64,000 nucleotides of DNA from an uncultured Actinomycetota bacterium (GCA_963826405.1 CAWGWR010000009.1:90211-154210), one strand, 5' to 3'; shown: positions 1-64,000, counted from the first letter of the stretch. Numbers and translations are program-made. The notes: generated by a model not told the origin, from the sequence alone.

Positions 1-550
1 GGTCCAGGACCTCCAGCTCGGCGACCAGCGCCTCCGCCTCGGTCAGGCAGGGGAGGGTCTCCACCGCCAGCACGTCGGCCCCGGTCGCTGCCAACACCTC
101 CAGCCGGGGCCGGTGCCAACGGCGCAGCGCGGCCACGTCCATCCCGTAGTCGCCCCGGTACTCCGAGCCGTCGGCCAGGGCGGCGCCGTACGGCCCGACG
201 GAGGCGGCGACGAAGCGCCGGCGTCCGTCGCCGGCCTCCGCTGCGTCCCGGGCACGCTCGGCCAGGGCGACACTGCGCCGCAGCAACGCGGTCGTGGCAG
301 CCCGGTCGTACCCGGCCGCGGCCAGCCCGTCGAACGACGCCTGGTAGGACGCCGTCGTCGCCACCTCCGCCCCGGCGGCGAAGAACGCGGCGTGGGCCGC
401 GACCACGGCTTCCGGGTCCTCGGCCAGCAGGCGGGCTGACCAGAGGTCGGAGGAGAGGTCGTGGCCCTGCGCCTCGAGCTCGGTGGCCAGCCCGCCGTCG
501 AGGGTGAGGGCGCCTCCGGCCAGCGCGTCGGCCAGGCTCAAGCTGGTCAT
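1..550 (-). CDS. mmuM: Homocysteine S-methyltransferase (runs off the window edge)
   Basis: Manual translation from ATG at 550: MTSLSLADALAGGALTLDGGLATELEAQGHDLSSDLWSARLL...TTASYQAS...VAASVGPYGAALADGSEYRGDYG...LAVETLP. Missing from the ORF track because it is truncated. Confidence 0.93.
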   Translation of the reverse strand, partial: MTSLSLADALAGGALTLDGGLATELEAQGHDLSSDLWSARLLAEDPEAVVAAHAAFFAAGAEVATTASYQASFDGLAAAGYDRAATTALLRRSVALAERARDAAEAGDGRRRFVAASVGPYGAALADGSEYRGDYGMDVAALRRWHRPRLEVLAATGADVLAVETLPCLTEAEALVAELEVLD

Positions 551-682
551 GCGGCGGGCTCGGACATGACGGCGGACCTCCTGGGCATCAGGGAAGCGAG
601 CCTAGACCCGCCCACCGACGCACCGGAGCTGCCGGCAGCCGGAGACACTGGTGTTCCCGCGCTTCCTCGCGACAGGATCTCC

Positions 683-1090
683 GTGACCACCGCTGCCCGC
701 CCCCTAAGCCGCCGCGCCCTGCTCGCCCTCACCGGGGCCGGCGCAGCCCTCGGTGTGGTCGGCGCCTGCGGGTTGGAGCGGCCGTCACCAGAGGGCACCC
801 CCGGACCGCAGACCGCGTCGACCGGCGACATCCCCGTCGGTGGCGGCCGGATCTACCCCGCCTCACAGACGGTGCTCACCCAGCCGGTCGCGGGCGAGTT
901 CCGGGCCTACTCCTCCCTCTGCACCCATGCCGGGTGCCCGGTGACCGAGGTGACCGATGCGATCGTCTGCCGCTGTCACGGCAGCCGGTTCAGCCTGGCC
1001 GACGGTTCCGCGTTGAGCGGACCCGCGCGTGAGCCCCTGCCGGCCAAGGCCGTCACCGTCGAGAACGACACCCTCTCCGTCGCCGGCTGA
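683..1090 (+). CDS. Small Tat-exported Rieske [2Fe-2S] protein
   Basis: CTHAGC and CRCHGSRF Rieske motifs; SRRALL twin-arginine plus hydrophobic stretch. Start uncertain (GTG 683 or ATG 566). Confidence 0.85.
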   Translation: MTTAARPLSRRALLALTGAGAALGVVGACGLERPSPEGTPGPQTASTGDIPVGGGRIYPASQTVLTQPVAGEFRAYSSLCTHAGCPVTEVTDAIVCRCHGSRFSLADGSALSGPAREPLPAKAVTVENDTLSVAG

Positions 1091-1179
1091 AAGGTCGCGG
1101 AGCCACCCTCGGCGGTCTGCGCAGGGCGCGTGCGGCCTAAGGTGAAGCGGCCGATGACGTCGATCCCGAACGGGGACCC

Positions 1180-4100
1180 ATGCACGACGACCGGACCCTC
1201 CTCGAGGGCCGCCTGAGCCGTTTCGCCGCCGACCACCTCGCTCCCGCGGTCCACCGGGACCGCGCCCCGCTGACCCTGACGGCCTGGCCGGTGCCCGGCG
1301 AACCGGTGCCCTTCGTCGAGGCCGTCCGGCAGGAGTTCGGGCCGCTCGAGGTCGGGGCGGCGTGGGGCAGGCCGTGGAGCACCGTGTGGATCCACGTCAC
1401 GGGGGAGGTCCCCGCCGGCTGGGCAGACGATCCCCGGCACGGTTCCCGAGGTCGCCGTCGACCTCGGTTTCGGCACCGGTGCCGGCTTCCAGGCCGAGGG
1501 TCTGGCCTGGACCCCGGACGGGCAGACGATCAAGGCGGTCTCCCCCTACAACTCCCACCTGCCGGTGGCTCTCGGGCAGCCCGTGGACTTCTACCTGGAG
1601 TGCGCGGCCAACCCCGACGTCGCGCACACCGGCTTCCGGCCCACTCCGGACGGGGACCCGGCCACCGCCGGGTCCGAGCCGATCTACCGGCTCCGCCGGC
1701 TCGAGCTCGTGCTGCGGGACGTGGCCGTGACGGAGCTGCAGGCCGACCTGTTCACCCTGGGCGGCCTGATGGCCGAGCTCCCCCTCGGCTCCAGCCGCCG
1801 CGCCGAGATCCTGGCCGCCCTGCAGCGGGCCGTCGACACCGCCGATCCCGACGATCTCGCCGGTACCGCCGCGCAGGCGCGCGCCGAGCTGGCCGATGTG
1901 CTCAGCCGACCCGCCTCGGCCAGCGCCCACCGTGTCGTCGCCGTCGGCCACGCCCACATCGACAGCGCCTGGCTGTGGCCCGTCCGCGAGACCATCCGCA
2001 AGTGCGCCCGCACCTTCTCCAACGTCTTGGAGCTGGCCGACGCGGACCCGGACTTCCGCTTCGCCTGCTCCTCGGCGCAGCAGTACGCCTGGATGAAGCA
2101 GCACTACCCCGAGCTGTTCGCCCGGATCACGGCCGCCGTGCACCGCGGCCAGTTCGTCCCCGTCGGCGGCATGTGGGTCGAGTCGGACACGAACATGCCG
2201 GGCGGTGAGGCCATGGCCCGCCAGTTCGTCGCCGGCAAGGGCTTCTTCCTGGAGAACTTCGGCATCGAGACCGAGGAGGTCTGGCTGCCGGACAGCTTCG
2301 GCTACTCCGGGGCGCTGCCCCAGATCGTCCGCGCGTCAGGCTCCCGCTGGTTCCTCACCCAGAAGATCTCCTGGAACCAGGTCAACACCATGCCCCACCA
2401 CACCTTCTGGTGGGAGGGGATCGACGGCAGCAGGGTCTTCACCCACTTCCCACCCTCGGACACCTACAACTCCACGCTCTCCGGCGCCGACCTGGCCCGG
2501 GCGGAGCGGCAGTACCGCGAGAAGGGCCGCGGCACCACCTCGCTGCTGCTGTTCGGCTACGGCGACGGCGGGGGCGGGCCGAACCGCGACATGCTCGCCG
2601 CCGCCCACCGGCTGAAGTCGCTGGAGGGCTCGCCCACGCTGCGGCTCGGTTCCCCGGCCAGCTTCTTCGCCGACGCCGAGGCCGAGTACCCCGGCGCCCC
2701 GGTGTGGACCGGGGAGATGTACCTGGAGCTGCACCGCGGCACCTACACCAGCCAGGCGCGCACCAAGCAGGGCAACCGGCGCAGCGAGCACCTGCTCCGC
2801 GAGGCCGAGCTCTGGGCGTCGACGGCGACCCTCCGGCTGGGCCGCGACTACCCGGCGGCCGAGCTGAAGGAGCTGTGGGAGCTGGTGCTGCTGCAGCAGT
2901 TCCACGACATCCTGCCCGGCAGCTCCATCGCGTGGGTGCACGCCGACGCCGAACGCAACTACGCCGCCATCGCCGAGCGGGCCGAGGCGATCATCGCCGC
3001 GGCCGCGTTGGCGCTGGTCGGCGAGGGCGACCAGCCGCTGCTGCTCAACGCGGCGCCTCACGCCCGCTCAGGCGTGCCCGCGCTGGGAGCGGGGGTGGTC
3101 GTGCCCGCGTCCGGCGAGGTGAGGGTCGAGGAGGTGACCGACGCACAGGGTCGTCCGGCGCACCGCCTCGACAACAGCGTCCTTCGCCTGGTCGTCGACG
3201 GAGCGGGCCAGCTCTCCTCCCTGGTGGACGCCGCCAGCGGCCGGGAGGCCATCGCCCCCGGGGAGAAGGGGCTTCGGCTCCAGCTCCACCGCGACATCCC
3301 CAACCAGTGGGACGCGTGGGACGTCGACGAGCACTACCGGCGCACCGTCCGCGAGCTCGACGCCGCGGACGAGATCCGCCTGGAGAAGACGGCCGAGGCG
3401 GCCACCGTCGTCGTCACCCGCTCCTTCGGCGCCTCCCGGATCGAGCAGCGGATCACCCTGGCCGTCGGGGCGCCGTCGGTGGAGGTCACCAGCACCGTCG
3501 ACTGGCACGAGAAGCAGAAGCTGCTCAAGCTCGGCTCTGCGTTCGACGTCCACGCCGACCGCTCGGCCTCGGAGACGCAGTTCGGGCACATCTTCCGGTC
3601 CACCCACGTCAACACCTCCTGGGAGTTCGCCCGCTTCGAGATCTGCGCCCACCGGTTCGTGCACATCGGCGAGCCCGGGTACGGCGTCGCGGTGACCAAC
3701 GACTCGACCTACGGCCACGACGTCGGGCGGCACACCCGGGCCGACGGCGGGACCACGACGACCGTTCGCCAGTCGCTGCTCCGGGCGCCGCTCTACCCGG
3801 ACCCGGACGCCGACCAGGGCCGGCACGTGCTGCGCACGACGATCCGGCCCGGTGCAGCGATCGCCGACGCCGTCGAGGAGGGGTACCGGACCAACCTGGC
3901 CCCGCGCGTGGTGCAGGGGGCGCACCCGGTCGCCCCTCTGGTCGTCGTCGACCACCCGGCGGTGGTGGTGGAGGCGGTGAAGCTGGCCGAGGACGGCAGC
4001 GGTGACCTGGTCGTGAGGCTGTACGAGTCCCTCGGCGGCCGCGCCCGGACCACCGTCCGCGTCGACGCCGATGTCGCCGGCGTCGCCGCGACCGACCTGC

Positions 4101-4198
4101 TGGAGCGCCCCCTGGCGGGCGGTCTGGCGGCCGAGGGCGCCTCCGCCGACCTCGAGCTGCGCCCCTTCCAGCTGGTCACCCTGCGGTTCCGCCGCTGA
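1180..4198 (+). CDS. GH38 alpha-mannosidase with apparent +1 frameshift at ~1432-1435
   Basis: GHAHIDSAWLW, GGMWVESD, WLPDSFGYS, FGYGDGGGGP, QFHDILPGSS motifs. The N-terminus lies in ORF 1180 and joins ORF 1565 if one C of CCCC (1432-1435) is removed (WADDPGTVPEVAVDLGF). Confidence 0.9.
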
Positions 4199-4200
4199 GT

Positions 4201-4278
4201 CCCTGGAAAGTCAGCGCTCGATGGCCCCTGAGGGCCCACACGGGGGCGGTCCAGCCATCCCGCGCCGGTTTTCCAGGG
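4201..4278. repeat. Short inverted repeat between convergent genes (possible bidirectional terminator)
   Basis: CCCTGGAAA (4201-4209) and TTTCCAGGG (4270-4278). Confidence 0.4.
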
Positions 4279-4289
4279 GGAAGCCGCGC

Positions 4290-5987
4290 TCAAAGGGCGG
4301 CGAGGGCCTCCACCAGGTCGTCCAGACCGAGGCTGCCCTGGCTCAGGGCGGCCATGTGCCACGCCTTGAGGTCGAAGGCCTCGCCGTGCGCGGTACGGGC
4401 CGCTTCCCGGCCGGCCAGCCAGGCACGTTCGCCCAGCTTGTAGCTGATGGCCTGGCCGGGCATGCCGAGGTAGCGGACGAGCTCGCTGTCGAGGTACTCC
4501 GCGTCGCCGCCGCAGTGCTCCCCCAGGAAGGCGCGTCCCAGCCTGGGCGTCCAAGGCCGCCCCCGGTGGGCAGCCAGGACGCCGTCGGCGTCCTCGGGGA
4601 CAGGGAGCCCCAGGTGCATGCCGATGTCGATGACCACCCTGACCGCCCGCAGCTGCTGCCCCTCCAAGTAGCCCAGGCGCGCTGCGGGGTCGGTCAGGAA
4701 CCCCAGCTCGTCCATCAGCCGCTCGGCGTAGAGCGCCCAGCCCTCCACGTCGGCCCCCACCGCGCCGACGACCGTCTGGAACGTCGACAGGCTGCCGGCG
4801 ACGTGGGTCCACTGCGCCAGCTGCAGATGGTGACCCGGCACGCCTTCGTGGTACCAGGTGGACACCAGGTTCCACAGGGGGAAACGGGTCCGGCCGAGCG
4901 TCGGCAGCCAGGTGCGGCCCGGCCGCGAGAAGTCCTGGGACGGCTCGGTGTAGTAGGGGGCCGCCGCGCTGCCGGGCGGGGCGATCATGGCTTCCACCCG
5001 CCGGACCGGCGGCGCCAGGTCGACGTGGGTGCCGTCGAGGGCCTCCATCGCCTCGTCCATCATCTGCTGCAGACGGAGGCGGATCTGCTCGACGCCCTCG
5101 ACCGCCTCGCCGTGCTCGTCGAGCCAGTCCATCGCCTCACGCGGGGTTGATCCCGGGAGCACCTTCTCGGCGGCCGCACGCTGCTCGGCGCGGATCCGCC
5201 GGAACTCCGCCCAGCCGAAGGCGTAGGTGTCCTCCAGCCCGGTGCCCCCGCCCAGATCGGTCCCGTTCCAGTACCGGGCGAACCGGGCGTAGCGCTCGCG
5301 ACCGACGACGTCGGGGGTCCCCTCGGCCCGCGGGCCGTAGGTGTCTCGGAGGAAGTCCCGGACGGCGACGACGGCCTCGTCCGCCGCTGCCGCAGCGCGG
5401 TCCAGCTGGTCGCGGAGCTCGACAGGGCCCGGCGCCACCAGGGAGACGAAGTACGGACCGGCCGACCACTCCGTCAGCTGCTCCACCACGGTCGCCACCT
5501 GGAGCGGGCCGGCGAACAGCCCCTGCCGTGCACCCTCGGTCAGGGTGGCGCAGTAGCCCTGGTAGGCCTGCGGGACCCGGGCCAGCCGCCGGACGACCAC
5601 GTCCCAGTCCTGCGTCGTCGCCGTCGGCATCAGCTGGAACGCGTCGCGGACCTGGTGAAGGGGGGAGAAGAGGTTGCTCAGCGACCGCAGCCCCTCGCCC
5701 GCCTCGTGCAGGGCGAGGGCGGCCGTGAGCCGTTCACGGAGCAGCCGGGCGCACCGCTGCTCGACCAGGTCGAGCCCGGAGGCCCCGGCCAGCACGCGGT
5801 CCAGCTCGGTCAGCGTCGACCGCTGCAGTGCGGCGACCGCTTCCGAACCGGCGGGCGAGAGGTCGGGCAACCCGTCCGACGCCGGCGTCCGACCCAAGGC
5901 CGTGGCCAGGGTGGGGTCGAGCTCGCACAGCCGGTCGACATAGCCGTCGGCGACCTGGCGGGGGGAGGGGACGTCGGACCCGGTCAT
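4290..5987 (-). CDS. DUF885 family protein (putative metallopeptidase-like)
   Basis: WYHEGVPGHHLQ and EGWALYAERL motifs, PGQAISYKLG near the C-terminus; ATG 5987 preceded by GGAGG. Confidence 0.88.
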   Translation of the reverse strand: MTGSDVPSPRQVADGYVDRLCELDPTLATALGRTPASDGLPDLSPAGSEAVAALQRSTLTELDRVLAGASGLDLVEQRCARLLRERLTAALALHEAGEGLRSLSNLFSPLHQVRDAFQLMPTATTQDWDVVVRRLARVPQAYQGYCATLTEGARQGLFAGPLQVATVVEQLTEWSAGPYFVSLVAPGPVELRDQLDRAAAAADEAVVAVRDFLRDTYGPRAEGTPDVVGRERYARFARYWNGTDLGGGTGLEDTYAFGWAEFRRIRAEQRAAAEKVLPGSTPREAMDWLDEHGEAVEGVEQIRLRLQQMMDEAMEALDGTHVDLAPPVRRVEAMIAPPGSAAAPYYTEPSQDFSRPGRTWLPTLGRTRFPLWNLVSTWYHEGVPGHHLQLAQWTHVAGSLSTFQTVVGAVGADVEGWALYAERLMDELGFLTDPAARLGYLEGQQLRAVRVVIDIGMHLGLPVPEDADGVLAAHRGRPWTPRLGRAFLGEHCGGDAEYLDSELVRYLGMPGQAISYKLGERAWLAGREAARTAHGEAFDLKAWHMAALSQGSLGLDDLVEALAAL

Positions 5988-6194
5988 CTCATTACCTCCG
6001 CACGGCCGCGGGGGAGGAAGGGCCGTACCGACGCACCGTACCCACGGCGCGGCGGTGCCCATCAAGGCCCGGCACGGCCGGGGTCCGCCTGCGACCCCGG
6101 GCCACCGAGCGATCGGGGGGGGCGTATCTCGTGCGCCAGGCGCGGTCCGCGCCATCCCCGGGATTCAGCGGCTGTGTGCCAGGACCGAGGCAGG

Positions 6195-7763
6195 ATGTCA
6201 GGCCGGGCCGCCCCGCGGCACTCCCTCCAGGCCCTGCAGGAGGCCGTGCTCAAGGCCTCGCCCGACATCCTCTTCGTCTACGACGTCCCCAGCCGGTCGA
6301 CCGTCTGGCAGAACCGCTCGGTCACCAGGGTCCTCGGCCACCTCGACTTCGGGCCGCGCGGCGGCCTCGGCGACCTGGCCCGCGGCCTGGTCCACCCCGA
6401 GGACCTCGACCTCTTCGACGCCGCCCTGTCCGGGGCCCACGACCCGACGGGCGAGGACCCCATCCACGTCGACTACCGGATGTTCAGTGCCGATGGCTCG
6501 GTGCGCTGGTTGTCGCGACGCACCGCGCCTCTGACGCGGGACGAGGGCGGCGTCGTCACCCAGGTGGCCGGGGTCCTGCGGGACACCACCGAACAGCAAG
6601 CTGTGGCCGAGGCCCTGGCGGAGAGCGAGTCGCTGTTTCACCAGCTTGCGGACAGCATCGACGTCGCCTTCCTGCTCCGGAGCCTCGACCCGCCGGCTTT
6701 CCTCTCCGTCAGCCCCCGGTTCGAGCAGCTGTTCGGCTACGACCCGATGAAGGTGCACCAGACCCCGGAGGAGAGCCTCAGCCGCATCCACCCTGACGAC
6801 CTCGCGCAATTCCTCGAGGAGTACTGGAAGCCCTGTCAGGCGGGTCGCGCAGCGACGCTGGACTACCGGATCATCAGCCTCTCCGGTGAGGTGCGGTGGA
6901 TCCGGGCTCGGACCTGGCCGGTCGTCCAGCTGGCTGACGGTCTCCGCCGGGCCGCCAGCACCGTCGAGGACGTGACGGCCGCCCACCGGATCGAGACCGA
7001 CCTCAGGGGGGCCTGCGAGGCCGGGACCGCGGCCATCAAGGCCGGCCGGGACGCCGCGCTCGCCGCAATCCAGGTGCAGAACGATTTCGCGGCCTCGGCC
7101 TCCCACGAGCTGCGCACCCCCACCGCCTCCATCCTCGGGTTTCTCGAGGAGGTGCTGGAGAACGACCAGCTCGGCGAGGACGACCGGCACTGTCTGGACG
7201 TGGCCTACCGCAGCGCCCAGCGCCTGAGCCGTCTCATCGACGACCTGCTGGTGATGGGGGAAGCCGACAGCAGCCACGCGCGCTCCCGGGTGGCAGCGAC
7301 GCCTCTGCTGCCGCTGATCCACCTGGTGCTGTCGTCGCTGTCCACGGTCGCCCTCCGTGGAGGGGTCGAGCTGGTCCCTCCCCCGCAGGGCGACGACGCC
7401 GACCCGAGGGTCCTCGGGGACCCCCTGCGGCTGGAGCAGGTGCTGACCAACCTGCTGGGCAACGCCGTGAAGTTCACCCGCCCCGGCGGCCAGGTCGCCG
7501 TGCGGGTGAAGTCCGCCGCCGACACCGTCGCGGTCGCCGTCTCCGACACCGGCATCGGCATCGAGCCCGACGCGCTGCCCCAGGTCTTCGACCGCTTCTA
7601 CCGCGCCACGACCATGGCCGGAGGCGTCAAGGGCACCGGTCTCGGCCTGTCGATCACCCGTCAGATGGTCGAGGCCCAGGGTGGCACGCTGAGCGTGACG
7701 AGCGCCCCCGGCCGAGGTTCGACCTTCACCATGACGCTGCCGGCGGCACCTCCCGGGAGCTGA
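6195..7763 (+). CDS. Soluble PAS-PAS sensor histidine kinase (orphan)
   Basis: Two PAS_3-like repeats (VHPEDL..VDYRM..GSVRWL; IHPDDL..LDYRII..GEVRWI), H-box SHELRTP, N-box LTNLLGNAVKF, DTGIGI, GTGLGL. Confidence 0.9.
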   Translation: MSGRAAPRHSLQALQEAVLKASPDILFVYDVPSRSTVWQNRSVTRVLGHLDFGPRGGLGDLARGLVHPEDLDLFDAALSGAHDPTGEDPIHVDYRMFSADGSVRWLSRRTAPLTRDEGGVVTQVAGVLRDTTEQQAVAEALAESESLFHQLADSIDVAFLLRSLDPPAFLSVSPRFEQLFGYDPMKVHQTPEESLSRIHPDDLAQFLEEYWKPCQAGRAATLDYRIISLSGEVRWIRARTWPVVQLADGLRRAASTVEDVTAAHRIETDLRGACEAGTAAIKAGRDAALAAIQVQNDFAASASHELRTPTASILGFLEEVLENDQLGEDDRHCLDVAYRSAQRLSRLIDDLLVMGEADSSHARSRVAATPLLPLIHLVLSSLSTVALRGGVELVPPPQGDDADPRVLGDPLRLEQVLTNLLGNAVKFTRPGGQVAVRVKSAADTVAVAVSDTGIGIEPDALPQVFDRFYRATTMAGGVKGTGLGLSITRQMVEAQGGTLSVTSAPGRGSTFTMTLPAAPPGS

Positions 7764-7890
7764 AGCGTGGGATGTGGCCAGGGGTGGCCCAGGAGGGGCC
7801 GCCCACGCCGGGTAGAGCCGGGGGTACCAGAGAACAGCCCCCGTTCCTGAGCCTGGCCCGGACGCCGACCTCAGCACCGGCCTGACGCTG

Positions 7891-8199
7891 GGCCTGTCCA
7901 CCCGGGAAGCGGAAGCCCGCGGGCGCCAGGGCCAGGGGAACCGGGCCGTGAGCGCGTCGTCGCGCAGCTACGGGCGCATCCTGCGGACCAACGTCTTCAC
8001 CCTGTAGAACACCATCCTCTTCGTCATCGGCGGCGCTCTCCGGGCCCTGGGGTGCTCCAACGACGCCTTCATCAGCGTCCCGATCGGCCTGCTGAACGCG
8101 GTGGTCAGCGCCGTGCAGGAGATCCGGGCGAAGCGCCAGCTTGACGGCCTCCAGGGGGATTGGGCGAGCACCGCAACCTCCGGAAGCGCTGATCCCTAG
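7891..8199 (+). pseudogene. N-terminal remnant of a CtpE-like P-type cation ATPase
   Basis: Manual translation GLSTREAEARGRQGQGNRAVSASSRSYGRILRTNVFTL*NTILF...LNAVVSAVQEIRAKRQLD. In-frame TAG at 8005-8007; no DKTGT domain follows. Confidence 0.75.
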
Positions 8200-8394
8200 C
8201 CACGCCGCCACGGTCGCCCTGGAGCTCCCGGGCCCAGATTCCCCCTCAGGTGAGCACCCCGCCAGCACAACGAGCACCGGCGAGCGTGAGGGGCGGCCGG
8301 TAAGCCGGTGATGACCGACCAGAAGAGAACCTCCGCCGCCTTCACACCTGGGACACAGCGGGCCCTCAGAGGCGGACGCAGGGTGGCTGCCCGG

Positions 8395-9207
8395 TCAGCG
8401 CCTGGGGGCGGTTCCGATGTCGGGGTTGTTCGCAATGCCTTGGTCGAGCGCACCAGGGGCGTTGGCGCCTGTGATGGCGGCGTAGCTGGCTCCGGCGATG
8501 GCCGCGCCGATGATCGGAGCGACGATGAACAACCAGACCTGGCTGAGGGCGTCGCCGCCGGCGAACCAGGCGACCCCGATGGAGCGGGCCGGGTTCACCG
8601 AGGTGTTGGTGACCGGGATGCTGATCAGGTGAATGAGGGTCAGGGCGAGGCCGATCGCGATCGGGGCGAAGCCCTTGGGTGCCCGGTCGTCGGTGGCTCC
8701 GAGGATGACGTAGAGGAAGGCCGCTGTCAGCACGATCTCGGTGAGCAGGGCGGCGCCGAGCCCGTAGCCGCCGGGCGACAGCTCGCCGTAGCCGTTGGAG
8801 GCAAAGCCGCTCTCCTTCGCGCTGAATCCCGCCCGGTCGTTGGCGATGATGTAGAGGACCAGGGCGGCCAGGGTGGCGGCGACCACCTGGGTGACGATGT
8901 AGGGCAGCACACCCTTCCAGTCGAACCGCTTCGCAACGGCCAAGCCGATGGTGACGGCCGGGTTGAAGTGGCCACCGGAGACGTGGCCGAACGCGTAGGC
9001 GCCGGTCAGCACCGTCAGGCCGAAGGCAAGCGCTACACCGACGAAGCCGATGCCAAGTTGGGTGTTGTCTTCGGTGAGGAACTTGGCAGCCAACACGGCG
9101 CTGCCGCAGCCGCCGAAGACCAGCCCGAAGGTACCGAGGAACTCAGCGCCGAGCTTGGCGCCGAGAGTGGGCTCCCGCACAGAAAACGTCCTCTCACCAT
9201 GCTCCAC
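8395..9207 (-). CDS. aqpZ: Aquaporin Z
   Basis: [10 protein letters not shown] and [13 protein letters not shown] boxes; [21 protein letters not shown] typical of AqpZ. Confidence 0.93.
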
Positions 9208-9743
9208 GTGCGGCAGATGACACCGATCCGCCCGAGGAGTCCGAATTCTTTTGAGGGCCACAGGCTAGCGGTAGGAAACGCTTCCACGGGTGACCCGAGC
9301 CGTCGGATCCCCGGCGGGTCCGTCACATCCGTCCATCTCCTTGCACGACGATGGACGCGCTGACCAGTTAGTGGGGTGAGCTGATAGGCCCTGCCGGCGG
9401 GCCCGGGCGGACCCTACCGTTGTCGCGCCCCCACCGGGTGAGTCCTGCAGCTGCCCGTCCAGGGACGCAGCCGGCCGGAGAACCCTCGTCGTTGTTGACC
9501 ATCAGGTCTCGCCCTCCTTCAGCGAATCCCACGCACCCCTGACGCGGTGCCCCTCAGGATCCGGCGGGCGGCTGGGGGTCAGGCAGGTGCGGTGCAGCGA
9601 CTGCTCGTCAAACGCGCCCAGCGTGGGCACCGGCAGCGATGATCCCCAGCGCTAGTGACAATCTGGGGGCCTGTGCGCCGCAGTCCGAATATCTCCCGGC
9701 CTACGTCAGGTGCGCACAGGAAGTGCCACCAGGAAGGGAGCCG

Positions 9744-10403
9744 GTGCGGTTCACAGCTGTCGGAATCATCCGTCTCGTCGCGGGGGTCAGCGGCGTAGCG
9801 GCCGTCCTCGCGACGCTGCTGGACACAGCTTCGAGGACGCCGATCAACCCGTTCAACTTCTTCGGCTTCTTCACCATCCAGAGCAACGTCCTCTTCAGCC
9901 TGACCATCATCATCACCGCTGTCGCCACCCTTCGTGGCCGACTTCAAGGTAGGAGTCTGGTCTTCGTCCGGGGCTGCGTCACGACCTACATCTTCCTGGT
10001 CGGAGTCGTCTACAACGCCCTTCTCTCTGGCTTGGAAGGAGGCGTGGCGTTGCCCTGGGCCAACGCGATGACCCATGTCGTGCTGCCGATCTACGGGGTG
10101 CTCGACTGGGTTCTGTTCGCTGACCGGCCGCCGCTGCCATGGGAACGGATGTGGGCGGTGCTGCTCTTTCCGCTGGTCTGGCTGGTCGTCGTCCTGACGC
10201 GCGGGGCCACCGACGGGTGGGTGCCGTACCCGTTCCTGGACCCGGCAACGGGGTACGGCTCAGTCAGCATCTACTGCGTAGCCATCTGCGCGTTCACTGT
10301 CCTCGCTGCCGCCGGAGCATGGGCGGTCAGCCGCCTCAACTTCATCAGGCTCAGCCCTTCATCCCCTCCGCCTCTAGCCGAGGCAAGCCGCAGCGCTGCC
10401 TGA
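9744..10403 (+). CDS. Pr6Pr family membrane protein
   Basis: NFFGFFTIQSN, VYNALL, HVVLPI..DW, WVPYPFLDP motifs; several hydrophobic segments. Confidence 0.8.
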   Translation: MRFTAVGIIRLVAGVSGVAAVLATLLDTASRTPINPFNFFGFFTIQSNVLFSLTIIITAVATLRGRLQGRSLVFVRGCVTTYIFLVGVVYNALLSGLEGGVALPWANAMTHVVLPIYGVLDWVLFADRPPLPWERMWAVLLFPLVWLVVVLTRGATDGWVPYPFLDPATGYGSVSIYCVAICAFTVLAAAGAWAVSRLNFIRLSPSSPPPLAEASRSAA

Positions 10404-10783
10404 CGCCTCTGTGCAGTGCCCGCCGGACGGATCTCGCTCGCTGACCGTCGGGTCCAGCGGGGAGGGAGTCGGGAGGCCTGTCAACAGAGTGGTCGTGGCA
10501 AAGCCGAAGGCCAGTACGACCGACGGGGGGACGCCCCGGGGGCTGCAGGTTGGCGTTCTGGCCGTGGGTCGTGGGCGGATCGGTGTGGGGCTCGGCGGCT
10601 GGCACAGCCGGCAGGCCGCTGCCGCCCAGCACGCTGAGGCCGTGTCAGGCGCGCGAGCCTGGTTGCGTCCCGGGACTGAAGGGCGCTGTGGAAGGCATGG
10701 CACGACGGCCGGGAAACAGTCAAAGCCGGGCCTACCCCGTAGGGTCGACCCGGCCTTGATGTCGGGAGAACCTCCCGGCTCTG

Positions 10784-10866
10784 TGCGCGAGGGGGGACTT
10801 GAACCCCCACGTCCTTTCGGACACTGGCACCTGAAGCCAGCGCGTCTGCCATTCCGCCACTCGCGC
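10784..10866 (-). tRNA. tRNA-Leu(CAG); 3' CCA not encoded
   Basis: Minus strand GCGCGAGTGGCGGAATGGCAGACGCGCTGGCTTCAGGTGCCAGTGTCCGAAAGGACGTGGGGGTTCAAGTCCCCCCTCGCGCA: paired acceptor stem, CAG anticodon, long variable arm, GTTCAA T-loop. Confidence 0.97.
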
Positions 10867-11048
10867 TCGATCCAACCGGGACAAGTCCCGTCCGAACCAG
10901 CCGCAGAAGGCTAGCACGAACGAGCGGGCGCCCCGGACACCAAGGACCGCGGGGCCGCCGGCTCGGAGCGCGGGTCGAGCGCGGAAGGTCGGATCCGCAC
11001 CGCCCCTCCCGTTAGGCTCTGGGAGACCAAGCCAGCGGAAGGAGGGAC

Positions 11049-11828
11049 ATGGGGATCTTCGAACGCTTCGAGAAGAAGGTCGAGGGCGCCGTCAACGGCG
11101 TGTTCGCGCGCGCCTTCAAGGGCGACGTGCAACCCGTCGAGATCGCCGCGCGGCTGCAGCGCGAGCTGGACGCCGAGGCCAAGCTCATGTCCCGGGACAA
11201 GAGGCTGGTGCCCAACGACTTCACCGTCGGCCTGTCCCCGCACGACCACGACAAGCTGGCTCCCTACGCGGGCGCTCTGACCGCAGAGCTGGCCACCGAG
11301 CTGCGGCACCACGCCTCGGAGATGGGCTACCAGTTCAACGGCCCGATCCGCATCCACTTCACCCTGGTCCCGGCCCTGCCGACGGGCCGGTTCACCGTCG
11401 AGTCCGAGGCGGTCGCCGGGGTCGAGGAGCGGGACGCGGCGTCCGGCTCCGACGCCCCACCCGCCGCGCGGACCCGACCCGACCCTGACCGGCGTCCCGC
11501 CCCGGCCCGCGCACCCGTCCTCGACCCCCAAGACCAGCTGGTGCTGGAGGTCAACGGCACCCGTCACGCCCTGACCCCGCCCGGGCTGGTCATCGGGCGG
11601 GGCACCGAGGCCGACCTGCGGATCAACGACCCGGGGATCTCCCGCCGGCACGCGGAGATCCAGGTGCAGGGGTCCGGCGCGTCGCAGCGGCTGCGGATCG
11701 TCGACCTCGGCTCCACGAACGGGATCATCGTCAACGGCCACCGGGTCCGTGAGGCCACGCTGCAGGAGGGCTCGCGGATCGAGATCGGCTCGACCCGGAT
11801 GCTCGTGCACGCGCCGGCCGGTCGATGA
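11049..11828 (+). CDS. fhaA: DUF3662 + FHA domain protein FhaA
   Basis: N-terminal FARAFKGDVQPVEIA/LVPNDF; C-terminal FHA (IGRG..ISRRHA..DLGSTNG); AGGAGG RBS. Confidence 0.9.
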   Translation: MGIFERFEKKVEGAVNGVFARAFKGDVQPVEIAARLQRELDAEAKLMSRDKRLVPNDFTVGLSPHDHDKLAPYAGALTAELATELRHHASEMGYQFNGPIRIHFTLVPALPTGRFTVESEAVAGVEERDAASGSDAPPAARTRPDPDRRPAPARAPVLDPQDQLVLEVNGTRHALTPPGLVIGRGTEADLRINDPGISRRHAEIQVQGSGASQRLRIVDLGSTNGIIVNGHRVREATLQEGSRIEIGSTRMLVHAPAGR

Positions 11829-11831
11829 CCC

Positions 11832-12311
11832 GTGTCCGAGATCGCGCTGACCGTCCTCAAGGTCTTGTTCCTGGCCCTGCTGTGGCTGTTCATCTTCTCC
11901 GCGGTCTCGGTCATCCGCACCGACCTCTTCGGCAAAGCCGTCCCGGCTCCCGACCAGCCCGAGGCGCGCGAGCTCGAGTCGCCGTCCCCACCGGCCCGTC
12001 GCACCCGCCGTCCCCGTGGTGAGCCCCGGGTGCTCAGCATCGTCCAGGGCCAGCAGACCGGTGACGCCGCGGAGCTGACGCCGGGGCTGGTGATGATCGG
12101 CCGGGGCGCCGACTGCCAGCTCGTCCTGGACGACGACTACGTCTCCACCCGGCACGCGCGGGTGGTCGCCGGCGAGAGCGGGCTCTACATCGAGGACCTC
12201 GGATCGACCAACGGCACCTACGTCAACGGCGCCCGGATCACCGCCCCCACCGCCATCTCGATGTCGGACACCCTGCGGATCGGCAAGACGATCCTCAAGC
12301 TGGAGCCCTGA
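11832..12311 (+). CDS. fhaB: Membrane-anchored FHA protein FhaB
   Basis: N-terminal TM helix, IGRG..DDDYVSTRHA..DLGSTNGT; conserved position. Confidence 0.88.
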   Translation: MSEIALTVLKVLFLALLWLFIFSAVSVIRTDLFGKAVPAPDQPEARELESPSPPARRTRRPRGEPRVLSIVQGQQTGDAAELTPGLVMIGRGADCQLVLDDDYVSTRHARVVAGESGLYIEDLGSTNGTYVNGARITAPTAISMSDTLRIGKTILKLEP

Positions 12312-12315
12312 CCCG

Positions 12316-13704
12316 ATGGCCCTGACCCTGAGCTTCGTCAGCCACTCCGAAGTCGGCCTGGTGCGCAAGAACAACCAGGACTCCGGCTACGCCAGCCCCC
12401 ACCTGCTGGTCGTCGCGGACGGGATGGGCGGCGCGGCCGCGGGGGACCTCGCCTCGGCGGTGGCGGTGGAGGCGATCCGGCAGGTCGATGCGCCGACGCC
12501 GTCGGCGCAGATGCTCGACGTGCTCGCCGGGGCGGTCTCGCGGGCCAACAACCGGATCGCCGACCTCGTGGAGGCCGACCTCTCCCTGGACGGCATGGGC
12601 ACCACGGTCACCGCGGCCCTGTTCGACGGCGAGGACCTGGGACTGGCCCACATCGGGGACTCCCGCGCCTACCTCTTCCGCGGCGGCACGCTGGAGCGGC
12701 TGACCCACGACCACAGCTGGGTGCAGTCACTGGTCGACGACGGCAAGATCGACGAGGCCGAGGCGGCCGTGCACCCCCACCGCTCGCTCCTGCTCAAGGT
12801 GCTCAACGGCCAGCCGACCAACGAGCCGGACCTCAGCCGGACGACCCTGGCGCTCGGGGACCGGCTGCTGTTCTGCAGCGACGGGCTGTGCGGGCTGGTC
12901 AGTGACGCCGAGATCGCCGACGCGCTGGCCCTCGCCGACGCTGGCGCCGCACTCGAGCGGCTGGTCGGGGAAGCGCTCGAGCAGGGCGGCATCGACAACA
13001 TCACCGTGATCCTCGCCGACGTCGTGGAGTCGGGCGGCAGCAACGAGCGGGTCGTGCTCGGCGCGGCCGCCGACCGGGACCAGCCCACGGCTCCGCTCGG
13101 CCTTCCGAGCCCCGGCGCGGGAGGGACGGGTTCGGCCACCCCGCCCGGCGCACCTGAGGTTCCTGCTCCTGGGGCTACCGCCGCCAGGTCCAACGCCCCT
13201 GCCGTGGAGGACGAGGCCCGCTACAACCCGCAGCCGCCCACCAGGCGGCGGCTGGTCCGGCCGCTGGTCGGAGCCCTGGTCCTGGTGCTGGTGGCCTCGG
13301 CCGGCCTGCTCAGCGCCTGGGCGTGGACGCGCACGCAGTACTACGTCGGAGCCGCCGGCGACCAGGTGGCGATCTTCCAGGGCCTGCCCGAGGACGTCGT
13401 CGTGCCCCTGTCCCGGGTGTACGAGGTGCAGCCGCTCGCCTTGAGCGACCTTCCCCCCTTCTACGCCTCGCAGGTGCGGGCCGGGATCGAGGTGGCCAGC
13501 CTGGACTCGGCGCGGGAGACCCTCGCCCAGCTCACCGAGGCCGCTCGACGCTGCGAGATCGCCCGTCCGACGCCGTCCCCCACGCCGGTCTCCCCCACCC
13601 CGGGCGCGACGACGACGGCCACCCCGCGCCCCACTCCCACGCCCGCGTCGTCGGCGGTGCCCGCTCCTCCAGCCGCGTCCGCGACCGCCGGGCCGGGGTG
13701 CTGA
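12316..13704 (+). CDS. pstP: PP2C-family Ser/Thr phosphatase with TM and extracellular tail
   Basis: NNQDS, VADGMGG, HIGDSRAY, LFCSDGL, GGIDNITV; Pro/Thr-rich C-terminus. Confidence 0.93.
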   Translation: MALTLSFVSHSEVGLVRKNNQDSGYASPHLLVVADGMGGAAAGDLASAVAVEAIRQVDAPTPSAQMLDVLAGAVSRANNRIADLVEADLSLDGMGTTVTAALFDGEDLGLAHIGDSRAYLFRGGTLERLTHDHSWVQSLVDDGKIDEAEAAVHPHRSLLLKVLNGQPTNEPDLSRTTLALGDRLLFCSDGLCGLVSDAEIADALALADAGAALERLVGEALEQGGIDNITVILADVVESGGSNERVVLGAAADRDQPTAPLGLPSPGAGGTGSATPPGAPEVPAPGATAARSNAPAVEDEARYNPQPPTRRRLVRPLVGALVLVLVASAGLLSAWAWTRTQYYVGAAGDQVAIFQGLPEDVVVPLSRVYEVQPLALSDLPPFYASQVRAGIEVASLDSARETLAQLTEAARRCEIARPTPSPTPVSPTPGATTTATPRPTPTPASSAVPAPPAASATAGPGC

Positions 13705-13705
13705 C

Positions 13706-15082
13706 ATGGGCGACGCGGTGCCCATGACGGTCGTCCCGCGCAAGCGCCGGAACACCGAGCTGGCCCTGCTGCTCTTCGCCTTGGGCCTCGGCCTGGCGGC
13801 CTACGCCATCGTCGACCTGAACGTCCTGGGAGCGGTCGGCTCGGGCTTCCCCACCCTGGCGGGGATAGGCGCCAGCCTGGTGCTCACGGCCCACCTGGCC
13901 GTGCGGTGGCGGCTGCCCTACGCCGACCCGGTGCTAGTGCCGTGCGTGGTCCTGCTCAACGGACTGGGCCTGGCGATGATCCACCGGATCGACCTGATCA
14001 ACGACCCGCCCTCGGCCGGCGCCCGACAGCAGCTGATCTGGACCGTCATCGGGGTCGCGCTGTTCGTCGCCGTGGTGGTGCTGCTCCGTGACCACCGGCC
14101 TCTGCAGGGTTACACGTACACGCTCGGGCTGGCCGGGGTGGCCCTGCTGCTGCTGCCTCTGCTTCCCGGACTAGGGGTCGAGAAGTTCGGTGCGCGAATC
14201 TGGATCCAGGTCGGCCCCTACAGCTTCCAGCCGGCCGAGGCGGCGAAGATCGCGCTCGCCATCGCCTTCGCCTCCTACCTGGTGGAGAAGCGTGACGTGC
14301 TGGCCCTCGCCGGCTGGCGCGTGCTGGGGCTCGACCTGCCGCGCGCCCGCGACCTCGGTCCCATCCTCCTCATGTGGCTGGTCAGCCTCGCCGTGCTGGT
14401 GCGCCAGCGCGACCTGGGAACCTCGCTGCTGTTCTTCGGGCTGTTCGTGATGATGCTCTACGTCGCGACCGAGCGCGCCGGCTGGCCGGTTCTTGGGACC
14501 CTGCTGTTCGGGCTGGGCGCCTACCTCGGCTACCAGCTCTTCGGGCACGTGCGGGTCCGGGTCGGCGCCTGGCTGGACCCGTTCTCCGACTACGACGCCT
14601 ACTACCAGGTGATCAACGCCCAGTTCGGGATGGCCTGGGGCGGGCTGCTGGGCACCGGGCTGGGCGAGGGCCGCCCCGGCCTCACCCCCCTGGCGCGGAG
14701 CGACTTCATCGCCGCGGCCCTCGGCGAGGAGCTGGGGATGACCGGGCTGATGGCCCTCATCCTGGTGTACGGCCTGGTGGTGGCCCGGGGTCTGCGCACG
14801 GCGTTGCAGTGCCGCGAGCCCTTCGGGAAGCTGCTGGCCGCCGGCCTCGCCTTCGCCTTCGCGCTCCAGGTATTCACCATCATCGGCGGGGTCACCCGGC
14901 TGCTGCCGCTGACCGGGCTGACCACCCCCTTCCTCTCCCAGGGCGGCTCCTCGCTGGTCTGCAACTGGGTGGTCGTCGCCCTCCTGCTGGTGGTGTCCCA
15001 CCAGGCGCGCAAGCCGGCCGTCAGGGTCACCCCGCTCGACCCGGACGCCGAGACCACCCAGCTCGTCCGGGCCGCCGCGTGA
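13706..15082 (+). CDS. rodA: SEDS family RodA/FtsW protein
   Basis: FQPAEAAKI, RDLGTSLLFFG, SDFIAAALGEELG, PLTGLTTPFLSQGGSSL; adjacent to pbpA. Confidence 0.9.
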   Translation: MGDAVPMTVVPRKRRNTELALLLFALGLGLAAYAIVDLNVLGAVGSGFPTLAGIGASLVLTAHLAVRWRLPYADPVLVPCVVLLNGLGLAMIHRIDLINDPPSAGARQQLIWTVIGVALFVAVVVLLRDHRPLQGYTYTLGLAGVALLLLPLLPGLGVEKFGARIWIQVGPYSFQPAEAAKIALAIAFASYLVEKRDVLALAGWRVLGLDLPRARDLGPILLMWLVSLAVLVRQRDLGTSLLFFGLFVMMLYVATERAGWPVLGTLLFGLGAYLGYQLFGHVRVRVGAWLDPFSDYDAYYQVINAQFGMAWGGLLGTGLGEGRPGLTPLARSDFIAAALGEELGMTGLMALILVYGLVVARGLRTALQCREPFGKLLAAGLAFAFALQVFTIIGGVTRLLPLTGLTTPFLSQGGSSLVCNWVVVALLLVVSHQARKPAVRVTPLDPDAETTQLVRAAA

Positions 15083-16515
15083 ACACCCCGATCCGCAGGG
15101 TGGCCTTCGTGGCCATGCTGATGTTCGCCCTGCTGCTGGCCAACGGGACCTACATGACGCTGTTCCGCACCGGCTCGCTGGCCGCGGAGCCCCAGAACCG
15201 GCGGGTCCGCGACGCCGAGTTCGCCCAGGACCGCGGCGGCATCCTGGCCGCCGGCAACACAGAGATCGCCACCACCGACCCGTCGGAGGACCGGTTCCGG
15301 TACCAGCGCAGCTACCCGGCCGGTTCCCTGTACGCGCCGGTCACCGGGTTCTACTCCTACGACCACGGCAGCACCGGGGTGGAGAGCACCTACAACAGCC
15401 AGCTCGCGGGCACCGCCGACGCGCTGTTCGTCCGGCGGCTGATCGACCTGGCCACCAACCGGGCCCCGCAGGGCGCCACGGTGCAGACGACGATCGTGCC
15501 CGCCTTGCAGGAGGCCGCGGCCCAGGCGCTGGGGCAGCAGAAGGGGGCCGTCGTCGCCCTGGACCCGAAGACCGGGGCGGTCCTGGCCCTGGTCACCAGT
15601 CCGACCTACGACCCCACCGAGGTGGCCAGCCACGACATCGAGAGCGCACGCCGGGCCTACGACCGGCTGGCGAGCGACCCCGAGCGCCCGCTGTCCAACC
15701 GGGCGGCGCGCGAGATCTTCCCGCCCGGCTCCACGTTCAAGCTGGTGACGGCCGCGGCTGCCCTGGCCGACGGGCAGAAGCCGACCACGAAGCTTGACAG
15801 CCCCGACAAGCTCACCCTGCCCGGCACCCGGACCGTGCTGCCCAACTCCTCGAGCTGCGGGGGCAAGTCCGTCACCCTGACGCAGGCGCTGAAGGTCTCC
15901 TGCAACACCGCGTTCGCCAACCTCGGCCTGGAGCTCGGGCAGGACAAGCTGCGCGAACAGGCGCAGGCCTTCGGCTTCGGCCAGCGCCACCTCGCCGACC
16001 TCAACGGGGTGGCCAGCCGCTTCCCGGACGACCTCGACGACGCCCAGCTGGCGCTGAGCGCGATCGGCCAGTTCGACGTCGCCGCCAGCCCGCTGCAGAT
16101 GGCCATGGTGACCGCGGGCATCGCCAACGACGGCGTGGTGATGGAGCCCTACCTGGTCAGCATGGTGCAGGCCCCCGACCTGAAGCCGCTGAGCACCCAC
16201 GAGCCGGCGGAGCTCTCGGAGGCGATGACGCCGGAGAACGCCCAGAAGCTGCAGCAGATGATGGTGGAGACGGTGGCCTCCGGCACCGGACGCAACGGGG
16301 CGATCAACGGTGTCGAGGTCGGCGGCAAGACGGGCACGGCGCAGTCGGACCCCACCCGCAAGCCGTTCGCCTGGTTCACCTCCTTCGCCCCCGCGGACGA
16401 CCCGGCGGTCGCTGTGGCCGTCATCGTGGAGGACGCCGACATCCCCCGCCAGGACATCGCCGGGGGCCGGGTGGCGGCTCCGATCGCCCGCGCGGTGATG
16501 GAGGCCGCGCTGTGA
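15079..16515 (+). CDS. pbpA: Class B penicillin-binding protein PbpA
   Basis: PGSTFK (SxxK), SCN (SxN), KTGTAQ; GTG overlaps the rodA stop. Confidence 0.93.
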   Translation: MNTPIRRVAFVAMLMFALLLANGTYMTLFRTGSLAAEPQNRRVRDAEFAQDRGGILAAGNTEIATTDPSEDRFRYQRSYPAGSLYAPVTGFYSYDHGSTGVESTYNSQLAGTADALFVRRLIDLATNRAPQGATVQTTIVPALQEAAAQALGQQKGAVVALDPKTGAVLALVTSPTYDPTEVASHDIESARRAYDRLASDPERPLSNRAAREIFPPGSTFKLVTAAAALADGQKPTTKLDSPDKLTLPGTRTVLPNSSSCGGKSVTLTQALKVSCNTAFANLGLELGQDKLREQAQAFGFGQRHLADLNGVASRFPDDLDDAQLALSAIGQFDVAASPLQMAMVTAGIANDGVVMEPYLVSMVQAPDLKPLSTHEPAELSEAMTPENAQKLQQMMVETVASGTGRNGAINGVEVGGKTGTAQSDPTRKPFAWFTSFAPADDPAVAVAVIVEDADIPRQDIAGGRVAAPIARAVMEAAL

Positions 16516-16666
16516 CGGCGGTGCGCGTGGCAACCGGCCCGGGGGTCCGGGCGACCCGTCGAGCCGACGGCGGCGGACCGACCCTGCGGCGCCGTGGCCC
16601 AGAATGGCCCGGGGCACGGGGGACGGAGGCGCACGTCAGGGCGGCTGCAGGGAGAGGAACCACGAG

Positions 16667-18508
16667 ATGACTGGCGAGCCGAGCACCGTCGGAGGCCGTT
16701 ACGAGCTGGGTGACGTCCTCGGTCGCGGGGGGATGGCGGAGGTGCGCGGGGCCGTCGACCGTCGCCTGGGTCGGCCCGTGGCCGTCAAGCAGCTCCGTGC
16801 CGACCTGGCCACCGACCCCACCTTCCAGGCGCGCTTCCGCCGGGAGGCGCAGTCAGCGGCCGGGCTCAACCACCCCACCATCGTGGCCGTCTACGACACC
16901 GGTGAGGAGCCCGACCCCCACACCGGGATCTCCATCCCCTACATCGTCATGGAGCTGGTGGAGGGCTCCACCCTGCGCGACGTGCTGCGGGACGGTCGCA
17001 AGATCCTCCCCGAGCGGGCGTTGGAACTGACTCAGGGGGTTCTCGACGCCCTGAGCTACAGCCACAAGGCCGGGATCATCCACCGCGACATCAAGCCGGC
17101 GAACGTCATGCTCACCCCGAACGGCGGGGTGAAGGTGATGGACTTCGGGATCGCCCGGGCCGTGGCCGACACCTCCGCGACCATGACCCAGACCGCGGCT
17201 GTCATCGGCACGGCCCAGTACCTGTCCCCCGAGCAGGCCCGCGGGGAGACCGTCGACGCCCGCAGCGACCTCTACTCCGCCGGTTGCCTGCTCTACGAGC
17301 TCCTGGTCGGGCGGCCGCCGTTCGTCGGGGACTCGCCGGTGAGCGTGGCCTACCAGCATGTCCGCGAGCCTCCGGTGCCGCCGAGCCAGCTCGACCCGGT
17401 CATCACCCCCGACATCGACGCCATCACGCTCAAGGCCCTCGCCAAGGACCCGGCCGACCGCTACCAGTCCGCGCGGGAGATGAAGGCCGACATCGCCCGG
17501 GTCCTCGCCGGACAGCAGGCGACGGCCCTCGTCCCCCGCGCCGCCGTCGCGGCGGCGGACGTCACCCCGACGCGCGTGGTCGGCCCAGTGGTGCCGGTGG
17601 CGCTCGTGGAGGACGAGGACGCGCCGCCGCGCCGCCGCGCCGGGGCGGTGGCTGCCGTCGTCGCCCTGGTGCTGCTGCTCGTGGGCCTCGGCGCCTTTGG
17701 CCTGTGGCGCGCCTTCGGCCCCCAGGACCCGGTGGCGGTGGCGACGGTCGAGGTGCCCGCCGTGCTGACCTACACCGAGGCCCAGGCCCGCAGCCAGCTC
17801 GCCGACCGGGGGCTGAAGGCCGAGGTCCAGCGGACCAACGGCGACGACGACACGGCCGGGACCATCACCGCGCAGGATCCCGTCGGGGGGACCGAGGTGC
17901 CGGTCGGCAGCAGTGTCACCCTGACGCTGAATCTCGGTCCCGAGACCGCCACCGTCCCCGACGACCTCGTCGGCGCCGACGTGGACGACGCCGAGAAGGC
18001 GCTCGCCGACGCCGGATTCACGAACGTGAGCACCGAGGCGGCCAGCAGCGAGGAGGTCGACGCCAAGGCTGACGAGGTCCTCGACGTCGACCCGGCCGAG
18101 GGTGAGAGCGCCGCGCTGGACGAGGAGATCCGGCTCAGCTACGCCACCGGGGAGTCCGTGGTGCCCGTGCTGACCGGCAAGACGCCCGAGCAGGCGGTCG
18201 CCGATGCCCGCGCCGCGGGGTTCACCGACGTCAAGCGCGTCAACCGGGAGACCGACGGCGAGACCGCGGGCGTGGTCTTCCGGCAGAACCCGGACGCCGG
18301 GAAGCGGGAGAAGCGCAGCCGGGAGATCACCATCACGGTAGCCGTCGCACCACCCCCGGACCCAGAGCCCGAGCCGAAGCCGGAGCCGAAGCCGGAACCG
18401 ACGCCGACCCCGACGCCCTCCTCGGAGCCTTCCGAGACCCCTGACCCCACTCCGGAACCGACACCGACCTCCGAGGCCACGCCCACCCCTCGCAGCACCC
18501 CGTCCTAA
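16667..18508 (+). CDS. pknB: Ser/Thr kinase PknB with PASTA repeats and Pro-rich tail
   Basis: GRGGMAEV, VAVK, HRDIKPAN, DFG, TAQYLSPEQ; TM helix followed by PASTA-like repeats. Confidence 0.95.
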   Translation: MTGEPSTVGGRYELGDVLGRGGMAEVRGAVDRRLGRPVAVKQLRADLATDPTFQARFRREAQSAAGLNHPTIVAVYDTGEEPDPHTGISIPYIVMELVEGSTLRDVLRDGRKILPERALELTQGVLDALSYSHKAGIIHRDIKPANVMLTPNGGVKVMDFGIARAVADTSATMTQTAAVIGTAQYLSPEQARGETVDARSDLYSAGCLLYELLVGRPPFVGDSPVSVAYQHVREPPVPPSQLDPVITPDIDAITLKALAKDPADRYQSAREMKADIARVLAGQQATALVPRAAVAAADVTPTRVVGPVVPVALVEDEDAPPRRRAGAVAAVVALVLLLVGLGAFGLWRAFGPQDPVAVATVEVPAVLTYTEAQARSQLADRGLKAEVQRTNGDDDTAGTITAQDPVGGTEVPVGSSVTLTLNLGPETATVPDDLVGADVDDAEKALADAGFTNVSTEAASSEEVDAKADEVLDVDPAEGESAALDEEIRLSYATGESVVPVLTGKTPEQAVADARAAGFTDVKRVNRETDGETAGVVFRQNPDAGKREKRSREITITVAVAPPPDPEPEPKPEPKPEPTPTPTPSSEPSETPDPTPEPTPTSEATPTPRSTPS

Positions 18509-18524
18509 TCGAACGCCCGTGCGA
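18509..18524 (+). promoter_or_regulatory. Putative LexA (SOS) box upstream of the alkB-family gene
   Basis: TCGAAC-gccc-GTGCGA, one mismatch to actinobacterial TCGAAC-N4-GTTCGA; -10 TAGCCT at 18532-18537, 6 nt before the ATG. Confidence 0.65.
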
Positions 18525-18543
18525 ATGGTGCTAGCCTGAGGCG

Positions 18544-19176
18544 ATGACCAGCGGCGTTCAAACGTCCCTCTTTGATCTCCCGGTGCCGGGTGACGAGCCG
18601 CGACCGCTGAGCGGGCTCGTCACGCGTGAGGTCCTGGGTCGGGGAGCCTGGGTCGACCTGGTTCCCGGGTGGCTGAGCGGGGCGGACACCCTCCTCGACA
18701 CCCTGCTGACCGACGTGGCGTGGGTGGCGGAGCGCCGGCAGATGTACGACCAGGTGGTCGACGTGCCGCGACTGCTCTGCTTCTACGGCGAGAACGACGA
18801 GCTCCCCCATCCGGCTCTCGCGAGCGCCCGTCACGCCTTGAGCGCGCACTACGGACCCGAGCTGGGCGAGCCCTTCACCACGGCTGGCCTCTGCCTCTAC
18901 CGCGACGGCCGGGACTCGGTCGCCTGGCACGGGGACACCATCGGCCGGGGACGGCGAGAGGACACCATGGTGGCCATCGTGTCGCTGGGCTCCCCCCGGC
19001 ACCTCCTGCTGCGGCCCCGCGGCGGCGGTCCCACCCGCCGGCAGCAGCTCGGGCACGGCGACCTCCTGGTCATGGGCGGCTCCTGCCAGCGCACCTTCGA
19101 GCACGCCGTCCCCAAGACCACCCACGCCGTCGGGCCCCGGGTCAGCGTGCAGTTCCGCCCGCACGGGGTGCGCTGA
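18544..19176 (+). CDS. AlkB-family 2OG-Fe(II) dioxygenase
   Basis: YRDGRDSVAWHGD (HxD), LLVMGG..Q..FEHAVPK, PRVSVQFR. Confidence 0.88.
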   Translation: MTSGVQTSLFDLPVPGDEPRPLSGLVTREVLGRGAWVDLVPGWLSGADTLLDTLLTDVAWVAERRQMYDQVVDVPRLLCFYGENDELPHPALASARHALSAHYGPELGEPFTTAGLCLYRDGRDSVAWHGDTIGRGRREDTMVAIVSLGSPRHLLLRPRGGGPTRRQQLGHGDLLVMGGSCQRTFEHAVPKTTHAVGPRVSVQFRPHGVR

Positions 19177-19199
19177 GGGCTACCGGTGTCCGGGACCGG

Positions 19200-19841
19200 T
19201 CAGGGGTGCGCCGACATCAGCGGTGCCAGGCCAGCGGCGCGGGCCGGGGCCTCGGTGTCGCCGCACACCGCGAGCCAGTTGGCGAGCATCTGGTAGCCGC
19301 CCTCGGTCAGCACCGACTCGGGGTGGAACTGCACCGCCTCGACCGCGAGCTCGCGGTGGCGCACGGCCATCACCACCCCGCTCGCGGTCAGCGCCGTGAC
19401 CTCGAGCACCGATGGGACCGAGGCTGGCTCGATGGCCAGGGAGTGGTAGCGCGTGGCCGTGAAGGGCTGCGGCAGGCCGGCGAGCACGCCGACGCCCTGG
19501 TGCTCGATGAGCGAGGTCTTGCCGTGCAGCAGCTCGGGCGCCCGGTCGACGACCCCGCCGTAGGCGACGCCGATCGACTGCAGGCCGAGGCAGACGCCGA
19601 AGATGGGCACCGTACCCGCCTGGGAGCGGACGACGTCGATGCAGACGCCGGCACCCTCCGGCGTCCCCGGGCCGGGTGAGAGCAGGATGCCGTCGAACGG
19701 GCGAGCGAAACCCGGGTCGGCGAACCGCGGGTCGTCGTTGCGCCAGACCTCGACCTCGGCGCCGATCTGGGCCAGGTACTGGACCAGGTTGTAGACGAAG
19801 GAGTCGTAGTTGTCGATCACCAGGATCCTCGCGGCGCTCAC
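19200..19841 (-). CDS. trpG: Anthranilate/aminodeoxychorismate synthase component II (glutamine amidotransferase)
   Basis: IDNYDSFVYNL, SPGPG, GVCLG, TRYHSL, VQFHPES; only the last 213 aa of ORF 19200..22001 are real. Confidence 0.92.
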   Translation of the reverse strand: MSAARILVIDNYDSFVYNLVQYLAQIGAEVEVWRNDDPRFADPGFARPFDGILLSPGPGTPEGAGVCIDVVRSQAGTVPIFGVCLGLQSIGVAYGGVVDRAPELLHGKTSLIEHQGVGVLAGLPQPFTATRYHSLAIEPASVPSVLEVTALTASGVVMAVRHRELAVEAVQFHPESVLTEGGYQMLANWLAVCGDTEAPARAAGLAPLMSAHP

Positions 19842-19888
19842 CCGTTCATTGTCCTCCCGGGCAGCCGAGAGCTCGCACCGTGACCAGG

Positions 19889-20737
19889 TCAGCGCGGGGT
19901 GCCGGGAGCGCCGTCGGCGGTGGGCGAGGGGCTGACCTTGCCCGGTGATGTCGCGTGCTGCAGGTCCAGCGAACCCTGGTGGGCCGGGAAGTCCGCGCGC
20001 CGCACCGACCGCTCGCTGTAGACGAGGCCGTAGGCCGCCACGTACTGCTGGTAGATCTGCAGGGCGGGTGAGCCTCCCAGGGCCGCCCGGAGGCGGGCAG
20101 GGTCGCCGAGGGCGGTCACCACGTACGGCGGGGCGTAGGGAATGCCGTGCAGGACGACGGTGTTGCCGACGCACTTGACGCCCGTGGTGGAGATCACCCG
20201 TTGTCCCTGGATCGTCATGGCCTCGGCACCGCCGCTCCACAGCGCGTTGACGACGGCCTGGATGTCCTGCTGGTGCACCACGAGCAGGTCGCCGTCGACC
20301 CCGTCTCCCGAGACGGTCTCCGGTGCGTCGTCGAGGGTGACCGAGACGGCCGGGCCGGCGACCGCCGAGAAGGCGGCCGCCGCCGAGGCCCGTTCGAGCC
20401 TGGCCTGCAGCGCTGGGTCCGTGCCCCCGGCGCGTGAGAGGGCATCCACCTGCGACCGGACGTCGCTGACCCGGCGGGCCAGGTCGGCGTTGCGACGCGA
20501 CTGGGACTGCACCAGGCTGACGAGATCGGTGTTGCGGCCCGGACGCAGGTCGGTCCCGCGGGCGTTCACCGCGCTCAGCACGACCATCAGCCCGGCAAGG
20601 AGGCAGACGGCCCCGGTGAGCACCCGCCCTGCCAGGCCGCGGCTCGCGTTGCGTCGCACCTGAGCGGCCCGGGCCCGCTGCAGGGCGGAGCGGAGGCGCC
20701 GGCCCGGTCCGGGCCGTGCCGCTCGCGCTTCCGACAC
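19889..20737 (-). CDS. DUF881 family protein
   Basis: GPAVSVTLDDAP, VHQQDIQAVVNALWSGGAEAMTIQGQR, CVGN motifs; usual neighbour of crgA. Confidence 0.9.
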   Translation of the reverse strand: MSEARAARPGPGRRLRSALQRARAAQVRRNASRGLAGRVLTGAVCLLAGLMVVLSAVNARGTDLRPGRNTDLVSLVQSQSRRNADLARRVSDVRSQVDALSRAGGTDPALQARLERASAAAAFSAVAGPAVSVTLDDAPETVSGDGVDGDLLVVHQQDIQAVVNALWSGGAEAMTIQGQRVISTTGVKCVGNTVVLHGIPYAPPYVVTALGDPARLRAALGGSPALQIYQQYVAAYGLVYSERSVRRADFPAHQGSLDLQHATSPGKVSPSPTADGAPGTPR

Positions 20738-20828
20738 CCTGCTCCCCCTGACGGCTCCCGCCGGCCCGCGGAGAATGGCTCCGGTCCGGTTCCCCGACTA
20801 CGCTACCCAGCGACACCGAGGAGTGAGC

Positions 20829-21095
20829 GTGCCAGAGTCGAGAACCCGCAAGTCCACCGACGAGAAGCGCCGGAGCCGCCAGGAGGCGAAGCCGGCCAAG
20901 GTCAAGGCGCCGTCCAGCCGTCGCTGGGTCCCGCCAACCTTCATCACCGTCGGCCTGCTGGGGGTCATCTGGCTCATCGTCTACTACGTCGCCGGTCCCT
21001 CGATCCCGTACATGAGCGACCTCGGCAACTGGAACATCCTCATCGGCATGAGCGGCATGGCTGCCGCATTCGGCATCGCCACCCTGTGGCGCTGA
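20829..21095 (+). CDS. crgA: Cell division protein CrgA
   Basis: MPESRTRK start, two TM helices, LGNWN..IG motif, W-R terminus. Confidence 0.9.
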   Translation: MPESRTRKSTDEKRRSRQEAKPAKVKAPSSRRWVPPTFITVGLLGVIWLIVYYVAGPSIPYMSDLGNWNILIGMSGMAAAFGIATLWR

Positions 21096-21147
21096 CCCGG
21101 CGCCGCCCTTCGAGTGAGCGTCGGCCGTCGAGTTACACCCGTGTGAT

Positions 21148-21179
21148 TCGTCCACAATGGGGATAACCCCTGTGGACAA
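21148..21179. promoter_or_regulatory. Cluster of three DnaA boxes
   Basis: TCGTCCACA (21148-56), TGGGGATAA (21158-66) and perfect TGTGGACAA (21171-79, reverse complement of TTGTCCACA). Confidence 0.65.
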
Positions 21180-21197
21180 CCGACCGGCCTGCCTGGG

Positions 21198-22523
21198 GTG
21201 AACGCGCAGCGCTCCGGCCGATCCCTGGACCGGGAGATCTTCGGGCTCGCGCTGCCCACCCTGGCGACCCTGCTCGCGGAACCGCTGCTGCTGCTGGCCG
21301 ACTCCGCGATCGTCGGCCACCTCGGCACGGATGCCCTGGCCGGTCTGGGCATCGCGGCCAACGTTCTGGGCGTGCTGGCCGGTCTGTGCGTCTTCCTGGC
21401 CTACGGCACGACCGGCATGGTCGCGCGGAGGATCGGCGCCGGCCAGGATGCCGCGGGCCTGCAGGCGGGCTTCGACGGGTTGGTGCTGGCGGTCCTGCTC
21501 GGTGGCCTGCTCGGGCTGGCGCTGCTGCTGAGCGGTCCCAGCGTCGTCGGCGCGTACGGAGCGTCGCCGGAGGTGACGGCCGCGGCCACGACGTACTTGC
21601 GGGTGGCGGCTCTCGGTGTCCCTTCGATCCTGCTGCTGCTGGCCGGTACCGGCGTCCTCCGCGGGCTGCGGGACACCCGCACGCCGCTGCTCGTCGTCCT
21701 CGGGGCGAACCTGGTCAACATCGCGGCCAACCTGGCCCTGGTCCACGGCGCCGGCCTGGGGATCGCCGGGTCCGCCCTCGGGACGCTGGTGGCCCAGACG
21801 GGAGCGGCGGTGGTCATCGCCACCGTGGTGGTCCGGCGGATGGGCGCGGTGCACGCCCGGCCACGGCTCGCCCTGGCCGGCGTGCTGCGGGCGGCGCGAG
21901 CAGGACGCTGGCTGGTGGTCCGGACGGCGACGCTGCAGGGGGCGGTCACCCTGGCGACGCTGGGGGCGGCCAGCAGCGGCACGGTGGCCCTCGCCGCGCA
22001 CCAGGTGGTCACCAGTCTCTGGATCCTACTGGCCTTCTGCCTCGACGCCCTGGCCATCGCCGGCCAGACGATCATCGCGCGTGCCCTGGGCTCGGAGGAG
22101 CTCACCCTGGCCCGGGCGATGACGTACCGGATGGTGGGCTGGGGCGTCGTCTCCGGCCTGGGATCGGGGTTGCTCGTCTGGGCGACACGGCCGCTCTACG
22201 TGGGGTTCTTCTCCCCCGACCCGGCGGTGCAGCAGCTGGTCGGTGCGGTGCTGCTGGTGGTGGCGGTGGTGACCCCGGTCGCCGGTGTCGTGTACGTGCT
22301 CGACGGGGTGCTGATCGGCGCCGGCGACAGCCGCTACCTGGCTCTCGCGGGGCTCCTCGCCTTGGCGGCCTTCGCCCCGCTGGCGCTGCTCGTCCGCGGG
22401 CAGGGGGCTGGCCTGACGTGGCTGTGGGCGGCCTACGGGGTGTTCATGCTGGCGCGGATGACGACGCTCGTCCTCCGGGTGCGCGGCGGCGCCTGGGCCC
22501 GGACCGGTGCGGCCGTGGGTTAG
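21198..22523 (+). CDS. MATE family efflux transporter
   Basis: LALP..LAEP..LADSAIVGHLG, G.LRGL.DTRTPL, LDALAIAGQ; about 12 TM segments. Confidence 0.9.
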   Translation: MNAQRSGRSLDREIFGLALPTLATLLAEPLLLLADSAIVGHLGTDALAGLGIAANVLGVLAGLCVFLAYGTTGMVARRIGAGQDAAGLQAGFDGLVLAVLLGGLLGLALLLSGPSVVGAYGASPEVTAAATTYLRVAALGVPSILLLLAGTGVLRGLRDTRTPLLVVLGANLVNIAANLALVHGAGLGIAGSALGTLVAQTGAAVVIATVVVRRMGAVHARPRLALAGVLRAARAGRWLVVRTATLQGAVTLATLGAASSGTVALAAHQVVTSLWILLAFCLDALAIAGQTIIARALGSEELTLARAMTYRMVGWGVVSGLGSGLLVWATRPLYVGFFSPDPAVQQLVGAVLLVVAVVTPVAGVVYVLDGVLIGAGDSRYLALAGLLALAAFAPLALLVRGQGAGLTWLWAAYGVFMLARMTTLVLRVRGGAWARTGAAVG

Positions 22524-22550
22524 GACCGGCCTGTGGTCACCGCAGCGGCC

Positions 22551-23108
22551 TCAGCCGTTCAGGTCGGGCTTCGTCCAGTACCAGGTGCTGTCCAGCCGCT
22601 TGCGTGCCTCCAACCCACCCAGGACCATGACCAGCCCGGCGACCAGGGACGCCATCCACGCCACGCCCAGCCGCGACGGCACCCCGGCGGCCTCCAGCTG
22701 CTGGTAGCCGGTGACCACCAAGACGGCGCTGAGGGAGAACAACCACCCCGACAGCAGGGCCAGGCGGCGGATCCACCGGCCGAGCGTCGCTGCCGCGAGC
22801 GACCAGAACGAACCGAGCCCGGCGAGCAGGCCGATCTGCTGGGCCGCCAGCCCCAGATAGGTGATGTCGAGGCCGAAGGCGAGCCGGCCGCGGTCGGCGG
22901 CCCCGAAGCCCTCTGCGTCGGGCTGGGCGGCGACGAAGAACCGGCTGGCCCCGATCAGGCCCCGACCGTAGGCCTCGAACGCCTGGATCCCGACGTGGGG
23001 CAGGAACGCGCTCAGCACCATGGCCAGCGCGGCGACACCAGCCACCGTCCCACGGCGCTGGTAGCCGCGGCGGCGGCGCAGCCGCGCCTCCTCGGTGGGC
23101 AGGATCAC
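22551..23108 (-). CDS. Hypothetical four-TM membrane protein
   Basis: 185-aa ORF with four hydrophobic segments filling the gap between MATE and rplI. Confidence 0.7.
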   Translation of the reverse strand: MILPTEEARLRRRRGYQRRGTVAGVAALAMVLSAFLPHVGIQAFEAYGRGLIGASRFFVAAQPDAEGFGAADRGRLAFGLDITYLGLAAQQIGLLAGLGSFWSLAAATLGRWIRRLALLSGWLFSLSAVLVVTGYQQLEAAGVPSRLGVAWMASLVAGLVMVLGGLEARKRLDSTWYWTKPDLNG

Positions 23109-23212
23109 GGGCCGACCCTACGTGACCGCCGGACGTGGCCGGCCTCGCTGCGGCCGCGTCGCGAGGTCGCGCGCCCGTCCCGGCTCTCACCCTGGTCTGG
23201 GTGTGCGGGCAG

Positions 23213-23248
23213 CACGACGCCCCGGGGCCGGAGCCTCGGGGCGTCGTG
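23213..23248 (-). terminator. GC-rich hairpin after rplI
   Basis: CACGACGCCCCG...CGGGGCGTCGTG perfect 12-bp outer stem, extended by GGGC/GCCT around a 4-nt loop. Confidence 0.7.
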
Positions 23249-23265
23249 GTGCCGGAAGTCGTCGC

Positions 23266-23715
23266 TCAGGAAGCGGCGACCACGGCGAGCTGGACGTGCG
23301 CGGTGACCGCGTCGTGCAGCTTCACACCGATGGTGTGGGTGCCGACCGACTTGATCGGCTTGTTGATCTCGACCGAGCGCTTGTCGACCGAGACGTTGCC
23401 GGCCTTCTTGATGGCGCTGGCGATGTCGGCGGCGGTGACCGCACCGAAGAGCTTGCCCGTGTCACCGGCCCGCACCGGGAGCTCGACGCTGATGCCCTCG
23501 AGCTGCGTCCGCACCTCCTGGGCGTGGTCGATACCGCGGATCTCGCGGGCCGCACGGCTCCGCTTGATGCCCTCGATCTGCTTCTCGCCGCCACGGGTCC
23601 AACGGATGGCGAAGCCACGCGGGATGAGGAAGTTCCGGCCGTAGCCGTCCTTGACCTCGACCACGTCGCCAGCGCCACCAAGGTTGTCCACGGCAGCCGT
23701 CAGGATGAGCTTCAT
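23266..23715 (-). CDS. rplI: 50S ribosomal protein L9
   Basis: MKLILTAAVDNLG..GDVVEVKDGYGRNFLIP; GKLFGAVT. Confidence 0.97.
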   Translation of the reverse strand: MKLILTAAVDNLGGAGDVVEVKDGYGRNFLIPRGFAIRWTRGGEKQIEGIKRSRAAREIRGIDHAQEVRTQLEGISVELPVRAGDTGKLFGAVTAADIASAIKKAGNVSVDKRSVEINKPIKSVGTHTIGVKLHDAVTAHVQLAVVAAS

Positions 23716-23729
23716 CTGGGCGTCCCTCC

Positions 23730-23966
23730 TCAGCGAGCCGTCGAGGCGTACGGCAGAAGCGCAACCTCGCGAGCGTTCTTGATGGCGATGGCGACCTTGC
23801 GCTGCTCCTGCACGGAGAGCCCGGTCACCCGGCGAGCGCGGATCTTTCCCCGCTCGGAGATGAACTTCCGCAGCGTGGCGGTGTCCTTGTAGTCGATGTG
23901 CTGGCCCGCGCGCAGCGGGTTGGACTTCTTCTTCGGTGCGCGCTTGGCGGGTGGGGTGCTGGCCAT
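23730..23966 (-). CDS. rpsR: 30S ribosomal protein S18 (cysteine-free form)
   Basis: [42 protein letters not shown]; contains no Cys. Confidence 0.97.
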
Positions 23967-24070
23967 TGTGGTGCTCTCCTCTCGAGCCCGGCGCGAGCCT
24001 TCGCTCGATGGCCGGAATGTGCCGGATGTGGAATGGGGTGCCTGATCGGGTCAGCCGGAAGGCGGACCGG

Positions 24071-24659
24071 TCAGAACGGGGGCTCTTCGCTCTGGGGCGT
24101 CGCCCAGGGGTCGGAGCCTTGTGCGCGGTTCCCGCCGCCGCCGCTGCTGGCACCGGTCGCCCAGGGGTCTTCGCCCCCGCCGCCACCGCCGCCGGCGTTG
24201 CTGCCGCCGCCGTAACCGCCGCCCGCCCCCGGAGGGACGGCCGGCGCCGCCGCCGCCGCCGTAGCCACCACCGCCCTGGCCACCCCCACCACCACTGGGG
24301 GTGCGGGTGACCTTGGCGGTCGCGTAACGCAGCGCTGGGCCGATCTCGTCGACGTCAACCTCGAACACGGTGCGCTTCTCACCCTCGCGGGTCTCGTAGC
24401 TCCGTGACTTCAGACGGCCCTGGACGATGACCCGCATGCCCTTCTGGAGCGACTCGGCGACGTTCTCCGCAGCCTGGCGCCAGACGGCGCAGTTGAGGAA
24501 CATCGCATCGCCGTCACGCCACTCGTTGGACTGACGGTCGAAGGTGCGCGGGGTCGACGCGACGGTGAAGTTCGCGACCGCGGCACCCGAGGGGGTGAAG
24601 CGCAGCTCCGGGTCGGCGGTGAGATTGCCGACCAGGGTGATGGGTGTTTCGCCTGCCAT
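24071..24659 (-). CDS. ssb: Single-stranded DNA-binding protein with apparent +1 frameshift at ~24222-24224
   Basis: [33 protein letters not shown] fold; the Gly-rich tail and DPW..EEPPF tip lie in the next frame (ORF 24071..24382). Confidence 0.95.
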
Positions 24660-24827
24660 GGGGTCTCCTGGGTTCAGATGCGACGACGTACGAGCGAGCG
24701 GGACGGGAGTCCGGAGCGGTCCCGGTCGGCCACGGCTACCACCCTGCCAGCGACGGCTGACATGTTCGAGAGCCGGGCAGAGGCTGTGGACGCGGAAGGA
24801 CCGGCCCTGTGGACGACCCGCGCCCGC

Positions 24828-25118
24828 TCAGTGGGCGTCGGTGCGGATGACCTTGGTGCGCATGATCGACTCGTTGATCGAGAACTGGCGGTCCAGCTCC
24901 TTCACGTCGACCGGGTTGGCCTGCATCGTGATGACGGCGTAGATCCCCTCGGACTTCTTCTGGATCTCGTACGCCAGACGGCGACGACCCCAGATGTCCA
25001 GGCTCTCCACGGTCCCGCCACCCTTGGTGATGACGGTCAGGAACTGCTCGAGCGTGGGTTGGACGGTACGCTCATCGGTCTCAGGGTCGAGAATGACCAT
25101 GACCTCGTAAGGGCGCAT
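24828..25118 (-). CDS. rpsF: 30S ribosomal protein S6
   Basis: [38 protein letters not shown]. Confidence 0.97.
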
Positions 25119-25127
25119 GCGCGAACT

Positions 25128-25180
25128 CCACCTCCTCTGGTCTCAACGGCTGCAGGCGGTTCCCGCAGCAGGAGGGCGAA
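25128..25180 (-). promoter_or_regulatory. Putative rpsF leader (S6:S18 autoregulatory RNA)
   Basis: Minus strand CCCTCCT-GCTGC...GCAGC-...AGGAGG: anti-SD pairs with the SD around an inner hairpin, with a CCC, as in described S6:S18-binding leaders. Confidence 0.65.
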
Positions 25181-25353
25181 TGCCGACCGGCCCCACACGG
25201 GTGGGCCCGGTCTGTGCGGCCACCGTGGGCGGCAGCACAGCGTGCCATGTTACGCCGCTCGCCGGACGGTGGCCAAACTGCACGGCTCCACGCCGGTCCG
25301 ACCCCTGCGCACCGGCGACGCCGTCGACCGGACCCACGAACGGACAGCGTCGC

Positions 25354-25375
25354 TGTCGGCGCCCGTCGCTAGGGT
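25354..25375 (+). promoter_or_regulatory. PafBC / RecA-NDp-type DNA-damage promoter of nfo
   Basis: TGTCGG-N10-TAGGGT, exact match to TGTCGG-N10-TA-N3-T; ATG 6 nt downstream (leaderless). Confidence 0.7.
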
Positions 25376-25381
25376 CGCTCC

Positions 25382-26182
25382 ATGACGACGACGCTGGCGA
25401 TCGGCGGCCACGGCGAGCAGGCGGACCCGGTCGCGGAGGCCCAGGCCCGCTCAGCGACGCTGGCCCAGTTCTTCCTGGGCGACCCCCAGGGCTGGAAGGG
25501 CCCTGAGTTCGCCCACCCCGGCGGTGCGGCCGGACTGCGGGCGGCCGCCGAAGAGGCGGGCATCACGCTCTACGTCCACGCCCCCTACGTGCTGAACGTG
25601 GCTACCAGCAACAACCGCATCCGCATCCCCAGCCGGAAGTTCCTCCAGCAGTACCTGCACGCCGCGGCCGAGGTCGGTGCGGCCGGGGTCGTGGTCCACG
25701 GCGGGCACGTGCTCAAGAGCGACGACCCCGCGACCGGCTTCGACAACTGGCGCAAGTGCATCGAGCGGCTCGAGATCCCGGTGCCGCTGCTCATCGAGAA
25801 CACCGCGGGCGGGGACAACGCGATGGCTCGCCGGCTCGAACGCGTCGCCCGCCTCTGGGACGCGGTCGGGGACGCCCCGGGCGGGGACTCCGTCGGCTTC
25901 TGCCTCGACACCTGTCACGCGCACGCTGGGGGTGAGGAGCTGGTCGGCCTCGTCGACCGGCTCCGGGCCATCACCGGGCGGATCGACCTCGTCCACGCCA
26001 ACGACTCCCGCGACGGCTTCGACTCCGGCGCCGACCGGCACGCGAACGTCGGAGAGGGCCAGCTGGACCCCGAGGCACTGGCCGAGGTGGTGCGGACCGC
26101 CGGCGCCCCGGTGGTGGTCGAGACCCCCGGTGGCCCCGAGGGGCAGGCCCGCGACATCGCCTGGCTCCGGGACCACGTCTGA
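25382..26182 (+). CDS. nfo: Endonuclease IV (AP endonuclease family 2)
   Basis: HAPYVLN, VVVHGG, ENTAG, CLDTCH, HAND, RHANVGEG, ETP zinc-ligand motifs. Confidence 0.88.
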   Translation: MTTTLAIGGHGEQADPVAEAQARSATLAQFFLGDPQGWKGPEFAHPGGAAGLRAAAEEAGITLYVHAPYVLNVATSNNRIRIPSRKFLQQYLHAAAEVGAAGVVVHGGHVLKSDDPATGFDNWRKCIERLEIPVPLLIENTAGGDNAMARRLERVARLWDAVGDAPGGDSVGFCLDTCHAHAGGEELVGLVDRLRAITGRIDLVHANDSRDGFDSGADRHANVGEGQLDPEALAEVVRTAGAPVVVETPGGPEGQARDIAWLRDHV

Positions 26183-26199
26183 CCCCCTGACCTCCCGGG

Positions 26200-27708
26200 T
26201 CAGCCGGCGTCGACCTCGACCCGTCGGTCGCGGTCCCCGCGACCGAACAGGCACCGGTAGAACCGGTCACTACCGTCGGCCTCCTGAGGAGGCAGGGCCA
26301 GGATCTCCCAGTCGGTGCGGCGGTCGGCGGCGGTGAGCAACCCGGACAGCACATCGGCGTCGCAGAGCCTCTTGACCGCAGGCAGGTCCTCCAACTGGGA
26401 CTGCCGGCGCACCTCGACCTCCAACGGCCCTGCTGCGAAGGTCTGGTAGACGTGGGTCTCGTCACAGGACTGCGGGGTGCCCAGGGAGGGCAGGTCGAAC
26501 ACCGAGATGATGCCCGCCCAGCACTCGGCCGTGGTCGGGCAGTAGCTGGTTCCTCCCAGCGTGTCCGAGCAGTCGTCGTACCCCTCCGGCAGCGCCCCCA
26601 GCGAGGTGCGACCCGGCGGGGTCGGGGACGGGGAGTCCTCCGCGGCCGGGCTTGAGGGCGCCGAGGTCGTCGGGGCTGCGGCCGGGGTGCTCGCTGAAGG
26701 GAGCGGCGGGGTGGCGGTCCCGGGCCCGCGGTCGAGGACCAACAATCCGGCCACCAGCAGGGCGGCGAGCACGACACCGACGAGCGGCACCACGAGCCCG
26801 CGGGTCCCGCGGCGCGCGGCCGAGGTGCTCTGCTGGCCGGTGTCGGCCTGCACGGCGACCATGCTCCGCTCGGGGTCCTCAGGCTGGTCCACGCCCAGCT
26901 CGAGGCCTGCGAGCCGGTCCCGGAGGGCAGCGGCGGTGGGTCGGGCGGCGGGGTCGAGGTCGAGGGCCGCAGACAGCACCCTCAACAACCGACGGCCGGT
27001 GCCGGGCACTGGCTCGAGCGGCTCGCGGTGCTTCGCCATCACCTCGGCCAGCGTTGGCGCCGCGCCGGACGGCCACCGCGGCGGACCGCCGGCCAGCAGG
27101 GCGTAGAGCGTGGCCGCGAGGGAGTAGACGTCGGCAGCGGGGGCCGGCGGCGCCCCCTGCAGCACCTCGGGAGCGGTGTAGGCGGGCGTGACGCCCTCGA
27201 ATGCCGTGGGGCGCGGGGCGTCCGGATCGGGCAGGGCCGCGAGCCCGAAGTCGGCCAGGCCCACCCGGTCGTAGGCGTCGATGAGGATGTTGGCGGGCTT
27301 CACGTCCCGGTGCAGCACCCCGCGGGCGTGGGTGGCCGCCAAGGCGTCGGCGATCTGCACGCCGATGTCGCGGACCCGCTCCTGCGAGGGCCGAGACCCC
27401 TCCTGGAGGTAGCGGGTGAGCGAGCCGCCCGGACACAGCTCCATGACGATGTAGGGCCGGTCGTCGGCCAGGATCCCTGCGTCGTGGACGGTGACGATCC
27501 CCGGGTGCGCCGACATCTGGCCGGCCGCCCCCGCCTCACGCAGGAACCGCAGCCGCTCGGGCTCCGCGTCCAAGCGTCGCTGGTCGACCTTCACCGCGAC
27601 GAGGCGGTCCAGCGTCTCCTGCCGCGCCTCCCAGACCACGGCAAAGCCGCCCCTGGCCAGGGGGCGCCAGTCCTTGAGCCCGGGGATCTGCGGAGGTTCG
27701 ATCGCCAC
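26200..27708 (-). CDS. Transmembrane Ser/Thr kinase with Cys-rich extracellular domain
   Basis: RGGFAVV, VAVK, HRDVKPAN, DFG, APE; TM helix, Pro/Thr linker, six Cys in the C-terminal domain. Confidence 0.9.
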   Translation of the reverse strand: MAIEPPQIPGLKDWRPLARGGFAVVWEARQETLDRLVAVKVDQRRLDAEPERLRFLREAGAAGQMSAHPGIVTVHDAGILADDRPYIVMELCPGGSLTRYLQEGSRPSQERVRDIGVQIADALAATHARGVLHRDVKPANILIDAYDRVGLADFGLAALPDPDAPRPTAFEGVTPAYTAPEVLQGAPPAPAADVYSLAATLYALLAGGPPRWPSGAAPTLAEVMAKHREPLEPVPGTGRRLLRVLSAALDLDPAARPTAAALRDRLAGLELGVDQPEDPERSMVAVQADTGQQSTSAARRGTRGLVVPLVGVVLAALLVAGLLVLDRGPGTATPPLPSASTPAAAPTTSAPSSPAAEDSPSPTPPGRTSLGALPEGYDDCSDTLGGTSYCPTTAECWAGIISVFDLPSLGTPQSCDETHVYQTFAAGPLEVEVRRQSQLEDLPAVKRLCDADVLSGLLTAADRRTDWEILALPPQEADGSDRFYRCLFGRGDRDRRVEVDAG

Positions 27709-27815
27709 CGCCCCACCTTAGGCAGGTCGTCCGCACCGCGTCGGGCTTCCCGGACGTGCACCCTTCGCGACGCCGGTTCCTGCCGGCGCTCGAGGCCGGC
27801 CGCTACCCTGCCCGC

Positions 27816-29927
27816 ATGAGCCGGAGCGTGTACGTGGCCTCGCCTGAGGGGCTGACGGGGAAGTCCGCCGTCGCGCTCGGACTGCTGGACGCCCTGGTCC
27901 GCGAGGTGGGCTCGGTCGGGGTCTTCCGGCCGCTGACCACGGCCAGGCACTCCGGCGACGACGACGTCGACGTCATCGTCGACCTGCTCGTCAGCCAGCC
28001 CGGTGTGGACCAGGAGTACGCGGACGCGCTGGGGGTCACCTACGACGCCGCCCGCACCGACCCGGACGAGGCGCTCCACGTCATCGTCGAGCGGTTCGGT
28101 CACCTGGCGGACCGCTACGAGGTGGTGCTGGTGCTGGGCTCGGACTACACCGACGTCTCCACCGGGACCGAGCTGAGCCTCAACGCGAAGATCGCCGCGA
28201 ACCTGGGCTCGCCCGTGGTGCTGGTGGTGCACGGCCGGGAACGGACGCCGGACCAGATCCGGGCGGCGGCGGACGGGGCCATCGCCGAGCTCCGGGCCAA
28301 CCACGCCCAGACCGTCGCCGTCGTGGCGAACCGGGTCGAGCCGGCAGAGGTCGAGGCGGCCATGGCCGCGCTGGCCGGGCTCGCCCCGCTGGTCGTCGCG
28401 GCCATCCCTGAGAGCGCGCTGCTCTCGGCCCCGACCTTCCGTGCCCTGGTCGAAGCGGCCGACGGTGCCCTCACCCTGGGCAACGCCAGCTGGATGGACC
28501 GGGAGTCCCTCGGCCTGGTCGTCGCCGCCATGAGCCTGCCCAACGTGCTGGCCCGGCTGGGGCCGGACGTGACCGTGATCGCCCCGAGCGACCGGACCGA
28601 CCTCATCCCGGGCCTGATGCTGGCCCACCAGTCCGGGACCTTCCCGACGCTGGCAGGCATCCTGCTGACTGGCGGGTACGCGCTGCCTGACACCATCCGT
28701 CGCCTGTCCGAGGGCGTCCAGCAGGACCTGCCCATCGCGCTGACCGACCTCGGCACCTTCACGACCGCCGAGCGGCTGATGCGGGTCCGCGGCCCGATGA
28801 CCAAGCGCTCCACGAGCAAGGTCGAGACCGCGCGGCGGCTGTTCGCCGAGCAGGTCGACCAGGCCGCGCTGCTGGCGGCGGTCGACGTGCCGGCGAGCGA
28901 GGTGCGCACCCCCCTGATGTTCGAGTACCAGCTGGTGGAGCGCGCCCGGGCCGACCGCAAGCACATCGTCCTCCCCGAGGCGACCGACGACCGCATCCTC
29001 CAGGCGGCGGCGATCCTGCTGCGGCGTGGCGTCGCCGACCTGACGTTGCTGGGCGAGGAGACCAAGGTGCGGGCTCGGGGGTCGGCGCTGGGCCTCGACC
29101 TGGACGCGGCCGCTGTCGTCTCCCCCACCGACCCGGAGCTGGTGGAGCGCTTCGCCGAGGCGTACACCGCGGCCCGCGCCCACAAGGGGATGACGTTGGA
29201 GAAGGCCCGGGAGCGGGTCACCGACATCTCCTACTTCGCCACGTTGATGGTGCACCTCGGGCTGGCCGACGGGATGGTCTCCGGAGCGGTCAACACCACC
29301 GCGCACACCATCCGTCCCGCCCTGGAGTTCGTGAAGACCCGGCCCGGAGTCGACACCGTCTCCAGCGTGTTCCTGATGTGCCTGGCCGACCGGGTGCTGG
29401 TCTACGGCGACTGTGCGGTGATCCCGGAGCCGACCACCGAGCAGCTCGCCGACATCGCCCTCTCCTCCGCCGACACCGCCCGGCAGTTCGGCGTCGACCC
29501 GCGGGTGGCGATGCTCTCCTACTCCACCGGCAGCTCGGGCTCCGGTGCCGAGGTGGAGAAGGTGCGCGCCGCGACCGCTCTGGTGGCTGAGCGCGCGCCC
29601 GACCTGCCCTTGGAGGGGCCGATCCAGTACGACGCGGCCATCGACCCCGGCGTGGCTCGCACGAAGCTGCCGAACTCGACGGTGGCCGGCCGCGCCACCG
29701 TGTTCATCTTCCCGGACCTCAACACGGGCAACAACACCTACAAGGCGGTACAGCGCAGCGCACACGCCGTCGCCATCGGACCCGTGCTGCAGGGCCTGCG
29801 CAAGCCCGTGAACGACCTCTCCCGCGGGGCGTTGGTGGAGGACATCGTGAACACCGTGGCCATCACCGCCGTCCAGGCCCAGGCGCTGACGGCCCCAGCG
29901 TCGCGTCCTCAGGGGAGCCAGGCGTGA
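27816..29927 (+). CDS. pta: Phosphate acetyltransferase (long form with DRTGG domain)
   Basis: GKS..ALG N-domain, IVLPE, DGMVSGA..TT..TIRPAL, GPIQYDAA, FIFPDLNTGNNTYKAVQR, GPVLQGL.KPVNDLSRG. Confidence 0.96.
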   Translation: MSRSVYVASPEGLTGKSAVALGLLDALVREVGSVGVFRPLTTARHSGDDDVDVIVDLLVSQPGVDQEYADALGVTYDAARTDPDEALHVIVERFGHLADRYEVVLVLGSDYTDVSTGTELSLNAKIAANLGSPVVLVVHGRERTPDQIRAAADGAIAELRANHAQTVAVVANRVEPAEVEAAMAALAGLAPLVVAAIPESALLSAPTFRALVEAADGALTLGNASWMDRESLGLVVAAMSLPNVLARLGPDVTVIAPSDRTDLIPGLMLAHQSGTFPTLAGILLTGGYALPDTIRRLSEGVQQDLPIALTDLGTFTTAERLMRVRGPMTKRSTSKVETARRLFAEQVDQAALLAAVDVPASEVRTPLMFEYQLVERARADRKHIVLPEATDDRILQAAAILLRRGVADLTLLGEETKVRARGSALGLDLDAAAVVSPTDPELVERFAEAYTAARAHKGMTLEKARERVTDISYFATLMVHLGLADGMVSGAVNTTAHTIRPALEFVKTRPGVDTVSSVFLMCLADRVLVYGDCAVIPEPTTEQLADIALSSADTARQFGVDPRVAMLSYSTGSSGSGAEVEKVRAATALVAERAPDLPLEGPIQYDAAIDPGVARTKLPNSTVAGRATVFIFPDLNTGNNTYKAVQRSAHAVAIGPVLQGLRKPVNDLSRGALVEDIVNTVAITAVQAQALTAPASRPQGSQA

Positions 29928-31087
29928 GCGCCACCGAGGGCGAGGGCACCTTGGTGCTGGTGCTCAACGCCGGGTCCTCCTCGCTCAAGTTCCAGCTGCT
30001 GGAGCCGTCCGGGGGCCAGGTGCACGCCCGGGGCACCGTGGAGCGGATCGGCGAGGACGGCAGCGACGTCGCCAACCACCACGCGGCGGTCGAACAGGTC
30101 TCGGCCGAGCTCGCCCGGGCCGGGGTCGACCTCGCCACTGCCGGGGTCCGGGCCGTCGGCCACCGGGTGGTGCACGGTGGACCGGACTTCTCCGACCCCG
30201 TCGTGATCGACGACGCCGTGGTCGCCGAGATCGAGGCGCTCAGCCCGCTCGCGCCCCTGCACAACCCCGGGGCGGTCGCCGGCATCAGGGCTGCGCGTGC
30301 TCAGCTGGACGTGCCGCACGTCGCCGTGTTCGACACCGCCTTCTTCGCCACCCTGCCAGCGGCGGCCGCCACCTACGCCCTGCCGCGGGAGCTGGCCGAG
30401 CGGCACCGCATCCGCCGCTACGGCATGCACGGCACCTCCCACAGCTACGTCTCCCGGGCGGTGCCGGAGCTGGTCGGCCGGCCGCTCGCGGAGCTGAACC
30501 AGGTCGTCCTGCACCTCGGCAACGGCTGTTCGGCCTCCGCCGTCCAGGGTGGACGGGCGATCGACACCTCGATGGGCCTCACCCCCCTGCAGGGGCTGGT
30601 GATGGGCACCCGCTCCGGCGACGTCGACCCCGGCCTTCACTCCTACCTGAACCGCGAGGCCGGGCTCACCATCGGTGAGGTCGACGCCCTGCTCAACCAG
30701 CGCTCAGGCCTCCGGGGCCTGAGCGGGGTCAACGACTTCCGACAGCTCCAGCAGCGACGCGGCGAAGGGGACGCGCACGCCGCCCTAGCCTTCGACGTCT
30801 ACGTGCACCGGCTCAAGCACTACCTGGGTGCCTACCTGGTCCAGCTCGGCCGGCTGGACGTGCTGACCTTCACCGCCGGCGTCGGGGAGAACAACCCGGC
30901 CCTGCGTGCGGCCGTGGTCGACGGCCTGGAGGGCCTGGGCCTCGCTGTGGACCCCGCCCGCAACGAGGCCCCCAGCCGCGAGGCCCGGGTGATCTCCCCC
31001 GACGGCTCCCCGGTCACCGTCGCCGTCGTGCCCACCAACGAAGAGCTCGAGATCGCCCGCCAGACCCTCGCCCTGCTGGAGGCCTGA
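29924..31087 (+). CDS. ackA: Acetate kinase
   Basis: VLNAGSSSLK, GHRVVHGG, APLHNP, VFDTAF, RRYGMHGTSH, DTSMGLTPL, FTAGVGEN, PTNEE. Confidence 0.96.
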   Translation: MSATEGEGTLVLVLNAGSSSLKFQLLEPSGGQVHARGTVERIGEDGSDVANHHAAVEQVSAELARAGVDLATAGVRAVGHRVVHGGPDFSDPVVIDDAVVAEIEALSPLAPLHNPGAVAGIRAARAQLDVPHVAVFDTAFFATLPAAAATYALPRELAERHRIRRYGMHGTSHSYVSRAVPELVGRPLAELNQVVLHLGNGCSASAVQGGRAIDTSMGLTPLQGLVMGTRSGDVDPGLHSYLNREAGLTIGEVDALLNQRSGLRGLSGVNDFRQLQQRRGEGDAHAALAFDVYVHRLKHYLGAYLVQLGRLDVLTFTAGVGENNPALRAAVVDGLEGLGLAVDPARNEAPSREARVISPDGSPVTVAVVPTNEELEIARQTLALLEA

Positions 31088-31144
31088 CCGACCGCCCCAC
31101 TCGCGGTACTGGCGTCCACGCACGAGGGAACCGAGGGGAGCAGC

Positions 31145-31320
31145 GGCACGAGGGCACGACGGGGACTCACCGGCACGAAGGCACGAAGGGAACTCACCGG
31201 CGCCGGGCGTGGATGGGTCTGGCGGGAGCCCGCGCACGCGGACACGGGGAAGCAGAAAGCCGTGCGCGGGCGGATGGTTGCCCGGCGCCGGTGAGTGCCC
31301 GCAGTGCCCGGAAGCGCGCC
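31145..31320. repeat. Nested palindrome with tandem 27-bp repeat (REP-like element or structured RNA)
   Basis: 27-bp direct repeats 31145-71 and 31172-98 (24/27 identical); perfect 17-bp inverted repeat 31192-31208 / 31280-31296 enclosing a perfect 11-bp stem 31228-38 / 31261-71. Confidence 0.7.
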
Positions 31321-31345
31321 GGCACGGGGCCCCTAGGCTGCCTCC

Positions 31346-32113
31346 ATGGCCACAGCACTGGTGACGGGCGGCACCTCGGGGATCGGGGCGGCGTTCGCGC
31401 GGGCGTTGGCGGCCCGGGGGGACGACCTGGTGCTCGTCGCCCGGGACGCCGCACGGCTGGAGCAGACCGCGACGGAGCTGACCGAGCGCTTCGGGATCGC
31501 GGTCGAGGTGCTTCCCGCGGACCTGGCGGCCCGGCAGGACCTCGAGCGGGTCGCGGCGCGGCTGGGCGAGGTGGAGCGGCCGGTGGACCTGCTGGTCAAC
31601 AACGCGGGCTTCGGCATCCGCCAGCGCCTCACCGACGAGGACCTGTCGGGGTTGGAGCACGGCTTCGACGTCATGGTGCACGCGGTGCTCGTGCTGGCGG
31701 CGGCCGCCGGGCGCGCGATGACGGCCCGCGGACAGGGTGCCATCGTCAACGTCGGCAGCACCGCCGGCTACGTCACCATGGGCGGCTACTCCGCTCTCAA
31801 GGCCTTTGTCGGCGTCTACACCGAGGGGTTGGCCAACGAGCTGCACGGCACCGGCGTGAGCGCCACCGTCCTGTGCCCGGGCTGGGTGCGGACGGAGTTC
31901 CACGAGCGCGCAGAGATCGGCACCGGGTCGATCCCCTCCTGGATGTGGCTGGACGCCGACCGGCTGGTGGCCGACTGCCTGCGCGATGTCGCCGCAGGGA
32001 AGGTGATCTCGATCCCGTCGCGGCGTTACCAGGCTCTGATCCTCCTCGCCCGGCTCGCTCCGCGGCCGCTGGTGCGCCGCGCCTCGCGCCTGTTGTCGAC
32101 AGGACGGCACTGA
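31346..32113 (+). CDS. Classical SDR oxidoreductase, likely NADP(H)-dependent
   Basis: TGGTSGIG, VARD, NNAG, YSALK (YxxxK); TAGGCT -10 six nt before the ATG. Confidence 0.9.
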   Translation: MATALVTGGTSGIGAAFARALAARGDDLVLVARDAARLEQTATELTERFGIAVEVLPADLAARQDLERVAARLGEVERPVDLLVNNAGFGIRQRLTDEDLSGLEHGFDVMVHAVLVLAAAAGRAMTARGQGAIVNVGSTAGYVTMGGYSALKAFVGVYTEGLANELHGTGVSATVLCPGWVRTEFHERAEIGTGSIPSWMWLDADRLVADCLRDVAAGKVISIPSRRYQALILLARLAPRPLVRRASRLLSTGRH

Positions 32114-32198
32114 CCCGACCTGCGGCTCCCTCGCCGACGCGCGTCCTCGCGGGGCCGACGGGATGAAGACTGTCGGACGGTTCCGATACTGTGTTGAC

Positions 32199-32879
32199 GT
32201 GCCCAGCCGCAGCCGTTACACCTCGCCCGTGCACGCTGGGGCGCGGTTCATCGCCCAGCGGCTGATCCTCAAACCGGCCATCTGGCGCATGACCAGGGTG
32301 ACCGTGCTCGGCGAGGAGAACCTCGCGGGCGTCTCCGGTCCGTATGTGGTGGTGTCCAACCACAGCTCCCACCTCGATGCCCCGCTGATCATCTCGGCGC
32401 TGCCGCGCAAGCTCTCCCGCTACGTCGCCGCCGGAGCCGCTGCGGACTACTTCTTCGACGTCTGGTGGCGCAAGGGCCTCACCTCGCTGTTCTTCAACGC
32501 CTTCCCGGTTGACCGCACGGGGCTCCGGGGCCGCAAGGGCCTGGCCACCAGCCTGCTCGACGACGGCGTCCCCCTCCTGCTGTTTCCCGAGGGCACCCGC
32601 TCGCGGACGGGTGAGATGGGCTCGTTCAAGCCCGGCGCCGCCGCGCTCTGCGTCAGCCGCGACGTACCCTGTCTGCCGGTGGCCATCGTGGGCGCCTCGG
32701 AGGCCATGCCGCATGGCCGGAGCTGGCCCGACCGTGGCCGGCCGCCGGTCTACGTCACCTTCGGGGAGCCGCTGCGACCGGAGGAGGGCGAGAAGGTCGC
32801 CCAGTTCTCCGAGCGGATCGCCAAGGAAGTGCGCAGCCTGTACGACTACACCACCAGCTACCGCGAGGACCACGCCTGA
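32199..32879 (+). CDS. PlsC-family lysophospholipid/glycerolipid acyltransferase
   Basis: NHSSHLD (HX4D), AAADYFF, FPVDR, FPEGTRS. Start uncertain (ATG 32163 or GTG 32199). Confidence 0.9.
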   Translation: MPSRSRYTSPVHAGARFIAQRLILKPAIWRMTRVTVLGEENLAGVSGPYVVVSNHSSHLDAPLIISALPRKLSRYVAAGAAADYFFDVWWRKGLTSLFFNAFPVDRTGLRGRKGLATSLLDDGVPLLLFPEGTRSRTGEMGSFKPGAAALCVSRDVPCLPVAIVGASEAMPHGRSWPDRGRPPVYVTFGEPLRPEEGEKVAQFSERIAKEVRSLYDYTTSYREDHA

Positions 32880-32955
32880 CCAGGCCGTGCCGAGCACCGT
32901 CGGCACGCCGGGGGCAGCACCGGGACCCTCCCGGACGAGGAGAAGGAGTGCGGCC

Positions 32956-34647
32956 ATGCCCGCCGTTCAGCACATGAAGTGGTACGGCTGGGGCGTTGAA
33001 GGCGTCAGCTTCCACCACGAGGACAAGCCAGGCCTGCAGCCTTTTGTGCAGGAGATCATCGACCTCGACCTGAACACCCCGCCAGGCCGCAGGACCCAGC
33101 TCTCCGACCTCGACATCCCCGCACCGTTGATCGGCGACGAGCTGCTCGAGCAGCTGCGCGGCATCGTCGGAGCGGAGAACGCCGTCACCGAGGACGAGGA
33201 CCGCGTCGTCCACACCTACGGCAAGAGCATCCGCGACCTCATGCGGCTGCGCGGCAACGACCTGCCTCGTGTCCCTGACGTCATCCTCTACCCGGGCGAC
33301 GAGGCCGAGGTGCAGCAGGTCGTCGACGCCGCGATCGCCGCTGACGCGGTGCTGATCCCCTTCGGTGGCGGCAGCAACATCGTCGGCAGCCTGCAGCCCC
33401 CGGAGGCGGAGACCCGCCCCGTACTCAGCCTGGACCTTGGTCGTCTCACCCGGGTGCTCGAGGTCGACGAGGAGTCCGGCCTGGCCCGGATCCAGGCGGG
33501 GGCGCTCGGTCCCGACCTCGAGGGCCAGCTGAACGCCCGCGGCTGGACGCTGGGGCACTTCCCGGACAGCTTCACCCACTCCACACTCGGGGGCTGGGTG
33601 GCCACCCGGTCCTCGGGCATGCAGTCCGACAAGTACGGCGACATCGCCGACATCACCCGCGGCCTGCGGATGGTCATGCCGGGCCGGGTCCTGGAGCTGC
33701 ACGCCCTGCCCAGCACCTCCAGCGGTCCCAGCGTCCGCGAGATGGTGCTCGGTTCCGAGGGCCGGCTCGGGGTCATCACCGAGGTCACCGTGCAGGTGCA
33801 CCGCGTGCCCGAGGAGCGCGTGATCCTCGGTTACCTGTTCCCCTCCTTCGAGGCCGGCGTCGCCGCCATGCAGGAGATCTCGACCAGCGACGCCTCGCCG
33901 TCGGTCACCCGGGTGTCCGACGCCGGGGAGACGCGCTTCTCCTTCTCCACGCGCAAGAAGTCCAAGGGCGTCTCGGTGTCCGGTCTGGTGAGCAAGGGCC
34001 TGTTCAAGGTGCTCGAGCGCCGGGGGTGGGACCTCAGCGCCGTCTGCCTCTCCTTCGTGGGCTACGAGGGCGGTCCCGACCACGTCTCCCGTCAGAAGGC
34101 GATCGTCAAGAAGATCATCGCCAAGCACGGCGGCATCACCCTGGGCAAGGGTCCCGGCGAGCTGTACGACCAGAAGAAGTTCGACACGCCCTACATCCGG
34201 GATTTCCTGCTGGACCGCGGCGCCGCGGCCGACGTCTCCGAGACGGCCGCTCCGTGGTCGCAGCTGGTGCCGATGTACGAGAACGTCACGGCCGCCGCCC
34301 GCAAGGCGTTCGCCCAGATCGGCGTCCAGGGCTGGATCATGTGCCACCTGTCGCACAGCTACCACTCGGGCGCCTGCCTGTACTTCACCTTCGCGTTCCG
34401 GCACGACGACGACGAACCGCTCGTCCGCTACGACATCGTGAAGTCGGCGATCCAGCAGGCGTTCGTCGACACCCATGGCACGCTCTCGCACCACCACGGA
34501 GTCGGGACCGAGCACGCTCCCTGGTTGAAGCAGGACATCTCCCCTGCCGGTGTGGACCTGATGGAGAGCCTCTTCGCCGGCGTCGACCCGGGTCGCAACC
34601 TCAACCCGGGCAAGATCACGGCAGCCCCGCCGACCTCGCGCGCCTGA
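32956..34647 (+). CDS. agpS: Alkyl-dihydroxyacetonephosphate synthase-like FAD protein
   Basis: MKWYGWG, PFGGGSNI, GHFPDS..STLGGWVATRSSG, GSEGRLGVITE, GACLYFTF, LSHHHGVG; AAGGAG RBS. Confidence 0.85.
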   Translation: MPAVQHMKWYGWGVEGVSFHHEDKPGLQPFVQEIIDLDLNTPPGRRTQLSDLDIPAPLIGDELLEQLRGIVGAENAVTEDEDRVVHTYGKSIRDLMRLRGNDLPRVPDVILYPGDEAEVQQVVDAAIAADAVLIPFGGGSNIVGSLQPPEAETRPVLSLDLGRLTRVLEVDEESGLARIQAGALGPDLEGQLNARGWTLGHFPDSFTHSTLGGWVATRSSGMQSDKYGDIADITRGLRMVMPGRVLELHALPSTSSGPSVREMVLGSEGRLGVITEVTVQVHRVPEERVILGYLFPSFEAGVAAMQEISTSDASPSVTRVSDAGETRFSFSTRKKSKGVSVSGLVSKGLFKVLERRGWDLSAVCLSFVGYEGGPDHVSRQKAIVKKIIAKHGGITLGKGPGELYDQKKFDTPYIRDFLLDRGAAADVSETAAPWSQLVPMYENVTAAARKAFAQIGVQGWIMCHLSHSYHSGACLYFTFAFRHDDDEPLVRYDIVKSAIQQAFVDTHGTLSHHHGVGTEHAPWLKQDISPAGVDLMESLFAGVDPGRNLNPGKITAAPPTSRA

Positions 34648-34907
34648 CACCTCTCCCCTGACGCGATGTCGGCCGCGCTGGGACGTTGCCAACCTGGTAC
34701 CGGTCCGGCCCTCTGCCCACCGGTCCCGCGCGGCTAGCCTGGAAGGCGCAGCACGCAGAGGCGGGGGATGGGCTCAGGACCGGGGGGTCCCGAACGCCCG
34801 GGGTAGGTGGAACGCACTCGGCCTTCCCGCGTTCCCCGCGCGGTCTGGCCGATCCCCTGTGCGGGCGCCTATCCCGGGTCAGGGAAGGGCGAGGACGCCC
34901 CCAGTCC

Positions 34908-36638
34908 TCAGAGGACGTCACCGGGCAGAGGCAGTGTGGCCTCCGGCTGGATGAGCTCATCGGGCGGGAGAGCCACTTCCTGCAACAGTTCCGGCTCCTC
35001 CGGGGGCTCCGGCGCCTCCGGATCCGCGGGCACGTCGGCCTTCGGGAACCCGCGGGGGTCGAACGCTCCGGCCTTGACGATGAGGTCGCCGACGGCGAAA
35101 CCCGAGCCCGGGTTGAAGCGGGGGTTGAGCGTGAAGTACGAGGTCGGGTCCATGGCCAGCAGCCCGAGGAACACCTCGGCGACGATGCGACCACCGACGG
35201 GCCCGAGCCGCTGGCCGCCGCTGAGCTCAGCCTCCTTGAGGATGTAGTACCAAAGCGGCGCCTTCTTGGTCCAGTCCTTCTCTGTCAGCCCCAGCTGCTC
35301 ATTGGTGAGGGGCTTGACCCCCATCGCCATCGCGACGTCCTGACCGCACGGCAGCCCGATCCGCTTGCCGCGCAACAGGTTCCGCTCGGCGAGGGCGACG
35401 ATGGCGCCAGCGGTCGGAGCCACCACGGTGGACGGCAGGGTCGAGAGCGGCAGGGAGATCTGCGTGTCGATGCGCCGGGCCATGTTGCGGTCGTCCGGGC
35501 TCTCCAGCCCCGGGATGTCGAAGAAGTAGTTCCAGTCCACCCACAGGTCGTGCGGTATGGGCCGGTTGCCGCGCAGGTCCTCGTAGCCGTCGCGGGCGAA
35601 GATCGGCACCGTGTGCTGGTCCTGCACCTCGTACTCGGCCCGGATCATCGAGTGCCCGTAGCGGTAGGCAGCCCCGGAGAACTCAATGGGCATGTACGGG
35701 TTGGCCTTGTTGCGAGGGAGGTAGCAGGTGTTCCGAGCGGTCAGAGTTCCGTCGGAACGCCGCGTCAGGATCGAGTCGACCATCTTCTGGCCAACGATGC
35801 GGGGCAGGAAGTCGTGGACGATCAGCCACTGGAAGTGGAAGCGCGTCTGCTTCCGGGCCTCCTCGAAGCTGAGCCCCGAGTCGCGCAGCGTGTTGTGCAG
35901 ACGCAGGAACACGGTGTGCAGCTGGGCCACGATCAGGTTCTCGTCGTTGCGCGGGTCGCCCAGGAAGGCCTTGCCGACCTCGTCACGCGGCAGGTCCACC
36001 AGACCGTCGTGCTCGTGCACCAGCAGGTAGCCGGGTCGGGCCGGGTCGTAGAGCTCGGGGCTGGCCGCGGGTCCCCCACCGTAGACACTGCCCAGGTCGA
36101 AGCGCGGTGAGTCGAAGTTCTTGGTGGCACGCGGGTCCTTCTGCTGCAGGCTCAGCGGTGTCTTGTCCAGGGTGATGTCGTGGTCGGCGAACTGCCCGAA
36201 GTAGATGTAGCCCGCCGGCATCGACGTGTCGTACTCGGCGTCGCTGAACCGGACATCGGACAACGGGGCCTTGCCGTCGTTCATCCGCTTGGCCAAGGCC
36301 TTGAGCAGCGTGTCGGAGGGCTCGTAGGCCGGTAGCTTCTTGAACATCAGACCGAACCGTGCCTCCTGGCCACGGCCGAGCTTGGCGGCGACGTCGAGAC
36401 CGCGGAGCCCCTGACCGTGCGTGCCCTTCAGCGCCCGACGGCGAGCGGCGACGGCGCGGAGGGTGCCGACGGGGCCGGCGTGGATCCCCCCGGCCACCAG
36501 GGCGGCGAGGGCGCCACCCAGGACGGTGCGCCGGCGGACCTGGCCCGCTGCGCCGGAAGCGTCCTCCGGTGCAGAGGCGGGACCGGCGGCGGTCCGTCCG
36601 GTGAACGGGCAGGTCGCGCCTGGTGCACGGTTGAGCAT
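34908..36638 (-). CDS. Tat-exported animal-type heme peroxidase (peroxidase-cyclooxygenase superfamily)
   Basis: FGQFADHDIT, FDLGSVYG, GDPRNDENL, LHTVFLRLHN, AAYRYGHSM, RNLLRG, PLWYYILKEAE, GPVGGRIVAE; RRRTVL Tat motif. Confidence 0.88.
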   Translation of the reverse strand: MLNRAPGATCPFTGRTAAGPASAPEDASGAAGQVRRRTVLGGALAALVAGGIHAGPVGTLRAVAARRRALKGTHGQGLRGLDVAAKLGRGQEARFGLMFKKLPAYEPSDTLLKALAKRMNDGKAPLSDVRFSDAEYDTSMPAGYIYFGQFADHDITLDKTPLSLQQKDPRATKNFDSPRFDLGSVYGGGPAASPELYDPARPGYLLVHEHDGLVDLPRDEVGKAFLGDPRNDENLIVAQLHTVFLRLHNTLRDSGLSFEEARKQTRFHFQWLIVHDFLPRIVGQKMVDSILTRRSDGTLTARNTCYLPRNKANPYMPIEFSGAAYRYGHSMIRAEYEVQDQHTVPIFARDGYEDLRGNRPIPHDLWVDWNYFFDIPGLESPDDRNMARRIDTQISLPLSTLPSTVVAPTAGAIVALAERNLLRGKRIGLPCGQDVAMAMGVKPLTNEQLGLTEKDWTKKAPLWYYILKEAELSGGQRLGPVGGRIVAEVFLGLLAMDPTSYFTLNPRFNPGSGFAVGDLIVKAGAFDPRGFPKADVPADPEAPEPPEEPELLQEVALPPDELIQPEATLPLPGDVL

Positions 36639-36695
36639 GGTCGGTTCTTCCCCCTGTGGATTCGACTGGTACCAGTCTGGCCTCGACCGGCTCCG

Positions 36696-36748
36696 GCAGC
36701 AGACGTTTTGAGGGGTTCCCCTACCCCCCTGAGTGGGGGGGTGTGCCA
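36696..36748 (-). promoter_or_regulatory. Shared upstream motif, copy 1 (before peroxidase)
   Basis: GCAGCAGACGT-...GGGG...CCCC-ACCCCCCTGAGTGGGGGGG-TGTGCCA; near-identical to 38840-38891. Confidence 0.7.
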
Positions 36749-37009
36749 CCGTATGAAGGGCTTCGCCCTCCACCCGAAGCGGCAGAGGGCCCGCCGCGGG
36801 GAACGGCGAGCCCTCACCCAGCTGTCCGGAGCAGGCCGCCCTCAGGGGATGAGAGGGCCGCTCTCAGCTCAGCCGAGCACCCGTAGGTGCGGCGGACCCA
36901 CGTCGCGGATCAGTCGCCCCCACAACGGTTGCGCGCACCACGATCCTCGGTGCCGGACCGGGGCACCACGCCTACCGGAGGGTGGTCGGGCACCCCCTCG
37001 ATGAGGGGG

Positions 37010-37639
37010 TCAGTCGTCCAGCAGGCCGAGGTCGCGTGCCTTGAGCACGGCGTCGAGCTGACTGGTGGCTCCCAGCTTCTGGCGCACCGTCTTGACGTAG
37101 CCGCGAGCGGTGTTGACGGTGATGCCGAGCACGGGAGCCAGGTCCTTCACGGCGGTGCCGGCCGCGAGCTGGCGCAGCACGTCGACTTCGCGCCGGCTGA
37201 GCTCGGGAACCTCACGAACGGCTGGCTGGCTGGCTGGCGCGGCGAAGGCCGACGGGGCCACCACCAGCTGACCTCGCTGCAAACCGCCCAGGACGTCGAG
37301 CATCTCCTGCAACGAGCCGTTCTTGGGCACGAAGGCCGAGGCGCCCGCCTGGGCGGCTCGGCTGACCCACTCCGGGGAGGCGTGAGCGGTGAGAACGGCC
37401 ACAAGTGCGTCCGGTGCCACCTCGCGTACGCGCTTGGTGGCCACCAGGCCGTCCTCCCGGGGCATCTGGATGTCCATGACCACGACGTCGGGCTGCAGCT
37501 TCCGCGCCATCGCCACACCTTCAGCCGCCGAGCCCGCCACGCCGACGCAGCGCAGTCCAGGCGTCAGGTCCAGCGCGACCGACAGCATCTCCGCGAAAGA
37601 ACGGTGGTCATCGACCACCAGGACGGTCCGCTCGGACAC
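37010..37639 (-). CDS. NarL/LuxR-family response regulator (orphan)
   Basis: VLVVDDH, DVVVMDIQMP, LTA, FVPK, C-terminal LuxR HTH (LSRREVDVL..LA.G..VKDLA..LGI). Start uncertain. Confidence 0.9.
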   Translation of the reverse strand: MSERTVLVVDDHRSFAEMLSVALDLTPGLRCVGVAGSAAEGVAMARKLQPDVVVMDIQMPREDGLVATKRVREVAPDALVAVLTAHASPEWVSRAAQAGASAFVPKNGSLQEMLDVLGGLQRGQLVVAPSAFAAPASQPAVREVPELSRREVDVLRQLAAGTAVKDLAPVLGITVNTARGYVKTVRQKLGATSQLDAVLKARDLGLLDD

Positions 37640-37757
37640 AGGGCTTCCGGGGTCTTCCTCCAGCACGTCGTCCACCTTCTCCCGCTCGCCGTCGGCAACC
37701 TCGATCCTGACACAAGGCCAGAGCCGCCGGCTGCGGGGTGCCCGTGCCGGGGCTGGC

Positions 37758-38747
37758 TCAGAAGCCGGTCGGGAGCACAGCGCCCAGGGCGAGCAGGGCC
37801 ACCAGGACGACGACCTCACCGGCCACCAGCGCCAGGAGCAGCACGGTGCGGCCGTCGCTGACCACGTCCAGGGTGCGGCCGCGGTGCCGGTGACCCACCA
37901 GGGTGATCAGGGCGATGCCGACCAGCTGAGCGAGGACCACCAGCGGCGACGGGGCTGCATCCGGCAGGAGCACCCCGGCGAGCACGACGGCCACTCCGGT
38001 CAGGAGGGCGGCCGCCGTCACCAGGGACCCGTAGCGCGTCAGGTGGTGACGGAGCAGGTAGGGGGGCGTACGGAGGTGAGCGACGGCGGAGACCACCCCG
38101 AGCCAGGCGGCCAGGGCCAGCACCTGGACGGTGCCCACGACCACGAGGGCCGGGTGGGCGATCTCGGCGTGCCCGTGAGCCAGCGCGGAGTCAGCGGGCA
38201 GCCCGGCCACCAGGGTGGTCCCGGTCAGGACCAGCAGGGCCCCGGACTCGCGCCAAGCGCCCAGTCGAGGAGCGAACAGGGCCACCAGCAGCGAGACCCA
38301 GAGCACGGCCAACCCGGTGCGCACAGCATCGCTGGCCGCAGCCACCGCGACGAGGTTGTCGACGCCACTCAGCTGGTAGAAAGGCACCCCGTACAGCCCC
38401 TGCAGCGTGTGCACCAGGCCCGCGGCCGTCGCGGCCGCCCACACCCAGGCCCAGCGGCTCGCCCAGGTCAGCAGGTGGTGACCGGCAATGGTGCGGAAGC
38501 GACCTCCGACAACCAGGCGCAGGGAGACCAGCCCGAGCACCGGAACCGCCGGCAGCAGGAAGAGGGCCTCGGCCGGCGGCAGCTGCCACGACAGCGGGAC
38601 CGCGGTGCTCTGCTCCCACCAGCGCAGCGCCAGCAAGGCGGCGAGGGCGAGCAGGGCCGCCGAGGTGAGCAGCCCCGTCATCCCGCCGGTCAACAACCGG
38701 ACGCGGGTGCGGGTGTCGAGGACAGCACGCTGAGCGAGGTAGGACAT
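37758..38747 (-). CDS. CopD-like polytopic membrane protein
   Basis: About eight hydrophobic segments, AHGHAEIAH followed by LALAAWLG..LRRHL.RYG, resembling degenerate actinobacterial CopD; AGGAG RBS. Confidence 0.6.
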   Translation of the reverse strand: MSYLAQRAVLDTRTRVRLLTGGMTGLLTSAALLALAALLALRWWEQSTAVPLSWQLPPAEALFLLPAVPVLGLVSLRLVVGGRFRTIAGHHLLTWASRWAWVWAAATAAGLVHTLQGLYGVPFYQLSGVDNLVAVAAASDAVRTGLAVLWVSLLVALFAPRLGAWRESGALLVLTGTTLVAGLPADSALAHGHAEIAHPALVVVGTVQVLALAAWLGVVSAVAHLRTPPYLLRHHLTRYGSLVTAAALLTGVAVVLAGVLLPDAAPSPLVVLAQLVGIALITLVGHRHRGRTLDVVSDGRTVLLLALVAGEVVVLVALLALGAVLPTGF

Positions 38748-38839
38748 CGGGACTCCTGGTCGGACGTGGCGGGAGATTCGGGAGTGGTGCCGGAGGTGCG
38801 CGAATCGACAGGTCCCAGCCTGCCGCTCACGCGGGTCCC

Positions 38840-38891
38840 GCAGCAGACGTCTTCGGGGGGATCTCCCCACCCCCTGAGTGGGGGGGTGCCA
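38840..38891 (-). promoter_or_regulatory. Shared upstream motif, copy 2 (before CopD-like gene)
   Basis: GCAGCAGACGT-...GGGGGG...CCCC-ACCCCCTGAGTGGGGGGG-TGCCA. Confidence 0.7.
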
Positions 38892-39061
38892 ACCTGCGCC
38901 TCGGCCTGGACGGCTCAACAGCCATGAGGTGGCGAGTCGATCGCGCGGACCGGGAGGCTCGAGGACCTCAGCCCATCGATGAGCATCCGCTCGTTCACCT
39001 GGTGGTCCCTGGCGGTGCCCGGTGTCAGCCCATCGTGGCTGCGTCGTGACCAGACCAGCCG

Positions 39062-39841
39062 TCAGGGCCGTCCAAAACGAGCTTCGCCGGACGAGACGAC
39101 GGGAGGCTTGTGCTGCGGGAATCTCCACCGACGCAGGTCGGGCCGCCTGAGCAGAACCGCCCCCGCCACGAGCAGGCCCAGCAGGAAGCCGGTCACGTGG
39201 ACCTCGTAGGACACCGCGGCGGGGTACTCGGCTCGGCGTAGGACGACGGCGGTGAGGAAGAGCTGTGGTCCCACCCACAGGAGGAGGGCGAACCAGGTGG
39301 GTAGCCGCACCGGCACCGGCCCCACCAGGACCCGGACGCGGGCGAGGGGGGCGAGCAGGAGGTGGGCGCCGAGGACGCCCGCGACTCCTCCGCTCGCGCC
39401 GATGCTCGGCACCGTCAGGTTGGGCACGAGCAGCACGTGCGCGATGCCGCCGAGGGCGGCGCTGCCGAGGAACACGCCGAGCAGTCCGGTGCGTCCGAGG
39501 TCTTCCTCGACCCGGGGGGCGAAGGCTCCGAGGAAGGCAAGGTTGAACAGCAGGTGCAGCCAGGACGTGTGGATGAACACCGAGGTGACCAGCGTGGCTA
39601 GCCCTCGACCCTCGTGCAGGTCGTCGGGGATCGCCCCCCAGCGGCAGACGAAGCCCTGCACGGTGGAAGCGCTGGCCCGCAGAGCCTGTGGTGACTCGGT
39701 CAGGTCGGTGCAGTACGGCAGGGGCGGGGCGTGCTCCAGCAATGACGCGTGCACGAAGACGGCGACGAGCACGACGACCAGCCCGAGGGTCACGACGGGC
39801 CGCCGCACCGTGGGCGGTGACGCCATCTGGATGGGGATCAT
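39062..39841 (-). CDS. Rhomboid intramembrane serine protease
   Basis: FIHTSWLHLLFNL, GASGG (catalytic Ser), YEVHVTGF (catalytic His). Confidence 0.88.
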   Translation of the reverse strand: MIPIQMASPPTVRRPVVTLGLVVVLVAVFVHASLLEHAPPLPYCTDLTESPQALRASASTVQGFVCRWGAIPDDLHEGRGLATLVTSVFIHTSWLHLLFNLAFLGAFAPRVEEDLGRTGLLGVFLGSAALGGIAHVLLVPNLTVPSIGASGGVAGVLGAHLLLAPLARVRVLVGPVPVRLPTWFALLLWVGPQLFLTAVVLRRAEYPAAVSYEVHVTGFLLGLLVAGAVLLRRPDLRRWRFPQHKPPVVSSGEARFGRP

Positions 39842-39866
39842 GGTGTGCTCGGGGCCGCCGGCGGCA

Positions 39867-40499
39867 TCAGATGTGCTGCCCGTCCTCGACGCCGGGGGTG
39901 TGTCCGCCGCTGCTCACGTGTGCGGGGGACGGGCCCTCGGTGTGGGCGGGGGTGGCGAGGGTCGCGCCCGCCAGCCCCACGACGGTGAGGGCGGCAACGA
40001 GGCCGAGACCGATCAGCTGGGCAGCGGCGGGCAGTCCGCGGACCCGCAGCGGGCCGGTGACGCGGAGCAGGACCAGCGCCGCCCCGCCCGCCACCACGGC
40101 AAGCAGGCAGGCCGCCGCATCGGCCAGGGCGACCGGTTCGGGTTCACCGGCGTCGGGCCCGAACGGCAGGCCGGTGGTGCGTGAGACCAGCCAGACCAGC
40201 AACGGCCCCACCGACACCGCCAGGGCGCCGAGCAGCCGCGGACGGTCGACCCGGCGCAGCAGCGCCACGCCCACGACGAGCGCGGTGGCAGCGAGAAGGG
40301 CGAAGAACACCCCGGCAGCAGGCCAGTGGTCCACATGCTCGCGCACCACGGCAGCGTGCACGGCGGCCCCACCGAGCAGGCTGGCGACGAGCAGGACGCG
40401 GACAACTTCACCCGCGTCCTGCCCCCGGAACGGGCCGGTGGGCACCGGGCCGGAGGCCGGTGGGGCCAGCGGCTCGGTGACCACCGTTGTGGGGGTCAT
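39867..40499 (-). CDS. His-containing membrane protein, translationally coupled to the multicopper oxidase
   Basis: HAAVVREHVDHW, five hydrophobic segments, His-rich tail; ATGA overlap with the oxidase stop. Confidence 0.75.
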   Translation of the reverse strand: MTPTTVVTEPLAPPASGPVPTGPFRGQDAGEVVRVLLVASLLGGAAVHAAVVREHVDHWPAAGVFFALLAATALVVGVALLRRVDRPRLLGALAVSVGPLLVWLVSRTTGLPFGPDAGEPEPVALADAAACLLAVVAGGAALVLLRVTGPLRVRGLPAAAQLIGLGLVAALTVVGLAGATLATPAHTEGPSPAHVSSGGHTPGVEDGQHI

Positions 40500-42342
40500 G
40501 CTTCGAGCGACCACTGGACCATCATGCTCGTGCCCATGTCCATCGACGCCTTCGTCGCCACCTTGGCGTCGGTGGAGTCGGTGGTGGAGAACTGGGTCAT
40601 CATGTCGTGGTCCTCGTGGATCAGGTTGTGGCAGTGCATGACGTACTTCCCGGTGACGGGCTTGGTCGGGTCGATCTCGTCGGCGGCGGTGAACCGCATG
40701 ACCAGCTCGATGGTCTCGTTCGGGCCGACGTAGACAACGTCCTTCCAGCCCTTCTCGTACTCATAGGGGGCCCGGCCGTTGCGGGAGATGATCTGAAAGT
40801 CCACGAGGTGGATGTGGATCGGGTGGAACCACCCACCCGACTTGTTCTCCAACACCCACTTCTCGACGGTGTTCACCCGGGGAGCCGCCGCGACCCGACC
40901 GTTCCATGGCAGCCCGTTGATCACCCACAGACCGTTCTTCCGCTCGAAACGGAACCGCCGCGGGTTGGCGAGGTTGACGGCCTCCTTCTCCTCCGCGCCG
41001 AACTCGTAGTCGTTGAGCCGGGCCGGGACCGGGCTGCTGGCCACGACCGGACCAGCGGCCACGAACTGCATCACCTGCCCCATGTCGCCATCACCGGCCC
41101 GGTTGAGGAGGGTGAACTTCTCCCCGGGCTTGGCGTTGGTGAAGTCGACGACGAACTCGTAGCGCTCGGCCATCCCTTGACGCCACTCCTTGACCACCAC
41201 CGGCTTGGTCAACAGACCCGCCTCGGTCGCGATCGCGGTGACCGTCGGCGCCGGAGTGCCTGCGCTGCCAGCGGACACCTCAAGGCTGTACCCGCGGGAC
41301 AGGTCGGCCACGAGGATGCGGAACCGGTACCGGGTGCGGTCCACCGTCATCTTCGGCCACGCCCGCCCGTTGACCAAGATCACGTTGCCCCACAGGCTGT
41401 CGTGGCCCTTGTCGTCGTAGGCGACCTTGCCCTTCTCGTTGAACTGCATGTCCGCGATCACCATCGGCACGTCGTAGTCGCCCTTGGGCAGCTTGTCGAG
41501 GTTGAACTTCGCGATGCGGGCGGCGTCGGGGTCCTGGATGAACATGCCCACCAGACCCTTGTAGACGTTCCCCGCCGTCTGGTGCATCCCGTGGTCGTGG
41601 TACCAGAGGGTGCGGGCCTCCGCCCGGTTCGGGTAGCGGTACACGTGGGTGCCGTCATAGATCGGGCCGCCGTCGAACTCCGACACCTTCCCGGCCGGCA
41701 CCGTCCCCTTCTTGTAGGTCAGGTCGTCGGGGTGACCGTCGTGCGCCGGCTGCGTCGGCGAGGAGTGCAGGTGGGTGCTCGTCGGGTTCGGCAGCTCGTT
41801 GGTGTGAGAAACCACCGTGTACGCACCGTTCTCGGTCTGGCGGAAGAGCGGGCCGGGGTAGATGCCGTTGTAGCCCCAGATCTCCGTGCGCGGGAACGGC
41901 GACGGCAGCAGGTCGGCCGAATCCACCTTCTGCGTCACGTCGTAGTAGTTCACCCGGGCCTGCTGACCCATCACCGTCTCCGACACCGTCCGGTCCGGCT
42001 CAACCACCGGCATGATCAACAGCTCGCGCTGGAACTTCGGCACCCTCGGCCCCTTCATCGGAGCGCTACCACTGATCACCCCCGGCACCAACGCCTGCTG
42101 AACCGCATCCGACTGACCGCCGAACAGGCCGGTCCGGGCCAACACCGGACCCGAAACCAACACCCCCGCACCAGCAACCGCCATCTGAACCAACGACCGC
42201 CGCGACACCCCGCCCGGGGCCCCTGCGACCGGCGAACCGTCAGTCGTGTGCTCGTTCCCGCGGTCTGCGGTTTTTTCTCGTTCTCGTTCTCGTTCTCGTT
42301 CTCGTTCTGGAGCTTGACTACGTTGTGACGCGAGATCTTCAT
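40496..42342 (-). CDS. Tat-exported multicopper oxidase (bilirubin oxidase/CotA type); probable frameshift in the A6 run at 42271-42276
   Basis: STHLH, WYHDH, HPIHIH, HCHNLIHEDHDMM copper motifs; SRRSLV Tat motif. The RBS-preceded ATG 42342 is out of frame; in-frame alternative GTG 42208. Confidence 0.9.
42271..42306. repeat. Simple sequence repeat (CTCGTT)5 plus T6 run
   Basis: TTTTTT followed by five exact CTCGTT units. Confidence 0.95.
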
Positions 42343-42532
42343 GGTGCTTGTCCCCCCGGACATCCAGTGCTGAAGCGGGCCAGCGCTCCAAGGCTCCTGG
42401 TCCCCGGAGCGGTCCCGGTCGGCTTGTGGTCCGCCCGGTTACCCGCTGCCTCAAGCCTGGATCAGCCGGTTCCTTCCCAGAACCCTCACGGGTGGGGGAC
42501 GCCGCCCCCCCCAAACACGGGGGTGGCTCTGG

Positions 42533-42943
42533 TCAGCCGGACACGAGGCCGGCGGCCAGGTCCTCGGGCCAGGCGGTACCGCCGCGAGCCACATGGCGCA
42601 CGGCCTCCAGCACCAGCGCCGCATCGGCACCTTTCGCCAGGTAGCCGACGGCGCCGAAGGCCTCCGCAGCCGCGCGGTTCCGGCTCACTGGGTCGGAGGT
42701 GAAGAAGAGGACGCGGGCGGTGGATCCCCCTCGCTGGAGATCGGCAGCAGCCTCCAGCCCGGACCGAGTCGTCATCCGCACGTCCATCAGCACAACCTGC
42801 GGCTCCAGCTCGGCGACGGCCTCGACCACGCCGGCACCGTCGGCGCACTCCCCAACGGCCTCCAGGTCGTCGCTGGCGTTCAGCAGGTCGACGAGGGTTC
42901 CGCGGAAGAAGTCGTGGTCGTCCACGACAAGAACGCGCGTCAT
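42533..42943 (-). CDS. Receiver-only response regulator
   Basis: VLVVDDH, VVLMDVRM, FFTS, YLAK; no output domain (136 aa). Confidence 0.88.
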   Translation of the reverse strand: MTRVLVVDDHDFFRGTLVDLLNASDDLEAVGECADGAGVVEAVAELEPQVVLMDVRMTTRSGLEAAADLQRGGSTARVLFFTSDPVSRNRAAAEAFGAVGYLAKGADAALVLEAVRHVARGGTAWPEDLAAGLVSG

Positions 42944-43308
42944 CCGGGCCTCTCCTCACCTGGGGGGCGGTCAGCGGAACCGCTCGTCCCAGGATGGACA
43001 TCTCAGAGGTAAATTTCCACCCACCCGGGGGGGGTTTCGGATCCCCCAGGATGAGGGGTCCGGTGATGCCCCCCTCGTCGGGGGGAACCATTCCACCCCC
43101 TCCTGAGGCTGCCGGCTGGTTTCGACGAGCACCAGACTCGGGCTTTGATGTGCGGGGTGACCGCAAGACCCCCTCGTCGTCGGCCGTGAGGCTGCACCGG
43201 GCACCAGAACGCCCTATGACCCGTCGCCGGGTCCTCAGGAGAGAACGTGATGACCGCAAGCTGCACGACCACCCGGCCAGCCGGGCCAACCTCCCGCAGA
43301 GGTCGGAG

Positions 43309-44610
43309 GTGAGGGTTCTCCGCCGAGGGCTCGGACTGCTCCTCCTGCTCTTGCTGGGAAGCGGGCTGTGGGCTCCTCCGGCCTCCGCCCACACCAGGCT
43401 GGTGGATGCCACGCCGGCCGAAGGGTCAGTGCTCGCGACGGCGCCCCAGGCGGTCGAGCTCCAATTCACCGAACCTGTCACGGTGGTCGAGAGCGCCTTC
43501 GTTCTCTACGACAGCGCGGGCGTACACGGCGTGGATGGCGTCCCGAGCACGGTGATGGTCACCAGCCGCGACCAGGTGGTCAGTGCCACCCTGCCCGGAG
43601 GGCTCGACCGAGGTAGCTACTCACTGAGCTGGCGGGTGGTCTCCGCGGACGGCCACCCGATCGGGGGAGCGACAGGTTTCGCCGTCGGAGCACCGTCAGG
43701 GCCGCTCGCCGCTCCCGTGCTCGACGCGCAGACCGAAGGTGTCGCCCGGCTGCACACCGCTGTTCAGGTGCTCGGTTGGCTCGGTCTGCTGGGCGGGGTA
43801 GGGCTCTGGGTCTTCCGCCGGGTGGTAGCCCCCGGGGACCGGACTGCCGGGGGCCAGCACCTGGTCGAGGCAGGTCTGGCTCTGGCTGTGGCCAGCGCGG
43901 CCCTGCTGGTGGGCACCAGCGGTGTGCAGGAAGCGGGCGGAGGGTGGGCTGACCTCACGCGGGCCCGCGCCTGGCGGGATGGCTTGATGTCCGGCTCCGG
44001 TCTGGCCCTGGGACTGCTGGCCCTCGGCGTCGCCCTGGTGCTGGGGGCGGGGCGCCTGCCCCCGTCCGTCGGCCGCGTCGTCGGGCTCGTGGGCTCCCTG
44101 CTCGCGTTGAGCTCGGTGCTGGCGACCGGCCACACCCGCTCGATCGGGCCCGGCTGGCTGATGAGTCTGCTCGACCTCGTGCACGTCAGCGCAGCCGCCG
44201 TCTGGTCCGGCGGCCTCGCCGGGCTGGGCCTCTACCTGCTGGCAGCACGGCGGGGACCGAGCGGCGCCGTCGCGAGCGCTGCCGTCGTCGCCCGCTTCTC
44301 GGCGCTGGCCGGGTTCCTGGTCAGCTTGCTGGGAGCGAGCGGACTGGGGATGGCCATCCTGGTGCTCCAGCGTCCGGCCGATCTGACCGGTACGGGTTGG
44401 GGGCGCGCCCTGCTGGCCAAGCTTGCGCTCGTGGCCGTGGTCGGTCTGCTCGCAGCCTGGAACCGTTTCCACCTTGTCGCCGCGGTGAGCCGACCGTCGA
44501 CCCCGACGGAGCAGTGGTATCGCCTCCGGTCCGCGGTCGTCGACGAGGCCGTGATCGTGGTGCTCGCTCTGGCGGTGACCGGCGTGCTGGTCGGTCAGAG
44601 CCCGCTGTAA
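43309..44610 (+). CDS. CopC-CopD copper uptake/resistance fusion
   Basis: Signal peptide ending ASA-HT (N-terminal His), WRVVSADGHP; CopD part GHTRS..DLVHV.AAAVWSGGL..RFS..KL. Confidence 0.88.
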   Translation: MRVLRRGLGLLLLLLLGSGLWAPPASAHTRLVDATPAEGSVLATAPQAVELQFTEPVTVVESAFVLYDSAGVHGVDGVPSTVMVTSRDQVVSATLPGGLDRGSYSLSWRVVSADGHPIGGATGFAVGAPSGPLAAPVLDAQTEGVARLHTAVQVLGWLGLLGGVGLWVFRRVVAPGDRTAGGQHLVEAGLALAVASAALLVGTSGVQEAGGGWADLTRARAWRDGLMSGSGLALGLLALGVALVLGAGRLPPSVGRVVGLVGSLLALSSVLATGHTRSIGPGWLMSLLDLVHVSAAAVWSGGLAGLGLYLLAARRGPSGAVASAAVVARFSALAGFLVSLLGASGLGMAILVLQRPADLTGTGWGRALLAKLALVAVVGLLAAWNRFHLVAAVSRPSTPTEQWYRLRSAVVDEAVIVVLALAVTGVLVGQSPL

Positions 44611-44689
44611 GTCGACGCGCCCCGATCGTTCCGTGCTGACTCGAGAGCCGCCCGCCGGAGCGCGGTCCGCCCGACCAGGCCAGCAGAAG

Positions 44690-46066
44690 TCAACGGTCCT
44701 CGAGGTCGATGGGAAGCTCCACCTCGATCGAGGTGCCCTGTCCCGGGCCCGTGGCGATCACGAACCGACCGTCAAGGCTCTCGACGCGATCGGCCAGCAG
44801 CCGAAGCCCTAGATGACCCTCCGCACGACGGTCGAGCTGGGAGACCTCGGCACCGACCCCGTCGTCAGCGATGACCAGGCGCACCCAGCGCTGCTCGAAC
44901 TCCGCCGGAACCGCCGGTCGCGTGCTGAGCGACACCGTCAGATGGCTGGCCCGGGAGTGCTTGACGACGTTGGCCAGGCTCTCCCGCGCGACCCGGTAGA
45001 GGGTCGTCACCTGGTCCTTGCCCAGGCCGGCCACGTCGTCGAGCTGGAGGTCGACCTCGATCCCTGCGGTCCGCGCGGGGGCGGTGAGGACGCCGATCGC
45101 CTCGTTGAGGTTGCCGTCGTCCAGGTCCGGCGGATAGAGATCGGTCATCAGGGTCCGCAGGCTCTGCACCGAGCGCTGCAGGGCCTCCTGCACGCGGGCG
45201 ACCAGCGGCGCGTGCCGTGGGTCCACCGACGGCGCCACCGCCCCGAGGGCGTAGCCGATGCCGGCGAGATCTTGGATGGGGCCGTCGTGCAGGTCAGCAG
45301 CGAAGCGCACCCGCTCGGCGTCCGAGCTGGAGAGCGCCCGCTCCAGCAGGCGGGACCGGTCGTTCTCGTGCCGCTTGAGCCTGCGGGCCAAGGAGACCGC
45401 GACGAGGATCTGAACCGCCTGGACGATCAGCAACGGCACCAGCACCAGCGGCAGGATCTGGCTCACCAGCCGGTCGGCCAGCCGGTCGACCCTGCCGTAG
45501 TCGTAATAGGCCTCGAAGACCAGCGGCTGCAGCCCGGCGACCTTGAGCGGGACGTAGACCTCGACGTAACGCGCGGGCCCGGTGCTGCCGCTCAGCGAGC
45601 GGCTGTCCGTGTTGGACTGGCCGTCGGCCTCTGGCGGGTCGTCCTCGAAGGCGGCGCTGGTCTTACCCGCGAGGGCGTCGACCACCGACTCGGGGACGGG
45701 ATTGATGACGTCGCCGATGTCGTCGGGCTCGTTGCTGAACAGGACGCGGCCATCGGCTGCCCAGACCGTGACCTCGGTGAGGTAACCGTCCGACATCCGG
45801 TCCTTGATGATGCGGGCCAGCTCCTCCGCCTTCGCCGGGTCCTCGTTGAGGTAGCCGGGGAGAATCGGCTTGACGATGAGGGTGGAGAGGCGCTCGGTCA
45901 TCCGCACCGACTCCTCCAGCGCCTGGTTCTCCGCCACCTGGCGCGTCGCGAAGGCCGCACCCAGACCGACCAGCAGCATCACGACCGAGCCGATGCAGAC
46001 GAGCACCGCGATCTCTCGACGCGCACCCAACCGGATGACCCGGACGCCGCGCGCCCGACGCCTCAT
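44690..46066 (-). CDS. Membrane sensor histidine kinase (HisKA_3 type)
   Basis: Two TM segments, ADLHDGPIQ, RESLANVVKHS, DDGVG, GHLGL; ATG overlaps the upstream regulator stop. Confidence 0.9.
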   Translation of the reverse strand: MRRRARGVRVIRLGARREIAVLVCIGSVVMLLVGLGAAFATRQVAENQALEESVRMTERLSTLIVKPILPGYLNEDPAKAEELARIIKDRMSDGYLTEVTVWAADGRVLFSNEPDDIGDVINPVPESVVDALAGKTSAAFEDDPPEADGQSNTDSRSLSGSTGPARYVEVYVPLKVAGLQPLVFEAYYDYGRVDRLADRLVSQILPLVLVPLLIVQAVQILVAVSLARRLKRHENDRSRLLERALSSSDAERVRFAADLHDGPIQDLAGIGYALGAVAPSVDPRHAPLVARVQEALQRSVQSLRTLMTDLYPPDLDDGNLNEAIGVLTAPARTAGIEVDLQLDDVAGLGKDQVTTLYRVARESLANVVKHSRASHLTVSLSTRPAVPAEFEQRWVRLVIADDGVGAEVSQLDRRAEGHLGLRLLADRVESLDGRFVIATGPGQGTSIEVELPIDLEDR

Positions 46067-46758
46067 GAGTCGAGCATCTGCAGCTGCCGGGCTTTGTTGA
46101 GCGCCTCGATCCGACTGCTGACGTGCAACTTGGCGTACACCGTCTTGATGTAACCGCGGCAGGTGTGGATGCTGATCCCCATCACCTTGGCCACGCTCTT
46201 GGCCTGAAGTCCCTGGCCGATGTAGCCGAGCACCTCGAGCTCCCGGGCGGTCAGAGCGTCCGGTCCACCCTCCGCCGCCGCAGCGGGCTGAGAGGTGCGG
46301 CGCAAGGACGGGGCGACGACCAACCGGCCGGGTCGGGCCGCACGCAGCAGGTCGACCATCTCCAACAGGGAACCGCCCTTGGGAATGAAGGCCGAGGCGC
46401 CCGCCTGCGCTGCGCGCGCGACCCACTCGGCGTCAGTGTGGGCGGTCACCACGGCGACCGCCGTCCTCGGACTGACCTGGCGGAGACGCCGCGTGGCGGC
46501 CAGGCCGTCGGTACCCGGCATCTGGATATCCATCACGACGACGTCGGGCTTGAGGCGGGCAGCCACGGTCACGCCCTCGACGGCTGATGATGCCGTCCCC
46601 AGGCAGCGGAACCCGGGCACGGTCGCGAGCGCGGCCGTCAGCAGGTCGCTGAAGCACTGGTGGTCATCGACCACGAGCACCGTGGTCTCTAAGCGATCGC
46701 CTGCCAGATCCGCTGGCCCTGCACTCGCCTGGTCGTGCGTCATCACACCGTTCGACAT
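46063..46758 (-). CDS. NarL/LuxR-family response regulator, cognate to the adjacent kinase
   Basis: VLVVDDH, DVVVMDIQMP, LTARELEVL..GL..KSVA..MGIS HTH. Confidence 0.92.
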   Translation of the reverse strand: MSNGVMTHDQASAGPADLAGDRLETTVLVVDDHQCFSDLLTAALATVPGFRCLGTASSAVEGVTVAARLKPDVVVMDIQMPGTDGLAATRRLRQVSPRTAVAVVTAHTDAEWVARAAQAGASAFIPKGGSLLEMVDLLRAARPGRLVVAPSLRRTSQPAAAAEGGPDALTARELEVLGYIGQGLQAKSVAKVMGISIHTCRGYIKTVYAKLHVSSRIEALNKARQLQMLDS

Positions 46759-46836
46759 TTGTCCCCCCGGAGAACGTCGTGACGCCCAGGATAGGACGAC
46801 CCGAGGGGCGATCGGAGCGAATGGAGGAAAGCAACG

Positions 46837-47376
46837 TTAAAGTGGAGCACTTTTCTGCGACCAGCCCGCTCGGGCCAGGACGGCCTCGGCTGATTCCCGC
46901 GGGCTCAGCCCGTCCACCTCGACCGTCCCGTCCTCGACGACGGCCCTGTCAAGCAACGTGTCGAGCTCGCCGCGGCGGGCCAGGTGCCATCTCAGGCCAC
47001 CGGGATCGTCCGCGTGCCGCCGCCGGAGACGCGCCTCGACCAAGGCCGCCGCCCCGCGCAGGCGCACCACCTGGAGGGGAACCTCGAGGACGTCGGCGTA
47101 CCGCTCCCGGTCGCGCCGGCTCTCGCACACCCCGGCGAGCACCAGCCGCTCGGCGCCGGCATCGCGGTAGGCGCTGGTCAGGGCGGCGAGGTTGCGCAGC
47201 TCCAGCGCGGTCTGGAAGGGGTCGCCCTCCGGAGCCGGCCAGCAGCGCCGCAGCTGGTCGAGGTCGACGACGGCGTGAGGCAGGCCGAGTTCTCGGAGGC
47301 GCCCCCCGACCGCGTCCGCGGTTGTCGTCTTGCCCACGCCAACGGTTCCGGTGAGCAGGAGCGCGGAACAGGCCAT
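46837..47376 (-). CDS. Small P-loop kinase-like protein
   Basis: GTVGVGKTT Walker A, VVDLD; TAGCGT -10 six nt before the ATG. Confidence 0.75.
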   Translation of the reverse strand: MACSALLLTGTVGVGKTTTADAVGGRLRELGLPHAVVDLDQLRRCWPAPEGDPFQTALELRNLAALTSAYRDAGAERLVLAGVCESRRDRERYADVLEVPLQVVRLRGAAALVEARLRRRHADDPGGLRWHLARRGELDTLLDRAVVEDGTVEVDGLSPRESAEAVLARAGWSQKSAPL

Positions 47377-47432
47377 GAGGCGACGCTAGGCGGCCCTCGG
47401 GCACGGTGTGACCCAGGGCACTCCGAGGGTGT

Positions 47433-47459
47433 GGAATTGCCGCCGACCCCTCCTGGTTG
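47433..47459 (+). promoter_or_regulatory. SigR/SigH-type promoter
   Basis: GGAAT-N18-GTTG directly upstream of the OYE gene ATG (47468). Confidence 0.7.
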
Positions 47460-47467
47460 AAACGCCC

Positions 47468-48568
47468 ATGCCCCACCTCTTCACGCCGATGACCCTGCGC
47501 GACCTGACGATCCCCAACCGGGTCTGGCTGGCCCCCATGTGCCAGTACTCCGTCCTCGCTGAGGACGGTGTGCCGACCAGCTGGCACCTGGTCCACCTGG
47601 GTTCCCGGGCACAGGGCGGCTTCGGGCTGATCATCACCGAGGCCACCGCCGTGGTCCCCGAGGGACGGATCAGCCCGCAGGACACGGGGCTGTGGAACGA
47701 CGAGCAACGCGACGCCTGGGCTCCGATCGTCGACTTCGTGCACGAGCAGGGATCCAAGATCGGTGTCCAGCTGGCGCACGCCGGCCGCAAGGCCTCCACC
47801 TACCGCGGCTTCCCGGGAGAACCGACCGGCAGCGTGGGGGAGGACGAGGGCGGCTGGACCAGCGTCGGGCCGACGACTGACGGCTTCGCCGGCTACACCG
47901 CCCCCCGTGCACTCTCGGGCGATGAGGTCGCCGCCGTCATCGCTTCCTTCGCAGACGCGGCCAGGCGCTCCGACGAGGCCGGCTTCGACGTCATCGAGGT
48001 GCACGCCGCGCACGGCTACCTCCTGCACCAGTTCCTCTCACCGCTCTCCAACACCCGCACCGACGGCTACGGCGGCGACTTCGCCGGCCGGACGCGGCTG
48101 CTGCTCGAGATCGTCGACGCGGTCCGCGCCGTCTGGCCCGCCGGCAAGCCGCTCTTCGTGCGCCTCTCGGCCACCGACTGGACCGAGGGCGGATGGAGCG
48201 GTGAGGACTCGGTCCGGCTCGCCGCGCTGCTGGGTCAGCGTGGCGTCGACCTCGTCGACGTCTCCACCGGTGGCAACGTGCTGGCCGACATCCCCGTCGG
48301 CCCCGGCTACCAGCTCCCCTTCTCCGAGGCCATCCGGCGGCAGGCTTTTATCCCCACCGGCGCCGTCGGGCTGATCACGAGCCCACAGCAGGCGGAGGAG
48401 GTGCTGGCGTCGGGTCAGGCGGACGCCGTTCTGCTCGCGCGCGCAGCACTGCGCGAGCCGTCCTGGCCCCTGCGTGCGGCGGCCGAGCTCGGGCTCCGCT
48501 GGCGCGACGCCCCCTACCCGCCGGCGTACACGCGCGGTACCTGGGACGACGTGCTCACCCCCGCCTGA
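47468..48568 (+). CDS. NADH:flavin oxidoreductase (Old Yellow Enzyme, YqjM/NamA-like)
   Basis: NRVWLAPMCQYS, QLAHAGRK, EVHAAHGYLLHQFLSP.SN.R.D.YGG, RLSATD. Confidence 0.92.
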   Translation: MPHLFTPMTLRDLTIPNRVWLAPMCQYSVLAEDGVPTSWHLVHLGSRAQGGFGLIITEATAVVPEGRISPQDTGLWNDEQRDAWAPIVDFVHEQGSKIGVQLAHAGRKASTYRGFPGEPTGSVGEDEGGWTSVGPTTDGFAGYTAPRALSGDEVAAVIASFADAARRSDEAGFDVIEVHAAHGYLLHQFLSPLSNTRTDGYGGDFAGRTRLLLEIVDAVRAVWPAGKPLFVRLSATDWTEGGWSGEDSVRLAALLGQRGVDLVDVSTGGNVLADIPVGPGYQLPFSEAIRRQAFIPTGAVGLITSPQQAEEVLASGQADAVLLARAALREPSWPLRAAAELGLRWRDAPYPPAYTRGTWDDVLTPA

Positions 48569-48580
48569 CCGGCCCCTTCA

Positions 48581-50599
48581 CTAGAGGACCACGTCGGCGC
48601 GCTGCCGGCCCCGGCTGTCAGACACCGTGCGGCCGTCGCTGAACAGCACCCCGTCGGCGAAACGGGCCTCGACGGCGCCGCCACTGAACTGTTCGGTGTG
48701 GAGGCGGGAGTAGAGCCCACCCCTCTCCAACAGCTCGGCGTGCGTGCCCTGCTCGACCAGCCTGCCGTCCTCGAGCCCGAAGATGACGTCGGCGTTCTGG
48801 ATCGTCGAGAGCCGGTGCGCGATGGCGATGGTGGTCCGGCCCCGGGTGGCGCGCTCCAGCGCGTCCTGCACCAGGCGCTCGGTCTCGCTGTCCAGCGCCG
48901 ACGTCGCCTCGTCGAGGATGAGCACCCGCGGGTTCAACAGGAACACCCGGGCGATGGCCAGCCGCTGCTTCTCCCCGCCCGAGAGGCGGTACCCCCGCTC
49001 CCCCGTGACGGTCTCGTACCCCCCAGCGAAGCTCACGATCCGGTCGTGGATGTTGGCGTCGCGGGCGGCCTGGTGGATCTCGGCCTCGCTGGCCTCAGGC
49101 CGGGCGTAGGCGATGTTGTCGTAGATGGTCCCGTGGAACAGATACGGCTCCTGGGTCACCATGCCGACCGCCTCGGCAAGGGAGTTCATGGTCACGTCGC
49201 GCACGTCGACGCCGTCGAGGAGGACCGCACCCTCGGTGACGTCGTAGAACCGCGGCACCAGGTAGGTCATCGTCGTCTTGCCGCCTCCCGAAGGTCCGAC
49301 GACCGCGGCCAGCTGGCCCGGTCGGATCGTCAGGCTGAGCCGACGCAGGATCCACCCGTCCCCTGCCGGTGGCGAGGCTCCCTCCTCGGCGGGCCTCGTG
49401 GCCTCGGGGCGGTCGGAACGGGCGAAGCGCGCCGTGCCGGTCCCCCCGGTGCTCAGCTCCCGCGGCTCCGGGTAGCGGAACCAGACGTCCCGGAACTCCA
49501 CCGAGCCCCCCGTCCCGGTCCGCGGCAGCTCCCGGGCGCCGGGACGCTCCTGCACCGCCGGGACCAGGTCGAGGTACTCGAAGATCCGTCGGAACAGCGC
49601 CAGGGACGTCTGCACGTCCAGGGTCACCCGCATCAGCTGGATGAGCGGCATCTGCAGCCGGGCCTGCAGGGTGGTGAAGGCGACCAGGGTGCCGGCGGTC
49701 AGCCCCGTCCCGCCGCTCAGCCGGCCGGTGAGGAGGAACCCGGAGACGAGGTAGATCAGCGCCGGGGTGATGGCGAAGAAGGTCTGCACCAGGGCGAAGA
49801 AAGCCCGGCCGGTCATGGCCTGCTCGACCTGCAGCCTGGTCTGGCGCTGGTTCTCCTCCCGGTACCGCTCCACCTCCGAGTCGGCCCGGTTGAACACCTT
49901 GGCCAGCAGGATGCCCGAGACCGACAGCGCCTCCTCGGTGATCGCGGTCATCTCCGACAGGGACTCCTGCGTCCGCCGGGCCAGCCGCTGGCGGCGCCGG
50001 CCGACCCTGACCTGCAGCACCACGAACAGCGGCAGCAGAACCAGCGTGAGGACTGTCAGCTGCCAGGACAGCAGCACCATCGCGGTGAACGCCGAGAGGA
50101 CGGTGACCGAGTTCTGCAGGATCGTCGTCGCGGTGTCGGTGAGCACGGTCCGGACCCCGGTGACGTCGTTGGCGAGGCGGGACTGGATGGCCCCGGTCCG
50201 GGTGGCGGTGAAGAACGCCAGCTCCATCTTCTGCAGGTGCGCGAACAGGGTGCTCCGCAGGTCAGCCATCGCGGAGTTGCCGATGGTGGCGGTCAGCAGG
50301 TTCTGACCGATCGCGATCAGCGCGCTCAGCACGGGGATGACGCAGAGGCCGGCCACCAGCCAGCTCAGCAGCCGCAGGTCGACCGGCCCGCCGTCGACCG
50401 GGAAGAGGGCGTCGTCGAACACCGCACGGGTCAGGAAGGGGGCGATCGAGGTGAGCGCCGCCGCGCCCACCACCGCGACCGCGACGAGGACCATCTTGGC
50501 CCGGTACGGGCGCAGCAGTCCGGCGATCCGCGACAGCAACCGCTCGCCCGCGTCCGCCGTCGGGGACCGGGGTGCCGCAGGGGCCGACGGCGCGGTCAC
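48581..50599 (-). CDS. ABC transporter, fused permease + ATP-binding domain
   Basis: Six TM segments, GPSGGGKT, LSGGEKQR, ILDEATSALD, IAHRLST. Start uncertain. Confidence 0.92.
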   Translation of the reverse strand: MTAPSAPAAPRSPTADAGERLLSRIAGLLRPYRAKMVLVAVAVVGAAALTSIAPFLTRAVFDDALFPVDGGPVDLRLLSWLVAGLCVIPVLSALIAIGQNLLTATIGNSAMADLRSTLFAHLQKMELAFFTATRTGAIQSRLANDVTGVRTVLTDTATTILQNSVTVLSAFTAMVLLSWQLTVLTLVLLPLFVVLQVRVGRRRQRLARRTQESLSEMTAITEEALSVSGILLAKVFNRADSEVERYREENQRQTRLQVEQAMTGRAFFALVQTFFAITPALIYLVSGFLLTGRLSGGTGLTAGTLVAFTTLQARLQMPLIQLMRVTLDVQTSLALFRRIFEYLDLVPAVQERPGARELPRTGTGGSVEFRDVWFRYPEPRELSTGGTGTARFARSDRPEATRPAEEGASPPAGDGWILRRLSLTIRPGQLAAVVGPSGGGKTTMTYLVPRFYDVTEGAVLLDGVDVRDVTMNSLAEAVGMVTQEPYLFHGTIYDNIAYARPEASEAEIHQAARDANIHDRIVSFAGGYETVTGERGYRLSGGEKQRLAIARVFLLNPRVLILDEATSALDSETERLVQDALERATRGRTTIAIAHRLSTIQNADVIFGLEDGRLVEQGTHAELLERGGLYSRLHTEQFSGGAVEARFADGVLFSDGRTVSDSRGRQRADVVL

Positions 50600-50818
50600 G
50601 ACCGAGCCGGCAGTGTGCGTCGTCGGGCCGGATGCCTCATGGGCCGAGCCTAGGTCAGCGGCGGGTCGGGGCGTCCTGCCTGCCGCGCCCGGCGGGCCGC
50701 CCGTGGCAGACTGTCGACCCAGATCGGGCAGCCGGGAGCCGGCCCCGGCACGACCCGGGCCCGGGCTGGTGGTCGGGACCACGGACGAGCAGGAGTCGGA
50801 TATGGAGACGGTGCTGCC

Positions 50819-51700
50819 ATGACGGCGCCCCCACGCGGTCCGGAGACGGCCTTCGAGCCCGTCTACCACCGCTACGGACCTCACCGCGCCGGCCTGCCTC
50901 CGCTGATCCCCTACTTCCGCGAGCTCTGGCACCGCCGCGAGTTCGCCGCCGAGATGAGCCGGGCGACCATGCGCAGCGCCAACACCTCGACCTTCTTCGG
51001 CCAGGCCTGGCTGGTGCTGAACCCCCTCCTGCTGGCCGGCGTGTACTACCTGCTGGTGACGATCATCCGGAACCGGCACGATCCGGAGTTCTTCACCCAC
51101 CTCACGCTCGCGCTGTTCGCGTTCAACCTCGTGTCCACCTCGATCACCTCCGGCGCCACCTCGGTCACGACCTCGGGCAAGCTGCTGATCAACACGGCGT
51201 TCCCCCGCCTGCTGATCCCGCTCTCCGCCGTGCGCACCGCCTTCTTCCGGTTCCTGCCGACGATCCCGGTCTACCTGGTGTTCCACGCCTGGTTCCTGCG
51301 GGACCAGTGGAGCTGGACCATGCTGCTGGGTGGCTACTTCCTCGCCATGATGATCCTGTTCGCCATGGGGATGGCCGCCTTCTTCTCCACGCTGCAGATC
51401 TACTTCCGCGACACCTCCAGCTTCCTGCCGTTCTTCGTCCGGCTCTGGATGTACCTCTCGCCGGTCCTGTGGCTGCCCGAGGCCATCTTCAACAGCTCCT
51501 TCCCGCGCTGGATGCTGACGCTGATCCAGGTCAACCCGATGTACTCGATGCTGGGCGGCTACGCCGACGCTGTGCAGGAGAGCCGCGTGCCCGACCTCTC
51601 GACATGGGTGACCTCGGCCGCGTGGGCCGTGGCTGTCGCCCTCTGCGGCTTCCTGTTCTTCATCTCGAGGGAGCGTGAGTTCGCTGTCCGCCTCACCTGA
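50819..51700 (+). CDS. ABC-2 permease (TagG/Wzm-like glycopolymer export)
   Basis: FGQAWLVLNPL, FRD...F, MYLSPVLW, NPMY motifs. Confidence 0.85.
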   Translation: MTAPPRGPETAFEPVYHRYGPHRAGLPPLIPYFRELWHRREFAAEMSRATMRSANTSTFFGQAWLVLNPLLLAGVYYLLVTIIRNRHDPEFFTHLTLALFAFNLVSTSITSGATSVTTSGKLLINTAFPRLLIPLSAVRTAFFRFLPTIPVYLVFHAWFLRDQWSWTMLLGGYFLAMMILFAMGMAAFFSTLQIYFRDTSSFLPFFVRLWMYLSPVLWLPEAIFNSSFPRWMLTLIQVNPMYSMLGGYADAVQESRVPDLSTWVTSAAWAVAVALCGFLFFISREREFAVRLT

Positions 51701-52496
51701 GTCCGCGGCCCCCGTCGTACCGACCGACCCGCCCTACGCCGTCCGCGTGGAGAACCTCTCCATCACCTACCGGACGACGTTCGAGCGCAAGCCCACCCTC
51801 AAGCAGGCCCTGGTCCGCTTCGGCCGCGGCCAGCGCGCGGTCCGGGAGGTGCAGGCGATCAAGGACGTCACCTTCGACGTCCGCAGCGGCACCGCGATGG
51901 GCATCATCGGGTCCAACGGCGCCGGCAAGTCGACGCTCATGCGCGCGATGGCCGGCATCCTGCCCCCGACCACCGGCTCGATCGAGGTCTGGGGCAAGGC
52001 CAGCACCCTGCTGGCCCTGGGGGTCGGGTTCAACAAGGAGCTCTCGGGTCGGGAGAACATCATCCTCGGCGGACTGGCTTCGGGGCTGTCGCGGAAAGAG
52101 GTCGAGGAGCGGGCCGACGACGTCGCCGAGTGGACCGAGCTCGGCGAGTTCATCGACATGCCCATGCGGACCTACTCCTCCGGCATGTCGGCCCGGGTCG
52201 GGTTCTCGGTAGCCGTGCACATGAAGCCCGACATCTTGATGATCGACGAGGCCCTCTCCACCGGTGACGCGAAGTTCCGCGAGAAGGCGAACGCCAAGAT
52301 GGCCGAGCTCCGGGAGAGCGCCCGGGCCATGTTCCTGGTCAGCCACGGCCTCGGCTCCATCAAGGAGATGTGCAACGAGGCCATCTGGCTCAACAAGGGC
52401 GAGCTGATGATGCGGGGCGAGCCCGAGGAGGTCGTCGACGCCTACATGCGCTTCGTCAAGGTCAAGCGCACCGCCGTCACCGACGAGGACATCTGA
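51675..52496 (+). CDS. ABC ATP-binding protein (TagH/Wzt-like)
   Basis: GSNGAGKST, LSGREN, YSSGMSAR, IDEALSTGD, LVSH. Confidence 0.88.
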   Translation: MSSLSASPESAAPVVPTDPPYAVRVENLSITYRTTFERKPTLKQALVRFGRGQRAVREVQAIKDVTFDVRSGTAMGIIGSNGAGKSTLMRAMAGILPPTTGSIEVWGKASTLLALGVGFNKELSGRENIILGGLASGLSRKEVEERADDVAEWTELGEFIDMPMRTYSSGMSARVGFSVAVHMKPDILMIDEALSTGDAKFREKANAKMAELRESARAMFLVSHGLGSIKEMCNEAIWLNKGELMMRGEPEEVVDAYMRFVKVKRTAVTDEDI

Positions 52497-52519
52497 GCTC
52501 GAGCGCCTCCCTGGACCGG

Positions 52520-52909
52520 TCAGCCGGCGTCGAGCCGCCAGCGCAGGAAGTCCGTCAACGACCCGGACTCGCCGTCCCGACCGCCCTTGCCCACCACCAG
52601 CGGCGGCGGGCTCGGTTGCAGCTTGACGCCGCCGAGCCGTTCCCGCAGACCGCCCGGCACGGTCAGCACGTAGTAGCGGCCGTCCTCGCCGATGGCCAGG
52701 CTGCGGTTCTTGCGCAGGTACCAGCCGGTCTTGTCAGTGCGGACCGACTGACCGGTCAGCAAAGTGGCGCGCAGCGGCTCGGCCGGCAGCCCCCGCTCGC
52801 GGGCCTCCGCGACGAAGCCATCGATCAGCTTCTGGGCCTGCACCGACTCCCCGCGCTCTTGGGCTGCTGCCAGCTCGGCACGGTGGGCGGCTTCCTCGGC
52901 GCGCGACAT
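52520..52909 (-). CDS. Hypothetical protein
   Basis: 129-aa ORF with globular-looking composition; TAGGTT -10 six nt before the ATG. Confidence 0.7.
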   Translation of the reverse strand: MSRAEEAAHRAELAAAQERGESVQAQKLIDGFVAEARERGLPAEPLRATLLTGQSVRTDKTGWYLRKNRSLAIGEDGRYYVLTVPGGLRERLGGVKLQPSPPPLVVGKGGRDGESGSLTDFLRWRLDAG

Positions 52910-53060
52910 GCAGCCAACCTAGCGCTGCCGAGGGGATCGAGCCGCTGACCAGCAGCGCCCGCCTAGACTGCGCGCACCTGCCAGCGGAGGATCCCTTCCA
53001 TGCCCGAGACCCCCACCTGCCCGCGGATCTCAGGGCCCTCCGTTCCCGGGCCGCCCTGAC

Positions 53061-54383
53061 GTGGAGCTGATCTCCGGCCTGCGCCGGCTGTGGCGGCACC
53101 CGCTGTTCCGACGCCTGCTCGCGGTGCGGGTGGCGACCCAGTCCTGCGACGGGCTGCTGCAGATCGCGCTGGCCTCGTTCGTGCTGTTCTCCCCCCAACG
53201 TCAGCCCGACGCCGCCTCCATCGCCACCGTGCTCGCCATCACACTGCTCCCCTTCTCGCTGCTCGGCCCCTTCGTCGGGGTGGTCCTCGACCGGTGCTCG
53301 CGGCGGCAGATCCTCGTCGTCGTCGACCTCTGCCGCTCGCTGCTCTGCCTCGGACTGGCTGCCCTGGTCTCCACCGGGCTGCGCACGCCGGCGGTCGAGA
53401 CGGCCTTCTACGGTCTGGTCCTGCTGGCGATGAGCCTCAACCGCTTCCTGCTCGCGGCCCTGTCGGCCTCGCTGCCGCACACCATCGACGCCGACGAGTA
53501 CATGGTGGCGAACTCCGTCGTCCCCACGGTGGGACCGGCCGGCGCTCTGATCGGCGTCGGGGTGGGGACCGGGTTGCGGCTGCTGCTGGGGCGCTCCATG
53601 CCCGACTACAGCGCGAACGCCGTGCTGTTCACCACGGCGGCCGCAGGCTTCGTGGTCAGCGTCCTGCTCGCCCTGCGGATCCCGCGGGACCGGCTTGGGC
53701 CGGATGTCGAGGTGCCGGCTCGGGGCCGCGACGTCGTCGCCGGGCTGGCGGAGGCCCTCCGGCACCTCCGGGACCGCCCGGCCGCGGGCGTCGGGCTGGC
53801 GACCATCGGAGCGCACCGGGTGGTCTACGGGATCGTCACGGTCTCGATGATCCTGGTGTATCGCAACTACTTCCACACCCTGGACGAGGTCGACGCCGCG
53901 ATCGCCGACCTGGGACTGCTCGTCGTGGTCACCGGGGCCGGCTTCGTGCTGGCCGCCGCTGTGACCCCGATCGGGACGGCCCGGATGGGGGTCCGCCGCT
54001 GGCTCGTGCTGAGCCTGGCTGCCTCAGGGGTCCTGCAGGTGCTTCCCGGAGCCATCTACGCGAACGTCCCCCTGCTGGTGGCGGCGTTCCTGCTGGGGGT
54101 GACGGCGCAGAACGTCAAGATCTGCGTCGACACCCTCGTCCAGGCCCACGTCGACGACGAGCTCAAGGGCCGCGTCTTCGTCCTCTACGACATGGTCTTC
54201 AACCTCGCGCTGGTCATCGCCGCGGTGGTCGGGGCGCTCATCCTGCCACCGGACGGCCGCTCGGTGCTCGTGCTGGTGCTGCTGGGCGCCTGCTACCTGC
54301 TGATCGCCGTCGTCTTCGCCGCCGCCACCCGCGGGATGGCCCTGGACCGCGGCACCGAGTCGCTCCAGCGCCAGTCCGCCTGA
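53061..54383 (+). CDS. MFS transporter
   Basis: About 12 hydrophobic segments, GVVLDRCSRR loop motif, GRVF near the C-terminus. Confidence 0.85.
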   Translation: MELISGLRRLWRHPLFRRLLAVRVATQSCDGLLQIALASFVLFSPQRQPDAASIATVLAITLLPFSLLGPFVGVVLDRCSRRQILVVVDLCRSLLCLGLAALVSTGLRTPAVETAFYGLVLLAMSLNRFLLAALSASLPHTIDADEYMVANSVVPTVGPAGALIGVGVGTGLRLLLGRSMPDYSANAVLFTTAAAGFVVSVLLALRIPRDRLGPDVEVPARGRDVVAGLAEALRHLRDRPAAGVGLATIGAHRVVYGIVTVSMILVYRNYFHTLDEVDAAIADLGLLVVVTGAGFVLAAAVTPIGTARMGVRRWLVLSLAASGVLQVLPGAIYANVPLLVAAFLLGVTAQNVKICVDTLVQAHVDDELKGRVFVLYDMVFNLALVIAAVVGALILPPDGRSVLVLVLLGACYLLIAVVFAAATRGMALDRGTESLQRQSA

Positions 54384-54455
54384 CCTCGCGGCGTCTGCTC
54401 GTCGACGCGGCCTCAGCAGGAGCCGCAGCGACGACGAAGCGCCGCGGAGTCAGCC
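54382..54455. repeat. 74-bp imperfect palindrome, copy L
   Basis: GACCTCGCGGCG...CGCCGCGGAGTCAGCC; aligns ungapped with 55412-55485 (51/74 by manual count). Confidence 0.7.
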
Positions 54456-55346
54456 GCGGCCGCGGCGGAACGCGCGCCGCAGCCGCTCCTCCAGCCGCCG
54501 CTCGTGCTCCAGGTGCCACCAGGTCCACCGGGCCATCTGCCACCCGAGGTCGCGCAGCTCGTCCTCCCGCTGCTTCTCGGCCCACAGCACGTCCTCGAGG
54601 CGCTGGCCTGGCCGCAGCGCCCGGCCGTACTTCACCCGGCCGTCGAACTCCCCGAGCGTGCGGCGGTCCTCCCACCCGAAGTCGCTCCGACCGACGAATC
54701 GCCCTCCCCCGTCGAACACCTCGAGCTGCAACGTGGTGGGCGCCAGGCCGAGGCGGTCGAGCACCACCCGGCTCATCGACTCCCCGACGCTCTCGCTCCG
54801 GCAGTCGAGGAAGGCGGCGACCCGTCTGGCTGCTCCCACGCCCGGGCGACGACCCGCCCGGCCGAGCGCGTCCGCTAGGGCCTCCGGCACCAGACCGAGC
54901 CGCAGGGCGGCGTCCCCGGTAGCCACGGCCCGGTCGAACGGCAGCGTGCGGGCGAGGTCGAGGACGGTCCGGGCCAGGCTGGTCACCCCGACGCCGTCCA
55001 GCAGCACCGTCTCGGCCGGGTCCAGTGGGGCGACGTGCAGGTGGACGTAGCCCCGGCGCTTGCCCCGGCCGTCGGGACGCGTGAGGTGCACCTGGGCCGG
55101 GGACCCGAAGTCCGGCAGTCCGTGCAGCACCGCCGCCGACCCGTGGCTCACCACTCCGTCCGCTGTCAGCTCCAGGGTGGCCGCGACCAGCAGCCGGTGC
55201 CGGGCCGCGTCGTCCTCAGGCTCCGACCTCAGCCAGGCACCCCGGCGCAGGTGCACCAACGACCCGTCGCGCCCCAGGCGCGCCAGCTCGGTGGGCGAGA
55301 AGCCCGACCGGGTCAGCTCGCGGGTGAGCAGGGGGCGCTGGTCCAC
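54450..55346 (-). CDS. AbiEi-like N-terminal domain + DUF559/PD-(D/E)XK-like C-terminal protein
   Basis: LVHLRRGAW, VVSHGSAAVLHGL, VTSLARTVLDLAR, SESVGES..R, DFGW, EFDGRVKY, REDELR.LGW. Confidence 0.75.
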   Translation of the reverse strand: MDQRPLLTRELTRSGFSPTELARLGRDGSLVHLRRGAWLRSEPEDDAARHRLLVAATLELTADGVVSHGSAAVLHGLPDFGSPAQVHLTRPDGRGKRRGYVHLHVAPLDPAETVLLDGVGVTSLARTVLDLARTLPFDRAVATGDAALRLGLVPEALADALGRAGRRPGVGAARRVAAFLDCRSESVGESMSRVVLDRLGLAPTTLQLEVFDGGGRFVGRSDFGWEDRRTLGEFDGRVKYGRALRPGQRLEDVLWAEKQREDELRDLGWQMARWTWWHLEHERRLEERLRRAFRRGRG

Positions 55347-55411
55347 GGCTTGAGCCCACCACGCCAGGCCCCGCTCGCACTGTCAGCGGGGCAGATCTGT
55401 GGACGACGGCC

Positions 55412-55485
55412 GACTCCGCGGCCTCTTGTTCTCCATGCGGCTCCAGCAGCAGCCGGGGGAAGAAGCAGACGCCGTGGAGTCAGCC
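55412..55485. repeat. 74-bp imperfect palindrome, copy R
   Basis: GACTCCGCGGC...GCCGTGGAGTCAGCC. Confidence 0.7.
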
Positions 55486-56934
55486 CTGCGGCTGCTGCTC
55501 CGCCCACCAGGCCCGCAGCGCCTGCTCGGCCCGCTCGGGCCCGAGCGGACCCTCGTCGATCCGCAGCTCGAGCAGGTGGCGGTAGGCCCGACCCACCAGG
55601 GGACCGGGCGGGAGGTCGAGCAGCTCCATGATCTGACGGCCGTCGAGGTCGGGGCGCAGGGAGTCCAGCTCCTCCTGCTCGGCCAGCACGGCGATCCGGG
55701 CCTCCAGGTCGTCGTAGGCCGACCGCAGCCGCGCGGCCTTGGCCTGGTTCCGGGTCGTGCAGTCAGCCCGGGTCAGGATGTGCAGGCGCTCCAGCTGCTC
55801 GCCGGCGTCGCGGACGTAACGCCGCACGGCCGAGTCGGTCCAGGTCCCCCCGCCGTAGCCGTGGAAGCGCAGGTGCAGGAACACCAGCTCGCTGACGGCC
55901 TTGATCTCGTCGCTGGAGAAGCGCAGCGCCGTCAGCCGCTTGCGGACCAACTTCGCGCCGACGACGTCGTGGTGGTGGAAGGAGACCTTGCCGCCCTCCT
56001 CGAACTTCCGCGTCGCGGGCTTCCCGACGTCGTGCAGCAGGGCCGCCAGCCGGTTGACCAGGTCGGGCGCCGAGGGCAGCCGCGACTCCAGCTCGATGGC
56101 CTGCTCCAGCACGGTCAGGCTGTGCTCGTAGACGTCCTTGTGCCGGTGGTGCTCGTCGCGCTCCAGCCGCAACGCCGGGAGCTCGGGCAGCACGCGGTCC
56201 GCCAGCCCGGTGCGGACCAGCAGGTCCAGGCCGGGCCGCGGACGGGCGGAGAGCAGCAGCTTCGACAGCTCGTCGCGGACCCGCTCGGCGGAGATGATGG
56301 CGATCCGGTCCGCCATCGCCGTCATCGCCCCCACCACCTCAGGGGCGGGACGGAAACCCAGCTGGGCGGCGAACCGGGCGGCCCGCATCATCCGCAGCGG
56401 ATCGTCGCTGAAGGAGGACTCGGGGGTGCCCGGCGTGCGGATGACCTGCGCGGTGAGGTCCGCCAGCCCGCGGTGGGGGTCGACGAAGACGTTCCCCGGC
56501 AGCGAGACTGCCATCGCGTTGATGGTGAAGTCCCGTCGGACCAGGTCGCCCTCAAGGGTGTCGCCGAACTGGACGACGGGCTTGCGGCTGTCCGTGGCGT
56601 AGGCGTCGGCGCGGAAGGTGGTGACCTCGACGACCCAGGAGACGCTCCCGTCGTCGACCTTGCAGCCGATCGTGCCGAACTCCTTGCCGATGGTCCAGAC
56701 GGCTCGGGAGAACCGGCGCAGCAGCGCCTCGACGACGTCGGGGCGGGCCGAGGTGGTGAAGTCGAGGTCGTGGCCGAGGCGACCCAGCAGGGCGTCGCGC
56801 ACGCTGCCGCCCACTAGGTAGAGCTCGTGCCCGGCCTCGGCGAAGAGCCGTCCCAGCCGTCCGGCGACGGGCGCGATGCGCAGCAGCTCGGCTACCGCGT
56901 TGGCCTGGGCCTGGTTCAGGGTGGGCGTGGACAC
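55480..56934 (-). CDS. cca: CCA tRNA nucleotidyltransferase (with HD domain)
   Basis: LVGGSVRD, DLDF, EVTTFR, RRDFTINA, DDPLRMMRA, ERVRDE, LLHDVGK. Confidence 0.93.
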   Translation of the reverse strand: MSTPTLNQAQANAVAELLRIAPVAGRLGRLFAEAGHELYLVGGSVRDALLGRLGHDLDFTTSARPDVVEALLRRFSRAVWTIGKEFGTIGCKVDDGSVSWVVEVTTFRADAYATDSRKPVVQFGDTLEGDLVRRDFTINAMAVSLPGNVFVDPHRGLADLTAQVIRTPGTPESSFSDDPLRMMRAARFAAQLGFRPAPEVVGAMTAMADRIAIISAERVRDELSKLLLSARPRPGLDLLVRTGLADRVLPELPALRLERDEHHRHKDVYEHSLTVLEQAIELESRLPSAPDLVNRLAALLHDVGKPATRKFEEGGKVSFHHHDVVGAKLVRKRLTALRFSSDEIKAVSELVFLHLRFHGYGGGTWTDSAVRRYVRDAGEQLERLHILTRADCTTRNQAKAARLRSAYDDLEARIAVLAEQEELDSLRPDLDGRQIMELLDLPPGPLVGRAYRHLLELRIDEGPLGPERAEQALRAWWAEQQPQG

Positions 56935-57055
56935 GCCGAGCCACTCTACCGGCGCGAGCGCCCGCGGGCCCCTGCTCGACCAGCCGCACCGCACGCGCAG
57001 CGGGAGGCCGGGCGGCTGCCCGGCTCTAGGATGAACCAGTGAGGAGTCCGCGCGC

Positions 57056-59216
57056 ATGAGGACGTTCCGCGCGCTGCTGGCTCTGCTGGCCGGCTGCGCG
57101 GCGCTGCTCGGGCCGCTCGCCGCGGTGCCCTCCGCGGTCGCTGCCGAGCCCGCAGCCCAGGTACGGATCACCCTCACCTCGATGACGCCCGCCCTGCCCG
57201 AACGTGACGGCACCGTCACCCTGGCCGGCCAGGTGCGCAACGTCACCGACCAGCGCCTCTTCCGGCTGCAGGCCATCTTCTGGCGCAACCAGGCGCCCAT
57301 CACCAGCACCGAGGGCGTGGAGCAGGCCCTCGCCTCGGAGTCGAATGTGCCGGTCGGCGCCCGGCGCACCGCGTACTACCAGGACCTCTACCGCCCCGAG
57401 GACCCCTACCTCGAACCCGGGGCCACCGCGGACTTCCGCATCACCGCACCGGTGGCGGATCTCCAGCTCCCCTCCACCGACGGCCTGTACCTGATCGGCG
57501 TGCACGTGCTGCAGGACGGCAACCCCACCGCCATCGGACGGGCGCGCACCTTCGCCCCCGTGCTGGCCGAGCCCCCCGACGCCGACCTGCGGTTGACCTC
57601 CCTGGTCGTGCTCGCCTCGCGGCCCTCGCAGCTGCGCCGGGGCGTCCTCGCCGACGAGCACCTGGCCGACGAGGTCGCACCCGGTGGCCGGCTGCAGGCG
57701 CTGCTGGCCGCTGCGGACAGCGACGGCGCCAGCTTCGCCGTCGACCCCGCCCTGGTCGAGGAGCTCACCACCATGCGCGGGGGGTACTTGGTCCAGGGCG
57801 CCGACGGCAGCACGACGCCGGGCCGGGGCCAGAGCTGACGCGGCCGCGTGGCTGCAGCGCTTCGCGCAGGTCCGCGACGAGCGTGACGGCTTCCGCCTGC
57901 TCTTCGGCTCTCCCGACATCGCCGCCCTGGTGCACGAGTCCAACACCGGGGTGCTCGACGACGCCGTGGACGCCGGGGCGCGGGTCGAGGCGACCGCGTC
58001 GCTCCCGTTGCTGGTGCTGCCCGCTGACGGCCTGGCCGACGAGGCCATGCTCCGCGCCGCCGAAGAGCTGGATCCGGCGGCGGTGGTGCTCTCCGATGCC
58101 TCGGTGGTCGGCAGCAACCAGCCGCTGCTGGGGGGCAAGAAGAGCGCACCGGTCGTCCAGCTCAGCAGCGCGACCTCGGGGGGAGGACCCGGACCCGATC
58201 CGCGCGACACCTCGGTGCAGATGCGCCAGCGCGCCCTCGCCGAGACCTGGGTGCAGGCGGCCACCGCCGCCGACGGCACCACCCGCGGTCGGGTGCGTCT
58301 GGTCACCGCCACCAACCAGGTGCAGGGCGACGACCCGGGCGTCGCGGCGCCGTGGACCCGGCGGACCACGCTCAGCGAGCTGCTCAGCGGAACCCCCACC
58401 CCCTGGGACGGCGAGCTGCGCTATCCCGCGGCGGCGCGCCGCGCCGAGCAGACCCCCGGTCAGCAGGCGAGCCTGCGTCGCCTGGCCAGAAGCTGGTCGA
58501 CCTACCGCGAGGCGCTCGTCGACGGCGACGCCGTCGCGGCCGCCGGCCAGGCCTCCGTGGCCCGGGCGGCCAGCACCTCGTGGCGGGGTGAGGAGCGCCT
58601 GCTGCAGTCGTTCGTCCAGGCGCAGCAGGAGGCTCTGGACACCACCGTGAAGGGCCAGCTCCGGATCAGCACCAACCCCCGCGTCAGCACCGTCGCCCAG
58701 GACGGCGTCGTCTTCCCGATCACCGTGGAGAACGACCTGCCCGTCGACCCCGACGACCCGGATGCCGGAGCAGTTCAGCTGCGCCTGGTGTTCGTCTCCG
58801 AGAACCGGCAGCGGCTCCGGATCGACCCGATCGAGCTGGGCGAGCTCCGCGACGGCCGGCGGACCATCCGCGCCGGGGAGAACTACACCGCCACCGCCCA
58901 GGTCAGCGCCAGGGCCAACGGCACGGTGGCCGTGCGGGCCGAGCTCCAGACCCTGAAGGGCACCCCCGTGGGGCGGCCCCAGCGCATCGACGTCCGCGTC
59001 ACCCAGAACGGCACGACGGGGTGGGCCATCGCCGCGGGAGCGCTGGTCGTGTTCAGCGGCAGCACCGCGCTGCGGATCCGCCAGGTCAACCGGTCACGCA
59101 GCCGTACGGCGGCCGCAGGAGACGCGGGCGGCGCCACCGCCCCCAGCGCGCTGACCTCCGCACCACCGCCCGACGCCCCGCCCGCCAGCCGCCCCTACCC
59201 CCACGGACGCCCCTGA
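57056..59216 (+). CDS. DUF6049 family secreted/membrane protein with apparent +1 frameshift at ~57833
   Basis: Signal peptide; ORFs 57056..57838 and 57684..59216 join as PGRGQ-ADAAAWL if one base is removed; conserved position between cca and murJ. Confidence 0.75.
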
Positions 59217-62200
59217 TGACCGAGACCACCACCTCCAGCTCTCGCGCGGGCGCCACCGAGCCGCCCGCATCAGGAGATGGGCGTACCTCCGCCCTGGTCT
59301 CCGCGAGCGCGTTGATGGCCGCCGGTACCCTGCTGTCCCGGGTGCTCGGGTTCGGCCGGTTGATGTTGCTGGTGTTCCTCTTCGGCAACGCCACCCGGCA
59401 GGCCGACATGTTCACCGTCGCCAACACGGTGCCCAACAGCATGTACATCCTGCTGGCCGGCGGGGTCCTCAACACCGTGCTGGTGCCGCAGATCGTCCGG
59501 GCCATCCGGGGCGACGCGGACGGCGGCGAGGCCTACACGAACCGGATCATGACCGCTGGGCTGCTGGCTCTGGCCGGCATCACCCTGGTGCTGACGCTCG
59601 CCGTCCCGGCGGTCATCTGGCTTTACTCCGCCGAGTCCTGGCGTGCCCCCGAGGTGTCGGCCCAGTACGACTCGATGGTGATGCTCGGCTACTACTGCAT
59701 GCCGCAGATCTTCTTCTACGGCGTGCACGTGCTGGCGGGCCAGGTGCTGAACGCCCGGGACCGCTTCGGCCCGATGATGTGGGCACCGATCGCCAACAAC
59801 GTCGTCTCCATCGCCGTCCTGGGGCTCTTTCTCGTGGTCTTCGGCCGCGGGGACACGAGCGCGCCCTTCACGAGCGGGGAGGAGCTGCTGCTCGGCCTCG
59901 GCTCCACGCTCGGGATCGCCGTCCAGGCCGCGGTGCTCGTGCCGTTCCTGCGCCGGGCCGGCTACCACTTCCACCCCCGCTTCGACTTCCGCGGCGTCGG
60001 GCTGGGCAAGACCCTCCGGCTCGCCAAGTGGACGCTGGGCTTCGTCCTGGTCACCCAGCTGGCCCTGGTCGTGGTCTCCAAGCTCGCCACCGGGGCGACG
60101 GCCGGAGGTGCCGGCGGTGGCATCACCGCCTACTACAACGCCTACGCGGTGTGGATCCTGCCGCACTCCCTGATCACGGTCTCCCTGGCCACCGCGATGC
60201 TCCCCGCCGCGTCCCGGATGGCCGCCGTCGGCGACCACGAGGGGGTGGCCGCAGAGACGGTCCGGGCGATCCGGCTAGCGCTCACCGTTTTGCTGCCTGC
60301 AGCGGTGGCCTTCGGGGTCCTCGGCCTCCCCCTGGCCCAGACGGTGTTCGGGGTGGGCCGGGGCGCCTCCGACGCGGTCTACGTGGGATGGGCGCTCTCG
60401 GCACTGGCCCTCGGCCTCGCGCCCTTCACCATCCAGTACCTCTGCCTGCGGGCGTTCTACGCACTCGAGGACACGCGGACGCCGTTCCTCCTGCAGATCG
60501 CCATCTCCGGTGCCAACGTGCTCCTCGGCCTGCTGGCCGTCCAGCTCCTGGACCGGCCCGCGCTGGTGGCCGCCGCGCTGGGACTGGCCTACTCGCTGTC
60601 CTACCTGCTCGGCGCCGTCCTCTCACTGGCCCGGCTGCGCCGGCGCCTGCCGACTATGGACGTCTTCGGGTTGGTCAAGCACTGCGTGCGGCTGCTGGTT
60701 GCCGTGGCACCCGCCGCCGTGGTCGCAGTCCTGATCACCTGGTTCGTCGACCGCGGAGCCGATTCCTGGATCGCTCGGGCGCTCGCCCTGGCGGTCGCCG
60801 GACTGGTCGCCGTCGGCCTCTTCCTGGTGGTGGCCCGGCTGCTCCGCATCGCCGAGGTGACCGCCCTGATCACCACCGTGAACAGGCGTCGTCGGCCCCA
60901 GGACGCGCCCCAGCCCGAGGAGGCTGCTCATGATCTGGCCACGCCCGGCGATTCGACGACCCCGCTGACCCCGACGTCTTCTACCATCGAGGCACCACCC
61001 ACCGCCGGTCCTGCGTCCCAGCCGCGGCCCGGCACGAGCGAGAACGCTGACTCCATGGCTCATGCGGCGACCGTCCGCAGGCACCTTGGGGCCGAGGCCG
61101 AACTGGGGGACGCCTCGACCCTCCTGCACGCGACCGAACAGCACCACGGACTCTCGCAGCCGCCCACCAAGGCGGCCCGACTGCCCGCGGGGACGGTGCT
61201 CGCCGCCCGTTACCGCCTGGAAGAGCTGCTGGCGGGGTCGGGGCCGGCCATCACCTGGCGTGCCTTCGACCAGGTGCTGTCACGCTCGGTGCTCGTCCAC
61301 CTGCTCGCGCCCGGCGACGAGTCCGAGGCCGAGCTGATGGCTGCCGCGCGGCGCGCCTCCGTCGCCACCGACTCCCGCTTCCTGCGGGTGCTGGACGCCG
61401 TGCCGGGAGGGTCGGCGGCCGGGCCGGGCGCAGACCCGGAGCTGGGCTCCTACATCGTCTGCGAGTACGCGACGGGCCAGTCGCTGGAGCTGATCTTGAC
61501 CCAGGGGCCCCTGTCGGGGCTGGAGGCTGGCTGGATCGTCCGCGAGGTGGCCGACGCCCTGTCGGGCGTGCACAGCCTTGGCCTGCACCACCTCCGGATC
61601 AGCCCGGAGACGGTGATCATCACCCCCACCGGAAACGTCAAGATCGTCGGCCTGCTCATCGAGGCGGCTCTGCGACCGGCCGCGACCGAGCCGATCCACG
61701 ACCCCGGGAACCCCGTCCTGGTGGATGTCGCCGACCTCGGCCGGCTGCTGTACGCCAGCCTGGTCTGCCGCTGGCCCGGCGGTCCGGCCCACGGGCTGGC
61801 GGAGGCCCCGACCAGCGGGCGCCGCTGGCTGTCTCCGCGCCAGGTCCGGGCCGGGGTCTCCCCCGCGCTCGATGACGTCTGTGACCAGGTGCTGGGCGAC
61901 CCGCCGCGCCACCGGGCCGAGCCCATCACCGACGCCAACGCCCTGGTCAACGCCCTGACCAAGGTGCTCGGTGCCGCCGACGCCTCTGGCGACCTGGAGC
62001 GTCGCCTGCGGCAGCCGGTCCCCCGGGTGGGCGTGCACCAGCCCGGTACCGCGACCCCGGTCTCGACGCTGCTCGACCAGCCGACCGAGCTCACCCCGGT
62101 GCTGCGGGACGACGCGCCGCCACTGGCTACAGGTCACGCCGGGACCGGGCCCGGGCAGGGGCGGAGCGGACTCGCCCCCGCCATCACCCGTGCCGCCGCG

Positions 62201-62914
62201 CACGACCAAGCCTCGGTCACCACCACCGTGATCCGCACGCCGGTGCCCGACCGCGCGCCGGCGCAGCCGCGCAAGCCTCGCCGTCAGCCCCGGTACTGGA
62301 TCGCTCTGCTGGTCGGCTTGGTGGTCCTGCTCTGCGGTCTGGCCCTGGTGGCCGGGCTGGTGCTGAGCGCCCAGCTGGGGGCCGCCCCTGACCCACGTCC
62401 CAGCGCCACCCCGGCCCGGCCGACCGCAGCCAGGCCGAGTGCCGCCGTCCTCCCGATCAGCACCGCCCGCGATTTCGACCCCCAGGGCGCCGACGACAAG
62501 CGCGAGAATCCCGACGAGGTCGATCTGGCCTTCGACGGCGACCCCTCGACGCGTTGGCGCACCGTCGCCTACATCGGCAACCCGCGACTGGGGGGCATCA
62601 AACGCGGCGTCGGCCTGGTGCTGGACCTCGGATCGGCCCAGCCCGTCGCCTCGGTCAAGGTCACCCTGGCCGGCACGGGCACCGACCTCGACCTCCGCGT
62701 CCCCGCCGGCGACCCGGCCCTCGCGACACGTCCACCCCTGGGTTCGGACCAGCAGTGGGACGTGGTCGCCGAGCAGGAGGGCGCCGGTCGTACCGCCACC
62801 TTGACCCCCGGGCAGCCGGTGACCACCCGGTTCGTGCTCGTGTACCTCACGTCCCTGCCCCGCGAGGGGGGACGCTACCGCGGCGGCATCAGCGAGGTCG
62901 AGGTGCGCGGATGA
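59216..62914 (+). CDS. murJ: MurJ/MviN lipid II flippase fused to pseudokinase, TM and extracellular domains
   Basis: GTLLSRVLGFGR, NTVPN, LNA..RFGPMMWAP..NN, RAFYA..DTRTPF; kinase-like ARYRLEELL region lacking VAIK/HRD/DFG. Confidence 0.9.
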   Translation: MTETTTSSSRAGATEPPASGDGRTSALVSASALMAAGTLLSRVLGFGRLMLLVFLFGNATRQADMFTVANTVPNSMYILLAGGVLNTVLVPQIVRAIRGDADGGEAYTNRIMTAGLLALAGITLVLTLAVPAVIWLYSAESWRAPEVSAQYDSMVMLGYYCMPQIFFYGVHVLAGQVLNARDRFGPMMWAPIANNVVSIAVLGLFLVVFGRGDTSAPFTSGEELLLGLGSTLGIAVQAAVLVPFLRRAGYHFHPRFDFRGVGLGKTLRLAKWTLGFVLVTQLALVVVSKLATGATAGGAGGGITAYYNAYAVWILPHSLITVSLATAMLPAASRMAAVGDHEGVAAETVRAIRLALTVLLPAAVAFGVLGLPLAQTVFGVGRGASDAVYVGWALSALALGLAPFTIQYLCLRAFYALEDTRTPFLLQIAISGANVLLGLLAVQLLDRPALVAAALGLAYSLSYLLGAVLSLARLRRRLPTMDVFGLVKHCVRLLVAVAPAAVVAVLITWFVDRGADSWIARALALAVAGLVAVGLFLVVARLLRIAEVTALITTVNRRRRPQDAPQPEEAAHDLATPGDSTTPLTPTSSTIEAPPTAGPASQPRPGTSENADSMAHAATVRRHLGAEAELGDASTLLHATEQHHGLSQPPTKAARLPAGTVLAARYRLEELLAGSGPAITWRAFDQVLSRSVLVHLLAPGDESEAELMAAARRASVATDSRFLRVLDAVPGGSAAGPGADPELGSYIVCEYATGQSLELILTQGPLSGLEAGWIVREVADALSGVHSLGLHHLRISPETVIITPTGNVKIVGLLIEAALRPAATEPIHDPGNPVLVDVADLGRLLYASLVCRWPGGPAHGLAEAPTSGRRWLSPRQVRAGVSPALDDVCDQVLGDPPRHRAEPITDANALVNALTKVLGAADASGDLERRLRQPVPRVGVHQPGTATPVSTLLDQPTELTPVLRDDAPPLATGHAGTGPGQGRSGLAPAITRAAAHDQASVTTTVIRTPVPDRAPAQPRKPRRQPRYWIALLVGLVVLLCGLALVAGLVLSAQLGAAPDPRPSATPARPTAARPSAAVLPISTARDFDPQGADDKRENPDEVDLAFDGDPSTRWRTVAYIGNPRLGGIKRGVGLVLDLGSAQPVASVKVTLAGTGTDLDLRVPAGDPALATRPPLGSDQQWDVVAEQEGAGRTATLTPGQPVTTRFVLVYLTSLPREGGRYRGGISEVEVRG

Positions 62915-62983
62915 GCACCCCGTCGTCCCTCCCGTGCCGCTCCGGCCGGTGACCGCCGGGCTCCCCCATCCAGGCGGGGGGCC

Positions 62984-63469
62984 GTGCTGATGGCCCACCC
63001 ACTCCCGCTCGCCGACAACTGGCGGACGCCGGCCGTGGTCACCAGCGTGGGCGTGGTCGTCTGCCTGGGCGTGGTGCTCCGCGGTGACGCGGCCGGCAAG
63101 GGCGGCGTGGCCGTCGTGCTCGTGCTGCTCTGGGCCTCGTGCCTCGCCCTGGTCTGGGCGCGCTCGCGGGCCTACCTGATGGTCGAGGGGAGCCGGATCA
63201 CGGTGCGCCACGTGCGCGCACTGCACACCGTCGAGGCCCGGGACCTGGTGGCCGTCCGCCAGCGGACGTCAGCGTCCGGCCCGATGTACACGCTGGTCTG
63301 CCGGCGCCGGGACGGCACCACCGCGAGCCTCGTCGCTCCGGTCGCCCTCCTCCAGGGCGGGCCCTCGACTCTCTTCCGTTGGCTGCTGGCCCAGGCCCCG
63401 CAGGCCGAGCTCGACCGGGGCTCGCGGCGGACGGTGGACCAGCTGCAGGTGAAGGGTCTGCTTCCGTGA
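62984..63469 (+). CDS. Hypothetical membrane protein (two TM helices + PH-like domain)
   Basis: Two hydrophobic segments followed by a beta-rich soluble region; start uncertain. Confidence 0.6.
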   Translation: MLMAHPLPLADNWRTPAVVTSVGVVVCLGVVLRGDAAGKGGVAVVLVLLWASCLALVWARSRAYLMVEGSRITVRHVRALHTVEARDLVAVRQRTSASGPMYTLVCRRRDGTTASLVAPVALLQGGPSTLFRWLLAQAPQAELDRGSRRTVDQLQVKGLLP

Positions 63470-63483
63470 GCCCCTCGCGAGCC

Positions 63484-63510
63484 GGAATACGGCACCCTCG
63501 GCGCCCGTTG
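63484..63510 (+). promoter_or_regulatory. SigR/SigH-type promoter of trxB
   Basis: GGAAT-N18-GTTG about 100 nt upstream of trxB. Confidence 0.75.
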
Positions 63511-63610
63511 AGCGGAGGTAGGGTGAGCCCCCGGCAGGGCCCCCGAGCCAGGACCTCCGGCGTGACCGGAGCCTGGTTACCGGTCGAGCAGCACAGCTGA
63601 GAGGGAATGC

Positions 63611-64000
63611 ATGAGCGAGACGTTCGACAACCAGGTGCGCGACGTCATCATCGTGGGCAGCGGCCCCTCGGGCTACACCGCCGCGATCTACGCCGCCCGG
63701 GCGAACCTGCACCCGCTGGTCTTCGAGGGCTCCGTCACCGCCGGTGGCGCCCTGATGAACACCACCGAGGTGGAGAACTTCCCCGGCTTTCCCACCGGCA
63801 TCATGGGCCCGGAGCTGATGGACAACCTGCGCGAGCAGGCCGAACGCTTCGGCGCCGAGCTGGTCAGCGAGGACATCGTCTCGATGGACCTGACCGGTGA
63901 GCTGAAGACGGTCACCGACGGCTACGGCAACACCTTCACCGCCCGCGCCGTCATCTTGGCCATGGGCTCCAGCTACCGCAAGCTCGGGATCCCCGACGAG
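63611..64000 (+). CDS. trxB: Thioredoxin-disulfide reductase (runs off the window edge)
   Basis: Manual translation [54 protein letters not shown]. Confidence 0.96.

Follow-up and report, generated by a model that had tools for sequence, protein, structure and literature searches.

A run of three genes in DNA from an uncultured soil bacterium of the Actinomycetota raises the question of whether such organisms carry an operon for ether lipid synthesis. Ether lipids and plasmalogens are usually viewed as eukaryotic, myxobacterial or anaerobe traits; plasmalogen-derived dimethylacetals have been known for 25 years in aerobic actinobacteria such as Subtercola. The window, the whole stretch of 64,000 nucleotides that was analysed, encodes on its + strand, to which all coordinates refer, a classical SDR (31346-32113, 255 aa), a PlsC/LPLAT-type acyltransferase (32199-32879, 226 aa from a GTG start) and a homolog of FAD-dependent alkylglycerone-phosphate (alkyl-DHAP) synthase, or AGPS (32956-34647, 563 aa). 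A preliminary description placed these genes consecutively with gaps of about 85 and 76 bp, and ORF listing and GC3-based gene calling return the same arrangement and spacing. The best-supported reading, with a probability of roughly 0.65, is that the triad is an operon serving the branch of glycerolipid synthesis in which ether bonds form, most likely making ether-linked glycerolipids. The analysis shows that the flavoprotein belongs to the AGPS family and has an intact active site, that the triad is conserved in an operon-like manner, and that it is associated with a fatty-alcohol-forming reductase (FAR); the final lipid class and expression in the window's organism are what we infer.

The flavoprotein and its active site

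The FAD protein combines a FAD_binding_4 domain (PF01565, E 7e-31) with a FAD-oxidase_C domain (PF02913, E 1e-38). Among solved structures it matches Dictyostelium AGPS (PDB 2uuu) at E 9.6e-118, with ~40% identity over 505 residues, and a second AGPS structure (PDB 4bby) at E 9e-92, and the next family, D-lactate dehydrogenase, reaches only E 5e-21. The catalytic residues R352, R447 and Y508 of the Dictyostelium enzyme (PMC3509576) align to Arg319 (33910-33912), Arg415 (34198-34200) and Tyr476 (34381-34383), and the HHH loop corresponds to His512-514 (34489-34497); all are invariant in 68 orthologs. In the AGPS-specific N-terminal region, KWYGWG (residues 8-13, 32977-32994) has KWNGWG as its counterpart in the two solved AGPS structures, and the K, W, G, W and G of this KW(N/Y)GWG motif are likewise invariant in the 68 orthologs. 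Three of the motifs quoted in the preliminary description, KWYGWG, GACLYF (residues 472-477) and SHHHGVG (residues 511-517), stand as given. The fourth was misspaced: it reads GHFPDSFTHSTLGGW, with three residues rather than two between PDS and STLGGW.

By its sequence, the window protein is unambiguously a member of the AGPS family, and all its catalytic residues are conserved. Public databases already name its orthologs AGPS, as alkyldihydroxyacetonephosphate synthase (JGI, UniRef). An exact-sequence look-up found no record of the window protein itself, and its nearest named relatives come from Friedmanniella luteola (92%) and Microlunatus spp. (91%).

An ordinary VAO-family oxidase or dehydrogenase of the D-lactate or glycolate type, sitting among unrelated neighbours, would be an alternative. 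In its favour, the triad lies just downstream of pta-ackA, and the flavoprotein partially matches the TIGR00387 glcD model (122 bits). That score is far under the model's cutoff of 568 bits, however, and the triad is kept together in lineages without a pta-ackA neighbourhood. Because AGPS structures outscore any dehydrogenase by about 100 orders of magnitude, and because the AGPS-specific catalytic residues are invariant along with the N-terminal KW(Y/W)GWG region, the oxidase reading was rejected as extremely improbable.

Conservation of the triad and its partner enzymes

Conservation of the triad, which the preliminary description had proposed to look for across the Propionibacteriales, extends well beyond that order. 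The sample comprises 80 loci from Propionibacteriales, Micrococcales, Jiangellales, Streptomyces and one Pseudonocardiales MAG. In 79 of them AGPS is immediately preceded by the acyltransferase gene, and in 28 the acyltransferase stop and the AGPS start overlap by a few bases; the SDR gene is adjacent, upstream of the acyltransferase, in nearly all. Since this gene order recurs across 80 independent actinobacterial loci, the arrangement is far from chance. In Kribbella, an F420-dependent LLM oxidoreductase lies between acyltransferase and AGPS in place of the SDR, and this exchange suggests that a reductase is a required partner of the other two enzymes.

The 258-bp spacer between ackA and the SDR gene (31088-31345), which may or may not belong to the system, is the presumed site of the triad promoter. 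Within it lie three direct repeats of 20-27 nt as well as a nested, imperfect inverted repeat. These are not claimed as a regulatory element, as the spacer folds no better than shuffles (z = -1.3) and the repeat element is not conserved among relatives. A consensus scan of 30900-35100 detected no sigma-70 promoter or terminator, and an Rfam scan of the whole window returned only a tRNA-Leu. A Shine-Dalgarno-like run, GAGGAGAAGGAG, precedes the AGPS ATG. In a search for RNA evidence of co-transcription, the triad sequence was matched only in soil-metagenome DNA runs, which counts against the operon reading.

The acyltransferase has PF01553 (E 5e-22) as the sole domain in its 226-238 aa. An alternative in-frame ATG lies upstream at 32163, but GC3 is ~58% in 32163-32198 versus 92% across the gene, and the annotated Friedmanniella luteola ortholog also has 226 aa. 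The protein carries all four LPLAT motifs, which are invariant in 61 orthologs, with NHSSHLD (HX4D) at 32358-32378, FPVDR at 32502-32516 and FPEGTRS at 32583-32603.

Synteny and analogy suggest that this enzyme acts as a DHAP (glycerone-phosphate) O-acyltransferase. Its sequence, that of a small PlsC-like acyltransferase, fits DHAP and lysophosphatidate acceptors alike, which counts against the DHAP reading. The pathway could be the same with the acyltransferase working after AGPS, as a dedicated sn-2 acyltransferase for 1-O-alkyl-glycerol-3-phosphate, while a promiscuous housekeeping glycerol-phosphate acyltransferase furnishes acyl-DHAP. The PlsC-like size of the protein favours this sn-2 role, as does its only solved relative, Thermotoga maritima PlsC (5kym, E 9e-16), which is an sn-2 LPA acyltransferase. 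So do its dissimilarity to the large acyltransferase domains found in the GNPAT/FARAT proteins of myxobacteria and eukaryotes and a match of 59 bits to TIGR00530 (AGP acyltransferase). That match is under the cutoff of 103 bits, however, and Aas-type domains match equally well, also below cutoff. Aas-type domains acylate the sn-1 position. Furthermore, AGPS requires acyl-DHAP, which bacteria do not normally provide, and the tight coupling of acyltransferase and AGPS genes, down to the overlapping stop and start, mirrors the eukaryotic partnership in which GNPAT works in complex with AGPS. On balance the sn-2 role is unlikely, if still a serious contender, and DHAP is the preferred acceptor. 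A Rosetta-stone search of the 150 best representatives yielded no informative acyltransferase-AGPS or acyltransferase-FAR fusions; its long matches were fusions of AMP-binding, carrier-protein and acyltransferase domains, which are uninformative on the DHAP acceptor.

The reductase is a classical SDR, matching PF00106 at E 1.8e-40 versus only 6e-4 for PF01370; DHRS7B of the eukaryotic pathway is a classical SDR as well. It carries TGGTSGIG (31364-31387) and a Ser-Tyr-Lys triad of Ser138 (31757-31759), Tyr148 (31787-31789) and Lys152 (31799-31801), which is invariant in 60 orthologs together with Arg33 (31442-31444), located after strand beta-2. Under the standard SDR coenzyme rule an Arg after strand beta-2 denotes NADP(H), so the invariant Arg33 points to this coenzyme. 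The substrate is probably alkyl-DHAP, given the gene neighbourhood and the analogous eukaryotic step, which would make the enzyme an NADPH-dependent 1-alkyl-DHAP (acyl/alkyl-DHAP) reductase. The SDR has no equivalog-level NCBIfam match, which counts against the assigned role. Its best NCBIfam match, mycolate reductase, is ruled out as an identity by a score of 166 bits against a cutoff of 380.

Fatty alcohol supply and the proposed pathway

In the proposed route, the PlsC-type acyltransferase would use a long-chain acyl thioester to esterify DHAP at C1, giving 1-acyl-DHAP. AGPS would then form a covalent flavin-N5 adduct, release the fatty acid and admit a long-chain fatty alcohol to yield 1-O-alkyl-DHAP, an exchange expected to be non-redox and oxygen-independent. 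Finally, the classical SDR would reduce the C2 ketone with NADPH, and the resulting 1-O-alkyl-sn-glycerol-3-phosphate could enter ordinary phospholipid or glycolipid assembly by sn-2 acylation and addition of head groups. The earlier proposal that the triad supplies all three ether-lipid steps is supported computationally by the AGPS residues, synteny, FAR neighbours and the case of Subtercola lobariae (see below), with the acyltransferase and SDR substrates assigned by inference. If so, the triad would be a minimal gene set for heterologous alkyl-glycerolipid production.

The fatty alcohol must come from another enzyme. The preliminary description saw no fatty-alcohol-forming reductase in the window, and tblastn, profile HMMs and a Pfam survey of the 51 called genes agree. 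Nor do about 50 Propionibacteriaceae loci have a FAR in the 6 kb around their triads, which counts against the pathway. In other orders, namely in Micrococcales and Jiangellales, and in a Streptomyces, a FAR (PF07993 + PF03015) fused to a HAD-IB phosphatase adjoins the triad. The fusion gene neighbours the SDR gene in all 24 non-Propionibacteriales loci showing it; in Jiangella, Ruania and Occultella it runs in the same direction and has overlapping stops. We propose that this FAR-HAD fusion supplies the missing fatty-alcohol step where it occurs; in the window's organism the alcohol would be made by a reductase encoded elsewhere in the genome. The SDR-acyltransferase-AGPS module, sometimes with FAR-HAD, offers a testable genetic basis for actinobacterial ether lipids.

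Known ether lipid routes and actinobacterial lipids

The "eukaryote-style" label given to the triad holds for the proposed order of the chemistry but not for uniqueness. The AGPS name is already in databases, and of the known systems the MXAN_1674-1676 operon of Myxococcus xanthus comes closest. It combines a reductase, a FAR-GNPAT fusion and AGPS, and is tied genetically to ether lipids (Lorenzen et al. 2014, as summarised in bioRxiv 10.1101/2025.10.10.681575). According to the same preprint, deletion of AGPS blocks the AGPS route to alkyl and alkenyl ether lipids. Both operons consist of three genes for an AGPS homolog, an acyltransferase and an NAD(P)-dependent reductase. In M. xanthus the acyltransferase and a fatty acyl-CoA reductase form one fused protein (FARAT), whereas the acyltransferase of the window is a stand-alone, PlsC-like protein of 226 aa. 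The M. xanthus reductase, a member of the epimerase/dehydratase (extended SDR) family, is analogous, not orthologous, to the PF00106 enzyme of the window. Likewise, FAR is fused to the acyltransferase in M. xanthus, fused to the HAD phosphatase in other actinobacteria and absent from the window. We regard the triad as a known pathway in a new architecture. It also bears on AGPS evolution, where discussion has so far been confined to a myxobacterial origin of the eukaryotic pathway.

The eukaryotic peroxisomal pathway (FAR1, GNPAT, AGPS and DHRS7B/PexRAP) follows the same order of chemistry, with DHRS7B as alkyl-DHAP reductase (PMC13200781). The ~40% identical Dictyostelium AGPS has the catalytic Arg/Arg/Tyr and HHH loop in common with the window protein. 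Unlike the eukaryotic pathway, the window has its genes clustered in an operon, an acyltransferase that is not GNPAT-like in size and an AGPS without a peroxisomal targeting extension.

Mycobacterium tuberculosis Rv3107c, presumably not flanked by an SDR-acyltransferase pair, is another actinobacterial AGPS homolog, with its function given by annotation. It is annotated as agpS, alkyl-DHAP synthase (PMC4928086), a further precedent against a uniquely eukaryotic character. The elbA-E/ElbD system of myxobacteria and Acidobacteriota SD4 is also an oxygen-tolerant bacterial alkyl ether route with FAR, acyltransferase and HAD-type modules. However, ElbD is large and multidomain, and the elbA-E cluster is without AGPS; no ElbD-like gene was found in the window. 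The anaerobic plasmalogen/alkyl-ether synthases PlsA/PlsR and Ger are another bacterial ether-lipid source with wholly different chemistry, a reductive conversion of an existing ester bond that uses a different, oxygen-sensitive enzyme type. The PlsA/PlsR route occurs in Propionibacteriales (PMC9702350) and is a rival source for the ether lipids of Propionibacterium propionicum and Cutibacterium. Outside the triad, the Pfam survey of the window's called genes lists no domain suggestive of an ether-forming enzyme.

Evidence from lipids comes from the aerobe Subtercola lobariae, which carries the triad cluster and yields ~20% dimethylacetals, a plasmalogen signature, under aerobic growth (PMC5945732). 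The ether-linked glycolipids of P. propionicum, mentioned in the preliminary description, are real according to Pasciak 2003, as cited in PMC11237483. The searchable literature yielded no genes assigned to these glycolipids, in line with the preliminary description, and likewise no gene assignment for the Subtercola dimethylacetals, no paper linking actinobacterial AGPS to lipids, and no report of ether lipids or dimethylacetals in Friedmanniella or Microlunatus. The last of these counts against the pathway. Metagenomic screens alone note Agps homologs in Actinobacteria. Should the triad make ether lipids, alkylglycerol and dimethylacetal biomarkers in the environment could also stem from a large, abundant soil phylum.

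These lipids also bear on whether the product is a bulk membrane lipid. The AGPS chemistry may be real and lead elsewhere, to a neutral or glycosylated alkylglycerol serving as a storage or surface lipid or as a signal, perhaps made only under specific conditions, perhaps from an unusual alcohol. The lipids described in P. propionicum are glycolipids, not phospholipids, and the AGPS route of M. xanthus is only a minor contributor. A non-bulk product is further favoured by the missing FAR near the Propionibacteriaceae triads and by the FAR-HAD-IB fusion in other orders, which implies that a phosphorylated intermediate is dephosphorylated. Against this, dimethylacetals make up ~20% of the Subtercola fatty-acid fraction, pointing to bulk lipids there, and the Pfam survey of called genes gave no sign of a secondary-metabolite cluster in the window. 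We regard a non-bulk product as improbable.

A broader and decidedly doubtful proposal is that the triad is the core of a phylum-wide, oxygen-compatible ether-lipid/plasmalogen pathway in Actinomycetota, built unlike the myxobacterial and eukaryotic ones, with FAR-HAD added in Micrococcales, Jiangellales and some Streptomyces. Surveys of the window's 51 called genes (tblastn, profile HMMs and Pfam scans) found no di-iron or PEDS1/CarF homologs. In Microbacteriaceae, Ruania, Occultella and a Streptomyces, the cluster also encodes two soluble, ferritin-like proteins, as yet uncharacterised, of the acyl-ACP-desaturase / R2lox fold, one paralog of which retains E/EXXH/E/EXXH di-iron ligands. Under this proposal the pair would be a candidate CarF/PEDS1-independent plasmanyl (vinyl-ether) desaturase. 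The idea that the "a" paralog alone explains the dimethylacetals is weakened, as the ligand-poor "b" paralog is the only one seen in the flanking sequence fetched for S. lobariae and Labedella. If true, a ferritin-like desaturase would account for reports, going back to 2000, of dimethylacetals in aerobic Subtercola, Agreia and Kineococcus, and also for peaks misread as "C14:0 2-OH" by MIDI.

The gene triad and its products

The three genes run consecutively on the + strand, as the preliminary description had placed them, with gaps of 85 and 76 bp. ORF listing and a GC3-based gene call agree on an SDR of 255 amino acids (31346-32113, +), a PlsC-type acyltransferase of 226 (32199-32879, +) and an FAD protein of 563 (32956-34647, +). 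Composition analysis puts the window at 72% G+C, with no anomaly around the triad. A ribosome-binding run, GAGGAGAAGGAG, precedes the FAD protein gene. An in-frame ATG at 32163 lies upstream of the acyltransferase GTG start at 32199. It is an unlikely start, because GC3 is ~58% in the 36 nt that follow it (32163-32198) versus 92% across the gene, and because the ortholog in Friedmanniella luteola is annotated with 226 amino acids. These 36 nt are probably an untranslated leader, so that the longest-ORF start would mislead.

By its sequence, the FAD protein is a member of the alkyl-DHAP synthase (AGPS) family with an intact active site. It combines FAD_binding_4 and FAD-oxidase_C domains, and its best match among all PDB sequences is Dictyostelium AGPS (2uuu, E 9.6e-118; ~40% identity over 505 aligned residues), with guinea-pig AGPS (4bby) at E 9e-92. 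Mutagenesis of the Dictyostelium enzyme defined R352, R447 and Y508 (PMC3509576). Transfer through the PDB-match alignment (chain index plus 3) gives R319, R415 and Y476 as their counterparts and H512-514 as that of the HHH loop; neither these residues nor an N-terminal KW(Y/W)GWG vary among 68 actinobacterial orthologs. The AGPS motifs quoted in the preliminary description are all present, with the small correction that the spacing in GHFPDSFTHSTLGGW is three intervening residues, not two. The flavoenzyme is thus very probably a true alkyl-DHAP synthase. A VAO-type oxidase is effectively excluded: the next PDB family after AGPS, D-lactate dehydrogenase, reaches merely E 5e-21 against 9.6e-118, and TIGR00387, the model for glycolate oxidase, gives 122 bits where its cutoff is 568.

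The first gene product is a classical SDR (PF00106, E 2e-40) with a TGxxxGxG motif and invariant Ser138, Tyr148 and Lys152. In SDR enzymes, an Arg after strand beta-2 favours NADP(H), and the invariant Arg33 at this position therefore suggests NADP(H) as the preferred coenzyme. The best curated match, mycolate reductase, scores 166 bits, far below its cutoff of 380.

The middle gene product is a PF01553 acyltransferase with conserved NHSSHLD (HX4D), FPVDR and FPEGTRS. Among solved structures, Thermotoga PlsC (5kym, E 9e-16) is its sole relative. The acyltransferase sequence fits acylation of DHAP and sn-2 acylation of 1-alkyl-G3P alike. The latter, which would keep the pathway and change only the role of this enzyme, is the main rival to a DHAP acyltransferase, though we consider it unlikely. 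A fusion search for the acyltransferase (1.8 billion representatives; 150 best examined) found no informative fusion, the long matches being AMP-binding/carrier-protein/acyltransferase proteins. Among its nearest non-orthologous relatives are such proteins of 810-850 amino acids (P0340, P0341, P0369, P0371, P0377, P0381, P0382 and P0388 of a representative-protein search), in which an AMP-binding enzyme and a phosphopantetheine carrier precede a C-terminal acyltransferase; we read them as self-loading acyltransferases. Frigoribacterium orthologs (loci L061, L066, L068, L069, L075 and L080; ~5100-5920) carry a ~60-residue insertion between HX4D and FPEGTRS, and their tblastn matches split or fall to 48% identity.

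Conservation and neighbours in other actinobacteria

A search that covered one genome for each species found at least 381 loci encoding relatives, and the best 80 were analysed. The acyltransferase gene lies immediately upstream of AGPS in 79 of these 80 (tblastn), with Kribbella as the exception, and almost all have the SDR gene upstream of the acyltransferase gene. The SDR gene is inverted in four loci and missing solely at contig ends or in Kribbella; in a few Propionibacteriaceae loci, 1-3 kb of inserted genes separate it from the acyltransferase. In 28 loci, the end of the acyltransferase gene overlaps the beginning of AGPS, in most cases by 4 nt, and in 45 more the gap is 100 nt or less, a pattern indicative of translational coupling. 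Clustering of all ORFs in the 80 loci yields the triad alone as the universally conserved set. The triad is thus conserved like an operon, both across Propionibacteriales, where conservation had been proposed as a check, and in further orders. Carriers include Microlunatus, Friedmanniella, Enemella and the avian-gut ‘Avipropionibacterium’ in Propionibacteriales; Subtercola, Frigoribacterium, Agreia, Herbiconiux, Labedella, Cnuibacter, Georgenia, Ruania and Occultella in Micrococcales; and Jiangellales, Phytoactinopolyspora, one Streptomyces and one Pseudonocardiales MAG.

The Kribbella yunnanensis locus (L063) has no SDR gene nearby and carries, between acyltransferase and AGPS, a gene for a TIGR03621 F420-dependent LLM-class oxidoreductase (5029-5973, +; 345 bits). 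This protein may have taken the place of the ketoreductase without being its ortholog; if so, this one locus would mark a reductase as a required partner.

Outside Propionibacteriales, the triad is associated with an 800-amino acid fusion of a fatty acyl-CoA reductase (FAR; PF07993, E 1e-44, and PF03015) to a HAD-IB phosphatase (PF12710, E 9e-36; TIGR01490 above cutoff). This FAR-HAD gene adjoins the SDR gene in 24 of the 24 non-Propionibacteriales loci among the best 80 that show it (L042, L043, L053-L055, L059-L062, L064-L066, L068-L070 and L072-L080; for example, L054:2149-4446, +, and L042:1061-3511, -), and supplies there the fatty-alcohol step that had been noted as missing. Within 6 kb of the triad, it is absent from ~50 Propionibacteriaceae loci, and it is also absent from the window. 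Jiangella has all four genes in one direction, FAR-HAD first and then SDR, acyltransferase and AGPS, and their stops overlap. Ruania and Occultella have two ferritin-like genes ahead of FAR-HAD and oriented like it, whereas in Microbacteriaceae and the one Streptomyces the unit of ferritin-like genes and FAR-HAD runs divergently from the triad.

The ferritin-like genes flank FAR-HAD as a pair in L061 (146-973, -, and 3307-4128, -) and L065 (291-1154 and 1186-1977, +), and pairs also occur in L062, L064, L066, L068-L070, L073, L075-L078 and L080. They encode two 270-amino acid paralogs named just ‘hypothetical’ or ‘ferritin-like’ in databases. Paralog a retains the E/EXXH/E/EXXH di-metal ligands, and paralog b is without several of them. 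An AlphaFold model of paralog a (pLDDT 83) most resembles soluble acyl-ACP desaturases and R2-like ligand-binding oxidases (R2lox), with TM scores of 0.56-0.61 and weak E-values near 5e-3. The pair is a doubtful candidate for a new type of vinyl-ether desaturase, a reading weakened because the fetched flank of Subtercola lobariae (L043), like that of Labedella (L042), shows the ligand-poor paralog b alone.

Proposed pathway and lipid records

In the pathway that we favour, the acyltransferase would first form 1-acyl-DHAP. Tyr476 of AGPS would then deprotonate C1 to give a flavin-N5 adduct, as in the mechanism described in PMC3509576, with expulsion of the fatty acid and addition of a fatty alcohol to yield 1-O-alkyl-DHAP. 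The SDR would use NADPH to reduce C2, producing 1-O-alkyl-sn-glycerol-3-phosphate, and general lipid enzymes would complete the molecule. We place the probability of this full three-step assignment at roughly 0.65; the acyltransferase acceptor, the SDR substrate, the source of the alcohol here, the final lipid class and expression are inferred components of the scheme.

Neither the enzyme family nor its chemistry is new, an operon of this kind has a bacterial precedent, and the protein already bears the name AGPS in databases. As described in one report (10.1101/2025.10.10.681575), the three-gene operon of Myxococcus xanthus comprises MXAN_1674 (NAD-dependent epimerase/dehydratase family), MXAN_1675 (FAR and GNPAT modules) and MXAN_1676 (AGPS, ~42% identical to the human enzyme), and deletion of MXAN_1676 blocks the AGPS route to ether lipids. 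The same report states that mammalian GNPAT works in complex with AGPS; the mammalian alkylglycerone-phosphate reductase is DHRS7B (PMC13200781). Myxobacterial clusters also include a phosphatase, like the HAD part of FAR-HAD. FAR in M. xanthus is joined to the acyltransferase, whereas in the actinobacterial build it is joined to HAD, the PlsC-like acyltransferase is a separate protein coupled to AGPS, and the reductase is a classical SDR. This build appears to be new. Agps homologs were noted in actinobacterial MAGs from a Black Sea screen (PMC11868695), and M. tuberculosis Rv3107c carries the annotation agpS (PMC4928086). Our literature search found no description of the actinobacterial triad or its link to lipids, and no ether lipids in Friedmanniella or Microlunatus.

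The ether glycolipids of Propionibacterium propionicum, mentioned in the preliminary description, are real (Pasciak et al. 2003, as cited in PMC11237483). However, Propionibacteriales have orthologs of PlsA/PlsR, the anaerobic ether-lipid route (PMC9702350), which are therefore a rival source for these lipids. In a second rival reading, which we regard as improbable, the product would be not a bulk phospholipid but an alkylglycerol, neutral or glycosylated, or a lipid made conditionally; the fusion to HAD and the glycolipids of P. propionicum point in this direction.

Subtercola is more telling. Locus L043, with SDR, acyltransferase, AGPS, FAR-HAD and one ferritin-like gene, is from S. lobariae CGMCC 1.12976, which we take to be the same type strain as DSM 103962. 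Subtercola species that are aerobic, S. lobariae DSM 103962 among them, yield 7-17% iso-C16:0 dimethylacetal as well as other dimethylacetals (PMC5945732). Dimethylacetals are a sign of plasmalogens, and the MIDI system readily mistakes them for 2-hydroxy acids (PMC7472656). The triad and a plasmalogen signature thus co-occur at the species level. The wide distribution of the triad in the phylum also appears to be new, as does its coincidence with the unexplained dimethylacetals of aerobic actinobacteria.

Surroundings of the triad in the window

The nearest named AGPS orthologs are from Friedmanniella luteola (92%), Microlunatus lacustris and M. capsulatus (both 91%), and the sequence was found solely in soil-metagenome DNA runs and in no RNA runs; the window therefore originates from a soil Propionibacteriaceae. 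An exact-sequence look-up returned no database record for the FAD protein.

The triad has housekeeping surroundings, with pta-ackA directly upstream and FhaA/FhaB/PstP/RodA/PbpA/PknB, rplI, MurJ and a polyA/CCA polymerase also present. Searches of the 64 kb by tblastn, profile HMM and a Pfam survey of 51 called genes found no other lipid gene, FAR or CarF (PEDS1-type plasmanyl desaturase), which bears out the earlier statement that the window holds no fatty-alcohol-forming reductase; PlsA/PlsR was likewise absent among the domains of the surveyed genes. The pta-ackA pair (27756-31087) adjoins the triad upstream in most Friedmanniella/Microlunatus-type loci (many of L001-L056) and in no other order, an adjacency that looks lineage-specific, without an evident functional link.

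The ackA-SDR spacer (31088-31345) contains three 20-27-nt direct repeats (31120-31194) and a 29-nt imperfect inverted repeat (31180-31208/31280-31308) enclosing a perfect 11-nt one (31228-31238/31261-31271). Its predicted folding is no better than that of shuffles (z = -1.3), and conservation of the element in relatives was not found. No promoter or terminator consensus was detected in 30900-35100, and tRNA-Leu was the sole Rfam match in the whole window.

Convergent with AGPS lies a gene for a 621-amino acid haem peroxidase of the PF03098 animal-haem-peroxidase family (34908-36773, -), with a twin-arginine signal (RRTVLGG) and no NCBIfam match; it is beside the triad in none of the 80 related loci. 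In a copper-handling patch (40496-44610), genes encode a multicopper oxidase (40496-42145, -), a receiver domain on its own (42533-42925, -) and a fused CopC-CopD protein (43216-44610, +); a HisKA_3 kinase and a LuxR-type regulator come next. A 1200-amino acid protein (59312-62914, +) has its MurJ lipid II flippase domain confined to residues 24-489, the other ~700 residues being without a Pfam match at E ≤ 1e-5. A cluster conserved in actinobacteria, FhaA-FhaB-PP2C phosphatase-RodA/FtsW-PbpA-PknB(PASTA), occupies 11049-18508 (+) with a single kinase gene, and a second Ser/Thr kinase is encoded at 26200-27708 (-).
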